Assembly: GCA_018992565.1 (NCBI GenBank)
Contig: JACVGW010000002.1
Coordinates: 1 to 64,000, forward strand
Direction of reading: 5' to 3'
Source of the DNA: Theionarchaea archaeon
Lineage (GTDB): Archaea > Methanobacteriota_B > Thermococci > Methanofastidiosales > SZ-28-30
Length of the DNA stretch: 64,000 bases
Position 1 is the first letter of the stretch; each line of letters starts with the position of its first letter. Position numbers and translations under genes: made by a program. The notes under the pieces are model-generated. The model was not told where the DNA came from. It saw nothing but the letters and a program-made list of their open reading frames with translations, and did not search any database. Positions 1 through 64,000 of this stretch are shown here, one piece after another.

Positions 1-143
1 CCTGCCACCTGGACAGATCCCACAGGGATCATCTTGTCTGCCCCATAGATGTCGCCCAGTCGAGAAAGCAGGCGCATCATTCTTTCCAGTACGGGGCCCT
101 TTTCTCCATTTAAAATAGTTTCTTCTTCTTTGGTCAAATGCAT
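1..143 (-). CDS. Aconitase X catalytic subunit / phosphomevalonate dehydratase large subunit (5' part only; continues off the window)
   Basis: Not in the ORF track. My translation from ATG 143 is MHLTKEEETILNGEKGPVLERMMRLLSRLGDIYGADKMIPVGSVQVAG, the typical AcnX (DUF521) N-terminus. It lies downstream of mvk and a UbiD-family gene. Confidence 0.8.
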   Translation of the reverse strand, partial: MHLTKEEETILNGEKGPVLERMMRLLSRLGDIYGADKMIPVGSVQVA

Positions 144-451
144 TTTACCAACTCCTTGCAATTCCCCACAATGATCTCAATTTCTGCTTTTGAAGCATCA
201 TCAATGTGGATACCCCCCACAGCTGCACAGGTGACGTTGTATTTCTCACTGGCCTCTCGTACAATGGGTTCCAGAACCAGGTAGTCATAGTGTGTTCCCA
301 GCCGTACAATGGTTACATCTTTCCCAGGTTCTCTTACCACAATGCCACCGATATGAGGTCGTTCGCCCCCTCCCACAATATACAGTCTATCTGTGCCGAT
401 TTTCTCTTCTTTGAGCCACACCCTGTATCTCCCCTCACCCGAGGTAATCAT
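134..451 (-). CDS. LpdD-like prenylated-FMN binding/chaperone protein
   Basis: Motifs GGERPHIG, HYD and GGIHIDDASKAEI match the LpdD pattern (GGxxPHIG, HxD, GIHV). Start is probably ATG 451 (or 463), overlapping the UbiD stop. Confidence 0.7.
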   Translation of the reverse strand: MITSGEGRYRVWLKEEKIGTDRLYIVGGGERPHIGGIVVREPGKDVTIVRLGTHYDYLVLEPIVREASEKYNVTCAAVGGIHIDDASKAEIEIIVGNCKELVKCI

Positions 452-1748
452 TAAGATCGACATCCCCGTAGGATACTTTCTGGTATTTCTCTGGATCAAC
501 TCCAGGAGGTATGGTAGCATCTATCCCCACTTTGGTAGTCCTGGTTTTCTTCCCTGAGTGGTCACCACTTGGATCAAGAGAAGAGCCGGGTTGATCAGGG
601 TGTACAATGAGGTCACGGTGTCCCTGAACCCTGGTAGCAATGGCCCATTCAACAGCGTAGGGATCATACATGTCCACATCCTCATCCACAATGACCACGT
701 GCTTCATAGATCCATGCCCCTTGAAGGCTGCTTCAATGGCATTTCTTGCATCATCGGGCCCTTTCTTCTGAATCTGGACAATGCCGTGCAACCATGAACC
801 TCCCCCCAGGGTGACCAGAACATTCTTGCACGTAGCTACCTTTGAAACTTCGTCGTAAATGGTGGGTTCTTTGGGCATCCCCATGAGGATTTTATGTTCC
901 ATTCTCCCGGGAATGAGGACCTGCCACATGGCGTCTTTACGATGCGTAATGCAGTCAATAACGAATATGGGTTCCTGTCGTTCAAAGTCGCGGGTTTCAG
1001 TGAGATCTACGAAGGGTCCCTCTCGATCAAGATCGCGGGTTATTCTTCCTTCCAGGACGAATTCAGATTCTGAAGGGACTTCCAGGTTCTTGGTGCGGCA
1101 CTTAACGAGGTTCGTCTTATCCAGTGCATTGGCTATGGAAAGCTCGTCTGTACCTGGAGGTGGTCCCAGGGAGGCAGCCACCATGACGGGAACGCTGTTC
1201 CCCACACAGATTGCCATTTCCAGGTCTCCTTCTGTCTTGTCGTAGGTGGTACGGGTTTGCCTTTTTGGAATCAGCCGTGCGGTACATGTATTCTTCCCAA
1301 TCTGCATAATTCTGTGGTAGCAGGCATTTCTCCCGGTCTCGGGGTCTTTGATGATGGCAACGGTGGCTGTCCCATATCGCCCTCCGTCACCTTTCAGGTG
1401 GAACAGCATGGGAATTGTATTCAGATCCACATCATTCCCCTGTAAAACCACATCCTGACATGGGGCTTTTGAAACCAGTTCAGGTTCTTTCGGGCTCCTC
1501 AGAGCTTGAACCAGCTTCATGAGAAGGCCTTCTTTGGTAGTACCGAGAGCGCGGGCTATGATATCTCTATCTGACGTTATACCTCCAAATGCAGGGAATT
1601 CAAACCCTTTCACCTTCTCAAAGATAGTGGGTTTTTCACACAGTGTATTGAGGATATTGGCTACCTCGTACTCATGACTCACTGGTTCTCCAATGCGAAC
1701 CAAATCTCCAGTTTGTTCAAGGTTCTTCAAAAACTCTCTCAAGTTCAT
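435..1748 (-). CDS. UbiD-family prFMN-dependent decarboxylase, probably anhydromevalonate phosphate decarboxylase
   Basis: MNLREFL start; EFVLEG, EGPF, VVIVDEDVD, VEWAIATR, SLDPS and KVGIDAT motifs; sits between mvk and AcnX. Confidence 0.88.
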   Translation of the reverse strand: MNLREFLKNLEQTGDLVRIGEPVSHEYEVANILNTLCEKPTIFEKVKGFEFPAFGGITSDRDIIARALGTTKEGLLMKLVQALRSPKEPELVSKAPCQDVVLQGNDVDLNTIPMLFHLKGDGGRYGTATVAIIKDPETGRNACYHRIMQIGKNTCTARLIPKRQTRTTYDKTEGDLEMAICVGNSVPVMVAASLGPPPGTDELSIANALDKTNLVKCRTKNLEVPSESEFVLEGRITRDLDREGPFVDLTETRDFERQEPIFVIDCITHRKDAMWQVLIPGRMEHKILMGMPKEPTIYDEVSKVATCKNVLVTLGGGSWLHGIVQIQKKGPDDARNAIEAAFKGHGSMKHVVIVDEDVDMYDPYAVEWAIATRVQGHRDLIVHPDQPGSSLDPSGDHSGKKTRTTKVGIDATIPPGVDPEKYQKVSYGDVDLNDYLG

Positions 1749-1761
1749 GGTATCACCTTTA

Positions 1762-2688
1762 TTACACTCCAACCTTCGTCTTTAAGACTGAAAACCCCTT
1801 CTTTTCAATGGCCTTGGCGACTTTTTCCTGCAGGGATTGTCCAGGGGTAAGAGCAACCATATACCCACCAAGGCCCCCACCTGTCATTTTGGCACCAAAA
1901 GCACCAGCTTTCCGGGCAGTTTCCACCAGTGTATCCAGGTCATTGTTAGAGACTTCAATTTTCTGCAGTAGTTGATGATTGACATTCATGAGTCTGCCGA
2001 CTTCTTTCAGTTCAGAGGATTCCAGAGCCTTCCGTGCATCATGTGCCACATTCCTGGCCTGGTTGAATAGCTGGTCATATAACTCAGGATTCTTTTCCTT
2101 TCGTTCTTGGACTCCTGCTACAGCAGCTTTGGTGTTGGCAACAGTCCCCGTATTGCCCATGACTATCTCTATGGGATGAGGGATCTTTATGGGATCAAAG
2201 GTGCTGGGTTCTCCTTTCACAAACCATATCATTCCTCCGTACGTGCTGGCAGTATTGTCCACTCCTGAGGGTGTCCCATGGTATCCTTTTTCTCCTTCGT
2301 AGGCAATTTCATTGATTCTATTGTCGTCCAGTTCCATATCGAATAATTGGCTGAGTGCTCTCGCAATAGCAGTACAGCTGGCAGCAGATGCTCCCACTCC
2401 AGAAGCAGCATACAGGTTGCCTTTCAACGTTATTCTGAGGTTCTTGTTCAATGGAATATTCATGGCATTGAGTATTCTTCGCAAGGAGTCTTCCTGCTGT
2501 TCCTTCTTTTCTTCTTTATAACCGGGAGTGGCTGGTCTGCTGTCTATGAGCTGGGTACCACCGGATTCAGTCTCTTCTGCAGTAGCAACTGTTGCGTCGC
2601 CAATGGCTGACACAATGGAAGGTATGCCGTACACCACAAAGTGTTCGTTAAACATAATACACTTTCCGTAACCTTTCCCTTCTGCCAT
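1762..2688 (-). CDS. mvk: Mevalonate kinase (GHMP family)
   Basis: GKCIMFNEHFVVYG, GVGASAA, HGTPSGVD and GAKMTGGGLGG motifs; start placed at ATG 2688. Confidence 0.9.
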   Translation of the reverse strand: MAEGKGYGKCIMFNEHFVVYGIPSIVSAIGDATVATAEETESGGTQLIDSRPATPGYKEEKKEQQEDSLRRILNAMNIPLNKNLRITLKGNLYAASGVGASAASCTAIARALSQLFDMELDDNRINEIAYEGEKGYHGTPSGVDNTASTYGGMIWFVKGEPSTFDPIKIPHPIEIVMGNTGTVANTKAAVAGVQERKEKNPELYDQLFNQARNVAHDARKALESSELKEVGRLMNVNHQLLQKIEVSNNDLDTLVETARKAGAFGAKMTGGGLGGYMVALTPGQSLQEKVAKAIEKKGFSVLKTKVGV

Positions 2689-3026
2689 GTTCTCACCTAG
2701 TAATTGTGTTCTTAAAGCATGGGGATTACCATATTTAAGGGTTTGCGTAAGGGTCATTCGTCGAATGCCGATGGGAAAAAGATAGCCCTCTGTCCCCCTA
2801 TGGCGTACCTGTCACTGATGAGCACATGTACACCGGAGCCTGCGGAACCCCGGGTATGTAAATGGTGAGTTCTTTACGGGTTGATCAGTCTGTCTTGAGG
2901 GAGTGGAGGTTTCATGAAGAGATGCAGTGGAAAGAACCTGCAGGCCTGCTCCAGTTACAGATGCTCCTGCTACAGCATGGTCACTGGGTCATAGAAGGTT
3001 TATATGTGAAGAGAGACACATCCTTC

Positions 3027-3821
3027 ATGGATCTCTCGCCTGATGTCAGCCAGCTAACAGAGTACTGCAAGAATGTGTACGCCCGGGCAGAAAGCGTTAT
3101 TCATCAATGGGGACACATCTGGAGGACAACCCAGGGTGCAGTATGGTTTGTCAAGATCAGCGGAGGTTCACAGAGAGAACAGCTGCTGGCATACGTGGCA
3201 GGAATCCTCCACGACATTGTCAGGCCCATTACTGAAGAAACGTGTCATGCACAGGCAAGTGCAGATAAAGCATTACTCATCCTTGAAGACTATTCCGAGT
3301 TCACCCTCCCTGAAGAAGAAGAAATATACCAGGCCATAAAGGATCACCGTAACCCCACTTCTTGGAAGACTCCTGTCCATCAGAGTGTCTACCTCTCAGA
3401 CAAAGTCCTTGAACACATGGGTGCATACCTGGATTTCAGGGGCGCGGTGTGGGCGGGGGAGCTTTCTCATACTGATCTTGAAGGGTTGGAACCCGTGGAT
3501 GCTGTTATCACGTACTACCAGAAAGCATCCTCGAAGTTTCTGACTGGCATCTTTCCTCATTTTGTGAGGAAGGTGGTGGAATACCAGATTGGGTGGAACA
3601 GGAAATACCTTTCTGCTCTCAAGAATGGAGAATCCTGGGCCTGTCAGATAGCAGAAACCTTTTTCAACTATGGCAGGCAGAAGCACGATTTTGAGAATAC
3701 CCTTTTGTCTTTTTGCCCTCAAGAAGGAGAGCAGCAGACATGGGCACATGAAATGAAAACCTATGTTGCAGGTCAGAAATTCTCCATGTTCCAGACCCTG
3801 ATAGATGACAAGAAAAAATGA
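3027..3821 (+). CDS. HD-domain metal-dependent phosphohydrolase
   Basis: HxxxH...LHD...H...H...D pattern; start placed at ATG 3027 downstream of TTTATATG. Confidence 0.7.
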   Translation: MDLSPDVSQLTEYCKNVYARAESVIHQWGHIWRTTQGAVWFVKISGGSQREQLLAYVAGILHDIVRPITEETCHAQASADKALLILEDYSEFTLPEEEEIYQAIKDHRNPTSWKTPVHQSVYLSDKVLEHMGAYLDFRGAVWAGELSHTDLEGLEPVDAVITYYQKASSKFLTGIFPHFVRKVVEYQIGWNRKYLSALKNGESWACQIAETFFNYGRQKHDFENTLLSFCPQEGEQQTWAHEMKTYVAGQKFSMFQTLIDDKKK

Positions 3822-3827
3822 GGAAAA

Positions 3828-4670
3828 TTATGTTATTACTGCAGATCCATACCCTACAATGAGGCTTTTGTCTCCTGAAACATCATATGAAGTCCTGTAT
3901 TCCAGAACCCTGGCATTTTTCAATCCCAGATGGTGGCATGCTACAATCATGGAAGCAATACACCCATACCCACATGCAGTTGTTAGACTGGCTGTTTCAT
4001 ACACTTTTTCTGTAGACATTTCCTCTATCCCTTTCAGTATACTCCCATCTATCACTTTCATCCACTCCAGAGGATCTTCTCTGGTGGGCAGAAATCCATA
4101 GTACGAGCCCAAGTGAGTTAAATCGCTGGAAGCAAGTATTCCCACCTTTTTCTCACGAACTGCCTCTGCAATTGCTGTCCCCACTTCCTCAGCAGTTGCT
4201 TCATCCTGCATGGCCATACAAATGGGGACGAACTTTGTACCTCCAATGTACTGGATGAAAGGGACCTGAACTTCTATTGAGTGTTCCCGAGAATGTGCTG
4301 TGGCATCATCATCCATGATATCACACAGAGCAAAAATATCTCTAGCCAGCACCTCGTCAATAGCTAATGGTCCAAGAGGGCTCTCCCAGGTTCCGGCTGT
4401 GACAATGGCCACACCCGATCCTATACCTCTATGGTTGGGCCCCAGAACTACAAAGGTCTCTGGCAGATGGGTTCTGAATTCCAAAAAAGTGTGAGCTGCT
4501 ACCTGTCCTGAATACTCATACCCTGCATGCGGGACAAGCCCTCCAACTATGGCGGGTGATCCAGGCTCAGAAAGTCCTCCCAGTGAAGAGAAAAAGGTGT
4601 TGAGGGTTTCACGCAATGTAGATTCAGAACCAGGGTAGAATCCGCCGGCTGCAACAGGTCTTCTAATCAT
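3828..4670 (-). CDS. MEMO1 family protein (AmmeMemoRadiSam protein B)
   Basis: RRPVAAGGFYP, PHAGYEYSG, GPNH, EHSIEVQVPF, SSDLTH, CGYG and VGYGS motifs. Confidence 0.93.
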   Translation of the reverse strand: MIRRPVAAGGFYPGSESTLRETLNTFFSSLGGLSEPGSPAIVGGLVPHAGYEYSGQVAAHTFLEFRTHLPETFVVLGPNHRGIGSGVAIVTAGTWESPLGPLAIDEVLARDIFALCDIMDDDATAHSREHSIEVQVPFIQYIGGTKFVPICMAMQDEATAEEVGTAIAEAVREKKVGILASSDLTHLGSYYGFLPTREDPLEWMKVIDGSILKGIEEMSTEKVYETASLTTACGYGCIASMIVACHHLGLKNARVLEYRTSYDVSGDKSLIVGYGSAVIT

Positions 4671-4766
4671 AGACTGTAGTGCTCAAAAGTCCTTAAATAA
4701 TTATCCTTTTGCAAAGGTGAATGAGATACAGCTCTTTCAAACCCGGAAAGCAGTGACTGTACTCTC

Positions 4767-5363
4767 TTATTCCTTTGTTTCAAAGTCCTCAAGAGGAGGC
4801 ATCTCTGAATCTTCTTTCAAGGTTCCATTGGCCTTCAGCATCTCCCGGGCCAGCAACCAGTACACCAGCGTGAGTGCTTTCTTTCCTTTGTTGTTGGTGG
4901 GAATGACAATGTCCACATTGGTCAGCATGTTTTCTGAGTCACATAAGGCAACCACAGGGATACCCACAGTAGTTGCTTCTCGCAAGGCCTGATAGTCTGC
5001 CCTGGGGTCAGTGATGATGAGGACATCAGGCTCCACAAAGTGATCGCAGTTTGGATTGGTGAGACTTCCCGGGATGAAGCGTCCTGCCACTGCTTTCGCC
5101 CCTGTCCACTTGGCAAACATTTCCACTGGTTTCATCCCATACTGCCTGTTGGACACCACCAGGATCTGTGGAGGGCTGAATTTAGCCAGGAACTTTCCAA
5201 TCTGACCTATGCGCGTGTCAGTGGTCTTGACGTCCAAGACGTACAGACCATCCTGCCTGACCCGGTAGATGTATCTTTCCATGTGTCGATTCTTCTGCTG
5301 TGTACCAATATGAATACCTGATGCAAGGTACTGATCCAATGAAATGAGGAGTTCTTCGTCCAT
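4767..5363 (-). CDS. rps2: 30S ribosomal protein S2
   Basis: [21 protein letters not shown] and PTNNKG motifs. Confidence 0.97.
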
Positions 5364-5389
5364 AATTTCACCTTTTAATCATGAGGAGA

Positions 5390-5490
5390 TGGGGCCGCCG
5401 AGATTTGAACTCGGGTATCCAGCATTTTGGTCACAGATTTCGTCTGTAAACCCCAAGCTGAGAGGATGGACCAAGCTACCCTACGGCCCC
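5390..5490 (-). tRNA. tRNA-Pro(GGG) with a 26-nt intron at position 37/38 (intron 5425-5450)
   Basis: Acceptor stem GGGGCCG/CGGCCCC-A, anticodon stem TCAGC/GCTGG, T-arm CCGAG-TTCAAAT-CTCGG. The intron forms a canonical bulge-helix-bulge (TTGG/CCAA central helix, TTACAGA/TCTGTGA outer helix). Confidence 0.93.
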
Positions 5491-5500
5491 ACTTCACAGG

Positions 5501-5701
5501 CTACCCGTGAGTTTCATACTTGAGGATCTCATCCTGGAGATCCACGTGGGTGAGCATCATGCGTCTGCAGCAGTACCGCTCCAGACCCAGATCATCCAGA
5601 ATCTGTTTGGGAGGCTCTCCCTGAGATACTCTTCGGGAAAACTCTTCCCACAGATGGCCAATAGGTTTTCCACAGGTGAAGCAACGTACAGGAATGATCA
5701 T
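5501..5701 (-). CDS. rpoN: RNA polymerase subunit N (Rpo10)
   Basis: [12 protein letters not shown] and RYCCRRM motifs. Confidence 0.97.
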
Positions 5702-5705
5702 TGGA

Positions 5706-6110
5706 TCACCGGTATGACTTCTGCTTCTTGGCTCTGGGTCCCTTGCTGGAAGCATTTGGCTTGTGAGGTTCTGTTCTTCTGAAATCCCCTTTCAGCATAG
5801 TTCTATCATAGTCCAGATAGATCTCCCGCAAGTCCATGTCCTGGGTCCACTTGACCAGTCCTCGGGCTACAGCCATGCGTATAGCATCTGCCTGTCCCAT
5901 GAATCCTCCACCTTTTGCATCAATAGCGATATCCACTTTATCAGGAATATCACCTGCCAGAATGAGAGGCTCCATTATCTTGAGCCTGGCGATTTCCGGT
6001 CTTATCAAAGGTAGGGGAACATGGTTTACTCGTACCCTTCCCTTCCCTTCTTTGAAAACGGCTCTGGCTATAGCTTCCTTGCGCTTGCCCGTGGATTGTA
6101 CGATCTTCAT
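5706..6110 (-). CDS. rps9: 30S ribosomal protein S9
   Basis: [20 protein letters not shown] and C-terminal QKSYR. Confidence 0.97.
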
Positions 6111-6529
6111 TTGCTCACCTCATATCCCAGAAAGCGGGATATTTCACCTACTGTAACAAAGCTGGATGTTCTATCCAGGATGTTATCAATGGGTACTTCA
6201 TCTGTCTTTTTATACTTTTCCGGTACGCCAGTAAAAACCTGTAGGTTTTTCAAAGCTTTTCTTCCCCGTACCCTGCGGTAGGGGAGCATTCCTCTAATGG
6301 CACGCCGTACAATGCCTTCAGGTGTGCGGGGGAAATGGGGACCTCTCCAAGGATTGGCAATGTCTGCACGATCAACTCGCTGCTTGTATCTGCGGAAGAG
6401 GTAATCCTTGTTCCCTATGATAACCGCTTTTTCTGCTTTAACGATGGTGATTTCTTCTCCTTCAAGAAGTCTCTTTGCAACAAAGGATGCCATTCGTCCA
6501 AGAATCAGATTTTCTGCATTGATGATCAT
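6107..6529 (-). CDS. rpl13: 50S ribosomal protein L13
   Basis: [12 protein letters not shown] and RRAIRGMLP motifs. Confidence 0.97.
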
Positions 6530-6533
6530 GGTA

Positions 6534-6893
6534 TCACTCCAGTATCCTGACTCCCCTTCCCTGGGGATTCTCCTTCAATAGCTCTGGTATGGTCAGTGTT
6601 CTTCCTTTTGCGTTGATCTGCTCCTTGGCACTCTGTGAGAAAGCAAATGCGGACACGATCACTGCGTGGTCCAGAGCGCCTGCTCCCAGGACCTTTCCAG
6701 GGATGATTACTGTCTCCCCTTCTCTGGTGTGTCTATTGATCGTGGAGAGATTGACTTCCGCCTTGTGTCGAGTAGGTCTTGATAGTCTTTTTGAAATATC
6801 AACCCATAGAGGAACATTATTGTGGTATCCCTCTGTCTGCAACAACTTTATCAATGATACGAGGTTGGGATTTGTCTTTCGAGTTTTCTTCAT
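6534..6893 (-). CDS. rpl18e: 50S ribosomal protein L18e
   Basis: KTNPNL, VNLSTI, PGKVLGAG and NPQG motifs; start placed at ATG 6893. Confidence 0.95.
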   Translation of the reverse strand: MKKTRKTNPNLVSLIKLLQTEGYHNNVPLWVDISKRLSRPTRHKAEVNLSTINRHTREGETVIIPGKVLGAGALDHAVIVSAFAFSQSAKEQINAKGRTLTIPELLKENPQGRGVRILE

Positions 6894-6956
6894 GTGCTCA
6901 CCATCTGAACTCTTTCGCATTTCTGCTCGCTCAGACAGTCTTGTGAGTATTGCTGC

Positions 6957-6973
6957 TTTTATAAAGCTTTTGG
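6957..6973 (-). promoter_or_regulatory. Putative BRE/TATA promoter of the rpl18e operon
   Basis: Minus strand reads CCAAAAGCTTTATAAAA about 65 nt upstream of rpl18e. Confidence 0.55.
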
Positions 6974-7162
6974 TTACGGCCAGGTTCTGTGGAGGGTCGA
7001 AATAGCAGCTTTCGAAGATCACAGATTCCCCCACTGGATGAAACGTGCTGGATCATTCTTGCAGAATCCAGTGGATACCAGAGACTGCCCATTGTTGAAC
7101 CAAGCATGTCACCAACCATATAGGTGAATCTGCCTTTGTGTTATCCCGAGATTTGAACTGGT

Positions 7163-7840
7163 TCAAGTCAAGACTGCCTTGAGAACTTCATCTACAAACG
7201 TGTCTTCCGGGAAAGCACCTTCAAAGCTGGTGGTTTCATTGATGACAACCTTCGGGACTGCCATCACGTGATATTTTTGAGCAAGATGAGGGAATTCCAC
7301 AGATTCCACCATGGCTGCCGTAATATGATCAGATTCCACTGCAAGTTGATGTGCAGTGCTGACAGCCTGCGAGCAGTGGGGACAGGTCAATGTGGTAAAC
7401 ACTTGGATGGAAACATCTTTGGTTATTTTCTTGATCTTCTCTTTGGTGATATCTTTGAGACCTGTTGTGCCCTGAGACACGGCCAGGATGGCCAGTATAA
7501 GTGGCGTGAACTCATACCCAGAGGGTATGCCAAAGAACCTGACACCTGGATCAATCTCATTTCCGTTTTCAGTCCTCGTTACAGCAATAGCGGGGATCTT
7601 GTCAATGGAATATTCCCGCACTTTCTGGGCATCCTTCTGAAAATCATAGACTTGAAGACCGATTCTTGGAGAGAGCTGCGCCACTTCCGTGAGAATGGTA
7701 CGGGTTTCTTTGCAGAACTGGCATTCTAACTCCTGAGTGAAAAAAACAAGTGTTACTGGACTCTTTAATGTTTCAAAATGCTTTTGTATCTGGATTTTGT
7801 CTTTTTCCTTGAGGAATTCGTGCTGTTCCTTTTCCGGCAT
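7163..7840 (-). CDS. Protein disulfide oxidoreductase (two thioredoxin folds, PDO family)
   Basis: CQFC and CPHC sites; GIPSGYEF and VMAVPK motifs. Confidence 0.92.
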   Translation of the reverse strand: MPEKEQHEFLKEKDKIQIQKHFETLKSPVTLVFFTQELECQFCKETRTILTEVAQLSPRIGLQVYDFQKDAQKVREYSIDKIPAIAVTRTENGNEIDPGVRFFGIPSGYEFTPLILAILAVSQGTTGLKDITKEKIKKITKDVSIQVFTTLTCPHCSQAVSTAHQLAVESDHITAAMVESVEFPHLAQKYHVMAVPKVVINETTSFEGAFPEDTFVDEVLKAVLT

Positions 7841-7915
7841 GAGATCACCGTTCCACAGTTAAGAGAGTATCAATATATACTTTTGGGGCTTCCGGGCCTC
7901 TAACCTGAATACAGA

Positions 7916-8413
7916 CTACATGAACCGCTCAAATCGTTCTTTTTTTGCCTTGCAGATAGGACAGACTTCAGGGGGTTCATCCCGTGCACACAAGTATCCA
8001 CATACCCGACATCTCCACACAGGCAGTGACAGGGTGCCCTCACGCTGTGTTATCTGAACCCTCTCTTCAGGTGGAGGCCGTCGTTCAGGTATTGGGTCTA
8101 CCTTTTGCTCACCTTTGACCACGGCTTTTGACACATACAGCCCGCAGTAACAGGAGCCATACTCTGTAACATCTTTATCGCGGTAGTCGCAGGGACATAT
8201 AATGTCCAGATCATTGTGGTAGTTGCCCGAAGCCAGGCGGCAGGGACACGCCCAGTACCCGTACCTCTTTTCATTGACTAACAATCCCCGCACCAGTTCC
8301 ATGGTGACTTCAGTGTCAGGGTTCAAGTTATATCCTGCCTGGCTTGTCTCTCTGTCCAGTCTTTGGTATACATCCTCAACCTCTTTTTCAGTGACAATAT
8401 CTTCTCCATTCAT
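7916..8413 (-). CDS. Ferredoxin:disulfide reductase (FTR catalytic domain plus C-terminal rubredoxin)
   Basis: CPCR, CPC and CYCGLY motifs, then WRCRVCGY...CPIC. Confidence 0.9.
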
Positions 8414-8425
8414 GGAATCATCTCC

Positions 8426-8704
8426 TTATTTCAAGAGCCCTCTGATTTCATCTTCTTTGTATCCTACAATGCATGTTCTATTATTGACTACCAGAGTAGG
8501 AAATGAGCACTTTGGATTCCACTGCTTTATTTCATTCATCACGCCTTCTCTTTCTTCACCATGGAGTAGATCTGCATCCACGTAGTAGTATTCCGCATGT
8601 AGATCATTGAGAAGTCTCTTGGTCTTCTTGCACCAGACACAGGTACTCAAAGCATAGAGCATGACATGACCTTTGTCATCTCCTTCTACATGGTTCATCT
8701 TCAT
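8426..8704 (-). CDS. Glutaredoxin-like protein (methanoredoxin type)
   Basis: YALSTCVWCKKTK and SFPT motifs; immediately upstream of FDR. Confidence 0.85.
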   Translation of the reverse strand: MKMNHVEGDDKGHVMLYALSTCVWCKKTKRLLNDLHAEYYYVDADLLHGEEREGVMNEIKQWNPKCSFPTLVVNNRTCIVGYKEDEIRGLLK

Positions 8705-8813
8705 AACCACACCTCTCGTGATGGTATATGTGCCCACACAGATAAAGTCTTCCTGTAGAAGTCTGTCTTGGAGTTCAAGGATCACTTTTAGATTCCGGGT
8801 TGGTACAACATCA

Positions 8814-10313
8814 CTACCTGAGGAAACACCCAGGTCCTGGGGTTGAGCCTCTTCTTGAGAGTGACGTTATGAGGTCTTTTTTCTGTTCCAGCCTTACAGT
8901 ATCCAAATTCACACTAACTGTTTTATCATCAAGAACAAGTTCGATCCTGGCTTTCCAGGGCAGAAATCTGGTATCTCGAACTTCATCTCTGGCAATGATT
9001 AGAGGATGAAGAAATATTGAAAACAAGATGATTTTTTCTTCTGTGACACGGACGTAGGGGGTTTCTTTGTACCAGAAATAGGCCAAGAGCGAACAAGTAT
9101 ACGGCAGCAGTAAGATCAACCATGAGTCATCCCTGTCGTGATAGAGAAAATAGAGCCCTATACATGCATAACAGGCAGCACATACTAAGACAGCTGCAGA
9201 AGCGTAGGGACTCCGTCTGAAGTCCCTGCCCTTTCCGGAAGAGAGTGAATCATGAAGGGACCACTTCTTCACTGAAAAGGAGGAACCGATAAGAGCAGCT
9301 ATGAGCATCCCTCCGTAAAGACATTCAAAGAAGAAGGGCATCTTCAGAATCAAAGGAAGTGGTGCGGCAGCAGCTGTGGAGATATGCCTACCATAAATGT
9401 CAGAGCTCTCATTTTCTCTTGCAACCATCCATACCACAAGATCACCGTAGACTGCAGGAGATGACTGCCAGTCAAGTCCCGTTGCAATCTGAAACTCCTC
9501 ATTCGTTTTCAAGTTCTGTCCACAGATATCTTCGCCTCTTCCTGTATTCGAATGCTCCCGCCACACCAATATGTCTCCGTAGACTGAGAGAGAGTATTTT
9601 CGGGAGCGAAATGACGGGATTTCTGCCTTCTTTTGAGTTGTGAGGTTGTAGGAATACAGATTAGATGAGCCAGCCCAGAAAATGTTATCACCATCTATTA
9701 CGGGGTATCCAGAGATCTCTGAATTCTCCGTGATGCAGAATTCTCTGGCTGTGGCCAGATCACATGCATAAATTCCATATTCATTTCTCAATTCACACCA
9801 CACAATATACGAATTGAATGTTGCTGGGCGGCATTGATCATGAAGGCTAACTGCAATTTCCAATTCCTTTCCTGTTGAGAGATTATATCCGTAGATGTCC
9901 CAGGTTCCATTCCTGTTGTCTTCCCACACCACAAAGGTCTGGCCAAGTGCAGGATTTCGCTGATCCTGTGAATTGATTGTGATCTGAAATTCTTTCTGGG
10001 TTTTGATATTGTAGCCGTAGATATCTTCATTGCCATTCCTATTGTCTACCCAAACCACTAAGTCCCCATATATACAGGGAGATTCTTGGTCACTGAGGTC
10101 AGACGTGATCTGAAATTCTTCTCCTGTAGAAAGGTGATACCCGTAGATATCCCAGTTCCCATTTCTGTTGTCCGCCCACACAATAGTTTCTTCATATAGT
10201 GCTGGATCCTTCTGGTAATGCGGGTCTGCAGTGATAGCGATTTCATCGCCAGCCTGAGTGGGGATGATGATGAAGACCATGAATACAGCAGCAACCAATA
10301 TGTTTATTTTCAT
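8814..10313 (-). CDS. Secreted TolB-like beta-propeller repeat protein with C-terminal transmembrane region
   Basis: Signal peptide; repeated VVWxDNRNGNWDIYGY...EFQIT units; three hydrophobic helices near the C-terminus. Confidence 0.85.
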   Translation of the reverse strand: MKINILVAAVFMVFIIIPTQAGDEIAITADPHYQKDPALYEETIVWADNRNGNWDIYGYHLSTGEEFQITSDLSDQESPCIYGDLVVWVDNRNGNEDIYGYNIKTQKEFQITINSQDQRNPALGQTFVVWEDNRNGTWDIYGYNLSTGKELEIAVSLHDQCRPATFNSYIVWCELRNEYGIYACDLATAREFCITENSEISGYPVIDGDNIFWAGSSNLYSYNLTTQKKAEIPSFRSRKYSLSVYGDILVWREHSNTGRGEDICGQNLKTNEEFQIATGLDWQSSPAVYGDLVVWMVARENESSDIYGRHISTAAAAPLPLILKMPFFFECLYGGMLIAALIGSSFSVKKWSLHDSLSSGKGRDFRRSPYASAAVLVCAACYACIGLYFLYHDRDDSWLILLLPYTCSLLAYFWYKETPYVRVTEEKIILFSIFLHPLIIARDEVRDTRFLPWKARIELVLDDKTVSVNLDTVRLEQKKDLITSLSRRGSTPGPGCFLR

Positions 10314-10759
10314 TGTACTCTGACATAATCTAAGGAGTATATAACACTTCTCACGCACATGTGTATATATATCTCTAATTGTAGATGATGATATTTATTG
10401 GAAGAAGAACAACACTTCAGGGCAAGTTCAAACAGGATTCTCTCCTTGATAGGAGAGGAGTCTGTCCTATCAGGATAGCATTGTATTCTGAAGTCTAACC
10501 ATGCCAGGCACTAGTGTTGTATAGGCTGGCAGGAACCTCGTTCAGTCGGGAATTGACACGGAGTCAAGGGCAGGGTTTCAACCAAGAGAGTGGCGAGTTG
10601 ATGATTTTCTTTTGAATTCTCCCAGAACCTCATTCTGCAAATCTAAAGGAATCCGTGGGACAAACAAGGCTGCTATCATCATACTGAAGCCTGGATTGAC
10701 ACATCCTTCAACTTTTCTTAATGGAAAACCATATAAACTTCTGTGATACAAAGAAAGAG

Positions 10760-12664
10760 ATGATGTTCAAAAAGAGATTTTCGATAGCCCTTCTTGTGGC
10801 GATTCTCATTCTATCTTTGATTCCTGTTTACGGAGACCCTGCAGAACCAAGAAATGACATTGGTACAGCAGATACGAGAGTCTTTGATCTCATAAACAGC
10901 CTCAACTGGGGGTACGGCAAGAATGGAGAACATCGAAAGAGTCTATTGATGGCTGGTCATCTCCTATGGATGGCATATCAAGATGAGAACTGGGATAGCA
11001 AGGACCCTCAGACCCCTAAGGGTCCCCTTGAAAAGGCTTTCATACTAGGTGCAATAGATGATGCCCTGGAAGCCCTGAAGCAATTCTCGAAGGACAGTCA
11101 GGGGAAGCCACGACGTCTGGATGCTGACGATGGCGTGAACGCCACTATGCACCAGTGGGTGGCCGAAATCACTGAGAAGTTGGAGAATGCCAAGAAGGAG
11201 CTTGAGAAGAATTTCTACGGCACTCCTCAGCACCTGAAGGACGCTCTCAAGGGACTTGTTGATATCTGGTCAGGGAAGTCACAAGCTTCCAGCACTGCCA
11301 AGAGGGCAGGTGAAGATGCGCAGGAAAACCTCTGTCAGTGGGATGCAAACCCGCAGCCCTCACCTGGAGCTACTCCAACTCCTCCATGGACACCACCCAA
11401 AAAGGACGGAAAGCCAGTTCCCACAAGAGTAGGTGGAGAAGAGGTTCGGGTACCAAAGCGCAGGCTGAGATTGGATCTTCAGAAAATCCTCATTGACATT
11501 TTCAAGAAGAACGAGAGGAACATCAGAAACCTCCCACAATGGCTGGAACGAAATCCGAACAATATGAAAGACCATGCTCACACTGCAGCAGATGAAGCTC
11601 TCAAGCTGCTGAAGATTCTCAGGGCAATTGCGCGATTGCTGGATGTCCCGTTGAAACCCATCCAATTGTACAGGAATGTCTACGTGTACACAGATCCTCC
11701 TGGCGGATGGGGCCGATTTCCAGGGGGATTGCCGGTACCCACAGGATCAGCCGGCACAGATATTGAGACCGTTGTTGTGGATTCCAAAGGACCAGATTTA
11801 CTTGTGTACCTTGCGATGAATGGGGCCATAGAGGAAAAGGACGGAAAGGAAATCAGTCTACTCATTGATCGGGACTCTGATCCCAGTACAGGTTCCAGTG
11901 AAGTTGTCTATGGTGGACTGGGAGTAGACGCATCTGTAGGACTGTACTGCTCAGCCTCCTCTCCTGCTCAGTGGAACCTGCAGGTGTGGGAAGTGAGTAA
12001 TGGGGAATGGGTCATGAAAGAGGAACTTGATTCCTCACTGTGGGATATTTCTGGCGACACAGTGGAGTTTACTATACCTGACTTTAAGGAGGTCTTGGGA
12101 ATTGAGACACACGTTTTTAGCTGGATAGCAATGGCGTATGAGGATGGCAATGTGGATATGGGCCCAGATGAGCCAGTCATATCCTTTTCTCAGGTGCCGC
12201 CTGAAGCCTTCAGCGTATTAGCCCAGGGAGCAGACTACGATCTCAACCAGGATTTCGCCACCTCTTTCTCTGAATACACCACAGATACAGACGCCATATA
12301 TGCAGTTCAGCTAGGAGGGCCTGCGATACATGAAGGGTTGTGGATGAAGTACGGTGTTTTCTTCATGAAGGACGAAGGGGAACACTATTCCCGACTGGTC
12401 AGTGAAGAAGAGGAGTACCAGTGCGTATGGGGCGAGTTGGATTACTGTGTCCTGGTCTTTGAGGTGACTCAAGAGGGAATAACAGTGAACATTGCAGGTA
12501 TCACCCGCTATGGGACAAGGAGCGGATTGTACTGGCTAATGGAACACTGGGATATTGTGGCACCCTCTGAAGAGGCACCTTTGGTGTTGATTTTGGAGTG
12601 GGCTGACGACAACAATAATGGTGCAGTAGATACTGAAGAAACAGTAGAAGTCGAAGTGATCTAG
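10760..12664 (+). CDS. Large secreted/cell-surface protein with an unknown helical N-terminal domain and an S-layer-like acidic C-terminus
   Basis: Signal peptide KKRFSIALLVAILIL; Pro-rich linker; C-terminal IAGITRYGT...ILEWADDNNNGAVD. Confidence 0.6.
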   Translation: MMFKKRFSIALLVAILILSLIPVYGDPAEPRNDIGTADTRVFDLINSLNWGYGKNGEHRKSLLMAGHLLWMAYQDENWDSKDPQTPKGPLEKAFILGAIDDALEALKQFSKDSQGKPRRLDADDGVNATMHQWVAEITEKLENAKKELEKNFYGTPQHLKDALKGLVDIWSGKSQASSTAKRAGEDAQENLCQWDANPQPSPGATPTPPWTPPKKDGKPVPTRVGGEEVRVPKRRLRLDLQKILIDIFKKNERNIRNLPQWLERNPNNMKDHAHTAADEALKLLKILRAIARLLDVPLKPIQLYRNVYVYTDPPGGWGRFPGGLPVPTGSAGTDIETVVVDSKGPDLLVYLAMNGAIEEKDGKEISLLIDRDSDPSTGSSEVVYGGLGVDASVGLYCSASSPAQWNLQVWEVSNGEWVMKEELDSSLWDISGDTVEFTIPDFKEVLGIETHVFSWIAMAYEDGNVDMGPDEPVISFSQVPPEAFSVLAQGADYDLNQDFATSFSEYTTDTDAIYAVQLGGPAIHEGLWMKYGVFFMKDEGEHYSRLVSEEEEYQCVWGELDYCVLVFEVTQEGITVNIAGITRYGTRSGLYWLMEHWDIVAPSEEAPLVLILEWADDNNNGAVDTEETVEVEVI

Positions 12665-12890
12665 CCTGCAAAGGTGACACGTACTGAGAACAAGTCTGCC
12701 GCAGCCGTATGTCATGACGCATCGTGGAGAACGAAAAGAGTGGAATCCCTCACTGAAGTAGTGGAGTGAATGAACAGCTATACCAACCTCGTGCACCTAG
12801 AGTGCAGAGTACTCGATTCGTTTCACCATCGCCAGAGTGGAAATCCTTAAATGTACTAGCCATGAGGAGGTGTCAAGAGATGAAGATTCC

Positions 12891-13868
12891 ATGAACTCAG
12901 TCATTGAGACCCGATTCCTCACCAAAATCTTCAACCAGAAGACCATTGCAGTCAATGATCTCTTTCTCACAGTCCCAGAGAACTCGATTTACGGATTTCT
13001 GGGACCAAATGGGGCAGGAAAGACTACTACCATCAAGCTCATTCTGGGATTGATACGCCCATCAGCGGGATTTGTCCGCATTTTTGGTACTCTCATGGGA
13101 ATGGATTCTTCAGATGTCAGACGGAGAATTGGATACCTGCCCACACAACCGAAATTTCCCAATACCATGACACCCATAACCTATCTGGACTTCATCGGCA
13201 AGGTATTTGGTCTCCCCAGACAGGTACGAATACCGCGAATCACAGAGTTGATCAGGAGCGTTGATTTGCTGCCTCTCTCCTCGTCTGAAATCAAGCGGTT
13301 CTCCACTGGTGAAATTACTCGAGTGGCCATGGCTGCCTGCCTCATAAATGATCCTGAACTCCTCGTGCTGGATGAACCCACGTTAGGACTGGACCCTATA
13401 GGGCGAGCCTCAACAGTCAAGCTCATTACAGAACTGGGGAACAGAGAGGGGAAGACTGTCTTCGTTTCCTCACACATTCTTGCGGACATCGAACGGTTCT
13501 GTACACATGTTGGTATCATAAACAGTGGCAAACTCATATTTGACGGCACTATTACTGAAGTGAAGAAGCTCATCAGGACCAATTCCGTGGAATTACAGGT
13601 TGAAGGTGAGACGGGATCATTCATCTCAGAAGTGAAAGCAATTCCACACATAACCAACGTGCAGTCCTTCAAGCATGGCATCAAGATTGGTATTGATCCT
13701 CAGCATTACTCTGAGACACTGCTGGACATTTTCAGGGTCTTGACTGAGAAGAACCTGGAGTTGATCTCTCTCAGTCTGGGGTCTGAAAGCCTTGAAGAAG
13801 CATTTCTGGATTTGTTGGAGGAGGAGAAATCACATGGATTCTTACGAGCAATCTCAAGGAAAGCGTAG
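12891..13868 (+). CDS. ABC transporter ATP-binding protein (exporter type)
   Basis: Walker A GPNGAGKTT, signature FSTGE, Walker B LVLDEP, SSH. Confidence 0.95.
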   Translation: MNSVIETRFLTKIFNQKTIAVNDLFLTVPENSIYGFLGPNGAGKTTTIKLILGLIRPSAGFVRIFGTLMGMDSSDVRRRIGYLPTQPKFPNTMTPITYLDFIGKVFGLPRQVRIPRITELIRSVDLLPLSSSEIKRFSTGEITRVAMAACLINDPELLVLDEPTLGLDPIGRASTVKLITELGNREGKTVFVSSHILADIERFCTHVGIINSGKLIFDGTITEVKKLIRTNSVELQVEGETGSFISEVKAIPHITNVQSFKHGIKIGIDPQHYSETLLDIFRVLTEKNLELISLSLGSESLEEAFLDLLEEEKSHGFLRAISRKA

Positions 13869-14592
13869 TATTGGACATTTTCTGGAGAAAAATGTCTTTC
13901 TGGTTCTATTCATTCATGAGGTACGATCAGGATTCAAGAATCCTCTCCAGAAGGGATGGATTGCAGGCATTCTATTTCTTGGATCGCTTTTTACTCTTGG
14001 CAGCAGAAATCTGGAAGCAGTCAGTGCTCTGTTGGTTCTATTTATTTTTTTCGGCAGTGTAGTCACGTTAGTCCTCTCTTCATCTTCCATATCTGGTGAA
14101 ATAGATGAAATTGCAGATTCTCTGTTGAGTAAGTCGGTGAAACGCTGGGAATATGTCCTATCGAAATTTACATCTCACGTTGTTATAGTTGTGACTGTCT
14201 ACGTGATGGTGGTCTTGCTGCAGGTGGGAATACTGTGGAGACTCCACTTTCTTCCCGAATCGCTGGACTATGGGAACCTCTCTTTCTTTATTATGATTGT
14301 GGGGCTCGTTCTTGTGTTCTTTTCTTCTGTTGGGGTACTGTTTTCTTCGTTGTTTTCGAGAACAGTGTTGTCACTTCTGGCAGGGTTCATTGTGTGGTTT
14401 CTCCTGGTCTTCCTTTTCTTGGCTACGGGATGGAACTTCATGTACTCGCCGGTGGAGATTTTTGAGCATTTCTTGCCCATACTAGAAGGATCGTGGGATG
14501 TTGAATACTGGAAAATACTCCTTTTCTATACAGGTTCGTCCTGTATTTCCTGTTTTGTTTCGTTGCTGTGGTTCTACCAGCGGGACCTCTAA
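13834..14592 (+). CDS. ABC-2 type permease
   Basis: About six TM helices; SISGEID...LLSKSVKRWEYVLSKF motif; overlaps the ATPase gene. Confidence 0.88.
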   Translation: MDSYEQSQGKRSIGHFLEKNVFLVLFIHEVRSGFKNPLQKGWIAGILFLGSLFTLGSRNLEAVSALLVLFIFFGSVVTLVLSSSSISGEIDEIADSLLSKSVKRWEYVLSKFTSHVVIVVTVYVMVVLLQVGILWRLHFLPESLDYGNLSFFIMIVGLVLVFFSSVGVLFSSLFSRTVLSLLAGFIVWFLLVFLFLATGWNFMYSPVEIFEHFLPILEGSWDVEYWKILLFYTGSSCISCFVSLLWFYQRDL

Positions 14593-14780
14593 CGGGCCGG
14601 AGTCTATCCTTTCTTGAGCACCCTCTGTTAGGTCACCGTTCTCGTACCTGAGTCTTGATAGACAATAGGTACTTAAAGTATTGAAACATGTCTTTTCGTT
14701 ATCAGAAATTCTGAGCATGCACTCAGTAGGATGAACGCGGTCTTTGGGATCACAATTCACGGAAAATCGCGCGAGGAAGT

Positions 14781-15323
14781 ATGACATCTGAAGAAAAAAC
14801 TCTTGCAGGAAGAATCTTGCTCCTCATGGGAAGCAAGACATTCAAGGAGAAAGAGCTCCCTCAGGAGATCAGTGAAAAGATAGACGAGGCAATAGCCCTT
14901 GACATGACAATTATTGTAGGAGAAGCTGCCGGTGCATGCAGACTCTATCAGGATTATCTGGAGTTAAAACACTATCCCGACGTCGTGGTGGGTCATGCAC
15001 GGAGCATGAGGTACAATGCAGGTTCTTGGAGAACAGTGAAATATGGTGACGACCTTAAGGAACGAGAAAGAGCAATGATTGAAGCAGCCGATTCTGCCCT
15101 GGTGATATGGGCAGACAGGAGTGGCGTCATTGCTGAGAACCTTGAGCTTTTGAAGCGACGAAGCATACCTACATTTCTCTATGAGTATGAGACTAAAACG
15201 GGAAAAGCAGCAGGATCCTGGCTCGATCCCGACAGAATCTATGACACTTACTATGATATGAAAGAGTACTGGAGAAGCCAGAAGGAGCAAAAGTGCCAGA
15301 AAGGGCGAGCAGAAGAGACCTGA
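14781..15323 (+). CDS. SLOG-superfamily (YspA-like) nucleotide-binding protein
   Basis: IIVGEAAGA...RERAMIEAADSALVIWADRSGV pattern of the SLOG fold. Confidence 0.55.
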   Translation: MTSEEKTLAGRILLLMGSKTFKEKELPQEISEKIDEAIALDMTIIVGEAAGACRLYQDYLELKHYPDVVVGHARSMRYNAGSWRTVKYGDDLKERERAMIEAADSALVIWADRSGVIAENLELLKRRSIPTFLYEYETKTGKAAGSWLDPDRIYDTYYDMKEYWRSQKEQKCQKGRAEET

Positions 15324-15355
15324 CTCTGAATCCTCTCCACAGTCTGAAAGAGAAT

Positions 15356-16162
15356 TCACTCCTGAGCAGGTTGTCTGGTGCCTACGTATACCCCATACCC
15401 GAAGTAGTCAAAAACGTTCAGGGGAATCTTCGTTGCTTCTCTTGTCATTTCCTTTATTACTTTTCTATATACAGGATCTGTGAAAAAGAGTGATATGAGC
15501 CTTCCCCAGGGACTGAAAACCTCCTTAAGACCCACCATCTTGAGTTCATTACTGAACTGATGAAGGTACGTTGTCCTGCGGGGCCTCACCGTAACGACCT
15601 TTAGCCCGGCTCCTTTCAAGAGCGCTTCCCACCTTTCAGGTGATTCAGGTTCGACACCCATTATTCGGGAGAGATACTCCACAAGGCTCTCGGGAGGCTG
15701 GGCTATCCAGGTAGTCTCGTTAATCCCCACAAATCCTCCTTCTCTCACCACGCGTCTGTACTCACCTACCGCTCTTTTCTTGTCAATTACAAATGCTGTA
15801 ACAGATTCACTGAGGACAACGTCAAATTGGCTGTCCTCAAAAGGAAGATTCAAAGCATCTCCCACTTGAACTGTAACCATATCATCAACATCTCTTTCTT
15901 GCGTTCTTTCTCTTGAACGCGCCACCATCTCCTCACGAATGTCTACTGCCATCACCCTGCACCCGTATTTTTCAGCAATGAAACATGCTGCAGCTCCCAC
16001 ACCGCATCCCACATCCAGAACATATCCATCATTTCTTATGTGACATACTTCAGCCAGTTCCTCCGTGGCCTCCAATCCCCCCATGTGGTTCGTAATCCCC
16101 AGTGAAGACTGCAGCTCGAAATATGACTCTCTCAGGTCTATATCATGGTGAGGATTCTGCAT
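15356..16162 (-). CDS. Class I SAM-dependent methyltransferase
   Basis: HMGGLEAT, VLDVGCGVG and GDALNLPFEDSQFD motifs. Confidence 0.92.
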   Translation of the reverse strand: MQNPHHDIDLRESYFELQSSLGITNHMGGLEATEELAEVCHIRNDGYVLDVGCGVGAAACFIAEKYGCRVMAVDIREEMVARSRERTQERDVDDMVTVQVGDALNLPFEDSQFDVVLSESVTAFVIDKKRAVGEYRRVVREGGFVGINETTWIAQPPESLVEYLSRIMGVEPESPERWEALLKGAGLKVVTVRPRRTTYLHQFSNELKMVGLKEVFSPWGRLISLFFTDPVYRKVIKEMTREATKIPLNVFDYFGYGVYVGTRQPAQE

Positions 16163-16553
16163 TTTATCACATTTCTTTCAATTCTAGAGCATTTAAATCT
16201 TTGTCCTGCAAAGCATGAGTTCAAATGAACATTCTGACCTGCCTTTCTCTGTTCTCTCTGGCTCTGGATCACTGGAAAAATGATGCTCCTGGCAGCGGAA
16301 AGGTAGGTTAATTCCAAGCCTCGCACTCCTCATCAGGTTTACACTAATTTGTGCAAACCCAAGGTATTTATCCCTGTTCCCCATTTTCCTCCTGTACGTG
16401 AAACACCTTTCTGTAGAGAACGAGGTCTTTCACCACTTTTCCTCCTTTTTCTCTTTTTATATAACTACCTTCAGTCTATTCAGCAATCATCGCTTCTGGA
16501 AGGTTCTTGTCATATGCCATAAAGGTTATATATACACGTGTAAAGGGTAGTAC

Positions 16554-17030
16554 ATGTTGAAGAAGAAAGGAGTAAAGATTACCGAGAGACAATACGAACT
16601 GGTGAAGATGTTTGAAAAACAGGGTTCAGTCCACAAGGTGTGCACAGTCACCACCAGTCAGGCAGATCTCTCCAAGAGATTGGGCATCACTAGGCAGGCA
16701 CTACACACACACCTCAAGAGCCTGAAAGACGAAGGTCTTATTAGGACAGGGAGAGGGTTTATTGATCTGACAGAAAAAGCTCTGGAATTTTTGGAAACCA
16801 AGTCAGGGGAAGCATACATTGTTATCAGAACGGATCCTCAGAGAAGAAGAGAAGTCCTCAATAATGTATCACAGCTGAAGTTTCACAAATTATGCAGGAC
16901 TACAGGGGATGCAGACATCATTATTACAGTAGAAAGAAAGAATTTGGATAATGCTATAGAGGAAATACAGAAAATGGAAGGAATAAGGGAAGCTACCACT
17001 CATATCCTCCTGGAATGCAAGTGGGAGTAA
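16554..17030 (+). CDS. Lrp/AsnC-family transcriptional regulator
   Basis: wHTH (SQADLSKRLGITRQAL) plus a RAM domain (TTGDADII...EATTHILL). Confidence 0.85.
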   Translation: MLKKKGVKITERQYELVKMFEKQGSVHKVCTVTTSQADLSKRLGITRQALHTHLKSLKDEGLIRTGRGFIDLTEKALEFLETKSGEAYIVIRTDPQRRREVLNNVSQLKFHKLCRTTGDADIIITVERKNLDNAIEEIQKMEGIREATTHILLECKWE

Positions 17031-17062
17031 ATCCTCACTACTTCTCTTGACTGCTGTTGTCA

Positions 17063-17665
17063 TCAGGATTTCTTGAGTACGTCCCGTATTCTCTTTCCCA
17101 TACTTTTGCAGGTTTGAATGGCTAAAGGGTCCTTCTTCACAAACCGCCATCCATCATCTTTCTGCAGACTGCCAGCCACGAAAAATCCTTCTGAGACAGG
17201 GTCTTCGCAGGTGCCGAATACCAGCATCCCGTGCCCGAGAGCAAAGTTCACGAGACTGGAAGCTACCATTTCCTGCCCTCCATTTCTCAGCCCTGCATGA
17301 GTAATCACTGCACAGTACTTGTTCTTGAGTCTTGTATTTTGCATTTTCATCGTCCTGGACCGGTCGATGAAGGTCTTCATTACAGCAGGAACCTGTCCAA
17401 AATAAGAGGGTGAACCCAGTATGATACAATCTGCCTCCACCAAGGCATGTTCAACCGTGGTCATGTCGTCATCTTTAGGGCACTGGCGATCTCTCACACA
17501 GAGATCGCATCCATCACACTCTTCTATCACATAGTCCGACAGATACAGAATATCAGTCTCAATGACAGGGTCTTCCACTGCTCTGAGGACCTCTTCCATC
17601 AAGAAGGAGGTATTTCCTTTTTTTCTGGGACTTCCCACAACACCGACTACTTTCATGCAGAACAT
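17063..17665 (-). CDS. Iron-sulfur flavoprotein (Isf-like flavodoxin family)
   Basis: GSPRKKGNT, CDGCDLC-x5-C, GSPSYFG and RNGGQE motifs. Confidence 0.9.
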   Translation of the reverse strand: MFCMKVVGVVGSPRKKGNTSFLMEEVLRAVEDPVIETDILYLSDYVIEECDGCDLCVRDRQCPKDDDMTTVEHALVEADCIILGSPSYFGQVPAVMKTFIDRSRTMKMQNTRLKNKYCAVITHAGLRNGGQEMVASSLVNFALGHGMLVFGTCEDPVSEGFFVAGSLQKDDGWRFVKKDPLAIQTCKSMGKRIRDVLKKS

Positions 17666-17852
17666 GTCATCCCGATTCTTTTAAATGTGTTGTACCTTGA
17701 TCTCAATCACATCACTGATGAAAAGAGTCATCAGATGGCGCCAGGCAGAACAACGAAACACTCTTGGGAGCAGGGTCAGCACATATCTCTTCACTTCCTA
17801 TTCTCTCTTATCTTTAGAAACATTTATATGAGGGGACTGCATAGGGGGCGCA

Positions 17853-18101
17853 ATGAAAATGTGCTGGGAACTCAATGAGGGCTGCGTGTGCAAATGGATG
17901 CACCCCTCGGAAGCGCCTTGTCCAGCGTTCAGGGATAGAAAAGGATGCTGGGAAATTGATTGGATCGGCATTATTTCCAACCTGCCCCCCGACAAAAGAG
18001 AATACTGGAAGAAGTTTATGAAGAAATGTGCAGGATGTCCCGTCTATGAACAACACAAGGAGGAGAAGAACCAGACATTAGAGAAGATTGAATCATTATA
18101 G
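17853..18101 (+). CDS. Small Cys-rich protein with two CWE motifs
   Basis: CWE...C-x-C...CPA...CWE...CAGCPVY; preceded by TTTATAT and a GGGGG RBS-like run. Confidence 0.65.
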   Translation: MKMCWELNEGCVCKWMHPSEAPCPAFRDRKGCWEIDWIGIISNLPPDKREYWKKFMKKCAGCPVYEQHKEEKNQTLEKIESL

Positions 18102-18279
18102 CAACTGATGCTGTCCATGTCGCGAGCGGGGAGAAAATACAGGAATTATCTAACCTAGAGGTAGTGAATTTTCCATTAAATGAGCTGGGATTTTCTGTGG
18201 TTTCTTGTTGCGACAGCTACCTGTATAGATGCGGTGCTTTTTGAGGTTCGGACTGTCTTTTCGGAGGATCTTCACAGTG

Positions 18280-19872
18280 TCATAGCATCTTCTTGAGGGT
18301 CAATTCTTCTCGCAGGTATTTGAAAGGAATGCTTCCTGCCTGGAGCAGAATGTCATGAAATGATTGCTCAGAATAGGCCTTTCCCAGGTGGTTCTTAACG
18401 TCTTCCCGCAATTCCAGGAGCATATGCTTGCCCAGAAGGTAGCTCAAAGGGTAGGCTGGCGTCTTTGTATATCGCTTGACTTCTGCCAGAGCTGTGTTGG
18501 GCGACATTCCTGTCTCTTTCTGCAAAAAGGCCAGCGCCTGATCAAATGACATTGTCCTGCAGTGGAGACTCACGTCAATGATAATCCGCACTGCACGGAA
18601 GATGATGTCAACTGTCTGCACGAATTGTGCCTTTACATCTCCAAGCCCATGGTATCGCATGACTTCTTCACAGTAGTGTGCCCAGCCTTCAACGAATTCA
18701 GGTGCACAACTGAGCTGTCGTACAAGAGATGGGTTTCGGTTGGCCCAGACAGCCTGCAAATGGTGCCCAGGATAGGCCTCATGTGCTGATGTGTTGATCA
18801 GGGAAGAATTGTCATGCTCGGTGAGCAGGTGTTGTTCTACAGGAGTGACAAAGTAGATTCCCATTTGATCATCTTCGAAGGGTGCAGGAGGAAAATATGC
18901 GGCTGTCGGGACTATGTGCCGTAAAAAGACAGGAGTCTCCTCCACAATAAGGCGCTCTCCCTCGGGAATTGACGCGATTTTCTCAGTGAGTACCAGGTTC
19001 CGCACTTTTTCTATGGCTTCCTCATATTTCTTCAGGGCATCTTGGAACGTGGGAGGGTGGTCTTCTCGAATCTGGGTTCTGACCTGTTCAACTGACAACT
19101 GGGGATTGATCCCGGAAGAGAGCACGTCGAGGTGTTCCTTTTCCCTGCAGAGATACTCTTCTCCCAGGTGGAGGATTTGATCTGCAGTCATTCCCAATTC
19201 TCTCACCTGAAGCAGCTTCTCAAAGAGAGGCCTTCCCAGAGTGGGCTCTCCCTGGCAGGGCACCTGAGACAGCCACTCCACGTAGGAGGATAGAGCTGCT
19301 GCTGTCTTGGCAGAAGCCTCCTCCAGCTCAGCTGTCTCAACACCCTTCGCGAGAGCTGCAGATGATATGATCTCAAAGAAGAGGGGAAGCATAGTACACG
19401 ATTCAATAGCCATGTCCCGCCACAATGCAACAGAAGTGGAAATTCGGGTCTTAACCTCCTTGATGAAGGTGGGGCACTGTTGCAGCCGGGCAGTAATGGA
19501 CTGCAGTCGCGCTTCAAGAGGAGCGAATTCCCGGGAAAACAAGGGCACGATAGCATAGCCAATAATTGAACCACAGTCAGGATCTTTCTCCCACATGCGG
19601 ATGTCTTTCTCTCGGAAGAGGTTCTCCCTGGTAATGGAAATCATCAGGTCATAGTCAATTTGCCTTTCTCGAGAGAGGGATTCTCTGTCTATGGATTGCA
19701 CTTCTTCAAGGCACTTGGAGAGCTCTTCAATAAAGAGCAATTGAGATTCTTTGGTTCCAGAAGGCATTTTTGTATCGTATTGGTGCAGTCCAAATCCGGT
19801 AGCAAGGTCAGGCTTGAATTTCATGAGAGAGTCAAAGGCGTCACGTACGGTGCTATCGAATTCATCATTCAT
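18280..19872 (-). CDS. DUF885-family putative metallopeptidase
   Basis: HEAYPGHHLQ, EGWAHYCE and YLLGK motifs. Confidence 0.9.
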   Translation of the reverse strand: MNDEFDSTVRDAFDSLMKFKPDLATGFGLHQYDTKMPSGTKESQLLFIEELSKCLEEVQSIDRESLSRERQIDYDLMISITRENLFREKDIRMWEKDPDCGSIIGYAIVPLFSREFAPLEARLQSITARLQQCPTFIKEVKTRISTSVALWRDMAIESCTMLPLFFEIISSAALAKGVETAELEEASAKTAAALSSYVEWLSQVPCQGEPTLGRPLFEKLLQVRELGMTADQILHLGEEYLCREKEHLDVLSSGINPQLSVEQVRTQIREDHPPTFQDALKKYEEAIEKVRNLVLTEKIASIPEGERLIVEETPVFLRHIVPTAAYFPPAPFEDDQMGIYFVTPVEQHLLTEHDNSSLINTSAHEAYPGHHLQAVWANRNPSLVRQLSCAPEFVEGWAHYCEEVMRYHGLGDVKAQFVQTVDIIFRAVRIIIDVSLHCRTMSFDQALAFLQKETGMSPNTALAEVKRYTKTPAYPLSYLLGKHMLLELREDVKNHLGKAYSEQSFHDILLQAGSIPFKYLREELTLKKML

Positions 19873-20020
19873 AGCTTCCCTATATTCACCACTATAAAAG
19901 GATTCACTCTCAATTGTTCAGCATTAATTGCTGCACATATCATGATGTGACATCGGAATACTTATAAGGAATGGAAGACTAGTACGTATACTGTGTTTTT
20001 TGTCTCAATAAGGAGGAATC

Positions 20021-20380
20021 ATGATGAAACACACTATATGTCACATTGAATGGTCTTCAACAGATCTGGAGAGAACAAAAAAATTTCTTTCAGGACTTTT
20101 TGATTGGGAATTTGAATATTGGGGAGAGAATTACCTGCTTTTCAGCCCACCTGAGGGTGTGGGAGGAGGAATAGCACGAATGGACAAAGTCAACCCTGGG
20201 GATTCTCCCCTCGTTCATATCGAGGTGGATGACATTGAGCCTTATCTTGAAAAGGCGAAGAAGCTGGGAGGAGGAGTTGCGGCTCCCAAGACGGAGATTC
20301 CCACTGTAGGGTGGTATGCAGTTCTCACCGACCCTGATGAGAATCTGGTGGCACTTTTCCAGGGCATCAAAGAAGAATAG
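20021..20380 (+). CDS. VOC (glyoxalase/bleomycin resistance) family protein
   Basis: ICHIEW, VDDIE and DPDEN motifs; AGGAGG RBS. Confidence 0.9.
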   Translation: MMKHTICHIEWSSTDLERTKKFLSGLFDWEFEYWGENYLLFSPPEGVGGGIARMDKVNPGDSPLVHIEVDDIEPYLEKAKKLGGGVAAPKTEIPTVGWYAVLTDPDENLVALFQGIKEE

Positions 20381-20384
20381 TCCT

Positions 20385-21149
20385 TTATTCTTTCGCACAT
20401 TCATCGAGAAACCACAGGATCTTATGTGTTATCCTGCTTTCTGGAGTAATACTATGGATAATGCTGAAATGCGTTGTTCCTGGGATTTCAATGCATTCTG
20501 CTCCCACTTTGCGGGCGAATTCTTTTCCCTGGCTCTTTATCAACGAGAGATCGTGTTCAGCAATGATAGTGAGAAAAGGAGGAGCTTTCTGGGGATTGTG
20601 ATTCATGGGTGATGCATGATACCAGGTATCGGGATTCATACCAAAGGCAGAGGTGATCATACCCTCTCCCCAGGAAGTCTCAGCCATGCTTACAAGGTCA
20701 AAAACCCCACTAATGCAGATGACACCTTGTATGGAGGGAAAGGTGGAAAATTCATGTGACCGAGGGGGACTCAGGGCGAGCAGGGCAGCAATGTGGCCGC
20801 CTGAAGAATGTCCCAACAGGAATATGCTGTTCTCGTCGCCTCCGTACGAGGAAATGTCCGTGTGAACCCAGAAGAAAGCGCGTGCTGCATCTATCAAGTG
20901 TTGAGGATGTTTGACAGCAGGAGACATTCGGTGATCAATGACTGCAGTGGCTACACCTTTCTGTGCAAGAGTCACACCAAGGGATTGATGGACCTCTTTT
21001 TCCCCTCCGCTCCAGGCACCTCCGTGGACAAAGAGTACAGTGGGAAACCCTCTCTTCTCTGGCAGGTAGAGATCGAGAGTATGGTCTCTTGGACTGTAGT
21101 CAGCCCCCTGGTAGTAGGGGATATTCCTTCGGGTTCGTATGGAGTCCAT
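20385..21149 (-). CDS. Alpha/beta hydrolase (HSL / kynurenine formamidase-like)
   Basis: HGGAW, GHSSGG and C-terminal HF motifs. Confidence 0.9.
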   Translation of the reverse strand: MDSIRTRRNIPYYQGADYSPRDHTLDLYLPEKRGFPTVLFVHGGAWSGGEKEVHQSLGVTLAQKGVATAVIDHRMSPAVKHPQHLIDAARAFFWVHTDISSYGGDENSIFLLGHSSGGHIAALLALSPPRSHEFSTFPSIQGVICISGVFDLVSMAETSWGEGMITSAFGMNPDTWYHASPMNHNPQKAPPFLTIIAEHDLSLIKSQGKEFARKVGAECIEIPGTTHFSIIHSITPESRITHKILWFLDECAKE

Positions 21150-21226
21150 ACATGAAGTATATCTGGTCTGAGATAAAGGTTGTCATGGTGAATAATGTTT
21201 AAAAAGGGTGGCCTGCATTCTCTTTC

Positions 21227-21445
21227 ATGTGTCTTGCAGTACCTGGTAAGGTTACAGAAATTTCCGGGACAGAGGGTATAGTCGATTTTGGTGGCGTTAA
21301 ACAGAAGGTGCGCATCGATTTGATACAGGATCTGAAACCAGGGGATTATGTCATTGTCCATACAGGATTTGCTATTGAAAAACTGGATGAAAAGGATGCA
21401 CTGGAGACACTGGAACTGTGGAAAGAATTGGCGGAATATATGTGA
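21227..21445 (+). CDS. hypC: Hydrogenase maturation chaperone HypC
   Basis: MCLAVPG and GDYVIVHTGFAI motifs. Confidence 0.97.
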   Translation: MCLAVPGKVTEISGTEGIVDFGGVKQKVRIDLIQDLKPGDYVIVHTGFAIEKLDEKDALETLELWKELAEYM

Positions 21446-21449
21446 TTCA

Positions 21450-22508
21450 ATGGCAGGAATAGCCCCCATGCTTCAGGATATACGTGCTGCAGCTTCTTCT
21501 CTACCTCATGTTAAGATTATGCACGTATGTGGAACCCATGAGCAGAGCATTGTTCAGTATGGACTGCGATCACTGCTTCCAGATACGGTGGAGATTATTG
21601 CTGGACCCGGGTGCCCCGTATGTATCACACCCAAATATGATATTGATGTGGCAGTCTTCTTGGCCAAAAGGGGTACACTTGTCACCACCTTTGGGGACAT
21701 GTATAAGGTTCCGTCCACAGAATCACTGTCAGATGCAAGGTCGAGAGGAGCGGACATCCGGATTGTGTACAGCATCAGTAATGCAGTGGAACTGGCGAAG
21801 AAGAACCCGGGTAGGGAGGTTGTCCACTTCGGAATTGGGTTCGAGACCACAGCACCCACCACCGCACTGGTTGTCCAGGATGCGCCAGAGAATTTCTCAG
21901 TGCTGTGCTGTCACCGACTAATACCTCCTGCTCTCCTGTTCTTGTTGGGACTGGGTGCCATTGATATTCAAGGGTTCATTGATCCGGGTCATGTTTCTGC
22001 CATTATTGGGTCGAGACCCTACAGGGCGATATCTGAGAACTACAGGGTGCCCCAGGTGGTGGCCGGGTTTGAAGCTGAGGATCTTGTCAAGAGTGTCTTA
22101 ATGGTTCTGAACCAGTTGCAGGAGGGGAGGGCGGAAGTTGAGAATGAATACACGAGGGTCGTGAAAGAAGAAGGGAATGTCTTGGCCCAGCAGGTCATGG
22201 CAGAGGTTTTCCAGGTGGTGGATGCTGACTGGAGGGCGCTTCCAAGGATTCCGGGCTCAGGATATGAGTTATCTGATAAGTATGGGGACTGGAATGCCAG
22301 AAAGAAGTTTGAGGGACTGCTGGAGGATTTTGTGTATGTGGCTGATGAGCCTCGCGGATGCCGATGTGGTGAGGTGCTGAGGGGTCTGGTGTATCCAGAG
22401 GAATGCCCTTTGTTCAGGAAGGTGTGCACACCTGTGAACCCTGTGGGCCCGTGCATGGTGTCCAGGGAGGGTTCCTGCAGTATCAAGTACAGGTATAGTA
22501 GGGAGTAG
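21450..22508 (+). CDS. hypD: Hydrogenase maturation protein HypD
   Basis: CGTHE, GPGCPVC, GFETT, PGHVS and GPCMVSREGSC motifs. Confidence 0.97.
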   Translation: MAGIAPMLQDIRAAASSLPHVKIMHVCGTHEQSIVQYGLRSLLPDTVEIIAGPGCPVCITPKYDIDVAVFLAKRGTLVTTFGDMYKVPSTESLSDARSRGADIRIVYSISNAVELAKKNPGREVVHFGIGFETTAPTTALVVQDAPENFSVLCCHRLIPPALLFLLGLGAIDIQGFIDPGHVSAIIGSRPYRAISENYRVPQVVAGFEAEDLVKSVLMVLNQLQEGRAEVENEYTRVVKEEGNVLAQQVMAEVFQVVDADWRALPRIPGSGYELSDKYGDWNARKKFEGLLEDFVYVADEPRGCRCGEVLRGLVYPEECPLFRKVCTPVNPVGPCMVSREGSCSIKYRYSRE

Positions 22509-22534
22509 AAAGAATAATTTTGGTTGGTGAGGGA

Positions 22535-22909
22535 TTACTGGTCTGGTTTTTCAATCCGTATGGATTTGATGTTTAGTTCTCTTCCTTCAGTAATTTCTAG
22601 ATCTTTGCTTCCACACTGGCACTCGATAACTGGAAATATGTAGTGATCATCAGGTGTTCTGTCCCATCGGAATTCTCTCCCGCACTTCTTACATGTGAGT
22701 TTCGAGGGTTTGGACGTTATGTTGATAATAGCCCCTTCTGCCATTGTTTTCTCAATGACGAGTTCTAAGCAGAACTGGAACTGTTCTGGATTCAGAAAGA
22801 GGAGTTCACCAATTTCTATGTTGATTTCATGGATTTTGGTAGCCTGTTCTTCCTGTGCTTTCTTCAGGATAATGTCTGCCACTGATGTAGCCATGGATAG
22901 TTCGTGCAT
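22535..22909 (-). CDS. hypA: Hydrogenase nickel chaperone HypA
   Basis: MHELSMA start, CKKC...CQC and GRE motifs. Confidence 0.95.
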   Translation of the reverse strand: MHELSMATSVADIILKKAQEEQATKIHEINIEIGELLFLNPEQFQFCLELVIEKTMAEGAIINITSKPSKLTCKKCGREFRWDRTPDDHYIFPVIECQCGSKDLEITEGRELNIKSIRIEKPDQ

Positions 22910-22986
22910 TGATGGTACTCTCTAAAGAGGGTTAAAAGTGTTTCTGTCTGTACGGCACTTGAAGCCCATTACGGGAAGGTATCACC

Positions 22987-24168
22987 TCACTCCTGGAACT
23001 CCTTTGAGATGATTCTGTATGCATCTCTGAAGGGGATGCCCTCTCTCACAAGGTCGTACACCTTTTCTGTGGCATACACCTCTGGTACTAGAGCGCTCCT
23101 GCAGTTCTCTTCATTTACCTTCACATTCTTCAATACCATTGAGAGTATGTCCAGGCATGATTCTGTAATTATGAAGCTCTTCATGACAGGTTCTTTGGTT
23201 AGCTGTATATCCCTGTTATACCCAGAAGGCAGGTTCCCTGCAAGCCCTTTCAATCTGACTTCATACGATACTATCTCGTGGTATTTCCCACGGAGTATCT
23301 CCAGAACATCAGGATTTTTCTTGTGAGGCATGATGGAACTTCCCGTACAGATTTCAGGATTTAACTCAAAGAACCCGAACTCCTGCATGCTGAAGAGTAT
23401 GATATCTGATGCAGCTTTATTCACATCAGCCATTACTTGAGTGAGAGCGTGGAGTATGGATGATTCGAATTTTCCTCTGCTGTTCTGGACATAGATGGGG
23501 TTTTCTTGCACTCTTGCAAATCCAAGAAGTTTCGCAGTCAGGTTGCGGTCAATTTCAGTGCCAACTCCGTATCCTGCACCAGTTCCCAGAGGCGATTGAT
23601 CTATGAGAACCCTTGTCCACTCCAGTACCATTTTATTATCATCCATAGACTCAATAAACGATTCACTCCACATTCCAACAGAGGAGGGCATGGCCTTTCT
23701 CATATGAGTGTACCCGGGCAGTGCAATGTGTCCATACTCCTTTTCAAATGACTTCAATGCTTCCTCAAGCTCATCTATCTTTTGGAGCACTGACGTAATC
23801 TTGTCTTTGTAATACAGTCGCAGTGCTGTCAGTACCTGGTCATTTCTTGAACGGTAGCAATGAATCTTCTTACCAGCATTTTTTACCTTCTTGACAAGAT
23901 ATGTTTCAATTGCGGTGTGACAATCTTCGTCATCTTGTGTAATCACAAATGTACCGTGTTTGGAACGTGCGAGTATTTCTTCCAGGCAGGTTATGAGACT
24001 CGCAAGTTCTTCTTTCGTGAGAATGTTCATAGCATGAAGCAATTTCGCGTGGGCAATTGATGCAATACAGTCATATGGTACTAGTTCATAATCTGTTACA
24101 AAATCCCTATCTACGGTGAATTCCTCCACCTGTTTGTCAAGTGTATAATCCTTCTTCCATAGTTTCAT
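22987..24168 (-). CDS. argH: Argininosuccinate lyase (short form)
   Basis: RSRNDQ, PGYTH and GSSIMPHKKNPD motifs. Confidence 0.95.
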   Translation of the reverse strand: MKLWKKDYTLDKQVEEFTVDRDFVTDYELVPYDCIASIAHAKLLHAMNILTKEELASLITCLEEILARSKHGTFVITQDDEDCHTAIETYLVKKVKNAGKKIHCYRSRNDQVLTALRLYYKDKITSVLQKIDELEEALKSFEKEYGHIALPGYTHMRKAMPSSVGMWSESFIESMDDNKMVLEWTRVLIDQSPLGTGAGYGVGTEIDRNLTAKLLGFARVQENPIYVQNSRGKFESSILHALTQVMADVNKAASDIILFSMQEFGFFELNPEICTGSSIMPHKKNPDVLEILRGKYHEIVSYEVRLKGLAGNLPSGYNRDIQLTKEPVMKSFIITESCLDILSMVLKNVKVNEENCRSALVPEVYATEKVYDLVREGIPFRDAYRIISKEFQE

Positions 24169-27100
24169 AGTATCAACCGGTTCATGTACTCACTCCATCT
24201 CAGTGGCTTGAGATCATCTTCTGTGTATCTGGAAATCGCATCTGCAAAGAGGATAGCACACTGCACGTCAGTGATCAATGGCACTGAAAAATCTGCAGCA
24301 ACCCTTCTGATGGAATAGCCTGTGGATGCTCCTGGATTGTCTCGTTTTGGAATGTTGATTACCAGATCAATGCCCTTTTTCCGGATATAGTTCAGAACAT
24401 TTGAATCGCCCCCTCCCTCCACGGGCAGGACCTCAAGGTTAATGTTGTGCTCCTTGTAGAAGCCTGCTGTTCCTGGTGTACCATACAGCACAAACCCTTT
24501 GTCGAGCTTTCTCACCGAATCCAGGAGCTGCACTTTTTGCTGTATATCTCCTGTAGACAGAAGGATCTTCTCAGGAATAGTCACCCCGGCGGACACCATT
24601 GCTTTCAAGAAAGCTTCCTGCAGGTCCTCTCCAAAACAGGCCACTTCTCCTGTAGATGCCATCTCCACACCCAGATGAGGGTCTGTGCCTCTCAATCGTG
24701 TAAAAGAGAATAGAGGAGCTTTGACTCCCACATATCTCCGATCAAAAGCTTTCATATCTACTTTTTCAAGAGGGCAGCCCAGGATTGCTCGTGTTGCCAG
24801 CTCAATGAAATTTGTGTTGTACACCTTTGATACGAAAGGAATGCTGCGCGAAGCCCGGAGGTTACATTCAATAACCTTAACCTCATCGCCTTTCACAATA
24901 ACCTGGATATTGACGGGGCCAGTATGATCCAGATGGCTGACCACGCTCTCACTGATTTTTCGTATCTTGGCTATGGTTTCCAGACACAGTCTCTGAGCGG
25001 GAGTAACCAGGGTTGCATCGCCTGAGTGGACACCTGCATTCTCAACATGTTCTGAAAGAGCCCATGCAATGATCTGGCCTTTCTGTACAACCATGTCCAT
25101 GTCGACCTCTCTTGCATCAGTAATGAATTTGGTGACGACTACAGGATGTGCCGGTGAGACTGCCTTGGCTGCAGAGAGGAGCTGCTCCAGATCTGTCTCT
25201 TCATAGGCGATATTCATGGCAGCACCACTCAGGACATAGGAGGGACGTATGAGGACAGGGTACCCAACCTGATCACAAAAGGCTTTCACCTCCTCAAGAG
25301 TGGTGAGAGTTTTCCACTGTGGCTGATCAATCCCCAGTTTATCCAGGAGAGTTGAGAATGTGTGTCTGTCTTCTACTGAATCAATGACATGAGGAGGCGT
25401 ACCAAGAATTGTCACTCCTGCAGAACTCAGCTGGTGTGCCAAACTGTTGGGGATTTGCCCACCCATGCTGAGGATTATCCCGTCAGGGGCTTCTTTTTCA
25501 TAGATGTCAAGGACTCTTTCTGAGGTCAATTCTTCAAAGTACAATCGGTCACACTCATCATAGTCTGTGCTGACTGTCTCAGGGTTGCAGTTGATAACGA
25601 TGGTCTTGACATTCTGAGCCTTCAAGGTCTTGACACAGTGTACGCAGCACCAGTCGAATTCAACACTCGACCCTATGCTGTAGGGACCGCTTCCTATGAC
25701 GAGGACACCCTTCTGGTGCAAGGGGATATCATCCGTCTGGGCATTGTAGGTTACATACAGGTACGCTGTTTTGCAGGGGTACTCAGCAGCCAGTGTGTCA
25801 ATTTGCTTGATAACTGGAATAATCCCGTAACGGTGCCTCATAGCTCTGATCTCGTTTTCCTGGAGCTCCTTCCTCTTTTGGGAGTGCGCAATCTGCCTGT
25901 CAGAAAACCCGTATTCTTTTGCCCTTTTCAAGAGGTCTGGCGTCAATCTTTCTGTTTGTAGATGCTCATGCATATCGACGATGGCTTTTATCTTGGAGAG
26001 AAACCACTTATCAATGTGGGTGAGTTCAGAAACCCTTTCCACAGTCAGTCCTTTCGAGAATGCTGTCACCAGTGCAAAAATCCTCTTGTCTGTGGGATGA
26101 ATCAGCTCGTTTTCAAGATCTTCAATCAAGACGTCTTCTGTGAGTCCTGAGAACGAGGGATCTATCATCCTCACTGCTTTCTGAATGGCTTCCTCGAATT
26201 TCCTCCCGATGGCCATGACTTCTCCCACGCTTTTCATTGAACTTCCAATGTGATTGTCTATGGTCTTGAATTTCCTGCTGTCCCAGCGTGGCATCTTTAC
26301 TGCAATGTAGTCCAAGGCAGGCTCAACCATGGCGGTGGTAATTCCTGTCACAGGGTTAGGTATGTCAATGAGGTTGTATCCCAATCCCAGTTTTGCTGCA
26401 ATGAAAGCAATGGGATATCCTGTGGCTTTTGATGCCAGCGCACTACTTCGTGACAGCCGTGCATTTACTTCAATGACCCGATATTCATCTGAATCATGGT
26501 TCAAGGCGAATTGGACATTGCATTCCCCAATAATAGAAAAGTGCCTTGCAATCTTAAGAGAGAGTGCTCGAAGCTTCTGATATTCGTCATCACTCAGAGT
26601 CTGAGATGGGGCAACGACGATAGATTCTCCTGTATGGATACCCATAGGGTCCATGTTTTCCATGTTACATACGGTGATGCAATTGTCGTATGAATCACGT
26701 ATGACTTCATATTCCACCTCTTTCCACCCCACAAGGGATTCTTCCAGGAGCACCTGAGGTGAATGAGCCAGCGCCTGTAGCAACAATGGCTGGAGGTCCT
26801 CTGGGGTGAGGCAGAGTCCTGACGCCAGACCACCCAATGCAAATCCTGTTCGGAGCAGCAAGGGGAATCCAATCCTCTCAGCAGCTCTCATACCTTCATC
26901 CACTGTACTAACAGACAGGCTGAAGGGAATCTTGATGCCGAGGGAGGATAGTGTACGTGCGAATGTTCCTTTGTCTTCAGTGGCAATAATATTTTCAATG
27001 GAAGTTCCAATCACATCTACATGGTATTTCTGGAAGATACCAGAGGTATAGAGGTCAATCCCGCAATTGAGAGCTGTCTGACCTCCAAAACTGACAAGTA

Positions 27101-27347
27101 TGCTGTCTGGTCTTTCCTTCTCAATGACCTTCTTCACGAAGAGGGGTGTTACCGGGACGAAGTACACCTCATCTGAGAATCCTTTTGATGTCTGGATAGT
27201 TGCAATATTGGGGTTGACCAAAACGGTGGTGACCCCTTCCTCCTGCAGTGCTTTCAGGGCCTGAGATCCCGAGTAGTCAAACTCCCCAGCCTGGCCAATG
27301 GTGAGGCCCCCCGAACCCAGGATAAGTGCCTTATCGTGCATGCGCAT
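24165..27347 (-). CDS. carB: Carbamoyl-phosphate synthase large subunit
   Basis: GQAGEFDYSG, SRSSALASKATG, NPETVSTDYD, RPSYVLSG motifs and an MGS domain. Confidence 0.97.
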   Translation of the reverse strand: MRMHDKALILGSGGLTIGQAGEFDYSGSQALKALQEEGVTTVLVNPNIATIQTSKGFSDEVYFVPVTPLFVKKVIEKERPDSILVSFGGQTALNCGIDLYTSGIFQKYHVDVIGTSIENIIATEDKGTFARTLSSLGIKIPFSLSVSTVDEGMRAAERIGFPLLLRTGFALGGLASGLCLTPEDLQPLLLQALAHSPQVLLEESLVGWKEVEYEVIRDSYDNCITVCNMENMDPMGIHTGESIVVAPSQTLSDDEYQKLRALSLKIARHFSIIGECNVQFALNHDSDEYRVIEVNARLSRSSALASKATGYPIAFIAAKLGLGYNLIDIPNPVTGITTAMVEPALDYIAVKMPRWDSRKFKTIDNHIGSSMKSVGEVMAIGRKFEEAIQKAVRMIDPSFSGLTEDVLIEDLENELIHPTDKRIFALVTAFSKGLTVERVSELTHIDKWFLSKIKAIVDMHEHLQTERLTPDLLKRAKEYGFSDRQIAHSQKRKELQENEIRAMRHRYGIIPVIKQIDTLAAEYPCKTAYLYVTYNAQTDDIPLHQKGVLVIGSGPYSIGSSVEFDWCCVHCVKTLKAQNVKTIVINCNPETVSTDYDECDRLYFEELTSERVLDIYEKEAPDGIILSMGGQIPNSLAHQLSSAGVTILGTPPHVIDSVEDRHTFSTLLDKLGIDQPQWKTLTTLEEVKAFCDQVGYPVLIRPSYVLSGAAMNIAYEETDLEQLLSAAKAVSPAHPVVVTKFITDAREVDMDMVVQKGQIIAWALSEHVENAGVHSGDATLVTPAQRLCLETIAKIRKISESVVSHLDHTGPVNIQVIVKGDEVKVIECNLRASRSIPFVSKVYNTNFIELATRAILGCPLEKVDMKAFDRRYVGVKAPLFSFTRLRGTDPHLGVEMASTGEVACFGEDLQEAFLKAMVSAGVTIPEKILLSTGDIQQKVQLLDSVRKLDKGFVLYGTPGTAGFYKEHNINLEVLPVEGGGDSNVLNYIRKKGIDLVINIPKRDNPGASTGYSIRRVAADFSVPLITDVQCAILFADAISRYTEDDLKPLRWSEYMNRLIL

Positions 27348-28404
27348 CAGCCATCTTCACAAATGTGTCAAACAAGTAATCTGTATCCCTGGGACCGCAG
27401 CACCCTTCAGGGTGGAACTGGACGCTGAAGAAAGGGAGGTGCTTGTGATATATGCCTTCGTTTGTATAGTCATTTACGTTGTAGAACAACTGACCCCATT
27501 CAGGAGACAGAGTACTGGTATCCACAGCAAATCCGTGGTTCTGGGCCGTGATGAACCCTCTCTTTTCAGCTGTTGCCACAGGCTGATTCTGACCTCTATG
27601 ACCATACGGGAGTTTGAATGAACGAGCCCCGGCAGCCAGTGCCAGGAGCTGATGCCCAAGACAGATGCCAAAGAGAGGGATTTCCTGCTCAATCACCTTT
27701 TGCACGATGGCTATGGTTTCCTGACAGGTGGCAGGATCACCAGGTCCATTTGACAAGAGCACTCCATCATAATCCTTGTCTGTAAAATCGTAGTTCCACG
27801 GGACTATCACCACCTGAGCATTCCTGTTGAGAAGGTTTCTCACGATGCTATTCTTGACTCCACAGTCCACTACCACGATTCTAGTCTCTCCTGTTCCCAG
27901 TTCCACCGGATTCTCGCGCGAGACTGCTTTAACAAGATTTTCTTTATTGGGGTCTACAAAGTCAATATCCTCAGAGATGACCACTTTACCGAGCATGACC
28001 CCCTTTTCTCGCAGCTTCACTGTGAGGGCACGCGTATCGATACCAGAAATACCAGGAATTCTCCCCTGCTGCAGCCACGATTCGAAGCTGGTGCGTGCAT
28101 TCCAGTGGTTATGATGGGTGCACCATTCAGACAGGATAACAGCCTTTACATGTATCTTCCGTGATTCAAAGTGGTTGTATACACCATATTCGTCAACAGA
28201 TGGCCCGGGAATCCCGTAATTGCCTATCAAAGGGTAAGCAAAGGTGAGAATCTGACCAGCATACGAAGGATCCGTGAGCGCCTCTGAATATCCTGTCATC
28301 CCGGTGGTAAAGACCACTTCACCTGCAACTGAAGCAGGAAATCCAAAGACAGACCCGGAGAAGGTTGACCCATCTTCAAGAATGAGAGTTCCCGTAGGGT
28401 TCAT
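27331..28404 (-). CDS. carA: Carbamoyl-phosphate synthase small subunit
   Basis: LTDPSY, SNGPGDP, GICLGHQ and QFHPE motifs. Confidence 0.97.
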   Translation of the reverse strand: MNPTGTLILEDGSTFSGSVFGFPASVAGEVVFTTGMTGYSEALTDPSYAGQILTFAYPLIGNYGIPGPSVDEYGVYNHFESRKIHVKAVILSEWCTHHNHWNARTSFESWLQQGRIPGISGIDTRALTVKLREKGVMLGKVVISEDIDFVDPNKENLVKAVSRENPVELGTGETRIVVVDCGVKNSIVRNLLNRNAQVVIVPWNYDFTDKDYDGVLLSNGPGDPATCQETIAIVQKVIEQEIPLFGICLGHQLLALAAGARSFKLPYGHRGQNQPVATAEKRGFITAQNHGFAVDTSTLSPEWGQLFYNVNDYTNEGIYHKHLPFFSVQFHPEGCCGPRDTDYLFDTFVKMADAHAR

Positions 28405-28422
28405 GGTAGTTGTCCCCGTAGG

Positions 28423-29664
28423 TTAATCGAAAAAGGTCTTCCCGTGCTTGTCCAGGATTGCCTTGTGCGCCTTCAGTCGAATAGCATGTATGTTGATGAA
28501 CCCTTCTGAGTCCTTCTGGCTGAACCCTCCTTCGATGTCCATGCTGGACAGGTCTCTATCATAGAGCGAGCTTGGAGATTCTCTTCCCATGACTCTGACA
28601 TTCCCTTTGTACAGCGAGAGATAGACGACACCATCAATCATTTCCTGGCTCTTTTCAATAGCTTTCAAGATGAAGTCCATTTCAGGGGAAAACCAGAATC
28701 CACTGTAAACCATCTCGCTGAATTTTGGCGTCAGCATGTCTCTCAGTCGCATGACTTCCCTGTCCATTGCAATACCTTCAATATCCTGATGTGCGATCCA
28801 CAGGATGGTGGCTCCCGGCGTTTCATACACACCTCTGCTCTTGATGCCCACGGTCCGATTCTCAACCATATCCACGACCCCCACTCCATTCTCTGAACCC
28901 AGGTAGTTGAGGTACTGGAAGAGCTCCAGAGAATCTGTCTTCACTGTTCCGTCTTCTACATTCACCACTTTTATGGGAGTTCCGTCCTTGAAGTGTATTT
29001 CTATTCTCGTTTCTTCATCAGGAGCTTCTTTGAGGCTTTTACAATATTTCAGCATCGTATCCGGGGGACAGTACAGGGGGTCTTCAAGCAACCCTGCTTC
29101 ATGGCTTATGTGCATGAGGTTTGCATCTTCACTGTATATTTCGGTTTCCGATTGTGAGATAGGTATGTTGTGAGCCAGAGCGTATGAAAGTAGATCTGAA
29201 CGTCCTGTAATCTGAGAGAGGAATTCTTGATTTTTCCATGGTGATATAACCTTAATATCGGGATCCAGAGCATAGTAGGTGAGTTCGAACCGAACTTGAT
29301 CATTTCCTTTGCCTGTAGCTCCATGAGCAACATATTCCGCCCCCTCTTTGTGTGCAATTTCTATCTGCTTTCTGGCTATCAGGGGACGTGCAAGACTCGT
29401 TCCTAAGAGGTACCGTCCTTCATAGATGGCATTGGCTTTGATGGCGGTGAAGATGTAGTCTTCAACGAAGTCCCGTTTGAGATCTTCTCGATACACAGTG
29501 GACGCTCCTGTCTTGAGAGCCTTGTCCTCTGCTGCTGCCAGATCTTCATGTTGACCGACATCTGCAATGTAGGCAATGACATCATAGGACCTGTCCTGTA
29601 ACCATGTGAGTATCACTGACGTATCCAATCCGCCACTGTAAGCTAACACGACTTTTGGATTCAT
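28423..29664 (-). CDS. argG: Argininosuccinate synthase
   Basis: [22 protein letters not shown] and KSRGVYETP motifs. Confidence 0.97.
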
Positions 29665-29824
29665 GGAGGAACCTGCCCCATATTGGTTGAAATAGATGGT
29701 GATCAGCCTGAGACATCGACAGGAAGAATTGTTTCATTTGTAACAGGTAGCATCACGTGAAGGTCGTACTTGGAAGAAACCGCTCTGAAGAAATACTTAA
29801 AAATGTGATAGACACAACTTCCTC

Positions 29825-30496
29825 ATGCCTACCACAGCAGAATTGACAGAAGCCTATCTGAAGACTCATCCGAGTATTACTGATTGTCTATCATATGGTA
29901 TCATCAACTATTCCAAGCTGGCCAGGAAGATTGCATCCGAACTCCACATTGAGAAAGAGACCAGCATCAAGGCGGTGCTGGTTGCATGCATTCGATATGC
30001 AAAGAAAATGGAAAGAAAAAAACCGCTTGAGAAAAGCATTCTTGCCATATTGACCAAGAGTGAGCTGGAAATCAGAAACAAGATTGTCATTGCCATAACA
30101 GATAAGAGGATTTTCACAGAGAATGTCATGGCGATTGCAAAGAAGATTGAAAGTAATGCTGACACATTCTATGTAATTGAGGGGACGAAAGCCTTCACCC
30201 TGATTTTCTCTGAGAAATATCAGAATGAGATACAGCGATTCCTGGGAAAGAATATTCTGAAGGTCACAGAGAATCGTGCAATGATCACCATCAAGAGCCC
30301 CGAAGCAATTGAGAATACACCAGGGGTAGTCTCCTATCTATATTCCATATTTGCCGAGAATGGAATAAATATAAACCAGACCATGAGCTGTTGGACAGAC
30401 ACAATTTTTGTCATTTCGGAAGAGGATATTGCTCCTGTGATGAGCCTTCTACGGTTCCACGAGGCTGTTGTGCCAGGTTCTGCTGATCACGAGTAA
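29825..30496 (+). CDS. ACT-domain-containing putative transcriptional regulator
   Basis: N-terminal HTH-like INYSKLARKI; C-terminal ACT (TPGVVSYLYSIFAENGINI...SCWTDT); divergent from argG. Confidence 0.8.
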   Translation: MPTTAELTEAYLKTHPSITDCLSYGIINYSKLARKIASELHIEKETSIKAVLVACIRYAKKMERKKPLEKSILAILTKSELEIRNKIVIAITDKRIFTENVMAIAKKIESNADTFYVIEGTKAFTLIFSEKYQNEIQRFLGKNILKVTENRAMITIKSPEAIENTPGVVSYLYSIFAENGININQTMSCWTDTIFVISEEDIAPVMSLLRFHEAVVPGSADHE

Positions 30497-30675
30497 GTGG
30501 TATCCGGGCTGATGTCTACATACAGAGGTTGTTCACCACAGCTGGGGTTGAGAGTATGTAGCCCTCACCTGAGAGAGTCTGGACTCTTTCACTCTTATCA
30601 TAGAACAAATCCCTGTTTTCTTTTCCATTGGTCAGGAGGACACACTCAAAATCCACCTGAATAACAAGGACTAAA

Positions 30676-31014
30676 TTATCCGACAGAATGATCCCCACTA
30701 GTGAAGCAGGTTTTCTCTATCATATCCTGCAGTTCTTTCTTGCTCTTGGCAGCAACTTCTCTGAAGACAGGCTCTCCATTCTTGAAAAAGATAAATGTAG
30801 GCAGTCCCGAAATATTATACTTTTGAGCTGTAAATTTATTTCTATCTACATTCAGCTTGCAGATTTTCACTTTTCCTCTGTATTCTCCTTCGAGTTCCTT
30901 TAATGTTTCTTCTATTGCCTTGCACGGCAGGCACCACGACGCCCAGAAATCCACCAGTACGGGTACATCAGCACTCAGGACCTCTTTCTCAAATACCCTG
31001 TCTGTGATCTCCAT
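30676..31014 (-). CDS. trxA: Thioredoxin
   Basis: VLVDFWASWCLPCK and GLPT motifs. Confidence 0.93.
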   Translation of the reverse strand: MEITDRVFEKEVLSADVPVLVDFWASWCLPCKAIEETLKELEGEYRGKVKICKLNVDRNKFTAQKYNISGLPTFIFFKNGEPVFREVAAKSKKELQDMIEKTCFTSGDHSVG

Positions 31015-31022
31015 CTCTTCAC

Positions 31023-32531
31023 CTACCTGTCCAGTACAGGCGTATACCCTGTATCTTCCCGTGTACCTGGCTCATATACTTCTAGGACATCAGATTCCTT
31101 CTTGAATCCATCCCATCTCGTCCTGGGCATTACCAGATGCGCCTTCTCCTCAATCCTTCTCTTTATTTCTGGCTGCATCATCACGTCAATCATCCTGGAA
31201 ATCTCTTTTTCCAGTGGCACTTTGGGTTCAAATCCGAAGGTATGAGGAAGCTTTTTAGATACCACTTCCAGGGGGTGCTTATCAGCTTCCACCCGGGGGT
31301 TCTCCACTTTCTGTATCTTCACATCCAGCCCTGCTTTCTCTCCTGCCTCAGCCACGGTCTCAGCCAGCACACTCAGTTTGTGTAACCCAGAAACCTGGTT
31401 TACTACATCATACTGCCCTGGTTCAGGGGGTGATATGATCAGCCGCACCATGCACTCCATGGCATCTTCCAGAGCAATAAATCCTCGAATCTGTTCTCCA
31501 GTTCCATAGATTGTCAGCGGCATCCCCATGATAGCCTGAGCCACGAACCGATTCACCACTGTCCCGAACCACTCATCTATGTCAAGCCTCGTTCGTAGCC
31601 GTGAATCTTCTGCCACTTCATCTGTATGTACTCCATAGATGACTCCCTGCATCACATCATATGATCGGAGCCACCAGTATTTGCATGCTTCATACACATT
31701 AAACGTATCCTGCACCTTACTGACATGATAGAATGAAACAGGGTCTCTGGGGGTTAACTCACCTCCCAGGCTCCATTCTCTGTCATCCCACTTCATGACT
31801 GCATCCGCCGGAAAAATTCCCTCATACAACGGTCTCCCTGTCAAAGGACTCCCGTACTCGCCCATGGTACCAAGTTTTATCAAACAGGTCTCCGGGACAA
31901 CCTCCTTGATGAGGAATAACAGCCCCAGAGTTCCCAGAACGTTATTTTCCTGTACACGTATTGCATGGCTGCAATCCACCATACTGTAAGGAGCAGATGG
32001 GATTTCCGCATAATGCACTATTGCTTCAGGTTTCACTTCTTCCAAAAATTCCTTCAATGTACTCCTATCCAGAATGTCAATTCTCCTGAAATTGATGTTA
32101 ACACCCAGAACCTCTCTGGCTGCATGCAGTCTCTCTGTCATTCTTTCGATGGGTACAATGGTGTGCGCACCTTTTTCCATGACACAATCTCTTCGCAGGA
32201 AATTGTCTATCCCACTGACTTTGAACCCGAGTTTGCCCAGCTTCAGTGCCAGGGTCCATCCCAAGTATCCGTCTATTCCCAGGATCATAACTCGCATATC
32301 TTTCAGCATTAACCCGTACTGAAATGGAATCCATTCTGGACACTCATCAAATGTAATGGAGGGTTCGAAGTGGCCCAGCTCAGGTCTGCGACTGCATTCA
32401 ATAACAATAAGTCCTTCTTCAACACTCTTGATATCTTCCATGGACTGTCCGCATGCCCTGAAATCTACATTTCCTTTGAAGACAGCTGCAGGACAGTTCC
32501 AGCATGTTTTCTCAGCATTATACGCTTTCAT
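31023..32531 (-). CDS. UDP-sulfoquinovose synthase (SqdB/Agl3 family) with an extra Cys-rich N-terminal domain
   Basis: GIDGYLGW, SAPYSM, GTMGEYG, YHVSKVQD, QGVIYG, FGTVVNRF and ENPRVE motifs. Confidence 0.85.
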   Translation of the reverse strand: MKAYNAEKTCWNCPAAVFKGNVDFRACGQSMEDIKSVEEGLIVIECSRRPELGHFEPSITFDECPEWIPFQYGLMLKDMRVMILGIDGYLGWTLALKLGKLGFKVSGIDNFLRRDCVMEKGAHTIVPIERMTERLHAAREVLGVNINFRRIDILDRSTLKEFLEEVKPEAIVHYAEIPSAPYSMVDCSHAIRVQENNVLGTLGLLFLIKEVVPETCLIKLGTMGEYGSPLTGRPLYEGIFPADAVMKWDDREWSLGGELTPRDPVSFYHVSKVQDTFNVYEACKYWWLRSYDVMQGVIYGVHTDEVAEDSRLRTRLDIDEWFGTVVNRFVAQAIMGMPLTIYGTGEQIRGFIALEDAMECMVRLIISPPEPGQYDVVNQVSGLHKLSVLAETVAEAGEKAGLDVKIQKVENPRVEADKHPLEVVSKKLPHTFGFEPKVPLEKEISRMIDVMMQPEIKRRIEEKAHLVMPRTRWDGFKKESDVLEVYEPGTREDTGYTPVLDR

Positions 32532-32532
32532 T

Positions 32533-33795
32533 CTACCACCCTAAACATTCAGCAAGCAGGGGGACAACATCCTCCACAGTGGGGTTCTCACTGATGGAGC
32601 AGTCCCCGCAAACGAACAAGAAGGCGTCTTTCTGGGTGTGTTTTCCAGACAGAACATCCTGGTCAAATGGCGTCTCAGCAAGAATGCCCCCTTTCAAGTT
32701 GATTCCCCTGGCAGGCATGAGCACGAGATCGGGGCCTGATTCTGAATATGGGCCATGATATATGTGATGGTTCTCATACACATGAGCAATTGCTTTCTGA
32801 CCTTGTATTTCCAGGGACTCAAATGCGTTACACACTTCTCTGAGAACTGCATCTTCTTCTCCAGGTTCAACACACCCGCGGGGAAACTTCCCCTTCTTGT
32901 TGATGTAAATTCTCCCCGGATCCAGTGCAAACGCTCTGGTACCCTCCTGGATATTACTATATCCCTTCCTGGGATCTTTTCCCCTGTGCAGGAATCCCTC
33001 CTGTTCTAAAACACAGTTGACATTCACATTAACCTGTGTCTGTTCCATGCCGTGATCAGAAACGATGAACAATGCATCTTCAGGATTCATCTTCTCCCCG
33101 AAATCTCTGATTGCTTCATCGATGCGCGAGAAGAACTGCAGAAACTGCGAGTGATATTCGTGAGATTCATCTTCATAAGCATCCCACAAAAAGTGGCCCA
33201 GCCTGTCACTTCCCGTAAAAACGAGCATGAATACATTCCATGGTATCTTCTCCCACAGGTAGTGAGAAAAGGCTACCCGTGATTCTAATGCTTCAAATAG
33301 TTCCTTGAAGAGCACCATTGGGAACTTCCGTGCTTTCTTGGTGTCTACATCAACCTTGTAGTGGAACTCATTCAGGATTTCCAGGAGGCTGGTAGGGTAG
33401 ACAGCACGCTCCAGATCGGGGGAAATGAACCCAGAAACGAGAACTCCATTAAGAGATGACGCAGGATATGTGGAAGGAACGTTAATGATGCAGAATTCTC
33501 CCTGATTCTGCCAGAAAGGGTTAGCCTTCAACTTCTTGGAATTGGGAAAGGATAAGGTGTACGTGGAGGGGAGAAGTTCTGTGAACCCGTAGATGCTGTG
33601 TTCTCCTGGGTTCTTCCCAGTAATGATGGAGCTCCATGAGACAGAAGACACTTCAGGAATGGAGGATGCCATTTGAGTGAATACCCCCGTTTCCCGTAGC
33701 TGGTTGAAATAGGGCATTACGCCCTGTTGAGACAGGTCGTCCATGAGTCTGAAAGGAACACCATCAATACCTATGATGACAGCTCTCTGGTTCAT
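32533..33795 (-). CDS. Alkaline phosphatase superfamily, nucleotide pyrophosphatase/phosphodiesterase-like
   Basis: IGIDG, WSSIITGKNPGEH, DRLGH, SDHG and GKH motifs. Confidence 0.88.
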   Translation of the reverse strand: MNQRAVIIGIDGVPFRLMDDLSQQGVMPYFNQLRETGVFTQMASSIPEVSSVSWSSIITGKNPGEHSIYGFTELLPSTYTLSFPNSKKLKANPFWQNQGEFCIINVPSTYPASSLNGVLVSGFISPDLERAVYPTSLLEILNEFHYKVDVDTKKARKFPMVLFKELFEALESRVAFSHYLWEKIPWNVFMLVFTGSDRLGHFLWDAYEDESHEYHSQFLQFFSRIDEAIRDFGEKMNPEDALFIVSDHGMEQTQVNVNVNCVLEQEGFLHRGKDPRKGYSNIQEGTRAFALDPGRIYINKKGKFPRGCVEPGEEDAVLREVCNAFESLEIQGQKAIAHVYENHHIYHGPYSESGPDLVLMPARGINLKGGILAETPFDQDVLSGKHTQKDAFLFVCGDCSISENPTVEDVVPLLAECLGW

Positions 33796-34031
33796 TCAGC
33801 TCTCCTTCGATTGCACCTTTAAAAAGGTTTACTACAAAATGGAGTAACTTTTGCATGGAGACGTTGTCATCTTTTGTAGTCATCAGACGGATTCATCATA
33901 TCCTCCTCAGTTCCCTTTAAGGTCGCTGGTACAGAGAAAAACCTGTAGGGTATTTTTCCGCTGCTCTTGCACAAGGCTTAACATGGATATGGAAAGGTGA
34001 CACAGGGGGAATAGCCATTCCGATAAAGGAC

Positions 34032-34697
34032 TTGCCCAAATCAGAACGACCCCGAGAGCGATTGGCCCATCTGGGAGGTGACAGCCTTTCTCTCCAGGAG
34101 CTTCTGGCCATCGTGCTGGGAACAGGAAACAGGAAGGGACAGAATGCAGTAGAGGTAGCTTCGCAACTGCTGAAGGTCTTTGATGGTAACTTAGGTTCTC
34201 TTTTTTCTGCCTCTGTTGAAGAGCTCTCTGCGGTAGAAGGCATTGGATTTGCCAAAGCCTGCAAGATAAAGGCAGTTTTTGAGCTGGGGAAACGGATTAT
34301 CTCGTATTGCAGGGAAGAACGCCTCCCCGTTCAATCTTCAGCGGATGTTGTACATCTTGTACTTCCTCACATGACGTACTTAACCAAGGAGGAATTCAGA
34401 GTCATACTTCTGGATTCCAAGAACAAGGTAATTGCCCATGAAATCGTCTCTGTAGGCTCGCTGGATAAGACTGTCGTCCATCCTAGAGAGGTCTTCCGCC
34501 CTGCAGTCTCACATGCGGCAGCCTCCATCATTCTGGTGCACAACCACCCGTCGGGTGATCCTACTCCTTCCCAGCATGATGTTCTGCTCACCCAGGATCT
34601 CTGCACATGTGGGAAAATCCTGGATATAGAAGTCATTGACCATATTATAATTGGACGTCCAGATTTTGTCAGTATGAAGTACAGGAATCTGATGTAG
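34032..34697 (+). CDS. radC: RadC (JAB domain) protein; true start may be slightly upstream
   Basis: ERPRERL, HhH GIGFAKA, VHPREVF, HNHPSGD and DHIII motifs. Confidence 0.95.
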   Translation: MPKSERPRERLAHLGGDSLSLQELLAIVLGTGNRKGQNAVEVASQLLKVFDGNLGSLFSASVEELSAVEGIGFAKACKIKAVFELGKRIISYCREERLPVQSSADVVHLVLPHMTYLTKEEFRVILLDSKNKVIAHEIVSVGSLDKTVVHPREVFRPAVSHAAASIILVHNHPSGDPTPSQHDVLLTQDLCTCGKILDIEVIDHIIIGRPDFVSMKYRNLM

Positions 34698-34743
34698 GGT
34701 GATCCGGCCAGGAGTAAAATCAAGTCAAACTGGAAAGCCTTTC

Positions 34744-35025
34744 TTACTCACTGAAGACCTTTGCCAGGTCCTTCAAATATTCGATAATCCTCTTTCCCTT
34801 CTCAGTGGGTTCGTACCATTCTTTTCGCAAGTCTTCTCTCATAAAATGGTGCTCAATAATACCTAGCTCACGCAGTTGTCTTAACCGATTGTTGAGGGTG
34901 TGGGTCGTCACGAAATGCTGCATTTCAGTATACTGGAAGGCCTCGTGCTCATCCATGTAAACTAATATCTCTAGCGTGCTCTTGAGACCCAGCAATCTGA
35001 GAAATTCTTTCTCTCTTTCTTCCAT
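34744..35025 (-). CDS. Small winged-helix (HxlR-like) regulator
   Basis: TLNNRLRQLRELGII...YEPTEKG pattern. Confidence 0.8.
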   Translation of the reverse strand: MEEREKEFLRLLGLKSTLEILVYMDEHEAFQYTEMQHFVTTHTLNNRLRQLRELGIIEHHFMREDLRKEWYEPTEKGKRIIEYLKDLAKVFSE

Positions 35026-35434
35026 CTCAATTCCTCTCTACCATGTGATCATCAGGAACCCTGATGACAATCTCACTTCTGGTGTATGTGCTGCAAAGTC
35101 ATTCTATATATAGTTTTCGGTGTATCACAGGTTTTCTACCTTTGGATTCCTGATCTCATTGTATTAAGGCTGCACAGTGTCAATGGGCACCTATTCAGAA
35201 GATAAAGGCGTACCTTGTCACTTGGAGCTGGCACAAGATAGAGCGGGAAGGCCGCTCTGACATGGTGCCAGGTTGACCAAAACCTTATAAAGAACGAGCA
35301 TTTCAGACGTTCATGCACTATGCTTTCTGCAGAAAGAGAATCAACCCCCTGGCCGTGAATAGCACGGTTAGATATCAATGTCATGCGCAGGAGAGAACAT
35401 GTACTGCAGCATACTTCGGAAAGGGGGGAAGGCA

Positions 35435-35602
35435 ATGAACAAGAAACTCAAGAAATGTGAAAACTGCGGACGGGAATTTGACATAAAAGAGAAGAATAGA
35501 ATAGTACTTGAAGGCTGGCGTGATGAGAAGCACCTGTCCCGTCTCTACTTCTGCAGCAGGAGCTGTTTTGTTACGTTTCTGAAAACGAAGAGATTTGTGT
35601 GA
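35435..35602 (+). CDS. Small zinc-finger protein (TRASH/MYM-like)
   Basis: CENC-x28-FCSRSC; purine-rich RBS before ATG 35435. Confidence 0.6.
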   Translation: MNKKLKKCENCGREFDIKEKNRIVLEGWRDEKHLSRLYFCSRSCFVTFLKTKRFV

Positions 35603-35645
35603 TATTCCCCTCCAGGATGTGGGTACTGCCGACATTACGCCTTTC

Positions 35646-36380
35646 TCAGAAATTCCTGTCACGGAGGTATTGGAGGCTTTTCACGGCATCTGGATAAGCA
35701 TTCACCTCGATAATCAGTCTCTTGTCTTTCAGTTCTTTAACGAAGTCCAGGTTTGTGTTTCCATCTCCCAAAGCCAGGTGACTGTCCTCATCTCCAGAAT
35801 TGTCATGGAGGTGGACTAGAACCATATACTCTTTCAAGTCCAGGAACTGCTTCACTGTACCTGTGGTATTGGCGTGCCCCATGTCAAAGGTGATCCCCAG
35901 GTATTCTGAGTCCACCGCCCTTATCAGGTCCCCCATCTCCTGAGGTGTCCTGCAGGACAGGATGGGGAATACGGGCATGTTTTCGACCCCCAATTTGACA
36001 TTCTGGTCTTCTGCTGCTCTGGCGAGAGTGCTCAGTGATTCTCTCTGGATAGCACGCACCTTCTCGGGAAAATGCATTCCCAGAGGTGAAAAATGGCCAG
36101 GATGGATGCATACGGCTTCTGCATTGTACGTAGCAGCTATTTCTACAGTCTCAGAAATCTGGGATAGGGATTCGGCTAGGATAGCTCTGTTTAATGACAT
36201 GATATTTAAATCAGAAAAGGGAGCATGGAAACTGACACTACAGTCATAGGATAAGAGAACTTCAAGATTGGTGTGGTTTCCTTCACAAATCACCTCAACA
36301 TGAGAAAAGGTGGGTATCACCGTATCCAGCACATTTTGAAGGTCACTCTGCAGCATGCACAGGGATGAAACACCAATCAT
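35646..36380 (-). CDS. Sugar phosphate isomerase/epimerase family TIM barrel (AP endonuclease 2-like)
   Basis: HAPFSDLN, VENMP, DMGHA, HLHDN and DSHLALG motifs. Confidence 0.88.
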   Translation of the reverse strand: MIGVSSLCMLQSDLQNVLDTVIPTFSHVEVICEGNHTNLEVLLSYDCSVSFHAPFSDLNIMSLNRAILAESLSQISETVEIAATYNAEAVCIHPGHFSPLGMHFPEKVRAIQRESLSTLARAAEDQNVKLGVENMPVFPILSCRTPQEMGDLIRAVDSEYLGITFDMGHANTTGTVKQFLDLKEYMVLVHLHDNSGDEDSHLALGDGNTNLDFVKELKDKRLIIEVNAYPDAVKSLQYLRDRNF

Positions 36381-36386
36381 GAACCT

Positions 36387-37115
36387 TCAATCCCTGGTTC
36401 TCTTAAATACGTATGCCATTATCATACCCAGAATTACCATCGCGCTCTGGATGGACGATTCTCCCTGAGGCGTATCCTCAGGAGATGTGTCTCCTAGACT
36501 ATATGATCGGGTGAATTTCTTCCCATATTCGTCCTCATAAGTTACCGTGAACGAAGACTTCTTTTCGATGGTAACCTCGGCCGTGTCACCAGGGGACAGT
36601 ACAGGAAGGGTCTCCTCTTCAACTCTCATGTTCAATACCTTGCTGATTCCGGAGTTCTCTATCTGGATTACAAGAAAAGAACCTTCAACCCTGTGTGTGA
36701 TAGTCACTTCGGGTTCAATTCGCCGCACCCTTACAGACACTTCTTGTTCAATAAAATATGGAGCGCATCCCTCTTCGCAGGAACCCACACCTCCACTCAA
36801 CGTGATCAAAATGGGATATTCCCCCGCTTCTGCTTCTCGTGTGACCTGAAATGTTACCTCTCCAATGTCTGTCTCCCCCGGATAGATCTTGTAGGCGAGA
36901 CTGCACTCAGATCTCACCGGTACGAAGCAGGCAGGTGTCTCTTCAATGCGCACCACGTTGTTCCACAGGACTTCTGCTGTGTTAGGATTATGGACAAGAA
37001 CCCGCACGACCACTACTGTGTTTGGTTCTGCAGTGCCCACTTCTACCGTGATTTCGGGATTGGCCTCCTGCATCACGAGGGCTAAAACAAGAAAAAGAAG
37101 GGGTAAAACCTTCAT
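36387..37115 (-). CDS. Secreted, membrane-anchored Ig-like surface protein
   Basis: Signal peptide, beta-rich domains, C-terminal TM helix with basic tail. Confidence 0.65.
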   Translation of the reverse strand: MKVLPLLFLVLALVMQEANPEITVEVGTAEPNTVVVVRVLVHNPNTAEVLWNNVVRIEETPACFVPVRSECSLAYKIYPGETDIGEVTFQVTREAEAGEYPILITLSGGVGSCEEGCAPYFIEQEVSVRVRRIEPEVTITHRVEGSFLVIQIENSGISKVLNMRVEEETLPVLSPGDTAEVTIEKKSSFTVTYEDEYGKKFTRSYSLGDTSPEDTPQGESSIQSAMVILGMIMAYVFKRTRD

Positions 37116-38806
37116 CTGGGACGCCTCATGAAAATATACACAACCAAACCACCGATGATCACCATGAGAAAGATGTCAATCCACGTCAGTCCTCCCGCCA
37201 CTGCCTGTTTGCTTATTATGCGCGGAATGGTCCCCGTGCCTGATTCGCCCCCTTCATCTTCCGATAGGATCTTCTTGATGAGGGCAGCCATTCGCAATTC
37301 TTCAAGTTCTTCGTACAACCCTTTGGCCAGCTTCAACAGGGCGAATGCTTCTTCCACGTTTCCTTCCTGCAGAAGGTTCATTGCTTCATCGAAATACTGA
37401 GAAGCCTTTATCAGTTTGATGTACCTGTTGGTTTCTGTTACCATGGCATCAAAATTGCTGCTGAGGTACATCTCTTTGGCCTGCTGAAACATGGTGATTG
37501 CAGTATCAAAATCTCCGCTCTTATAGGCACCTTCTCCCTGATCAAAGTAGTTCTTGGCCGTATCCTCCATTTTAACCAGGAGCTGCTCCTGCAGTTTCTG
37601 TTCGTCACCGTAGTGGTCAATATAGTACAACGTGACAGCCACTACATAGCTCCCCAGAGGAGGCAGCGAGGTAAAGTATCCTTCAATATCCACGGTCCGT
37701 GATTCTTCTGCTACCATCTTGTCTGCTACATAGTACTGGGGAAGCAGTCCGTCAATAGTGAACTTCTCCGGTTCTACCACGATCTTCGCATTGGAGATTT
37801 CTGTAGGCCCGTGATTTGTTACCTGTGCCCTCATGAGTACAGGAATCTTGTAAGGAACACAATTGTTGACATAGCAGCTGCCCAGCTGGAGGACAAAAGT
37901 CTCTGCCTCAAATTCTGCACACTCAAAGAGCCCGGGTGTGGTGCGGGGCGTACCTGTTGTCACTGTGGTGACATCAGTAGCAGAATCACTGCACTCTCTT
38001 GAGGTGGATCGAGCAGTAATGATGGTAGTATCAATGACCCCTTCCTGGGCTGATGACGGAATTTTTATGGCAAGTATGACGGGGAAACATTCATCAGGAG
38101 CCAGCAAATCCGTCGAAGCCACCACTCGTGTTTCTGTGGTGTCCAGGACTTTGTTGTTGTTCTGGTCCCAGTAGACGGTGATCTCCCAATCCTGGCTGGA
38201 TTCTGTCTCGATGGTGAAGGTGTCCTGTTCCGTTCCAAGGTTGCAGATGCGGTGGGGATATGTGAAGGTTGTTCCAGGTTTTGCTTTTCCCGTACTGTCG
38301 GGGATGACACATACATTACAGGGATTTGCAAACCACGCTTTCAATGACACATTTGAGGGTTCTCTGAGTACTTCGAACGTAATAAATTCAGTGAGGTCAA
38401 AAGGAATAGCATCAGGGCAGGCCTTGACTTCTCCTTTCAACGTGATGGGGACGACATACCTTCCTTCTGGGGCATCCGGTTTGAATCGAATAATGAACTC
38501 AAACTGACGTGCTTCTCCAACTTCATGGAGAGAGAACTTGTCTGACTGCCACTGGAGGAAGGTGATATACTCCAGCCCTCGTGCACTGGGATGAGACAGG
38601 TCCAGGTAGACTGTGCCCTCGCAGACTGTTGTGCCCCCCTGTGTTCTCTCCACGTTAACGGTGAAGCTTACTGTGTCTCCGGGATGAACGATCATATGGG
38701 AGGGCGATACCGTCATTGCAGGCTTTCTCGGCTGTTCCTGTTGGTATGAAGGCATGCTCCATGAAAGCATGAGTATGAGGAAGATGATGCAAATTCTGTA
38801 TTTCAT
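37112..38806 (-). CDS. Cell-surface protein with Ig-like domains, TPR-like helices and C-terminal TM anchor
   Basis: Signal peptide; beta-sandwich repeats; AKNYFDQGE...AITMFQQAKEMY helices; TM helix followed by RRPR. Confidence 0.7.
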   Translation of the reverse strand: MKYRICIIFLILMLSWSMPSYQQEQPRKPAMTVSPSHMIVHPGDTVSFTVNVERTQGGTTVCEGTVYLDLSHPSARGLEYITFLQWQSDKFSLHEVGEARQFEFIIRFKPDAPEGRYVVPITLKGEVKACPDAIPFDLTEFITFEVLREPSNVSLKAWFANPCNVCVIPDSTGKAKPGTTFTYPHRICNLGTEQDTFTIETESSQDWEITVYWDQNNNKVLDTTETRVVASTDLLAPDECFPVILAIKIPSSAQEGVIDTTIITARSTSRECSDSATDVTTVTTGTPRTTPGLFECAEFEAETFVLQLGSCYVNNCVPYKIPVLMRAQVTNHGPTEISNAKIVVEPEKFTIDGLLPQYYVADKMVAEESRTVDIEGYFTSLPPLGSYVVAVTLYYIDHYGDEQKLQEQLLVKMEDTAKNYFDQGEGAYKSGDFDTAITMFQQAKEMYLSSNFDAMVTETNRYIKLIKASQYFDEAMNLLQEGNVEEAFALLKLAKGLYEELEELRMAALIKKILSEDEGGESGTGTIPRIISKQAVAGGLTWIDIFLMVIIGGLVVYIFMRRPR

Positions 38807-39010
38807 GATTTTGTCTAGGAGGTTCTAGCTTTTAAGGTTTTCTCATTAAAAGTGGGCGCTGCAATCCCGGCTATTGTAAGAGCCCTGGCATTGCCTTTAG
38901 TCATTGAAAGGTTCCATAGTCAGCAGTGAGACATATGCAGATGCATGGTGTGGTGGGAGTCACGGAGTGCGCTTGTATGCCATCTTCCTGGACTAAAACA
39001 GCCAGATATT

Positions 39011-39796
39011 CTATAAATCTAACAGATGTGCCAGAGTTTTTCCCAGAATCTGCTGTGAGTCCTCATATGAAAGCTCAAGTTCACGAAAGGAAGTTAAAGC
39101 GTCGACTAACTGGTGATGAGGGTAGTTGGAACCGAAAACAACGCGATCTGCACCCATTTGTTCAACTAGCCATTTTATCTGGGGAATATAGGGGCTTCTC
39201 CTGAATATAGAGGTAAGAGTGCTCAGCTCAAAGTAGACGTTCTCCATCCCCAATTTCCTCTTTTCCACATATACATAGCAGTCCAGAAACTGAACTCCTC
39301 CTGTGTGGGCCAGGATGAAATTCGTGTCAGGGCTGCTGCTTACTAGGTTGTACAGATTCTCTGATTCTCTGGTATCGTATGGGAAGGAGGAATGAATTAG
39401 TATTGGCATATTCAAGTCCGCAGCTTTCCTGACCAGAAGGTGCATCATGTCATTATCGCACCTGAAGTTCTGCATGAGAGGGTGCAATTTGATACCTTTT
39501 AATCCCAGACTACAGCATCTTTCCAGTTCCTGGATTGCTTTCTTTCCCTGGGCAGGATGGACTGAACAGAATCCCACCAGTCTTTCAGGCATTTCGTTGA
39601 CAGCAGTCGAAACTGCAGTATTTCTCTCTTCTGTGAGAGATATTCCTTCCTGCGGGGCCACTGTAAATACAACAGCCACATCTACTGCTGCAATATCCAT
39701 CTGCAGTGTGAAATCATCCAGCGCACTCTGGTCAAGAGAGCTACCAGAACACGCCAGGTGAACATGGGCATCAATGACGTCAGGGAGAGTATTCAT
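39011..39796 (-). CDS. Amidohydrolase family protein (amidohydro_2)
   Basis: IDAHVH, GIKLHP, ILAHTGG and VVFGSNYP motifs. Confidence 0.88.
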   Translation of the reverse strand: MNTLPDVIDAHVHLACSGSSLDQSALDDFTLQMDIAAVDVAVVFTVAPQEGISLTEERNTAVSTAVNEMPERLVGFCSVHPAQGKKAIQELERCCSLGLKGIKLHPLMQNFRCDNDMMHLLVRKAADLNMPILIHSSFPYDTRESENLYNLVSSSPDTNFILAHTGGVQFLDCYVYVEKRKLGMENVYFELSTLTSIFRRSPYIPQIKWLVEQMGADRVVFGSNYPHHQLVDALTSFRELELSYEDSQQILGKTLAHLLDL

Positions 39797-40004
39797 GTCT
39801 GTGTTTTGCGGGATGATTTAAAAGGTTCTGCCTCGCCTGATAGGCTGAGGTTCTATCTCATGTCGGCTTTTCTGCACAGCTTCAGGTACGGATTTAGGTA
39901 ATGTGCAGGAGAATGAACTGATTTTTGAAACCATGTTACCAGGTGGAGGAGGATCCCCTGCAAAACCGAAAAGCTTATAACATGGTAGTACGAAAGAGCA
40001 GCGG

Positions 40005-40385
40005 GTGAAAGACATGTATCAGCCGGAAGAGATCAAGGACTGTGTCAACGGAGTAGATGGTGCATTCCTTCTGGAGAATGGTGCACCTGTTTTTTCAGAT
40101 ATTGATTTTGATGTACACCGTGTATGTAACATCTTCTACTACTTGAAGATGTACCTAGATGAGAACTGCAGAGCCTCGCGAATATACGTCATTGGTCACA
40201 ACAGGGATGCGATTTTCTATCTGAAGGATAGCTATACTCTGGGCGTGAGGATTTCCAAAAATGTCAACATCCACTTGTTGCACCGCACTGTCGGTAAAAT
40301 ACTTAATCATTCAGGAATCAAAATAAAGAATGAACCTCAAAGAGAGAAGACAGGTAAAAAAGTAAGATTCTTTCTGACTGAGTAG
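40005..40385 (+). CDS. Hypothetical protein, possibly roadblock/LC7-like
   Basis: VNGVDGAFLL...G start with an alpha/beta pattern; preceded by AAAAGCTTATAA. Confidence 0.45.
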   Translation: MKDMYQPEEIKDCVNGVDGAFLLENGAPVFSDIDFDVHRVCNIFYYLKMYLDENCRASRIYVIGHNRDAIFYLKDSYTLGVRISKNVNIHLLHRTVGKILNHSGIKIKNEPQREKTGKKVRFFLTE

Positions 40386-40429
40386 TTTCACGATAATCTT
40401 TCCTCCTTTCTTTCCTTTTTTTGTTACTT

Positions 40430-41209
40430 CTACTTGCTGAGAACGACCAGTGCCTTCTTCTTGACATCCAGGAATCTTGCTGCATCCCCTTTATTCTGTG
40501 AAAGAGTCACCATGCCATCAGAATCCTCGTACAGGAGGAGCTCTCCTGGACTCACTTCTCCAAAGGTTCTGGCATGACGAACATTGATTATTTCTCCTCC
40601 GATTTCCACAGGTATCCGTTCCTCCTGAGGGACCATCCAGGCAGGTATATTGGTCTGAAGGTTGCCAAACCTATCAACACGCAGCACGATCCCTCTGATT
40701 TCTGTTTCACTTTCTTGAGGAAGAGGAATCTGTACGACACTAAGATCATTATGTGCGAGAAAAGGTCCGAACTCAGAGAGAGATATTCCCTTTGCTAGGT
40801 ACCCCGCGGCAGGTGCAAATATATCCCTCCCATGGAAACTGTATGATACGGGATGTAGCATATACTGCTGGTTCTCTAATGCAACTGCGTTCCTGAATTT
40901 CAGAACATCTATAGCTTCTGTCAAGATCCCATTGTCAGGTCCAACAAGAATATCACCACGTTCTGTCTCTACAGCAATTCCCCTCCTTTCAGTTCCTACT
41001 CCGGGGTCTACCACTGCCAGATGTACCCCTACTGGAGAATACTTCACAAAGTTCTTGAGCATAAGAGCTCCTTCTTCAATATCGAACACATGACTATTAT
41101 GGCATATATCAACAATATCTGCTCCAGGACAGATTAAAAGCAGAACAGCCTTACACACCCCGACAAATTCCTGGTCCAGCCCGAAATCAGAGAGAAGACT
41201 TATAAACAT
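40430..41209 (-). CDS. SAM hydroxide adenosyltransferase (DUF62, chlorinase/fluorinase-like)
   Basis: LLSDFG, VVDPGVGT, GPDNG, FHGRDIFAP and DRFGN motifs. Confidence 0.93.
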   Translation of the reverse strand: MFISLLSDFGLDQEFVGVCKAVLLLICPGADIVDICHNSHVFDIEEGALMLKNFVKYSPVGVHLAVVDPGVGTERRGIAVETERGDILVGPDNGILTEAIDVLKFRNAVALENQQYMLHPVSYSFHGRDIFAPAAGYLAKGISLSEFGPFLAHNDLSVVQIPLPQESETEIRGIVLRVDRFGNLQTNIPAWMVPQEERIPVEIGGEIINVRHARTFGEVSPGELLLYEDSDGMVTLSQNKGDAARFLDVKKKALVVLSK

Positions 41210-41252
41210 GCACCAACAAACCCCACACACCTAATAAAGCTGAGGGTTACTC

Positions 41253-41756
41253 ATGGAGATAAAGTCAGATTCAGAAGTATTCGAAGAAATCACTAAAGAG
41301 TACAACCGAGATCCTGAAGGCAACTGGAGAATGACAGCCTTCAAGGATGAGAAAGGCCGCTACGATCTGTATGTGGTCAAAGGCAGGAAATTCTGGCAGG
41401 TCAAGACCGAATTCATAACACCTCACAGGTACATTGGAGTGGGTGGGAGAACCACCACGAGGGAACAAGAACCCCAGTTTACCTTCGGGCTGCGTCCTCT
41501 GCCCAGAAAATATGTCAAGAAACTGGTGGAAAATGCCCAGAATGGGGAGATTTCGGAACACCTGCTGACTGAAATTATGAAGATACCTCCTGCCCCTACA
41601 ACAGAGTTATCAGAAGAGGACCGCATTCTCCAGGGGCCAGTGACCTACTCTCCTCTGAATGGGATATCTCCCTCTCAGAGAACTCTTAACAGAAAACTTG
41701 CATGTGAGCTGGACAGGTTGCTCTTCAAAGAACAGGTGGGCAGCATGTATCGCTAG
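41253..41756 (+). CDS. Hypothetical archaeal protein
   Basis: Clean 167-aa ORF filling the space between neighbours; no motif I can name. Confidence 0.65.
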   Translation: MEIKSDSEVFEEITKEYNRDPEGNWRMTAFKDEKGRYDLYVVKGRKFWQVKTEFITPHRYIGVGGRTTTREQEPQFTFGLRPLPRKYVKKLVENAQNGEISEHLLTEIMKIPPAPTTELSEEDRILQGPVTYSPLNGISPSQRTLNRKLACELDRLLFKEQVGSMYR

Positions 41757-42025
41757 AACATGGCGACAATGGAAGGGAGAAGCTGGACCAGTAAATACAA
41801 CATAAAGATTATTATCAAGATCTCCAGGACTTTTCTTGTAAAATCGAACCCTGCCCTCAGCAGTACCAGAATAATGAGGATTCCAAGTTCATCTACTGCA
41901 TCTGGAGGGACAAACCCTGCAGTGAATTCAGATACCATGTCAGCAAGGAGCTCACATATATCCATGACCATCTTCACAATCTGGAGGATGAATTCCGTCG
42001 TACCAAGCAAGAGCATACTAATCAC
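41753..42025 (-). CDS. Small membrane protein
   Basis: Two to three hydrophobic helices; upstream TTTATATA on the minus strand. Confidence 0.6.
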   Translation of the reverse strand: MISMLLLGTTEFILQIVKMVMDICELLADMVSEFTAGFVPPDAVDELGILIILVLLRAGFDFTRKVLEILIIIFMLYLLVQLLPSIVAMF

Positions 42026-42415
42026 CGTAGTTAAGTAATATTGGTGAGCTATAGTATATAAAGGTTTCGGTTACAAATAGAGAAAAGGTACAGGGTCATG
42101 GAAGAAATCGCATACTTTGAGCAGGATACCTGAGCAGATGGGAGGTTCATGTCTCTATGAATATGGTTGAGTGGAAGATCATTCTGGAGAGTATTTGTCT
42201 TTTTGTGACATTTTCAATGAGAAATGAGATTTAAGGCAAATAAAAAGCCGTGGGTAGATAATAGTCCAGCAACAGTATGGCGATCCAGCCCCACCACGAT
42301 GATTTCTCATATATACTGGCCGATGGGGAGAATTTCAAAGTGCACCGATATACATATAAGCTCAAAAGCAAAAAGAAATAACTGAAGCCCCATATTATGA
42401 CGAGATGTGACGTTC

Positions 42416-42997
42416 ATGAGTCCCTTAGAGGTTATGATTCCCAGTGTTCGCCTGCCTGTCACAGAAGAGATCTTCTATGATAGCGTGAAGGATACCTATA
42501 GAAATGTCAAAGGTATGCTGGCTCTCAGCCAGCAGTTCTACTTTTCTGCTCTCAATGCCTTCAAAGCGACAGCAGGTTCCAGGGATGAATCGATGCTGAG
42601 AATACTTGCCGATCACTCCGATCTCAAGAACGAATTAAGGGAGAAGCTGTCTCTTGCTGGAATGACTCAGATAGACATTGCTCTGGAACCAGGCAAAGTT
42701 GAGATAGTGTATCCCAAATACGATATGAGGTATGAGTACAGAGAAACCGGCATGTATAATACAGTCTATGTAGAGAATCCCGTTGGAAACCCAAAAAAAA
42801 TTCTCCGGATCGAAAAAGAGGGCAGTACTGCTCCTGGCATATTTTCTGTGGGGAAAAAAGACTCGTGGTTTATGAAGGAGTGGCCAGAAGTCCTGGTGTA
42901 TCTTGACGCGAAATATTTCAAGAAGAGGCTCGATGCGCTACTTGATTTCTTTAATATTCCTGGGGATTGGTTTGAGAAGGCCGTGTCATCTCTCTAG
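42416..42997 (+). CDS. Hypothetical protein
   Basis: Long ORF with normal composition; no recognisable motif. Confidence 0.6.
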   Translation: MSPLEVMIPSVRLPVTEEIFYDSVKDTYRNVKGMLALSQQFYFSALNAFKATAGSRDESMLRILADHSDLKNELREKLSLAGMTQIDIALEPGKVEIVYPKYDMRYEYRETGMYNTVYVENPVGNPKKILRIEKEGSTAPGIFSVGKKDSWFMKEWPEVLVYLDAKYFKKRLDALLDFFNIPGDWFEKAVSSL

Positions 42998-43116
42998 CTC
43001 TTGCTGCAATCCGGAGCTATTTTGATACGTCTCTCTGAACCTGGTGGTTTCTCTCTGTCTTTTTGGCTCTTGCAGGGGGCTGCATTCTCTTTAATGCAGA
43101 AAAAAGAAAGCAGCAG

Positions 43117-43425
43117 TCACTTTTTCACTCCCAGAAGTGTGATCACTGAAAAGGTCAGAGTGATCATGAGGAAGACAAAGACCGCGCCGAACAGAAAAAC
43201 CAGAGAAATTATGATATCTTTGAATTCTGGGCTGATCTGGAGCAGTAATGGAGACAGGATATACCCTGCAAAGAAGAACAGTATCAAGTACAGGGACCGG
43301 TTCCATTTCTCACCTACTTCTCCTCCGGGAATGGCCTTTTTCAACTTGAAAGCTCTATACACATTAGCCGCCATGACTGCGGTGGCAAGCACACTCAACA
43401 TATAGTAAATCATGGCAAGATTCAT
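43117..43425 (-). CDS. Small three-TM membrane protein
   Basis: Three hydrophobic helices; ATGA overlap with the upstream gene. Confidence 0.7.
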   Translation of the reverse strand: MNLAMIYYMLSVLATAVMAANVYRAFKLKKAIPGGEVGEKWNRSLYLILFFFAGYILSPLLLQISPEFKDIIISLVFLFGAVFVFLMITLTFSVITLLGVKK

Positions 43426-44207
43426 GATGGTTCCTCCTCAATTGCTTCTCTCAGTCTCTGCGAGAGTATCTTGGCTTTTTTCTTGTCATAGAAAAGGTAG
43501 GTGATCTTCTCGACCTCTGAAATTGCTCTCAAAAGCTCCTGTTTGTCAGATCCCGATTCTTCAAGCATACTGACGATTTTCTCAACAGGTTCTCCCAATA
43601 CATCAGTGACCACCTCCTTCAACCTGACAGCAAGATCAGGCTTCTTTCCACCGTATACCGAAAGCACGATGTTTTTGCTGGGGAGGCTCAGGAACCAATC
43701 AATGCATTCAGCACTGCTAATGAGTTCGTTTTTTCTCTGGCAGATACAGTATTCAGGAAATCCCCTCTCTAAGAGTATGTAGCAGAGTCCCTCTTCTGAA
43801 GTCAAAGTCACTACTCCGGTGAACAAGTTGTCCCCCAATTGAACCAGCAGCTTCTTGATGTCCATGTTTCTAGCAACTGTGTCTTCAAGCAGAGGATCAC
43901 TCGCACAGATGTGATAGTTTATGTGCACGACTTCCTTTTTCAATCGGTAGCACCCTATGAGTGCTTGCTGGGTCTTCAACTGATGGAGGATTTCAGCATA
44001 TGCAACTGGATAGGTGTTTGTGCTGGTACATCTTACAGATAGGATGGTTTCTCCGTGGTCCAGTAGTATGACAGCTCGATCATCTGGAAATTCAAGTTCG
44101 AGGAATCCTGTGGTTTTTTCCTCGCGCAGTGTACGAAGAAACCTCTCCATATATAAGATGGACGATTTCATATCGTTCCATACTGGATCGTTTTTTAGGA
44201 GGAGCAT
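43422..44207 (-). CDS. Protein with two tandem DUF4388/DUF2226-like domains
   Basis: Internal duplication: FLRTLREEKTTGFLEL...ILLDHG versus LLVQLGDNLFTGVVTL...ILLERG. Confidence 0.6.
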   Translation of the reverse strand: MLLLKNDPVWNDMKSSILYMERFLRTLREEKTTGFLELEFPDDRAVILLDHGETILSVRCTSTNTYPVAYAEILHQLKTQQALIGCYRLKKEVVHINYHICASDPLLEDTVARNMDIKKLLVQLGDNLFTGVVTLTSEEGLCYILLERGFPEYCICQRKNELISSAECIDWFLSLPSKNIVLSVYGGKKPDLAVRLKEVVTDVLGEPVEKIVSMLEESGSDKQELLRAISEVEKITYLFYDKKKAKILSQRLREAIEEEPS

Positions 44208-44772
44208 AGACTGATCACCTGCACTTCATTTGAGAATCTTTGATCTTGTGTCTCCTCTCCTTTATAAGAGTTGCGGACCTGTCACCACGCGAATAGTCGG
44301 GTTCATGGAGAAGACCCGAGTCAAGGTATCTTGAAGCAGCAGACCTCCTTCGACGTGCGCGGCCCATAGAAGACCTGTTTCGCCGGAACTGCCGGAATCC
44401 TAACGATTTAATACACAGAGCGAATGTCTCATCGCTATAGTGGTGGACAACTGCAATCGTTTGTTACTACAGAGTGTAAGGAATGTGCTTTTGCATACCA
44501 TTGCACTATCTACGAGAATGGTCGATATAATATGAAGCCTGCAAGAAGACTTCCATAGGTTGTCAAAACGTAGACATCTGGCGACACACAGATGGTCAAC
44601 CTTTATATAGAATGAAACACACATAGACTGAATACATTCTGCACAGGCAACCCTTCTGGACAGTCTGCTCTTTTCGGCGGGAGAACATGTCAGGACCGCC
44701 AAGTGAACTCTCTCTGCAATTAACAGTTGCATTCTGAAATATTCCAGAAGAAAAAGCCATGGAAGTGAGGGA

Positions 44773-46176
44773 ATGATCGTTAACGTCTTTGATGAACGTG
44801 CACCTGGCAAACACCAGGCTGCTCCTCTGGAGAGAGGACAGAATGTGGTGATTGTGGAGATCAAGAAGACTATGACCATGAGGGAGGTAGTCTCCAAGAT
44901 TGTAGAAGAAATCAAGGCGAGAGGGGGCGGGCCGGAATCAGTCTCAATCATGCGGTTTTTTGGCCACGGGAATGCTGGAATGATGGAATTTGGCAGAGAT
45001 CTTCAATACTGGAATGTAGAACCTTTCAGAGAACTGGCAACATACCTCGATCCCAATGGAAAAGGTCTTGAATTACATGGATGTTACACAGCGAGTGCTG
45101 TTTCCGTTCCTGGCCAGGATTGTTCGAAACCGGGAGCATTCTATCCCCGTGAATCTCAGCCAGGGTACGTCGGGCTGGGATTTGAACTACTCTTGGCTTT
45201 GTCAACCGTTCTGAATGCACCGGTGACAGGTGGAATCAACTGCCAGTATGAAGATCCAGCCCACAAGCTTGAGGGACCCACCATATCAGTGTCTCCTTCA
45301 GGGACGACCATGCGAAATGTCCCCATTGACAGGTATGATGACAGAGGCCAGTCTGCTCAGAAGAAGCTTCAGCCAACTCTTTCAGATAGAATAAAGGTAT
45401 TGCCAGAGACTGAAGACCGTGGACATTCACCTCAGGTTCCAGAATCTGATCTCTCGGAAAGAATTAGAATATTGCCGGATTCTGATGACCCCTTCCATAG
45501 ATTTGGTGCTGACACGTTGGCAGAGGTCCCGGCACAAGAATTCGATCCTCTGGACTCCTTTGATGAATGTGGCAAGAATAGAATGATAGATCCTTTCCAG
45601 ATTGATGACAGCCCAATAACCCCTTCAGCCCTGAACCCACTTTCTATATATGGTGCTGACAGGTTAAGAGATGTCCCAACCCATGATCCTCTTCATTCTC
45701 CGAACCCATTCAATAACAGCCGTCATGATCGAATGTTTGATCCTGTCCATACTGATGACAGGCCAACAACCCCTTCAGTCCTGAACCCATTCTTCAGATA
45801 TGGAGCTGACAAGTTAACAGATGTTCCAGTGCATGACCCTTTTCATTCTTCGAATCCTGACCCATTTGGCAGGGTTGGCCAAGATCGAGTGATAGATCTG
45901 CTCCATGATGATAGCAGTGATCATAACAGATCTTTCAATCCATTTTCTATATATGGTGCTGACACGCTAAGAGACGTCCCGACCCATGATCTTCTTCATT
46001 CTCCGAACCCATTCAATAACAGCGGTCATGATCGAATGTTTGATCCTGTCCATACTGATGACAGGCTGATAACCCCTTCAGCCCTGAACCCATTCTTCAG
46101 ATACGGCGCCAACCAGCTGACACATACGCCCCAGAATACCCCCTTGGAACCCACAAAAAAGAGGCGTCTGAAATAG
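44773..46176 (+). CDS. DUF4347-like (caspase/CHAT-clan) His-Cys protease domain with a C-terminal ~50-aa repeat tail
   Basis: MRFFGHGNAG...LELHGCYTA...GFELLLALSTVLNAPVTGG in the first ~177 aa, followed by repeats. Confidence 0.6.
   Translation: MIVNVFDERAPGKHQAAPLERGQNVVIVEIKKTMTMREVVSKIVEEIKARGGGPESVSIMRFFGHGNAGMMEFGRDLQYWNVEPFRELATYLDPNGKGLELHGCYTASAVSVPGQDCSKPGAFYPRESQPGYVGLGFELLLALSTVLNAPVTGGINCQYEDPAHKLEGPTISVSPSGTTMRNVPIDRYDDRGQSAQKKLQPTLSDRIKVLPETEDRGHSPQVPESDLSERIRILPDSDDPFHRFGADTLAEVPAQEFDPLDSFDECGKNRMIDPFQIDDSPITPSALNPLSIYGADRLRDVPTHDPLHSPNPFNNSRHDRMFDPVHTDDRPTTPSVLNPFFRYGADKLTDVPVHDPFHSSNPDPFGRVGQDRVIDLLHDDSSDHNRSFNPFSIYGADTLRDVPTHDLLHSPNPFNNSGHDRMFDPVHTDDRLITPSALNPFFRYGANQLTHTPQNTPLEPTKKRRLK
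45487..46120 (+). repeat. Intragenic tandem repeat: four full ~150-bp units plus a partial fifth
   Basis: Units begin at 45487, 45634, 45784, 45937 and 46087, each with (D/N)P(F/L)xx(Y/F)GA(D/N)xL. Units 2 and 4 are nearly identical at DNA level. Confidence 0.9.
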
Positions 46177-46224
46177 ATGTTGAACGACCAGCATCTCAAG
46201 AGGTCACGACCGCGTCTTTAAGAC

Positions 46225-47043
46225 ATGGAGGAGGAAATAGTGTTTGACATTGAGATTCTCCTGAAAGAGGGCAACCCACAAATCCCTGCAAGCCCCAGAA
46301 GCTGGCGCCTCTCTCTGCCAGCAGACGTCGAAGTGAAACACATACTGGAAATTCTCATTCCCAAATTGGGATTGCCGACGCATAGGGCAGATGGGACCCC
46401 CTTGAGATACAACATACAGCATCTGAAGACTGATAGGACACTTTCTCAGAGTGAGACACTTGACCTCGCAGGTGTTGTTGACAGAGATGTCTGTCTGCTC
46501 CTGGCTTACCCAGTCTCTGGAAAATCCACTAGAACACAGTCTGCAGCAGGGCACCAAGCACAAGAGACACGCCCTCAACAGAGGCCGCTCACCCAGAGGG
46601 ACTTGCCTGTGAGGGAACCTGAGACTTTTCCGTTGTATGTTCCTTCGGACCTTCTATATAGCAGTCACCACCTGTGGATTGATGTATCCTCAGGCCGTGT
46701 AGGGATCACTCATCTTCTGGCTCGGAAGATGTCCATAATTCTGTCTGTAGGCCTGCCAGAACAGGGCGGGGAAATCTTTCCAGGTCAGACAACTTCTACC
46801 ATATGGTTTCTCAATGAATCTATGTATGAAGGCGAAATATCCTTACCTTCTCCGTTTCACGGGGTTATTAAAGACATTAACAAGGATATCACTGAGAGGT
46901 TCCTCAGGGAAGCGAAATCTGAGTTGATACTTGAAGATCCTTACGGCAGAGGGTGGTTATTCGCGATTCAGGTCTCAAAGCCTGTCGAGCTGGATATGTT
47001 GATGGATGCTGCGGCGTACCAGAGATTTGTCGGCATAGTCTGA
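46225..47043 (+). CDS. YukD/EsaB-like ubiquitin-fold domain fused to a glycine-cleavage-H-like domain lacking the lipoyl lysine
   Basis: N-terminal LPADVEV...LGLP...ETLDLAGVVDRDVCLL; C-terminal YSSHHLW...VGIT...SPFHGVIKDIN...EDPYGRGWLF...LMDAAAY. Confidence 0.7.
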   Translation: MEEEIVFDIEILLKEGNPQIPASPRSWRLSLPADVEVKHILEILIPKLGLPTHRADGTPLRYNIQHLKTDRTLSQSETLDLAGVVDRDVCLLLAYPVSGKSTRTQSAAGHQAQETRPQQRPLTQRDLPVREPETFPLYVPSDLLYSSHHLWIDVSSGRVGITHLLARKMSIILSVGLPEQGGEIFPGQTTSTIWFLNESMYEGEISLPSPFHGVIKDINKDITERFLREAKSELILEDPYGRGWLFAIQVSKPVELDMLMDAAAYQRFVGIV

Positions 47044-47102
47044 TGTATGGCGTCTCAGGGTTGACCAGACAACCTTTAAAGGGACTATCCTTACCAGTGA
47101 GT

Positions 47103-47399
47103 ATGGACCTTCAAGCTGCACTGTCTGAAAGCGACCGAGGAACCCTTCTTCACGTTCGTGTTATACCGGGTTCGAGAATGTATGAGATATCCTATGATGT
47201 GTGGAGAAAAGAGCTGAGGGTCAAAGTGATGGCTCATCCACAACGTGGAAAAGCCAACCAGGATATCGTGTCTTTCCTGGAGCGTTATTTTAAGAACCCA
47301 GTCATTGTGACAGGTGCTACAAGTCGCTCCAAGACGATTAGAGTCGACAACTCATTCAAGGAAACCACTACCATCCTAGAGGGTGTTGTTCATGAATGA
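47103..47399 (+). CDS. DUF167 (YggU family) protein
   Basis: VRVIPGS, PQRGKAN and GATSRSK motifs. Confidence 0.88.
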   Translation: MDLQAALSESDRGTLLHVRVIPGSRMYEISYDVWRKELRVKVMAHPQRGKANQDIVSFLERYFKNPVIVTGATSRSKTIRVDNSFKETTTILEGVVHE

Positions 47400-47763
47400 T
47401 AGAGAACGAGTGTTGCATCTCATTGAATCACTGAAGAACGAGCCCGAAGCGGTCATACTGGTGGAAGGTCACAGAGACTACCTGGCTCTCCGGAAGCTAG
47501 GGATAGAACACACCATAGAGAAGATCAGTGGAAAGAGAATACTTGATGATCTTTCATTCCTGGAAGGCAAGAATGTCATACTTCTCACTGATTTTGACAG
47601 TGCAGGCCGCAGGCTGTTCAAGACCCTGCGAACAGAACTGGAAGTTATGGGGTTTAAACCAAACCTGTACTACTGGCAGCAGTTGCAGGAAGCCCTGAGG
47701 GGCGAGATAACCCAGATTGAAGAACTCTCAAGATTCGCTCAGGACTTTCACCAGGTCATGTAA
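47392..47763 (+). CDS. Small stand-alone TOPRIM domain protein
   Basis: ILVEGHRD and LTDFDSAG motifs. Confidence 0.88.
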   Translation: MNDRERVLHLIESLKNEPEAVILVEGHRDYLALRKLGIEHTIEKISGKRILDDLSFLEGKNVILLTDFDSAGRRLFKTLRTELEVMGFKPNLYYWQQLQEALRGEITQIEELSRFAQDFHQVM

Positions 47764-48394
47764 TCCCCAGCAGTGACTTTGCTTTTTCCACAGCATCTCT
47801 GGCATCTTCTCCATACGCATCTGCGCCAATTTTGTCAGCAAATTCCTGAGTGAGTGGAGCTCCCCCCACCATGACCTTCACCTGATTTCTGAGTCCTTTC
47901 TCCTGAATTGCTTTAATAATATTCCCCATTTCCTGCATGGTGATTGTCAGAAGGGCGGACATTCCCACAATGTCAGGATGGTGCTCTTCGATCTTCTGGA
48001 TGAAGGTATCAGCTGACACATCAACTCCCAGGTCTACAACATCAAACCCGGCCCCTTCCATGAGCATTCCTACAAGGTTCTTTCCAATGTCATGAATGTC
48101 CCCCTTGACTGTTCCTATCATGAAAGTCCCTCTGGGTTCGACTCCATGCTCAGATAACAACGGCTTCAGAATTTCAAGACTAGTATGCATGGCTCTCGCA
48201 GAAATGAGGACTTCAGGGACGGATATCTCCATGGTCCTGAATTTCGTCCCCACAACATCCATCCCCCTGATCAGTCCCTGGTTGACAATGTCAAGAGGTG
48301 CAACCCCGGAAGAAAGTGCCTTTTCAGTGAGTTGTTTTACCTGTGGAGCATTCCCCTCAATGAGTGCTTCTGCAATCCTGTCCAGTTCGCTCAT
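47756..48394 (-). CDS. Corrinoid (B12-binding) protein, MtbC/MttC-like
   Basis: Four-helix cap followed by GDIHDIGKNLV, SALLT and VGGAP. Confidence 0.93.
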   Translation of the reverse strand: MSELDRIAEALIEGNAPQVKQLTEKALSSGVAPLDIVNQGLIRGMDVVGTKFRTMEISVPEVLISARAMHTSLEILKPLLSEHGVEPRGTFMIGTVKGDIHDIGKNLVGMLMEGAGFDVVDLGVDVSADTFIQKIEEHHPDIVGMSALLTITMQEMGNIIKAIQEKGLRNQVKVMVGGAPLTQEFADKIGADAYGEDARDAVEKAKSLLGIT

Positions 48395-48442
48395 GAGATT
48401 CGGTGTATTCTTTACCTTATAACGTTTGTGCACAGGAAGTGA

Positions 48443-48841
48443 TTATTCAATTCGTTGTGTCATNNNNNNNNNNNNNNNNNNNNNNNNNNNNNNNNNNNNN
48501 NNNNNNNNNNNNNNNNNNNNNNNNNNNNNNNNNNNNNNNNNNNNNNNNNNNNNNNNNNNNNNNACTAACCCTACGGCAGTGAAATCATGATACTTTCTCA
48601 GAGTAGTAACAACGTCTTCTGCAAGATACCTGCAGTAGTCTCTGTATTCTGGTGTATCATAATCTTCTTTATCGCGGGGAGGCCTTGAGAACCCATACAT
48701 CAATTCCGGGCAGGGCAGCTGAATAAGACTTATATCGTTCTCAATGAGGACTCCGATGATATCACGGGATATCCTCTTTGTTCCCCGGGTCCGGGTTAAG
48801 GGATCCAGCAGACAGTGGCATATCAGGACGTACTTATTCAT
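48443..48841 (-). CDS. DUF523/TudS-related (thiouracil desulfidase-like) protein, interrupted by an assembly gap
   Basis: CHCLLD...LIQLPCPELMYG motif; the 3' end cannot be resolved across the N-run. Confidence 0.65.
   Translation of the reverse strand: MNKYVLICHCLLDPLTRTRGTKRISRDIIGVLIENDISLIQLPCPELMYGFSRPPRDKEDYDTPEYRDYCRYLAEDVVTTLRKYHDFTAVGLXXXXXXXXXXXXXXXXXXXXXXXXXXXXXXXXXXMTQRIE
48464..48563. other. Scaffold gap (100 N)
   Basis: Run of N in the sequence. Confidence 1.
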
Positions 48842-49763
48842 AGATGGGGGTCAGCCAGTTCCTGTACTTCTCATTCTTCCCTCTTACAATATCAAAATAT
48901 GTTTTTTGTATTCTCTTGGTTACAGGCATTTCCTGGTTTTTCACTTCTCTGTGGTCAACTTTCGTCACGGGGGCCAGTTGGACACCAGTTCCGCAGAAGA
49001 ATATTTCATCACTGACGTACAACTCCGACCTGTGAATGGGCCGCATCTCTACAGGGATACCCAGGTCTCTAGCTACCTGCATCAAGGTCCGCCTCGTGAT
49101 TCCTTCCAGAATATCAGCATACACAGGGGTAGTGATGATGGTGCCCTTCCTGACGATGAACAGGTTCATGGCAGAACCTTCGGACACATACCCGTCCTCG
49201 GTTAAGAAGACTGCATCGTTAAACCCTGAAAGCGTAGCTTCAGACTTGGCGAGACAGGAATTTGCGTATGCGCCTGAGATTTTTCCCCTGGCAGGAATGC
49301 ACACATCAGGAATCCTCCTCCAGGTGCTTGTGCACACGTGGAGACCTCCTGATAGGGGTAGGTACTCACCGAATCCCAGTGCGAACATGAGAAATGAATT
49401 CGGTACAGTCGTAATATCCATGCCCACGATCTTGGGCCCGACACTCTTGAAAGCTAGAGGCCTGATGTACACGTCGCACTTGAATTCATTCTTTCGCAAG
49501 AGCTCTTTCGTAATATCTATGAGCTCATCTACTGAGTACTTCAGGTCAATGAAGATAATCCTGACTGAATCATGCAGCCTTTCAAAATGGTCTCTGATTC
49601 TGAATACGTATAGCTGGTGTTCCTCTTCATTCCAGTAGCCGCGAAGCCCCGCAAAAACAGCAGTTCCATAATGCAATGCATGGGTAGATACTGGCACCTT
49701 GGCCTCCTCCCATGGGACGAATGTGTCCTCCAGAAAGCAGAATTTTGGTAGATCGATCTCCAT
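48834..49763 (-). CDS. ilvE: Branched-chain amino acid aminotransferase
   Basis: HALHYG, YIRP, GKISGAY, EGSAMNLF, LEGITR and CGTG motifs. Confidence 0.95.
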   Translation of the reverse strand: MEIDLPKFCFLEDTFVPWEEAKVPVSTHALHYGTAVFAGLRGYWNEEEHQLYVFRIRDHFERLHDSVRIIFIDLKYSVDELIDITKELLRKNEFKCDVYIRPLAFKSVGPKIVGMDITTVPNSFLMFALGFGEYLPLSGGLHVCTSTWRRIPDVCIPARGKISGAYANSCLAKSEATLSGFNDAVFLTEDGYVSEGSAMNLFIVRKGTIITTPVYADILEGITRRTLMQVARDLGIPVEMRPIHRSELYVSDEIFFCGTGVQLAPVTKVDHREVKNQEMPVTKRIQKTYFDIVRGKNEKYRNWLTPIYE

Positions 49764-49876
49764 TCTCTCACCAGTCTCACCTCTGGAATATCACATATAA
49801 AGCTAATGGACACCACATGGTGGGCACAGTAATGTTTAAATGATAGGTTCTTATTGAGGAAAAGCGAGGAATCCAT

Positions 49877-50764
49877 ATGGAAATCAAGTCCAGCTTCGCA
49901 AGGATAGGAATTGTGGTTTTGCTCCTGAGTACTGCATGCATCAGCCAGAAAGAACTGACGGTTGAGGAGTGGAAGCAGCAGTTGGTTTTTGTGACTCCTC
50001 CTCTGGGCCAGGACCCCACGAGCATGATTGCAGGGATCAGCAACGTTGGAATACTTCCGGTGGGGGCGCACTTTGAGGTCGAAGCTGAATACTCGGGAGC
50101 TGTACAGGGTGTCAGTGTGGATGCTCATATGGCAATTGGTATTACCGTCCTGGAACGGCAGGTTTCACGTTCTGAGTTACTGACTGTTCTGGGTGTGACC
50201 ATTGATTCTCACTATGAAAGCCAGAACGAGGCTGTTGATGTCACGGTTGAGGGCACTGAGTGGCTGGATGGGGAAGGTGTCCCTGTTCGGATTGAGGAGG
50301 AAGTGACTATTAACGTGGGTGGGTTTGACGTTCCTATGGGTTTCATGCTGAATCGGACAGGAGAGAACATGTGTGGAGATCGAGAGTGCTGGGTCTTCAT
50401 GGGAACGCAGACCATCAACCTGTCTGGACTTGGAGAGAGTCGAATCCTGGGGTATCTGGACAAAGAGAGCGGAATTGTGGTAAGAGCCATGACCAGCATC
50501 GGCGGAGAAGAAGTGGACACAGGATTCATGGAGCCTCCTGTGACAGTGGATACATTCACCTGGGAGTTGGGATCACAGGAGTCAGTATCAACTGACAGAG
50601 GAAGAATCAAGTGTCAGGTCATTCATCTCATGGATAATAGTCAGAAGGTGGGAACACTATGGGTGAACAAGGATATTCCAATACCTGTGCAAATCGTCCG
50701 CTCCTATATGTCATCCTACATGGACCTCAATGTGACTGTAACCCTCGTTTCTTACCAAGTGTAA
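49877..50764 (+). CDS. Putative lipoprotein, paralog 1 (beta-rich)
   Basis: Lipobox-like STACISQ; similar throughout to the two downstream paralogs. Confidence 0.75.
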   Translation: MEIKSSFARIGIVVLLLSTACISQKELTVEEWKQQLVFVTPPLGQDPTSMIAGISNVGILPVGAHFEVEAEYSGAVQGVSVDAHMAIGITVLERQVSRSELLTVLGVTIDSHYESQNEAVDVTVEGTEWLDGEGVPVRIEEEVTINVGGFDVPMGFMLNRTGENMCGDRECWVFMGTQTINLSGLGESRILGYLDKESGIVVRAMTSIGGEEVDTGFMEPPVTVDTFTWELGSQESVSTDRGRIKCQVIHLMDNSQKVGTLWVNKDIPIPVQIVRSYMSSYMDLNVTVTLVSYQV

Positions 50765-51025
50765 GAAGAACCCCACTCTTGTACTAGCGTATAGAAGAGA
50801 ACTCATAGCAAGTGACCGTCCCTCCAGGAAGGGCGAGGGCAGCGATCAAGACAATGAGTATACTCCTATTCTCTTTTTACTTTGCGTAATGATCCAGAAC
50901 AGGTCCAAAGTCGTACTTCCCGGTAGTAGAAACTTCTAGGCTGCATAAGAAGACGAGTGCCAGCACCAGATTCCAGGGAAAACCTTTAAATTCTTCTCTC
51001 CATTAGAAGAAAAAAGGTGTGCTGT

Positions 51026-51712
51026 ATGAAAAGACATTATTTGAGTATTGCTATTGCCATAGTCCTTCTTTCTTTGTGTATTGGGCAGGAGGAAGAATGG
51101 ACTGTGGATGACTGGAAGGACCATCTCATGTTTGTCAATCCAAGCGGGACTCAGGGAGGCATTCCAGGATTCGTGCCCACTTCTGGCACAGTCAGGACGC
51201 TTCCTGTGGGAACACACATGGTGTTTACTGTTACATCTGAAGGTCAAGTGGGGGAGCTCGAGATGCCCACCAGTATGGTTCTGGGGTTGACGTATCTGGG
51301 GACAGAACGCGTCAATGGGAAGGAATGTGCAGCGTTACAGATTGCTATGAACATGGAGATGGAGATGTATGGAGAATCGATGGCCATGACCAGCGAAGGA
51401 AAAGAATGGATTGGAGAAGATGGTGCGCCAGTGAAAATGGATTTCCAGGCCAAGGGGAGTATGGCAGGGATAGAAATTCCCATTTCACTCACCGGTATTC
51501 TGACAGAAGAGACAGTATACCAAGGGTATGATTGCTGGGTGTTCACCACAACCCAGAAAGTGGACATGGCAGGCCCTTCTACCGAAATGGAAATGATCAT
51601 GTACATGGACAAGGAGAGTCGGGCGTTTGTGCGCATAGTGGCGAAAATGGGAGATCTCGAACAGGATTCAGGATACATACAGCCTATTTTCTCAATTGGA
51701 CCCTCCACATGG
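51026..51712 (+). CDS. Putative lipoprotein, paralog 2 (3' end lost in gap)
   Basis: LSLCIGQEEEWTVDDWKDHLMFVNPSG; very similar to 52308-53201. Confidence 0.75.
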
Positions 51713-51812
51713 NNNNNNNNNNNNNNNNNNNNNNNNNNNNNNNNNNNNNNNNNNNNNNNNNNNNNNNNNNNNNNNNNNNNNNNNNNNNNNNNNNNNNNNN
51801 NNNNNNNNNNNN
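51713..51812. other. Scaffold gap (100 N)
   Basis: Run of N in the sequence. Confidence 1.
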
Positions 51813-52307
51813 TACGTATCAAGGTGAGAAGATCTGTTTATCATGGAAACACATACTGTCAGGATACTATTGAGAGCTCAAGAGACACAATGGAAGAAGA
51901 GAGACACAGGCCCCCGGTCCTACATCCTGAAAACCAAGAATCAGAGTGTCATTGTGATCCAGACCACGTAGTACCCTGCAGCGAAGATCTGCTGGATCAA
52001 GGATTATGGATTTTTCTGGTGATGTGAGCTTCTGCCCCATTTTACCGGTGGTTATCTCCTTAATGAGCAACGTTCGAAATCCAGCGGGCACTATAATTAG
52101 ACTATTCTTGCTCCTGAATTGTCCACCGTACTGATTTGTAACAGAATATTGACGTGGCATATGAATAATGGACAGCTCTCATGACTTGTCTGGACTGTAG
52201 GATCTTCTGACCAGACTTCATGCAGTGGGACGCTCCTTTTTGCATTGCAGGATCACAAGAGAAATCTTTAAATTCTTCTCTTCCTTAGTAGAAAGGAGGT
52301 GTGCTGT

Positions 52308-53201
52308 ATGAAAAGGAATTACTATTTGATTGTCGCCATTACCACAGTACTCCTTTCTTCATGTATTGGGCAGGAAAAGGAATGGACTGTGGATGACTGG
52401 AAGGACCATCTCATGTTTGTCAATCCAAGCGGAACCCAGGGAAGCATTCCAGGCTTTATACCTACCTCGGGCAATATAAGAGACCTCCCTGTAGGAACAC
52501 ACATGGTGTTCGATATTTCATCAAAAGGAGAAGCAAGGGGTCTTGAGCTACCCATGAACCAGGTCCTGGGGTTGACGTATCTTGGGATAGAACCACTCAA
52601 TGGGAAGGAATGCGCTGCGTTGCAGGTCTCCATGAATATGGAATTGGAGATGCTTGGGGAGTCAATGATCTTAACCGGCGAAGGAAAGCAATGGATTGAT
52701 GAAGATGGTGCACCAGTGAAAATGGAGATGAGAGGCAGTGGAAACGTGTCCGGGATGGAAATTCCGATCGCCATTAATGGTGTTCTCACAGAAGAGACAG
52801 TATACCAGGGGCATGATTGCTGGGTGTTCAACATAACTCAAGAAGCAGAGATGATGGGCATTTCCAATAGAACAGAGATGACTATGTACCTGGATAAAGA
52901 GAGTCGAGCCCCAGTGCGAATGAAAATGAAAATGGGAGATCTCGAACAGGATTCAGGCTACATTCAACCCTTTTTCTCAATTGGACCATCCACATGGGAG
53001 CTAGGACCAAAAGAAACTATAACAACCCCTCTGGGAACCTACGAGTGTCAGGTCATTCACATAATGGAAGAAGGAAAAACAGTGGGTACAATATGGGCTA
53101 CCAAAGATATGAGGACTCCGTTAAAGTACGTTTATGTCTCCGGGGATGAAGAATCCAGTCTTGAAACGACCCTGGTTCTCACAGAATATAGCTCTGGCTG
53201 A
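52308..53201 (+). CDS. Putative lipoprotein, paralog 3
   Basis: LSSCIGQEKEWTVDDWKDHLMF; C-terminal ETITTPLGTYEC...GTIW. Confidence 0.78.
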   Translation: MKRNYYLIVAITTVLLSSCIGQEKEWTVDDWKDHLMFVNPSGTQGSIPGFIPTSGNIRDLPVGTHMVFDISSKGEARGLELPMNQVLGLTYLGIEPLNGKECAALQVSMNMELEMLGESMILTGEGKQWIDEDGAPVKMEMRGSGNVSGMEIPIAINGVLTEETVYQGHDCWVFNITQEAEMMGISNRTEMTMYLDKESRAPVRMKMKMGDLEQDSGYIQPFFSIGPSTWELGPKETITTPLGTYECQVIHIMEEGKTVGTIWATKDMRTPLKYVYVSGDEESSLETTLVLTEYSSG

Positions 53202-53401
53202 TTTTTCAACTTTTTTCTTTTCCTTTATTGACGGAAACCATGACTGAGAATTGCATATGCGAGCAGGTAGTACAGAGACCACGAGAGGATGAGCTGAATT
53301 GCACTGCAATTTAGGAACCTCTCGATTGCCTGGGAACACCGGTCATGAGAGATTTAGTAGTACTACTCCAAAATGGAGGAGCCGGTGTTGACCTGCTGGT
53401 C

Positions 53402-53539
53402 TCAGTCTTTGAACGATGCCCATATCGATATGAAACCGACAGCCGCCAAACAGAGACCAGCAACAATATTCGTCCGAGGACCAATCCCCATGGCAAGCAG
53501 AAGGAAGAAGATTCCAAACAGAAGACCCTTCCAGTTCAT
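53402..53539 (-). CDS. 45-aa two-helix membrane microprotein
   Basis: Not in the ORF track. Translates as MNWKGLLFGIFFLLLAMGIGPRTNIVAGLCLAAVGFISIWASFKD with GGAGGTGA immediately upstream. Confidence 0.6.
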   Translation of the reverse strand: MNWKGLLFGIFFLLLAMGIGPRTNIVAGLCLAAVGFISIWASFKD

Positions 53540-53922
53540 TTTTTCACCTCCTCAGGTTTTCTCTTTTCTTGCCCAGGCCGCAGGACATCACCTGAAGTAC
53601 AGATTCTATGATTATTCTCATCCCGTGGCAGAAGGCAAAATCAATACCATTTTAGACCCCTCTTTCTGTACTACTAGAGTTATTCTCTTGTAGCACTACT
53701 TCTATTTCCGGAATATAAGTATTTTTCTCCCCTAGCATAGGCAAAGAATATCACTTTTCTTCAGTTCTAAAGACGTTGTATCATTTTCAAAATCAGAAAA
53801 ATACAGGAAAAGAAATCGAAATTGCCAACCTTAGTAAATTTGAATAGAAAAGTCTTGAATATTTGAAAGAATAACATTTAAGGTTACAAGAGTCTGTTAT
53901 CCCTTGCTCATAGTACTCGAAA

Positions 53923-54717
53923 TTATCTCAAGAGTTTTTTTGCCTTGATAATTGGTTTATTGAACTTTTCCAGCATGTTCGCTACTGAACTTCTATCAGG
54001 TGTTCCCTTCCAGTCCAGAATGAAGGCATCGCAGCCTCCGTTTTTCTCAAAGGCTTTTCTGACATTTTCTTCTGTCACAGGCACATACTTGGCCAGGACA
54101 TGGCCAATAGCGTATTCTCTGTGCAGGACAACCCGTGTGTGCTTCTGGCAGTAGTGGCCACCCCCAATCCCGACAGCTGTGGGAAACGTGTACTGCGGGT
54201 AGGCGAGAGATTTCATCAGGGCAACTGCAACTGCTTCTCCTGCCTTCTTGTTGACCCATTGGTCTGGTCCAGATCCAATCTCGATGAACATGGTGGGGGT
54301 TTCAGTGAGAGGCCCGTGATGCGTGGCTTCCATGGACACCTCAAATTCCAGACTCAGTTCATCTCTCTGGGCCTTGAGTTCTTGAAGGCCCAGTTTTTGA
54401 GCTACCGGATTGGAAAAACAGATTTCGCCAGGAGTTCCTCCATAATCTGCAGCTCCGAAATTCCCGGGAGTGTGTACTGTCAGAGAGGGAACTCCGGCTT
54501 CTGAAGAATGCCGGGAAGCAAATACAATAAAATCCACGTTCTCGAAGGGGTTCTCAGCGAATTCTGCATATACTGAGTCTTTCTCTATGAAGACCAAAAG
54601 AGAATTCTGGTATGTGTATTGTGACTCACTAACCTTTTCAAAGTCGAATAATTCCAGTACGTGATGGGCAATATTCATACCTGCCAGGTCCTGAGTTGAT
54701 GCCAAGATGAGGTTCAT
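53923..54717 (-). CDS. dtdA: Archaeal D-aminoacyl-tRNA deacylase (DTD2)
   Basis: SRHSS, LTVHTPGN, EATHHGP, FIEIGS and GGGHY motifs. Confidence 0.95.
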   Translation of the reverse strand: MNLILASTQDLAGMNIAHHVLELFDFEKVSESQYTYQNSLLVFIEKDSVYAEFAENPFENVDFIVFASRHSSEAGVPSLTVHTPGNFGAADYGGTPGEICFSNPVAQKLGLQELKAQRDELSLEFEVSMEATHHGPLTETPTMFIEIGSGPDQWVNKKAGEAVAVALMKSLAYPQYTFPTAVGIGGGHYCQKHTRVVLHREYAIGHVLAKYVPVTEENVRKAFEKNGGCDAFILDWKGTPDRSSVANMLEKFNKPIIKAKKLLR

Positions 54718-54971
54718 CACGTTCAGTAACCATCATGACTTAAAGCTTTCACCTTTGCGCGCTTGATTTCTTCTGGTACTGTGGTGACGGTGGAACCCGA
54801 GGCCAGAGGATGTTACAGAGAAATAGTCATTATTGCCATTCCAGATCGCCATCAATTATAACATAATAACATCTGGGAAATAATAGTTAGTATATAGTTT
54901 CTCATAGCTTTTCGTGATAACCCATCACTATTTATATGTCTACACAGTTCTCAGTACAAGGAGGTTATTTC

Positions 54972-55880
54972 ATGAGTTCAGTATGTGCAATCTATTCAAT
55001 CCAGCCTGGCAAAGTCGCCAATACCCTCATTGTTGAGCAGGTCTGGTCTGTGGCTACGGGAACATTGCCTGAGGGATATACTAGCATTTTTCCCTTCGCC
55101 ATTAACAGCGACTCCTACATGCTCATGTATGACAAGACCACTCATGAGGCAGATATGTACTTGATAAAGGGTACGACCTGGATGAACAGGGTAGCAAGTC
55201 AAGACCTGGATTCTGGCTTTGATATTATGAATTCGTTTTTACTCGCCAATCAGCCACACATTCTGGCGTATAATGCAAAATCAGGCACATTCGAGTTCTT
55301 TCTGATTGAGCAAAATCTGACGCTCTCTTTGTTGTACACCTATTCGAAATCGTATGGTGATGATGCCACAGTGGGGTACACCACGGTGCAGCCCTTTTCA
55401 TATCGGGGATCAGTGTACTATCTGTGCTACAATTTTGACACAGGGGGAATTGCAGTCTACCAGTTGTCTGTACCTGAAACAGAACCGCTGAAGACTACAG
55501 GAATATATCTGCATGAATGGGCTCAGGGCTGGACTCGGTTTGCATTCTTTAAGGTTGGCGGTGAGAATTTCTTCCTCAAGACTAATACCAAGTATGTCAA
55601 TGTAAACATTGACCACATTGTTGATGATCCTTCTCAGGGTTCTCATCCTGTGGGGACGCATCTGAACCTTCCCCAGGACCTGGATACTGTGGCAGCATTC
55701 TCCATGAATGGAGGAGACCCGTACTTTGTTACCTACAAAAAGAGTGGGGAGACCACGTTCAACAGAATCCATGGGGACTGTCTCGGCTGGACGCAGGAAG
55801 CTGCCCTTTCCACGGTGGAAGATGCGAGTCTTGCGGTTCCATTCCAGATAGGTAGTATGAATTATGTACTCATTTACTGA
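54972..55880 (+). CDS. Uncharacterised beta-propeller-like repeat protein
   Basis: About six ~48-aa repeats of the form (W/Y/F)xxxxxFxxxGxx(Y/F)hhxY; GGAGGT RBS; no signal peptide. Confidence 0.65.
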   Translation: MSSVCAIYSIQPGKVANTLIVEQVWSVATGTLPEGYTSIFPFAINSDSYMLMYDKTTHEADMYLIKGTTWMNRVASQDLDSGFDIMNSFLLANQPHILAYNAKSGTFEFFLIEQNLTLSLLYTYSKSYGDDATVGYTTVQPFSYRGSVYYLCYNFDTGGIAVYQLSVPETEPLKTTGIYLHEWAQGWTRFAFFKVGGENFFLKTNTKYVNVNIDHIVDDPSQGSHPVGTHLNLPQDLDTVAAFSMNGGDPYFVTYKKSGETTFNRIHGDCLGWTQEAALSTVEDASLAVPFQIGSMNYVLIY

Positions 55881-55964
55881 CTTTTCTTCTCTTTTCTTTT
55901 CCTCTTTGCCTTCTTATTTGTCTTTTATGTATCTTTCATTTCTCCGTTCTTTCCCAGGTTTCTT
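55881..55964 (+). terminator. Long pyrimidine/T-rich tract between convergent genes, putative archaeal terminator
   Basis: CTTTTCTTCTCTTTTCTTTTCCTCTTT... directly after the stop codon. Confidence 0.45.
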
Positions 55965-57641
55965 TCATGGCTCTGTCATTTTGCCGCCTGCAGCAATAGC
56001 TTCTGCCACTTTTTCCAGGAACCCAGGAGGAGGTGGCGCTTCCTTATTCTTGTTGTATGGGCATTTCAACGGGAATTCCCAGTGATCATTGACACAGAAG
56101 CAGCATGATCCTTCAGTGCGGGTTAAGTACCCAGAACCATCCGTGCCATCCGTATAGAAAAGTTTTTTCGCGCGGTAGAGACTGCCCAAGACCTCGGCCA
56201 TGGTGCTGTGTACATCGTAGAACCCTTTCATCAGAACAGACAGTGCACTCGTATATTTTTCCTTTAAATCGTTCATGACACCCTGTGCATCCTCTATTAA
56301 CTCCAGTGCTATGAAGTCCTCTTTCTTCTGGGAAGGCACATATTCAACCCTCTTGTGGTCATTCTTCAGGAACTGGTAGCAATCAAAATATTCTGTCTTA
56401 AATGCATCCCAATCCTCTGGGCTCATGCGGAACTGCGGAAGGAAATTGGAAGCGTATGAAAAGTGCGGGGTAACCACGATCTGGGTTGTTAAGGAATACT
56501 TCATCTCATCGATTGTGGTGGAAAATCTAAAGACGCACGGATTGTCCGTATCGGTGGTGCTGCGAAACAGCGTGAATGCCCCGTCTTCAGGATGGGAAGG
56601 CAGTGGGGGATTTGCTGAAATGTATTTCCCGAATGCTCCCTCGAACATGGTGTATGTTGCCTCGCCCACCAGGAAGAGCACCACAGGTCTGGTCTGCACG
56701 AGCTGTTTCATGGCGAAGGCATTCGTAGAGACACAGTTGGTGATAATGGTATTCTCGCTTTGAGAAGTCCCTCCTAGGTAATCAGGGGACCAGTGAGGTG
56801 AAGCACATGCTACCATGTCTAGCTGGCAGACATCTTCTCCCATGCGTAATTGAGCATCTTTGTGTCCTTCATCCTGTAAGTAGTGCTGGAATTGTTCAAG
56901 TACTGGAATGAACTGTTCGTAATACTCTTCTTTCTGCTGGTACACTTCAACATTCTGCCCCGGTGGGACAGTGAGTCGCGCAGCAATGATGTCACCTTTT
57001 TGAAACCGGTTGGTTGGAGGGTAGGTATCGAACAACAGGACATACCGCGGTTCACCCAGGTTGCGCTCAAGAGGAATTTTGGTCTCTTTTTCAGAGCTAT
57101 CATATTGTACATATACCACGAAATTCGGGGAATCACTCGTTCGCTCTGATGAAACAACAGTACCAGAATCTTCTGCAATGATCTGCCCCTCTGGCAGGAG
57201 TTGACTTTTGATAAAGTCAAGACTGAAACATTCCTGATAGATGGTACGATACCGGTAGTAATAACTGTACTTTATGTATTCGTCAGTATTGTCATTACCT
57301 GTGGAATGCAGGTAACACCAGGAGGCTCCTTTCTGACCTGGAGAAAATGCTGTCAAATTGGGGTTGATACCGATGGTCATGATAGGTGCCTTGCGGCATC
57401 CATCCATGATTTCAGGGTTGGGGAATCCAGGTTCTGACGTCTTGCCTGCTACCCAGGGCGAAGGTGGGGGCTGTTCTTGGGGTGTATTCGAGGTGAAATC
57501 ATAGGTGGGAAAGGGTCCATAGGGCTGCGGCTTTTCCGGGGGCCAGAAATAGTGACAGGTACGGCAGGGTCGCACAGTGTAGACAAGAGCGACTTCTAAG
57601 GGATCAGAAGAAAGTTGAGAATTTTTTGGTGAGTTGGACAT
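55965..57641 (-). CDS. Large Cys-rich protein with a putative uracil-DNA-glycosylase-superfamily fold
   Basis: IMTIGINPN, LDMVACAS, QLVQTRPVVLFLVGE and VVTPHFSY occur in UDG-fold order; also N-terminal CRTC and C-terminal CCFC...CPY. Confidence 0.5.
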   Translation of the reverse strand: MSNSPKNSQLSSDPLEVALVYTVRPCRTCHYFWPPEKPQPYGPFPTYDFTSNTPQEQPPPSPWVAGKTSEPGFPNPEIMDGCRKAPIMTIGINPNLTAFSPGQKGASWCYLHSTGNDNTDEYIKYSYYYRYRTIYQECFSLDFIKSQLLPEGQIIAEDSGTVVSSERTSDSPNFVVYVQYDSSEKETKIPLERNLGEPRYVLLFDTYPPTNRFQKGDIIAARLTVPPGQNVEVYQQKEEYYEQFIPVLEQFQHYLQDEGHKDAQLRMGEDVCQLDMVACASPHWSPDYLGGTSQSENTIITNCVSTNAFAMKQLVQTRPVVLFLVGEATYTMFEGAFGKYISANPPLPSHPEDGAFTLFRSTTDTDNPCVFRFSTTIDEMKYSLTTQIVVTPHFSYASNFLPQFRMSPEDWDAFKTEYFDCYQFLKNDHKRVEYVPSQKKEDFIALELIEDAQGVMNDLKEKYTSALSVLMKGFYDVHSTMAEVLGSLYRAKKLFYTDGTDGSGYLTRTEGSCCFCVNDHWEFPLKCPYNKNKEAPPPPGFLEKVAEAIAAGGKMTEP

Positions 57642-57644
57642 TTG

Positions 57645-58400
57645 TTACCCTCCATGAAAAGGTGAGCGCCTCTTAAATTGAAGGTTCAGGCAGTCACCAC
57701 TGGTAATGGTGAGGCCTTCCCAGTCGTCCCACAGTCCCGCAGGCAGCGAGACAGGTGTAGCATCTTTTAACAGGATCAGTACTGCAAGTTCTGCTAAGTC
57801 TCTAATTGAGGAGTTTCTCCCTTCCAAGGCAACCCAGTGTTCCCAGTAGACCACGTAGTCAGTTCCAGCACAGATGATGGCTCCATCCAGTCCTTCAGGC
57901 TTGCGATTCTGTTGGTGGTGCGCCCATGCTTCAATATGAGATAAGAATTCTTTGGGTGTCTGGTCCTCAGGGCGTCCTCCCACGAGATGGGTCACCACAC
58001 CGTGCATCCAGTCAGCAGGTGTGTCATACAGGTAGTAGGGCTTTTCTGCCTCAAATGTCTTACCCAGGTATTCAGGGAAGTCAGCAGTACTCGGGGGACC
58101 AAAGAGAGGGCCGTGTGTCAGAACATAGATGCGCTCTGCCAATGTCTTGAATGCATCATGATACGTTTTCTGGCTTTCCCAGAATAGGATTGCAGTCTCA
58201 TCCGGGACAGTCCCCGGTTTCTCAATGCCGGCAGGGAAGGCAGGCACATACACGTGCATCCCTAGCTGTCTTTCCATTTCAACTGCTGCAGGCACGAATA
58301 CAGACCCCGATTTCTGGAAAAATTCACGTAATTCTACCTCTTTCCGTTTATAACCCCGCCATACCCGCACTGCACCTGCGGGCACTTGAATATTGTGCAT
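57645..58400 (-). CDS. Hypothetical protein, possibly tandem EthD-like alpha/beta-barrel domains
   Basis: PDETAILFWESQKTYHDAF resembles the EthD-type DxhhxhWxxS motif; internal member of the operon. Confidence 0.55.
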   Translation of the reverse strand: MHNIQVPAGAVRVWRGYKRKEVELREFFQKSGSVFVPAAVEMERQLGMHVYVPAFPAGIEKPGTVPDETAILFWESQKTYHDAFKTLAERIYVLTHGPLFGPPSTADFPEYLGKTFEAEKPYYLYDTPADWMHGVVTHLVGGRPEDQTPKEFLSHIEAWAHHQQNRKPEGLDGAIICAGTDYVVYWEHWVALEGRNSSIRDLAELAVLILLKDATPVSLPAGLWDDWEGLTITSGDCLNLQFKRRSPFHGG

Positions 58401-58420
58401 AGTCCACCTCGTTGTTCGAC

Positions 58421-59584
58421 CTAGTCCATTCCGGCAATGATTGCCCAGTTGGCCAGGACGCTGTTGACGCTGGTCCAGTATCCATAGATATCATAGAACC
58501 AAGTTGCCCAGAACTCCTGTACGCTTGGGGACTTTGAGGGGAGGTCTCCATTGATCTGTGGATCAGAGAAATTCCTAATGGAAGCCCAGCATGGGGGGTT
58601 ATCCATTTCAGATAGCACCATGCCTAGGACAGCATCATCCATCTCCACCGCAATTCCCATCTTGTCCAGATCGTTGGATGAGGTACCGAACAGGAATATA
58701 TCTGTGGTGATGATTGGCCAGAATTTTGCCGTGTTACCTGCACCATCCAGCTGAATCACTGGTTGTGGGGGAGGTGGTTGAAGCGGGGAACCGGTGTACT
58801 GTTTAGTGGGTGCGTCACAGGGAGGTTGTGCAATATTGGACTTCAGGCTGTCCATGGCATCAACAGCTGTGGAGAACCAGGTATCCTTAATATCCCAGTT
58901 CGAAGTATACTTCTTGTTGTTGAAGGGCTCGTTCTTGAAATCCTTTTTCAAGTAGAAGAGAGCACCGCGCGTGACCGCCACACCTCCCAGGGGCTGGGAT
59001 TCACTGACACCTCCCGCTGTACCGGTGGTGAGGAACACTTTCGGGGTTGCTTCTTTGGTAATCTGGGCAAATAAATCCTTTATGGGCAACGTATATGTCC
59101 CCTGATCTGTCTTCTTGGCGTCCTGTGCCAAGTGGAGTTCAGATTTGTAGCATAGAACTGTTTTTGTGCCAATCTTGGTCAGGAAATAGCTGCCCAGTCT
59201 CTTGCTCTTGGAAGCAGGTGCACCATCACGGATCAATGGTTCATAGTGCTCTTTGAAAAATCGGGTGTAGGGATACCATGCGTATCGTGTGTATCCAGGA
59301 GTGAAGACATCTGCCAATGCATCGCACTCAGCTACCGTGTAGGTCATGACAACAACGTCAGCAGATGGGAGCGGGTCCTCGGGTTGAGGTGCAGGTTGCA
59401 GCGGCTGTGGTTTTGGGACCAGGTTGTCAGGAAGGTGAATATTGAGGTCAGCAGTTCTTAATTCGCTTTCAGAAAGGGTAGAAAGATCAGGAGTCACCTG
59501 AAAATCCTGCTCTGTCATACCTGCAGACAAGATTCTGCGGGCAAGGTCCTGACGCACATCAAGGTCTATATCTTCTTCTGTCAT
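58421..59584 (-). CDS. Divergent purine/uridine nucleoside phosphorylase (PNP/MTAN) fold protein
   Basis: DVVVMTYTVAE, FLTTGTAGGV, IITTD, AVEMDD and SIRNFSD in PNP_UDP order. Confidence 0.7.
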   Translation of the reverse strand: MTEEDIDLDVRQDLARRILSAGMTEQDFQVTPDLSTLSESELRTADLNIHLPDNLVPKPQPLQPAPQPEDPLPSADVVVMTYTVAECDALADVFTPGYTRYAWYPYTRFFKEHYEPLIRDGAPASKSKRLGSYFLTKIGTKTVLCYKSELHLAQDAKKTDQGTYTLPIKDLFAQITKEATPKVFLTTGTAGGVSESQPLGGVAVTRGALFYLKKDFKNEPFNNKKYTSNWDIKDTWFSTAVDAMDSLKSNIAQPPCDAPTKQYTGSPLQPPPPQPVIQLDGAGNTAKFWPIITTDIFLFGTSSNDLDKMGIAVEMDDAVLGMVLSEMDNPPCWASIRNFSDPQINGDLPSKSPSVQEFWATWFYDIYGYWTSVNSVLANWAIIAGMD

Positions 59585-59610
59585 TATATCATCTCCTTTG
59601 TAAATGATGA

Positions 59611-61536
59611 TTAGCCCGTGTCCGGGTAGAGCTCCTTTCTCACTTCGTATAACTCCAGTTCATCCAGTGTCTCTTCCAGTGGGTAGGCAGTCTCAGGGTT
59701 GTACCCCATTGCCTTGTAGTAGTTCTTCTTGGCAGTCTCAACATCAGGTGAGTTCTCTGCATCGGGTCCTTCTTTCAGGGGAGGAATCCCCTTTGCACGG
59801 TCTGTCATCACGGTATCACCTGGGCGGATGCCCTCGCGGATGTTGAAAGAGTGGCGAATCGTCTTTATTCTCCTGCCAATCATAAGGTAGTCTTCAAAGT
59901 TCTTCTTCCAGCCAGTGGCGTAATTTATCCATTCTACCAGTGGAGGAGTTAATCCCCCGCTGAACCCAAAAGCACACAACCCCAACCCTTCAACTAAATC
60001 CATCATGCAGCTGGCATCCCGCAGATCATCTCCCTGGTTGACATCTGCATGTTTGCGCCCGAAGGGGCGGGGATACAATGTCCTGTATGGATCTGTTTTT
60101 CTGTACTTGTCACACGCATCCAATGTGCTCGTGTGTCTTCCTGGTGTGGGCTCTGCCTCGTAGCCAACACCCAATCCCAAGTTCTCATTATCGGGAACAC
60201 GCGGGTCATGCATGGGAAGTTCCTGCCCTCCTGCATTCACTGCGTATGATATAGAGGACTTACCTTTTGACCCGAAGTGCTCACAAGCCTTTTTCACACC
60301 CATGCGCAGGTACTGGCCAATTCCCTCTCCGTTGATCATTTTTTGAACCAGTTGAACAACGGCTTCTGCATTACCCCAGGTCAATTCCAGCCCACCTGTG
60401 TCCTCTTTCGTGATAACGCCATTCTCGTACGCTTCAAATGCCCAGGAAACCACAGCACCACAACTGATAGTGTCGATACCCGCCCGGTTCAACATGTCAT
60501 TAATTTTGATAATTCTCCTTACATCGTTGCAGAGCAACATGGTGCCAAAACTGCATAACGTCTCGTACTCAGGCTTGTGCGCGTCCTGCAACGGGTAAGG
60601 ACCATCCTTCACCGTCATGCGACCACCGCAGCGAACAGGACAGTGATAGCACCCATACGTTTCTACCTCGTAGTTGGTGACAGCATCATCTGAAATTCTC
60701 TTGGCTACCTCTTCAGGAAAATCTGTTATTCCCGCACCTTTCCAGTTCTTCACCGGGGATTCGCCACACTCAGCGAAGTAGCTCACGAAGGCAGGCGTCC
60801 CCCAGGTTCTGAATTTCACAATGTGGGGATCTTTGAAAACATCTTCCAAGAAGAGTCCTGAATACTGTGCAAGAGACTTCTGATCATACACCCTCGTACT
60901 GGCATTCCCCCTGATGCAGACTGCTTTCAGCTTTTTTGATCCCATGACAGCACCCAGCCCGCTCCTGGCAGCAAGTCGTCCCTTGTCGGTAACAACACCT
61001 GCTATCAGTGAGAGTGTTTCCCCTGCGGGTCCAATGCAGGCAGTCTCGAACTCTTTTCCGTGTTTTTTCCGGAGATAATCATCAGTGAAGGTTGTATCTT
61101 TACCCCAGATTTCAGATGCATCTATCAGTTCTTTCTTACCATCATCAATGAGCAAGTACACAGGCGAAGGGCTCACACCGGTGAAGAAAAAGCCATCATA
61201 CCCTGTTTTCTTGATTGCGGGAGCAAAGTAACCGCCGCAGTTGGCATCACCCCACGTCCCTGTCAGCGGGCTTTTTCCAGCAACCATCCAGCGTCCATTC
61301 ATGAGGGCACCCGTACCTGTGAGCAAGCCGCTCATCACACAGAAGATGTTCTCCGGTCCCAGTGGATCTGCCCCTGGTTTCTGGCGATCAAAAAGGATCT
61401 TGGCGGCCAACCCGTATCCTGAAAGAAATTTCTCGTAGTACTCGTCTGGAATGACTTCTTCTGTGATAGCTCCCGTCTCAAGATTGACCCACAGAATCTT
61501 ACCCATGTACCCGAATTTTTGAGGTTCATTTCCCAT
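59611..61536 (-). CDS. Tungsten aldehyde:ferredoxin oxidoreductase family enzyme
   Basis: GYMGKILWVNL, KSPLTG, AARSGLGAVMGSKKLKA, CYHCPVRC, EYET, DTIS and GLC motifs; GGAGGTGA RBS before ATG 61536. Confidence 0.95.
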   Translation of the reverse strand: MGNEPQKFGYMGKILWVNLETGAITEEVIPDEYYEKFLSGYGLAAKILFDRQKPGADPLGPENIFCVMSGLLTGTGALMNGRWMVAGKSPLTGTWGDANCGGYFAPAIKKTGYDGFFFTGVSPSPVYLLIDDGKKELIDASEIWGKDTTFTDDYLRKKHGKEFETACIGPAGETLSLIAGVVTDKGRLAARSGLGAVMGSKKLKAVCIRGNASTRVYDQKSLAQYSGLFLEDVFKDPHIVKFRTWGTPAFVSYFAECGESPVKNWKGAGITDFPEEVAKRISDDAVTNYEVETYGCYHCPVRCGGRMTVKDGPYPLQDAHKPEYETLCSFGTMLLCNDVRRIIKINDMLNRAGIDTISCGAVVSWAFEAYENGVITKEDTGGLELTWGNAEAVVQLVQKMINGEGIGQYLRMGVKKACEHFGSKGKSSISYAVNAGGQELPMHDPRVPDNENLGLGVGYEAEPTPGRHTSTLDACDKYRKTDPYRTLYPRPFGRKHADVNQGDDLRDASCMMDLVEGLGLCAFGFSGGLTPPLVEWINYATGWKKNFEDYLMIGRRIKTIRHSFNIREGIRPGDTVMTDRAKGIPPLKEGPDAENSPDVETAKKNYYKAMGYNPETAYPLEETLDELELYEVRKELYPDTG

Positions 61537-61831
61537 GTTTTTCACCTCCGTATACTGGAGTCCAGTAGATCAAAAGGCTACGGCCGGCTCGTCTACAGTA
61601 AAGAGAAACCCCGAGCCATAGTGAGTACGTTAATTACTTCGCCACTGGACATATCTCGTCTCTATCAGGGGAACTATAAAAGGGTTTGCAATTTTATTGG
61701 TTACTGCACTTTTGTGCTAATTCCAATTCATATACAATACTTTAATGTCTTTTTTACTTGTGAATATGAATTGCTGCAGAAAACAGTAATAGGATGACCA
61801 ACTTTAAAAGGACTCAGGGAAGAATGAGTAC

Positions 61832-62635
61832 ATGCCAGAACTTCCGGATCTGGAAGTGCTGAGAGAACGACTGGAGTCCTTGATTGGAGACACCATTTCA
61901 GAGGTGGAGATATTATTTCCCCTAACTTTTCGTGTTTTGATAGAAGGCACTCCCCAGAGCGTACTCCTGCATCAACCAGTACAGAGAATTACCAGAAGGG
62001 GGAAGCTCTTGATATTTGAGCTTGATAGTCTGTTTCTTGTTATGAACCTCATGCTGACAGGGAGGTTGCAGCTGACCAGCGCACCTGACACATCCCGCTA
62101 TCCTGTGGTTATCATTCATTTTGAATCAGGGACTGCCTTGAAGATTATGGACTACAAGAAGATGGGCAAAATCTACATAACAGATGATCTCAAGAGAGTA
62201 CCTCAGTACACAAAGCTCGGGGTGGAACCTCTAAGCGAAGAATTTAGTGTGGAGGTTCTTTCACGCATACTCACTGATTCACGGCCAGTTAAGGTGGTTT
62301 TGACTGACCAGAGCAAGATTGCAGGAATTGGAAATGCATATGTGGATGAAATACTCTTTCACGCCAAAATAAATCCTAGAAGAAGAGCTGATTCAATGAA
62401 TCCAGAGGAGATAGTATATCTGTATGATTCCATCCTGACAGTGTTGAACAATGGAATCAAGAACCTCAGCGAAAGGGCTGGCGACATGTCAGAAGAAGTC
62501 CGTGATTTCCTGCTCGTACATGGGAAGAAAGGCCAGAGGTGTCCAACATGCGGGGCTCAAATTAAGGAAATTGAAGTTTCCAGGAGAGTCACTCATGTAT
62601 GCCCTTCCTGCCAGAAGGTTACGCTCCCCTGGTAG
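61832..62635 (+). CDS. Fpg/Nei family DNA glycosylase
   Basis: N-terminal MPELPD, RRGK, H2TH AGIGNAYVDE and C-terminal CPTC...CPSCQ zinc finger. Confidence 0.93.
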   Translation: MPELPDLEVLRERLESLIGDTISEVEILFPLTFRVLIEGTPQSVLLHQPVQRITRRGKLLIFELDSLFLVMNLMLTGRLQLTSAPDTSRYPVVIIHFESGTALKIMDYKKMGKIYITDDLKRVPQYTKLGVEPLSEEFSVEVLSRILTDSRPVKVVLTDQSKIAGIGNAYVDEILFHAKINPRRRADSMNPEEIVYLYDSILTVLNNGIKNLSERAGDMSEEVRDFLLVHGKKGQRCPTCGAQIKEIEVSRRVTHVCPSCQKVTLPW

Positions 62636-62711
62636 GGGTCTCTCCCTTTTTGACCCATATACAACAATTCTATTTCAGGGTCAAATTGCCAAAAAGTGAA
62701 AGAAAAAGGTG

Positions 62712-64000
62712 TTATACCTTTTTCAGAGCCTTCTCAAAGATATCCAATGCGAGATCTGCCTGTTCTTCTGCAACGATTAAGGGAGGTACAAATCGGATAG
62801 AGCTCTTCCCGCAGGGCAGGAGTAGCAATCCATTCTTCCAGGATTCAAAGATGATTTTCTCCACTTCTTTCTTCGCATGTTCCTTTGTTTTCCTGTCTTT
62901 TACCAGTTCGCAGGCGATCATTAACCCTTTGCCTCGTACATCTCCAATAAGGGAGTGGTTCTCGTACATCTCTTTCAGCCGTTTCAGCATATGGGCCCCA
63001 ACCTTGGCCGCGTTGTCCACAAGTTTACTGGTGAGTAAGTCAATGGTGGCAAGGGATGCAGCACAGGACACAGGGTTTCCTCCAAATGTTGAAGCATGCG
63101 CACCAGGAGGCCACGACATAATCTCAGAAGAGGCAACACAGGCACCCAAGGGCATACCACTGGCAATCCCCTTGGCCATACATATCACATCCGGGACAAC
63201 GCCCCAGTGTTCAACTGCAAACATCTTACCCGTTCTGCCAAACCCTGACTGGACTTCGTCATCCACCAGCAGAATGTTGTGCTCATCACATATCTTCTTT
63301 ATCTTGCTGAAAAACTCTGGAGGAGGAACGACGTACCCGCCTTCTCCCTGGATAGGTTCAGCAAATATCGCTGCGACATCAGTTGGAGGGACAACTTTCT
63401 CCAGATAGTGCTCAATGTATGCTATGCATTCAAACCCACAGCTGCCATATTCCTGGTTGAAAGCACACCGATAGCAGTAGGCGTAGGGTACATGGGTCAC
63501 GTCAGGCACAAGAGGACTGAACCGCTCTTTTTGAATAGCTTTGGACGCCGTCAATGAGAGGGCCCCCATGGTCCTTCCATGAAATGCTCCTAAGAAGGCA
63601 ATCATTTTTACTCGTCGTGTGTACCATCGGGCTACCTTGAGCCCGCACTCAACAGCCTCCGCCCCTGAGTTTCCAAAGAATACTCTCTTATCAAAGTCTC
63701 CTGGAGTAATCTGTGTCAGTTTTTGAGCCAGATCTACCTGCTCTGTATAGTAGAAGTCTGTCCCTGACAGGTGGATTAATTTGTCTGCCTGCTTCTTTAT
63801 AGCTTCCACGACCTTGGGATGGGAGTGGCCGGTGGCACAGACTGCAATACCTGCTGCAAAATCATAGAAGGTGTTTCCATCTACATCCTCAATGATCATC
63901 CCTCGCCCCGCTTTGGCAACCAGAGGATATGATCGGGTATAGCTCGTTGAGATGTACTTCTCATCCTTTTTGAGGATTTCTTCCGCCTTTGGCCCCGGAA
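62712..64000 (-). CDS. Class III PLP aminotransferase (acetylornithine/4-aminobutyrate type); 5' end off the window
   Basis: NSGAEA, FHGRT, EPIQGEGG, DEVQSGFGRTG, MAKG and TFGGNP motifs; the frame stays open to the window edge (PGPKAEEILKKD). Confidence 0.95.
   Translation of the reverse strand, partial: PGPKAEEILKKDEKYISTSYTRSYPLVAKAGRGMIIEDVDGNTFYDFAAGIAVCATGHSHPKVVEAIKKQADKLIHLSGTDFYYTEQVDLAQKLTQITPGDFDKRVFFGNSGAEAVECGLKVARWYTRRVKMIAFLGAFHGRTMGALSLTASKAIQKERFSPLVPDVTHVPYAYCYRCAFNQEYGSCGFECIAYIEHYLEKVVPPTDVAAIFAEPIQGEGGYVVPPPEFFSKIKKICDEHNILLVDDEVQSGFGRTGKMFAVEHWGVVPDVICMAKGIASGMPLGACVASSEIMSWPPGAHASTFGGNPVSCAASLATIDLLTSKLVDNAAKVGAHMLKRLKEMYENHSLIGDVRGKGLMIACELVKDRKTKEHAKKEVEKIIFESWKNGLLLLPCGKSSIRFVPPLIVAEEQADLALDIFEKALKKV

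Follow-up and report, generated by a model that had tools for sequence, protein, structure and literature searches.

A conserved four-gene module with a nucleosidase-like protein and a probable uracil-DNA-glycosylase-superfamily protein, located behind an aldehyde:ferredoxin oxidoreductase gene in a Theionarchaea archaeon

The window, i.e., the whole stretch of 64,000 nucleotides analyzed here, carries four minus-strand genes that converge on a plus-strand gene for a six-repeat protein (Table 1). The close packing and convergence described in the initial annotation were confirmed by the open reading frame (ORF) coordinates: 26 nt separate the aldehyde:ferredoxin oxidoreductase (AOR) gene from the purine nucleoside phosphorylase (PNP)-like gene, 20 nt the latter from the gene of the 251-aa protein, and 3 nt this gene from that of the 558-aa protein. 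Direct reading of the sequence also confirmed the ribosome-binding-site (RBS)-like motifs: AGGAG before the PNP-like gene, GAGGTGG before the 251-aa gene, GGAGGG before the 558-aa gene, GGAGGTGA before the AOR ATG at 61536, and GGAGG located 7 nt before the ATG of the six-repeat gene at 54972. Since such motifs precede the latter two ATGs, both are likely to be the true starts; the Atlas entry for the six-repeat protein begins at residue 13. A consensus scan detected no terminator-like sites in the 26-, 20-, and 3-nt gaps and called no canonical hairpin terminator in the convergent spacer; it found 4 terminator-like sites against a mean of 6.7 in shuffled sequences, i.e., no excess. The T/C-rich spacer is the likely termination zone for both transcripts.

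Table 1. Genes and spacer of the locus, in window coordinates
Feature	Positions	Strand	Remarks
Six-repeat protein	ORF 54936-55880	+	likely start ATG 54972; 314 aa as ORF, 302 aa from ATG
T/C-rich spacer between convergent stop codons	55881..55964	.	84 nt, read directly
558-aa cysteine-rich protein, module anchor	55965..57641	-	probable UDG-superfamily core
251-aa tandem ferredoxin-like (dimeric alpha+beta barrel type) protein	57645..58400	-	
387-aa PNP/MTAN-superfamily nucleosidase-like protein	58421..59584	-	
AOR, tungsten/molybdopterin aldehyde:ferredoxin oxidoreductase	ORF 59611-61545	-	likely start ATG 61536

The identity of AOR was unambiguous, as its matches were far above the cutoffs (PF01314, E = 4e-88; PF02730, E = 8e-72; AFOR_N, 241.5 bits; AFOR_C, 296.6 bits), and a CxxCxxxC motif is visible in its translation. 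The other proteins do lack a standard annotation: Pfam and NCBIfam assigned no family to the proteins of 314, 558, and 251 aa, and the 387-aa protein had a single match, below the threshold (PF01048, PNP_UDP_1; 17.8 bits, cutoff 25.1 bits; E = 0.0024). A homologue of the 387-aa protein from Aquimarina reached 23.6 bits with this family, which is also below the cutoff.

A profile of 25 members of the 387-aa family supported the PNP/MTAN fold that had been proposed for this protein. At E ≤ 1, the profile had 51 matches in the PDB, led by MTANs (E = 2e-9), which include 4g89 and 1jys. The catalytic motifs are retained: GTAGG (residues 188–192) aligns with GSAGG of solved MTA/SAH nucleosidases, and EMDDA..RNISD of the family (EMDDA at 314–318 and RNFSD at 337–341 in the window protein) aligns with EMEA..RAISD of solved MTANs, bringing the ribose-binding Glu and catalytic Asp motifs into register. 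Residues G188, T189, G191, G192, M315, D317, R337, N338, S340, and D341 are invariant in the 25 sequences, and E314 is conserved in at least 90% of them. The family thus resembles MTAN and DeoD-type purine nucleoside phosphorylases in the GxAGG loop, the E-M-(E/D) ribose-binding motif, and the R-x-I-S-D motif of the catalytic Asp. In contrast to these enzymes, the module protein is approximately 150 residues longer, with an N-terminal extension of approximately 70 aa and inserts, scores below the Pfam cutoff, and is often fused to the 558-aa protein. These results support the assignment of the 387-aa protein to the PNP/MTAN superfamily as a putative nucleosidase.

The AF2 model of the 251-aa protein (pLDDT 94.2, pTM 0.92) gave 23 Foldseek matches in the PDB at E ≤ 1e-3, all of the dimeric alpha+beta barrel fold class; the best were 3f44 and 3mcs (tandem ABM-type “putative monooxygenases”), sulfur oxygenase reductase, and PenE. 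Like these proteins, the 251-aa protein has two ferredoxin-like halves per chain in the model, which was matched with a Foldseek probability of 1.0 and E-values down to 8e-6. Unlike them, it shows TM-scores of 0.3–0.38 and identities of 7–13%, no Pfam ABM, EthD, or Dabb domain was found in 39 members of the module barrel family, and the family has its own set of conserved residues (W14, R15, G16, Y51, P66, D67, Y92, H96, S104, W131, and W186; i.e., WRG, Y, PD, Y..H, S, W, W). EthD proteins belong to the same dimeric alpha+beta barrel superfamily. The earlier label “EthD-like” therefore holds at the level of the superfamily fold and not at that of sequence, as 0 of the 39 members matched EthD (PF07110) or any other Pfam barrel family at E ≤ 1. 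The predicted structure identifies the 251-aa protein as a tandem barrel of the ferredoxin-like type.

When the family profile was compared with itself, the six repeats of the plus-strand protein were confirmed, with alignments shifted by multiples of approximately 50 residues (approximately 50, 100, 150, 205, and 255 residues; E = 7e-10 to 1e-4). Conservation is highest in the block WAxGWTRFAFFxxGGENFFxKxN...NVNIDH. Pfam identified no family in 29 members, and a PDB profile search with the family found nothing; the Atlas gave leads only, namely fucose-lectin, tachylectin, and FG-GAP. The repeat pattern suggests that the protein is probably a six-bladed beta-propeller.

The 558-aa protein had been described as UDG-like, and this description is probable: its motifs and sub-threshold UDG matches in its relatives agree with it; no fold match was significant. 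The motifs are GINPN (91–95), VACASPHW (277–284), VLFLVGE (321–327), and PHFSY (392–396); N93 and P94 are invariant in 40 diverse relatives, and H393 is conserved in at least 90%. Eight cysteines are conserved (C26, C29, C82, C279, C303, C513, C516, and C527). Among the uracil-DNA glycosylases (UDGs), family 2 (Mug/TDG) carries a GINPG motif, and families 4 and 5 are iron-sulfur proteins; the superfamily is characterized by an alpha/beta/alpha fold with a parallel sheet of four strands. The cysteine pattern of the 558-aa protein (CxxC upstream, C in VACASP, and C in NCVS) recalls the 4Fe-4S ligands of family 4. Pfam gave no match at all for the window protein; in its relatives, UDG (PF03167) was matched below the threshold in 2 of 28 and 24 of 75 sequences (best E = 2.1e-4; cutoff 24.3 bits). 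UDG was the only recurrent family, as the next was found in 2/75, and five mapped matches share one region (residues ~250–414). The AF2 model of the whole protein (pLDDT 77; core 50–76) had no Foldseek match at E ≤ 1e-3 in the PDB or BFVD; among the low-probability ranks were a phage COG1573 UDG (rank 9, probability 0.28) and TDG (ranks 27 and 50, probabilities 0.13 and 0.11). Profile-profile alignment with Mug using hhalign aligned only the GINP motif, placing GINPN on GINPG (probability 2%), and in two weak hhalign alignments the core elements occur in the same order as in Mug.

The 558-aa protein carries candidate counterparts of UDG motifs A (the water-activating residue after strand 1) and B (His/Asn after the last strand), namely GINPN with its invariant Asn-Pro and the H-containing PHFSY after the last core strand. 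It differs in its size (558 aa as opposed to about 170–220 aa), in a beta-rich insert of approximately 135 residues that interrupts the predicted core between motif A and the remainder, in a subsequent C-terminal extension of approximately 160 residues with an additional CxxC...C, and in its lack of a significant sequence or fold match. Some relatives are fused to HhH DNA-binding domains, an amidohydrolase, or DNase II. Taken together, the motifs and the matches in relatives indicate that the 558-aa protein probably has a UDG-superfamily core, and it may represent a new insert-bearing, metal-cluster-binding branch of this superfamily. If it is a glycosylase, a large metal-binding, insert-bearing family would be added to a superfamily already explored for decades.

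The 558-aa protein has 660 homologues that are 50–89% identical across phyla (72–89% in the closest relatives and 50–57% across phyla). The family comprises only 226 representative clusters among 1.84 billion proteins. We examined 68 bacterial loci containing such a homologue, 44 of which are fully flanked, with at least 5 kb on each side. The PNP/MTAN-like gene was present in 33, the barrel gene in 31, and the six-repeat gene in 29 of the 44, and all three accompanied the anchor in 27. The propeller gene, previously considered an orphan, is consequently a member of a conserved module, as its homologues adjoin the UDG-like gene. The anchor was alone in 7/44 and had only the PNP-like gene in 5/44, so the four-gene set is common without being obligatory. 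Co-occurrence in other genomes thus held for the PNP-like, barrel, UDG-like, and propeller genes but not for AOR, which was present in none of the 68 loci (0/44 in the fully flanked loci). These results show that the real unit is a four-gene module (nucleosidase-like, 558-aa, barrel, and six-repeat proteins) and not a five-gene AOR operon. AOR is outside the conserved module.

It had been suggested either that AOR oxidizes an aldehyde product of the other genes or that a module landed downstream of an AOR. As the partners co-occur while AOR does so in 0/68 loci, the latter is the better framing: AOR would be a resident archaeal gene behind which the module landed, and it is a host neighbor, probably co-transcribed with the module genes in this archaeon. 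We consider it quite unlikely that the five window genes form a single AOR-centered pathway in which glycosidic enzymes feed an aldehyde to AOR. The 26-nt gap with its RBS and without a terminator call fits such a pathway, as does a three-subunit XDH/PaoABC-type molybdenum enzyme, pterin-dependent and non-homologous to AOR, that adjoins the same genes in loci L013, L018, L020, and L047 and partly in L016. A related CoxLS-type molybdenum enzyme is reported to oxidize deoxyribose (PMC6365646) and is a possible model, by analogy, for AOR and for the XDH-type enzyme. However, AOR is missing from all 68 related loci, its link is limited to one genome, and the XDH-linked copies form one clade and therefore count as a single event. 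Oxidative deoxyribose catabolism (PMC6365646) likewise employs a pterin-dependent oxidoreductase acting on a sugar aldehyde; in contrast, its lactonase, SDR, and beta-keto acid cleavage enzyme were not seen beside the module, where the link is adjacency of genes only. An aldehyde or heterocycle oxidoreductase may still act on a module product, and AOR itself may oxidize an aldehyde such as an opened sugar or formyl base, although this link to the module is not conserved.

The module occurs in Bacteroidota, Acidobacteriota, Pseudomonadota, Actinomycetota, Planctomycetota, and Verrucomicrobiota. Its PNP-like partners form three divergent subtypes that are 26–49% identical to the window protein, and the barrel gene is often present as two tandem paralogues or as a fusion of both. 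The PNP-like and 558-aa proteins are fused in one ORF (>850 aa) in 14 loci, and the fusion stands as one CDS of 980 aa in the PGAP annotation of two Burkholderia replicons; in Burkholderia, start and stop codons overlap among the fusion, two barrel genes, and a phosphoesterase. If the 558-aa protein is a glycosylase, this fusion would represent a novel enzyme architecture. In larger versions, the module is extended by DNase II, a metallophosphoesterase, and a ferritin-like protein, and another variant carries a DyP-like peroxidase; Pfam assigned DNase II, Metallophos, Ferritin-like, DyP, and GDPD in these clusters. The first gene of a seven-gene Burkholderia version matches B. thailandensis DNase II over its full length (E = 2e-191), and the Aquimarina cluster contains a Pfam DNase_II (9e-86). 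The cluster enzyme is of nearly the same family as the solved, active, and unsecreted B. thailandensis DNase II (PDB 5i3e/5unb), as described in PMC5449587, in which “operon,” “neighbor,” and “gene cluster” each appear 0 times. The module supplies this context, the first genomic one for bacterial DNase II. Genes for esterases, ferritin-like proteins, DyP, and DNase II are absent from the 64-kb window, so the minimal version found there may have a more restricted function.

A search of libraries (including PADLOC and Rfam) and of the literature revealed no described pathway or system that corresponds to the gene set. Because the set recurs in many unrelated bacteria and is undescribed, it probably marks an unknown dismantling of nucleic-acid building blocks. 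Our best reading as a whole, to which we give slightly less than an even chance, is an undescribed module of the cytoplasm whose enzymes cleave N-glycosidic bonds and oxidize the products. The 558-aa protein and the nucleosidase would act there as one unit on a substrate derived from DNA or nucleotides, cleaving its N-glycosidic bonds, and the barrel protein would oxidize or isomerize what is released. In larger versions, the ferritin-like protein, DyP-like peroxidase, or XDH-type molybdenum enzyme would share the role of the barrel, and DNase II, the metallophosphoesterase, or a GDPD-like esterase would open the backbone. The six-repeat protein may bind the substrate or hold the enzymes together. 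A bolder version, which we regard as doubtful, is a previously unrecognized multi-enzyme machine in which a new iron-sulfur UDG branch, physically coupled to an MTAN-type nucleosidase, strips bases from DNA or nucleotides and passes them to cofactor-independent or iron oxygenases, exchanged as a cassette by bacteria and at least one archaeal lineage. If true, it would provide a new route for dismantling nucleic acids; depending on the context, it may serve base-damage clean-up or form an undescribed immune or anti-grazer effector set, and it would explain why bacteria keep an intracellular DNase II.

The role of the module is most likely breakdown or clean-up of nucleic acids (catabolism, salvage, or removal of damaged or modified bases) and not immunity. 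An anti-phage or abortive-infection system, in which the six-repeat or UDG-like protein would sense phage DNA (e.g., modified bases), the PNP-fold enzyme would deplete a nucleotide, and DNase II and the phosphoesterase would destroy DNA, seems unlikely to us. PNP-fold ATP nucleosidases are known immune effectors (10.1101/2023.01.24.525353), and cytoplasmic DNase II, PNP-fold enzymes, and phosphoesterases are typical effectors of conflict systems. Signal peptides are absent from all module parts, each genome has different flanks, the L054 copy has an integrase fragment nearby, and the module reached an archaeon. The patchy cross-phylum distribution with mixed-phylum clades in the anchor tree fits defense or toxin cargo as well as accessory metabolism. 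The module also resembles PNP-effector systems of the Detocs/CBASS type in that its PNP-fold enzyme belongs to a mobile set of genes with a patchy distribution; unlike in these systems, the partners are UDG-like, barrel, and six-repeat proteins, and sensor or signaling partners are absent. No version contained an NTPase, helicase, STAND, TIR, or cyclase partner, and none of the five window proteins matched any of the 5027 models of PADLOC-DB 2.0.0 (dated 2023, thus covering systems up to then), even at E ≤ 1.

The neighborhood of the module did not point to defense islands either: the flanks of 12 loci (57 ORFs) were heterogeneous, with no consistent defense neighbors and no restriction, CRISPR, or toxin-antitoxin genes. 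No phage copies of the module were found. An identity of 50–57% between phyla along 558 aa exceeds what is usual for immune genes, and the barrel, ferritin-like, DyP, and XDH-type oxidoreductases, together with the LysR or AraC regulators that adjoin some versions, point to small-molecule chemistry. These observations, along with the deoxyribose-oxidizing CoxLS-type enzyme of PMC6365646, favor metabolism over immunity.

Another alternative is a biosynthetic cluster for a nucleoside- or base-derived secondary metabolite, in which a base or sugar provided by the glycosidic enzymes is tailored by the barrel, ferritin-like, and DyP proteins; we consider this improbable. Tailoring is commonly carried out by tandem ABM-type barrels, di-iron ferritin-like proteins, and peroxidases, the top structural matches of the barrel include PenE and anthrone-oxidase-like proteins, and Aquimarina, Pseudovibrio, Burkholderia, and Teredinibacter are among the hosts. 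Some copies have a tyrosinase or an MbnB-type RiPP enzyme nearby, but these neighbors occur only once or twice. Moreover, no core biosynthetic enzyme (PKS, NRPS, radical SAM, glycosyl- or methyltransferase), transporter, or resistance gene is conserved with the module, and DNase II and the phosphoesterase would be odd in such a cluster.

We regard as very improbable a cytotoxic cargo against eukaryotic grazers or hosts, freed on digestion of the cell, with acid-active DNase II and base-removing enzymes working in the food vacuole beside a lectin-like propeller. The DNase II family member of the cluster is active at pH 4–5 without metals and has no secretion signal, according to PMC5449587. Three RebB R-body genes lie 1.6 kb downstream of the module in a B. 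pyrrocinia replicon, and a tail-sheath-like gene lies 1 kb downstream in Paraburkholderia; however, a search of 72 loci found Reb genes in 1, and the sheath-like gene is likewise confined to one locus. The “fucose-specific lectin” lead for the six-repeat protein is an automatic, unscored name, and the minimal module of the window has no DNase II.

The module opens directly testable enzymology, namely its substrates, metal clusters, and complex formation. Three of its four proteins lack a Pfam or NCBIfam family, although the anchor alone has hundreds of homologues at least 50% identical across phyla. That the host is a Theionarchaea-like archaeon is supported by ArgG of the window, which is 91% identical to a protein of a Theionarchaea MAG, and by archaeal markers. 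In a quick tree, the window anchor groups with those of marine Bacteroidota, Pseudomonadota, and Planctomycetota in a clade with 96% support. As judged from the sequences, the four-gene module has spread horizontally, with the archaeal copy nested among bacterial ones, and it is a clear-cut example of a bacterial cassette that has become fixed in an uncultured archaeon.

We scanned genomes with an alignment of the family of the 558-aa cysteine-rich protein (hereafter the anchor) and obtained 70 bacterial loci from many phyla, in which partner genes were sought by tblastn with the window and locus proteins. Partner counts were taken over the 44 loci with at least 5 kb on each side. The PNP/MTAN-like gene (PNP) lay beside the anchor gene in 33 of the 44 loci, the barrel gene in 31, and the six-repeat gene in 29; all three occurred together in 27 loci, PNP was the sole partner in five, and seven loci had none of the three. 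Furthermore, PNP and the anchor were fused in one ORF of more than 850 aa in 14 loci, and the NCBI annotation gives the fusion as a single 980-aa CDS in two Burkholderia replicons. The barrel gene was frequently duplicated in tandem, with both copies fused in loci L048 and L052. The co-occurrence counts exclude chance juxtaposition of the module genes and demonstrate a conserved cassette, the two largest enzymes of which are linked by gene fusion.

The initial annotation had joined the PNP, barrel, and UDG-like genes to a gene for a tungsten/molybdopterin aldehyde:ferredoxin oxidoreductase (AOR), facing an orphan propeller gene. The first three genes indeed form a unit. In contrast, AOR, the identity of which is unambiguous, was found in 0/44 loci and in 0/68 loci with a match over at least 40% of the anchor length (a set without L069 and L070), and the supposed orphan, the six-repeat gene, is a regular module member. 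The unit therefore excludes AOR and includes the putative propeller gene.

The proposed layout of real, tightly spaced minus-strand genes with a converging partner was confirmed. Gaps of 26, 20, and 3 nt separate the minus-strand ORFs, a purine-rich RBS-like motif precedes every start in the five-gene region, and 84 nt of T/C-rich sequence lies between the ends of the converging anchor and six-repeat genes. The limits originally assigned to the region are the better start codons of its two outer genes, namely ATG at 61536 for AOR, with GGAGGTGA upstream, and ATG at 54972 for the six-repeat gene, with GGAGG upstream. In a consensus scan, promoter- and terminator-like sites were no commoner than in shuffled sequences, and none lay within the short gaps. 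An Rfam search of the window and 16 loci returned two tRNAs only and no riboswitch.

Coordinates of genes in the window and of neighbouring genes in loci carrying anchor homologues (L0xx; positions within each locus)
Sequence	Feature	Position	Strand	Remark
Window	Methanosarcina-type beta-propeller repeat protein	8814-10358	-	ordinary host gene
Window	argG-carA-carB-argH block (arginine biosynthesis)	22987-29664	-	ordinary host genes
Window	UDP-sulfoquinovose synthase-like gene	31023-32531	-	ordinary host gene
Window	(R)-S-adenosyl-L-methionine hydrolase/fluorinase-type match	40430-41230	-	NF058624, 1.5e-54, below cutoff
Window	DUF3108-like protein	52299-53201	+	PF11306, 1.8e-9
Window	Six-repeat gene	54936-55880	+	ORF
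Window	558-aa anchor gene	55965-57641	-	ORF
Window	251-aa barrel gene	57645-58400	-	ORF
Window	387-aa PNP/MTAN-like gene	58421-59584	-	ORF
Window	AOR gene	59611-61545	-	ORF
Window	Fpg/Nei-type DNA glycosylase gene	61832-62635	+	full gene
L047	XDH/PaoABC-type enzyme	3987-7692		2Fe-2S, Moco, FAD subunits
L051	Second DyP-like gene	417-2036		Paraburkholderia
L051	Big_2 + phage-tail-sheath-like protein	10739-13390		Paraburkholderia
L054	DUF2063 + MbnB/DUF692 pair	13610-17512		Pseudovibrio
L067	Fpg/Nei-like gene	6908-7966	-	Bacteroidota MAG
L072	Tyrosinase	3452-5080		B. pyrrocinia pBPJTT
L072	PNP-anchor fusion	7792-10734		'GTPase' in RefSeq/PGAP
L072	Three RebB R-body genes	17709-19115		B. pyrrocinia pBPJTT
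L073	PNP-anchor fusion	8274-11234		'GTPase' in RefSeq/PGAP
L073	DUF2063 + MbnB/DUF692 pair	19579-20668		Burkholderia sp. FERM BP-3421

The 387-aa protein alone matched PNP_UDP_1 below threshold, and a single-sequence PDB search gave no match at E ≤ 10. A profile of 25 family members matched solved MTA/SAH nucleosidases (E 2e-9), with the GTAGG loop aligned with GSAGG and EMDDA...RNISD with EMEA...RAISD. No variation was seen within the family at G188, T189, G191, G192, M315, D317, R337, N338, S340, and D341, and E314 is conserved to at least 90%. The protein is divergent, and is probably an active N-ribosyl hydrolase or phosphorylase of the MTAN/PNP type. The model of the 251-aa protein (pLDDT 94.2) comprises two ferredoxin-like halves and had 23 significant PDB matches, namely tandem ABM-type putative monooxygenases, sulfur oxygenase reductase, PenE, an anthrone-oxidase-like protein, and methylmuconolactone isomerase. 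Since none of 39 family members matched EthD or another Pfam barrel family, the earlier name "EthD-like" is correct as a fold class but not by sequence; a PDB profile search with the barrel family gave nothing meaningful. The 314-aa protein contains six internal repeats of ~50 residues each, and its family had neither a Pfam match nor a meaningful match in a PDB profile search; Atlas leads suggest that a propeller fold is likely. Pfam showed no recurrent family in the six-repeat and barrel families, and no signal peptide was seen in the module proteins, as judged by eye.

A word-indexed search found 660 anchor homologues, the best 120 of which are 50–89% identical, full length, and from several phyla; these 120 are all named "hypothetical" but one, "GTPase, partial". 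The invariant features are CxxC at residues 26–29, DGCRKAPIMTIGINPN, GEDVCQLDMVACASPHW, NCVS...QT.P.VLFLVGE, PHFSY, and a C-terminal CxFCxN...C. RefSeq/PGAP applies the name "GTPase" to the PNP-anchor fusion in two loci (Table). Pfam and NCBIfam scans of the window anchor gave no support for this name, which looks like a propagated misnomer.

Pfam UDG was matched below threshold by 2/28 close and 24/75 diverse anchor relatives; other families recurred in at most two relatives. Five of the sub-threshold UDG matches were mapped, and all fell at residues ~250–414 of the window anchor. The motif order agrees with that of Mug in weak hhalign alignments; against E. coli Mug, given as a single sequence or as an 18-sequence alignment of low diversity (70–90% identical), the GINP motif alone was aligned, at a probability of ~2%. 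Fusions of anchor relatives to HhH DNA-binding domains, an amidohydrolase, or DNase II also occur. The window anchor itself had no Pfam UDG match and no match at E ≤ 10 in a single-sequence PDB search, and PDB profile searches with two family alignments gave nothing meaningful. The anchor profile retrieved 226 clusters only from the whole protein library, all of the same family and thus no bridge to ordinary UDGs. Foldseek searches of the anchor model (pLDDT 77) against PDB and BFVD gave no match at E ≤ 1e-3, with TDG and a phage UDG present at low probability only. The best local matches were RNA-polymerase beta-subunit domains (73–114 columns, probability up to 0.99) from bacteria and jumbo phages, and probably come from the beta-rich insert predicted at residues ~135–270. 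We consider it likely that the anchor core is of the UDG type. Two of the three fold calls in the initial annotation were correct, with the PNP/MTAN and barrel assignments firm, and the UDG call is probable. Complex prediction for the anchor with the PNP-like protein gave no answer (score 0.00, mark 0.32) and counts neither for nor against binding.

The cassette matches no system in PADLOC-DB 2.0.0, and three module proteins fall outside all Pfam and NCBIfam families. A literature search, with most subscription journals outside its reach, found no description of this gene combination. The parts come from known superfamilies; the assembly is new. That this is a widespread, undescribed enzyme cassette is well supported, and it is worth experimental follow-up.

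The window holds the four-gene core only: MPE (metallophosphoesterase), ferritin-like, DNase II, DyP, f16, f19, and GDPD genes were all absent from its 64 kb. The commonest full form (12/44 loci) comprises DNase II, PNP plus anchor, barrel, barrel, metallophosphoesterase, six-repeat, and ferritin-like (PF12902) genes; in a second form (4/44), a DyP-like peroxidase and two uncharacterized small genes take the place of those extras. Anchor genes of a distant branch (3/44) are found with a LysR regulator, a GDPD-like esterase, and a barrel gene in divergent orientation. In one clade (L013, L018, L020, L047, and partly L016), the gene next to the anchor encodes a molybdenum enzyme of the XDH/PaoABC type with three subunits, in both divergent and co-directional layouts. 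This enzyme replaces the barrel and six-repeat genes and parallels the pterin-dependent AOR of the window. A DUF2063 and MbnB/DUF692 pair adjoins the cluster in two loci, accompanied by a 697-aa ferritin-like protein in Pseudovibrio and by DoxX in Burkholderia sp. FERM BP-3421.

We favor a housekeeping-type role, in which damaged or modified nucleic-acid material would be catabolized, salvaged, or cleared. The reasons are that some versions adjoin LysR/AraC small-molecule regulators, the oxidoreductase partners differ between versions, conservation of the anchor is strong, and no known immune signature is present. That the module is an immunity system is unlikely, and that it is a biosynthetic cluster is less likely still. 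In the proposed mechanism, the PNP-like enzyme and the anchor would both cut N-glycosidic bonds, one acting on free or nucleotide-level ribosides and the other on a polymer or bulkier substrate. In the larger versions, esterases would break phosphodiester and phosphomonoester bonds; barrel, ferritin-like, DyP, XDH-type or, in the window, AOR enzymes would oxidize the released products; and the six-repeat protein would bind substrate or organize the complex. A CoxLS-type molybdenum enzyme is known to oxidize deoxyribose (PMC6365646). By this analogy, an aldehyde step after base removal is chemically reasonable, its basis here being one genome for AOR and one clade for the XDH type.

The DNase II of the cluster matches the solved B. 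thailandensis enzyme (E 2e-191), which is described in the available text as active at acid pH, not secreted, and without an assigned role; that text never mentions the neighboring genes (PMC5449587). An acid-active DNase II would suit enzyme cargo directed against grazers, as would R-body and sheath-like neighbor genes, seen in a single case each; we regard this reading as a long shot. The RebB genes, together with a tyrosinase, flank a seven-gene version on B. pyrrocinia pBPJTT, and a link of R-bodies to the module was rejected, as it occurred in 1/72 loci searched. The sheath-like protein, with Big_2, is encoded 1 kb downstream of the module copy in Paraburkholderia and possibly belongs to a contractile injection system. 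A second DyP-like gene lies upstream of the same copy.

Each genome had different flanking genes. Of 115 candidate ORFs at 12 loci, 57 were scanned (L029 was dropped owing to high GC and unreliable ORF calls); we observed ATP synthase, chitinase, peptidases, an AddB-like nuclease, a RiPP enzyme, and efflux genes, and no recurrent or defence-like gene. Large Burkholderia replicons carry two module copies, and the phage collection searched contained none. For 68 anchor sequences, a quick maximum-likelihood tree, arbitrarily rooted and with SH-aLRT support only, required 18 phylum-label changes against a minimum of 7. In this tree, the window anchor and three relatives from metagenomes fall within a clade (96% support) of marine Bacteroidota and Pseudomonadota with one Planctomycetota. 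For the window PNP, the closest versions are those of Acidobacteriota, whereas for the anchor and barrel they are those of Planctomycetota and Bacteroidota, indicating that the cassette is mosaic. The five genes lie inside the host-gene range in GC and GC3, so composition carries no transfer signal.

By its gene content, the DNA of the window is archaeal, with mevalonate kinase, an archaeal-type D-aminoacyl-tRNA deacylase, HypD, and an argininosuccinate synthase 91% identical to a protein from a Theionarchaea MAG. The arginine block, the UDP-sulfoquinovose synthase-like gene, and the Methanosarcina-type propeller-repeat protein helped to place it in Archaea. A full Fpg/Nei-type glycosylase gene is divergent from AOR and 296 nt from it; archaea seldom carry Fpg. 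The most distant anchor relative (L067) likewise has an Fpg/Nei-like gene directly beside it. A link between Fpg and the module was rejected, since the adjacency was seen only in the window and 1/70 loci and may be due to chance. The window also contains a fluorinase-type match (Table). The DUF3108 family is mostly bacterial, and the DUF3108-like gene of the window may be a further transferred gene close to the module.
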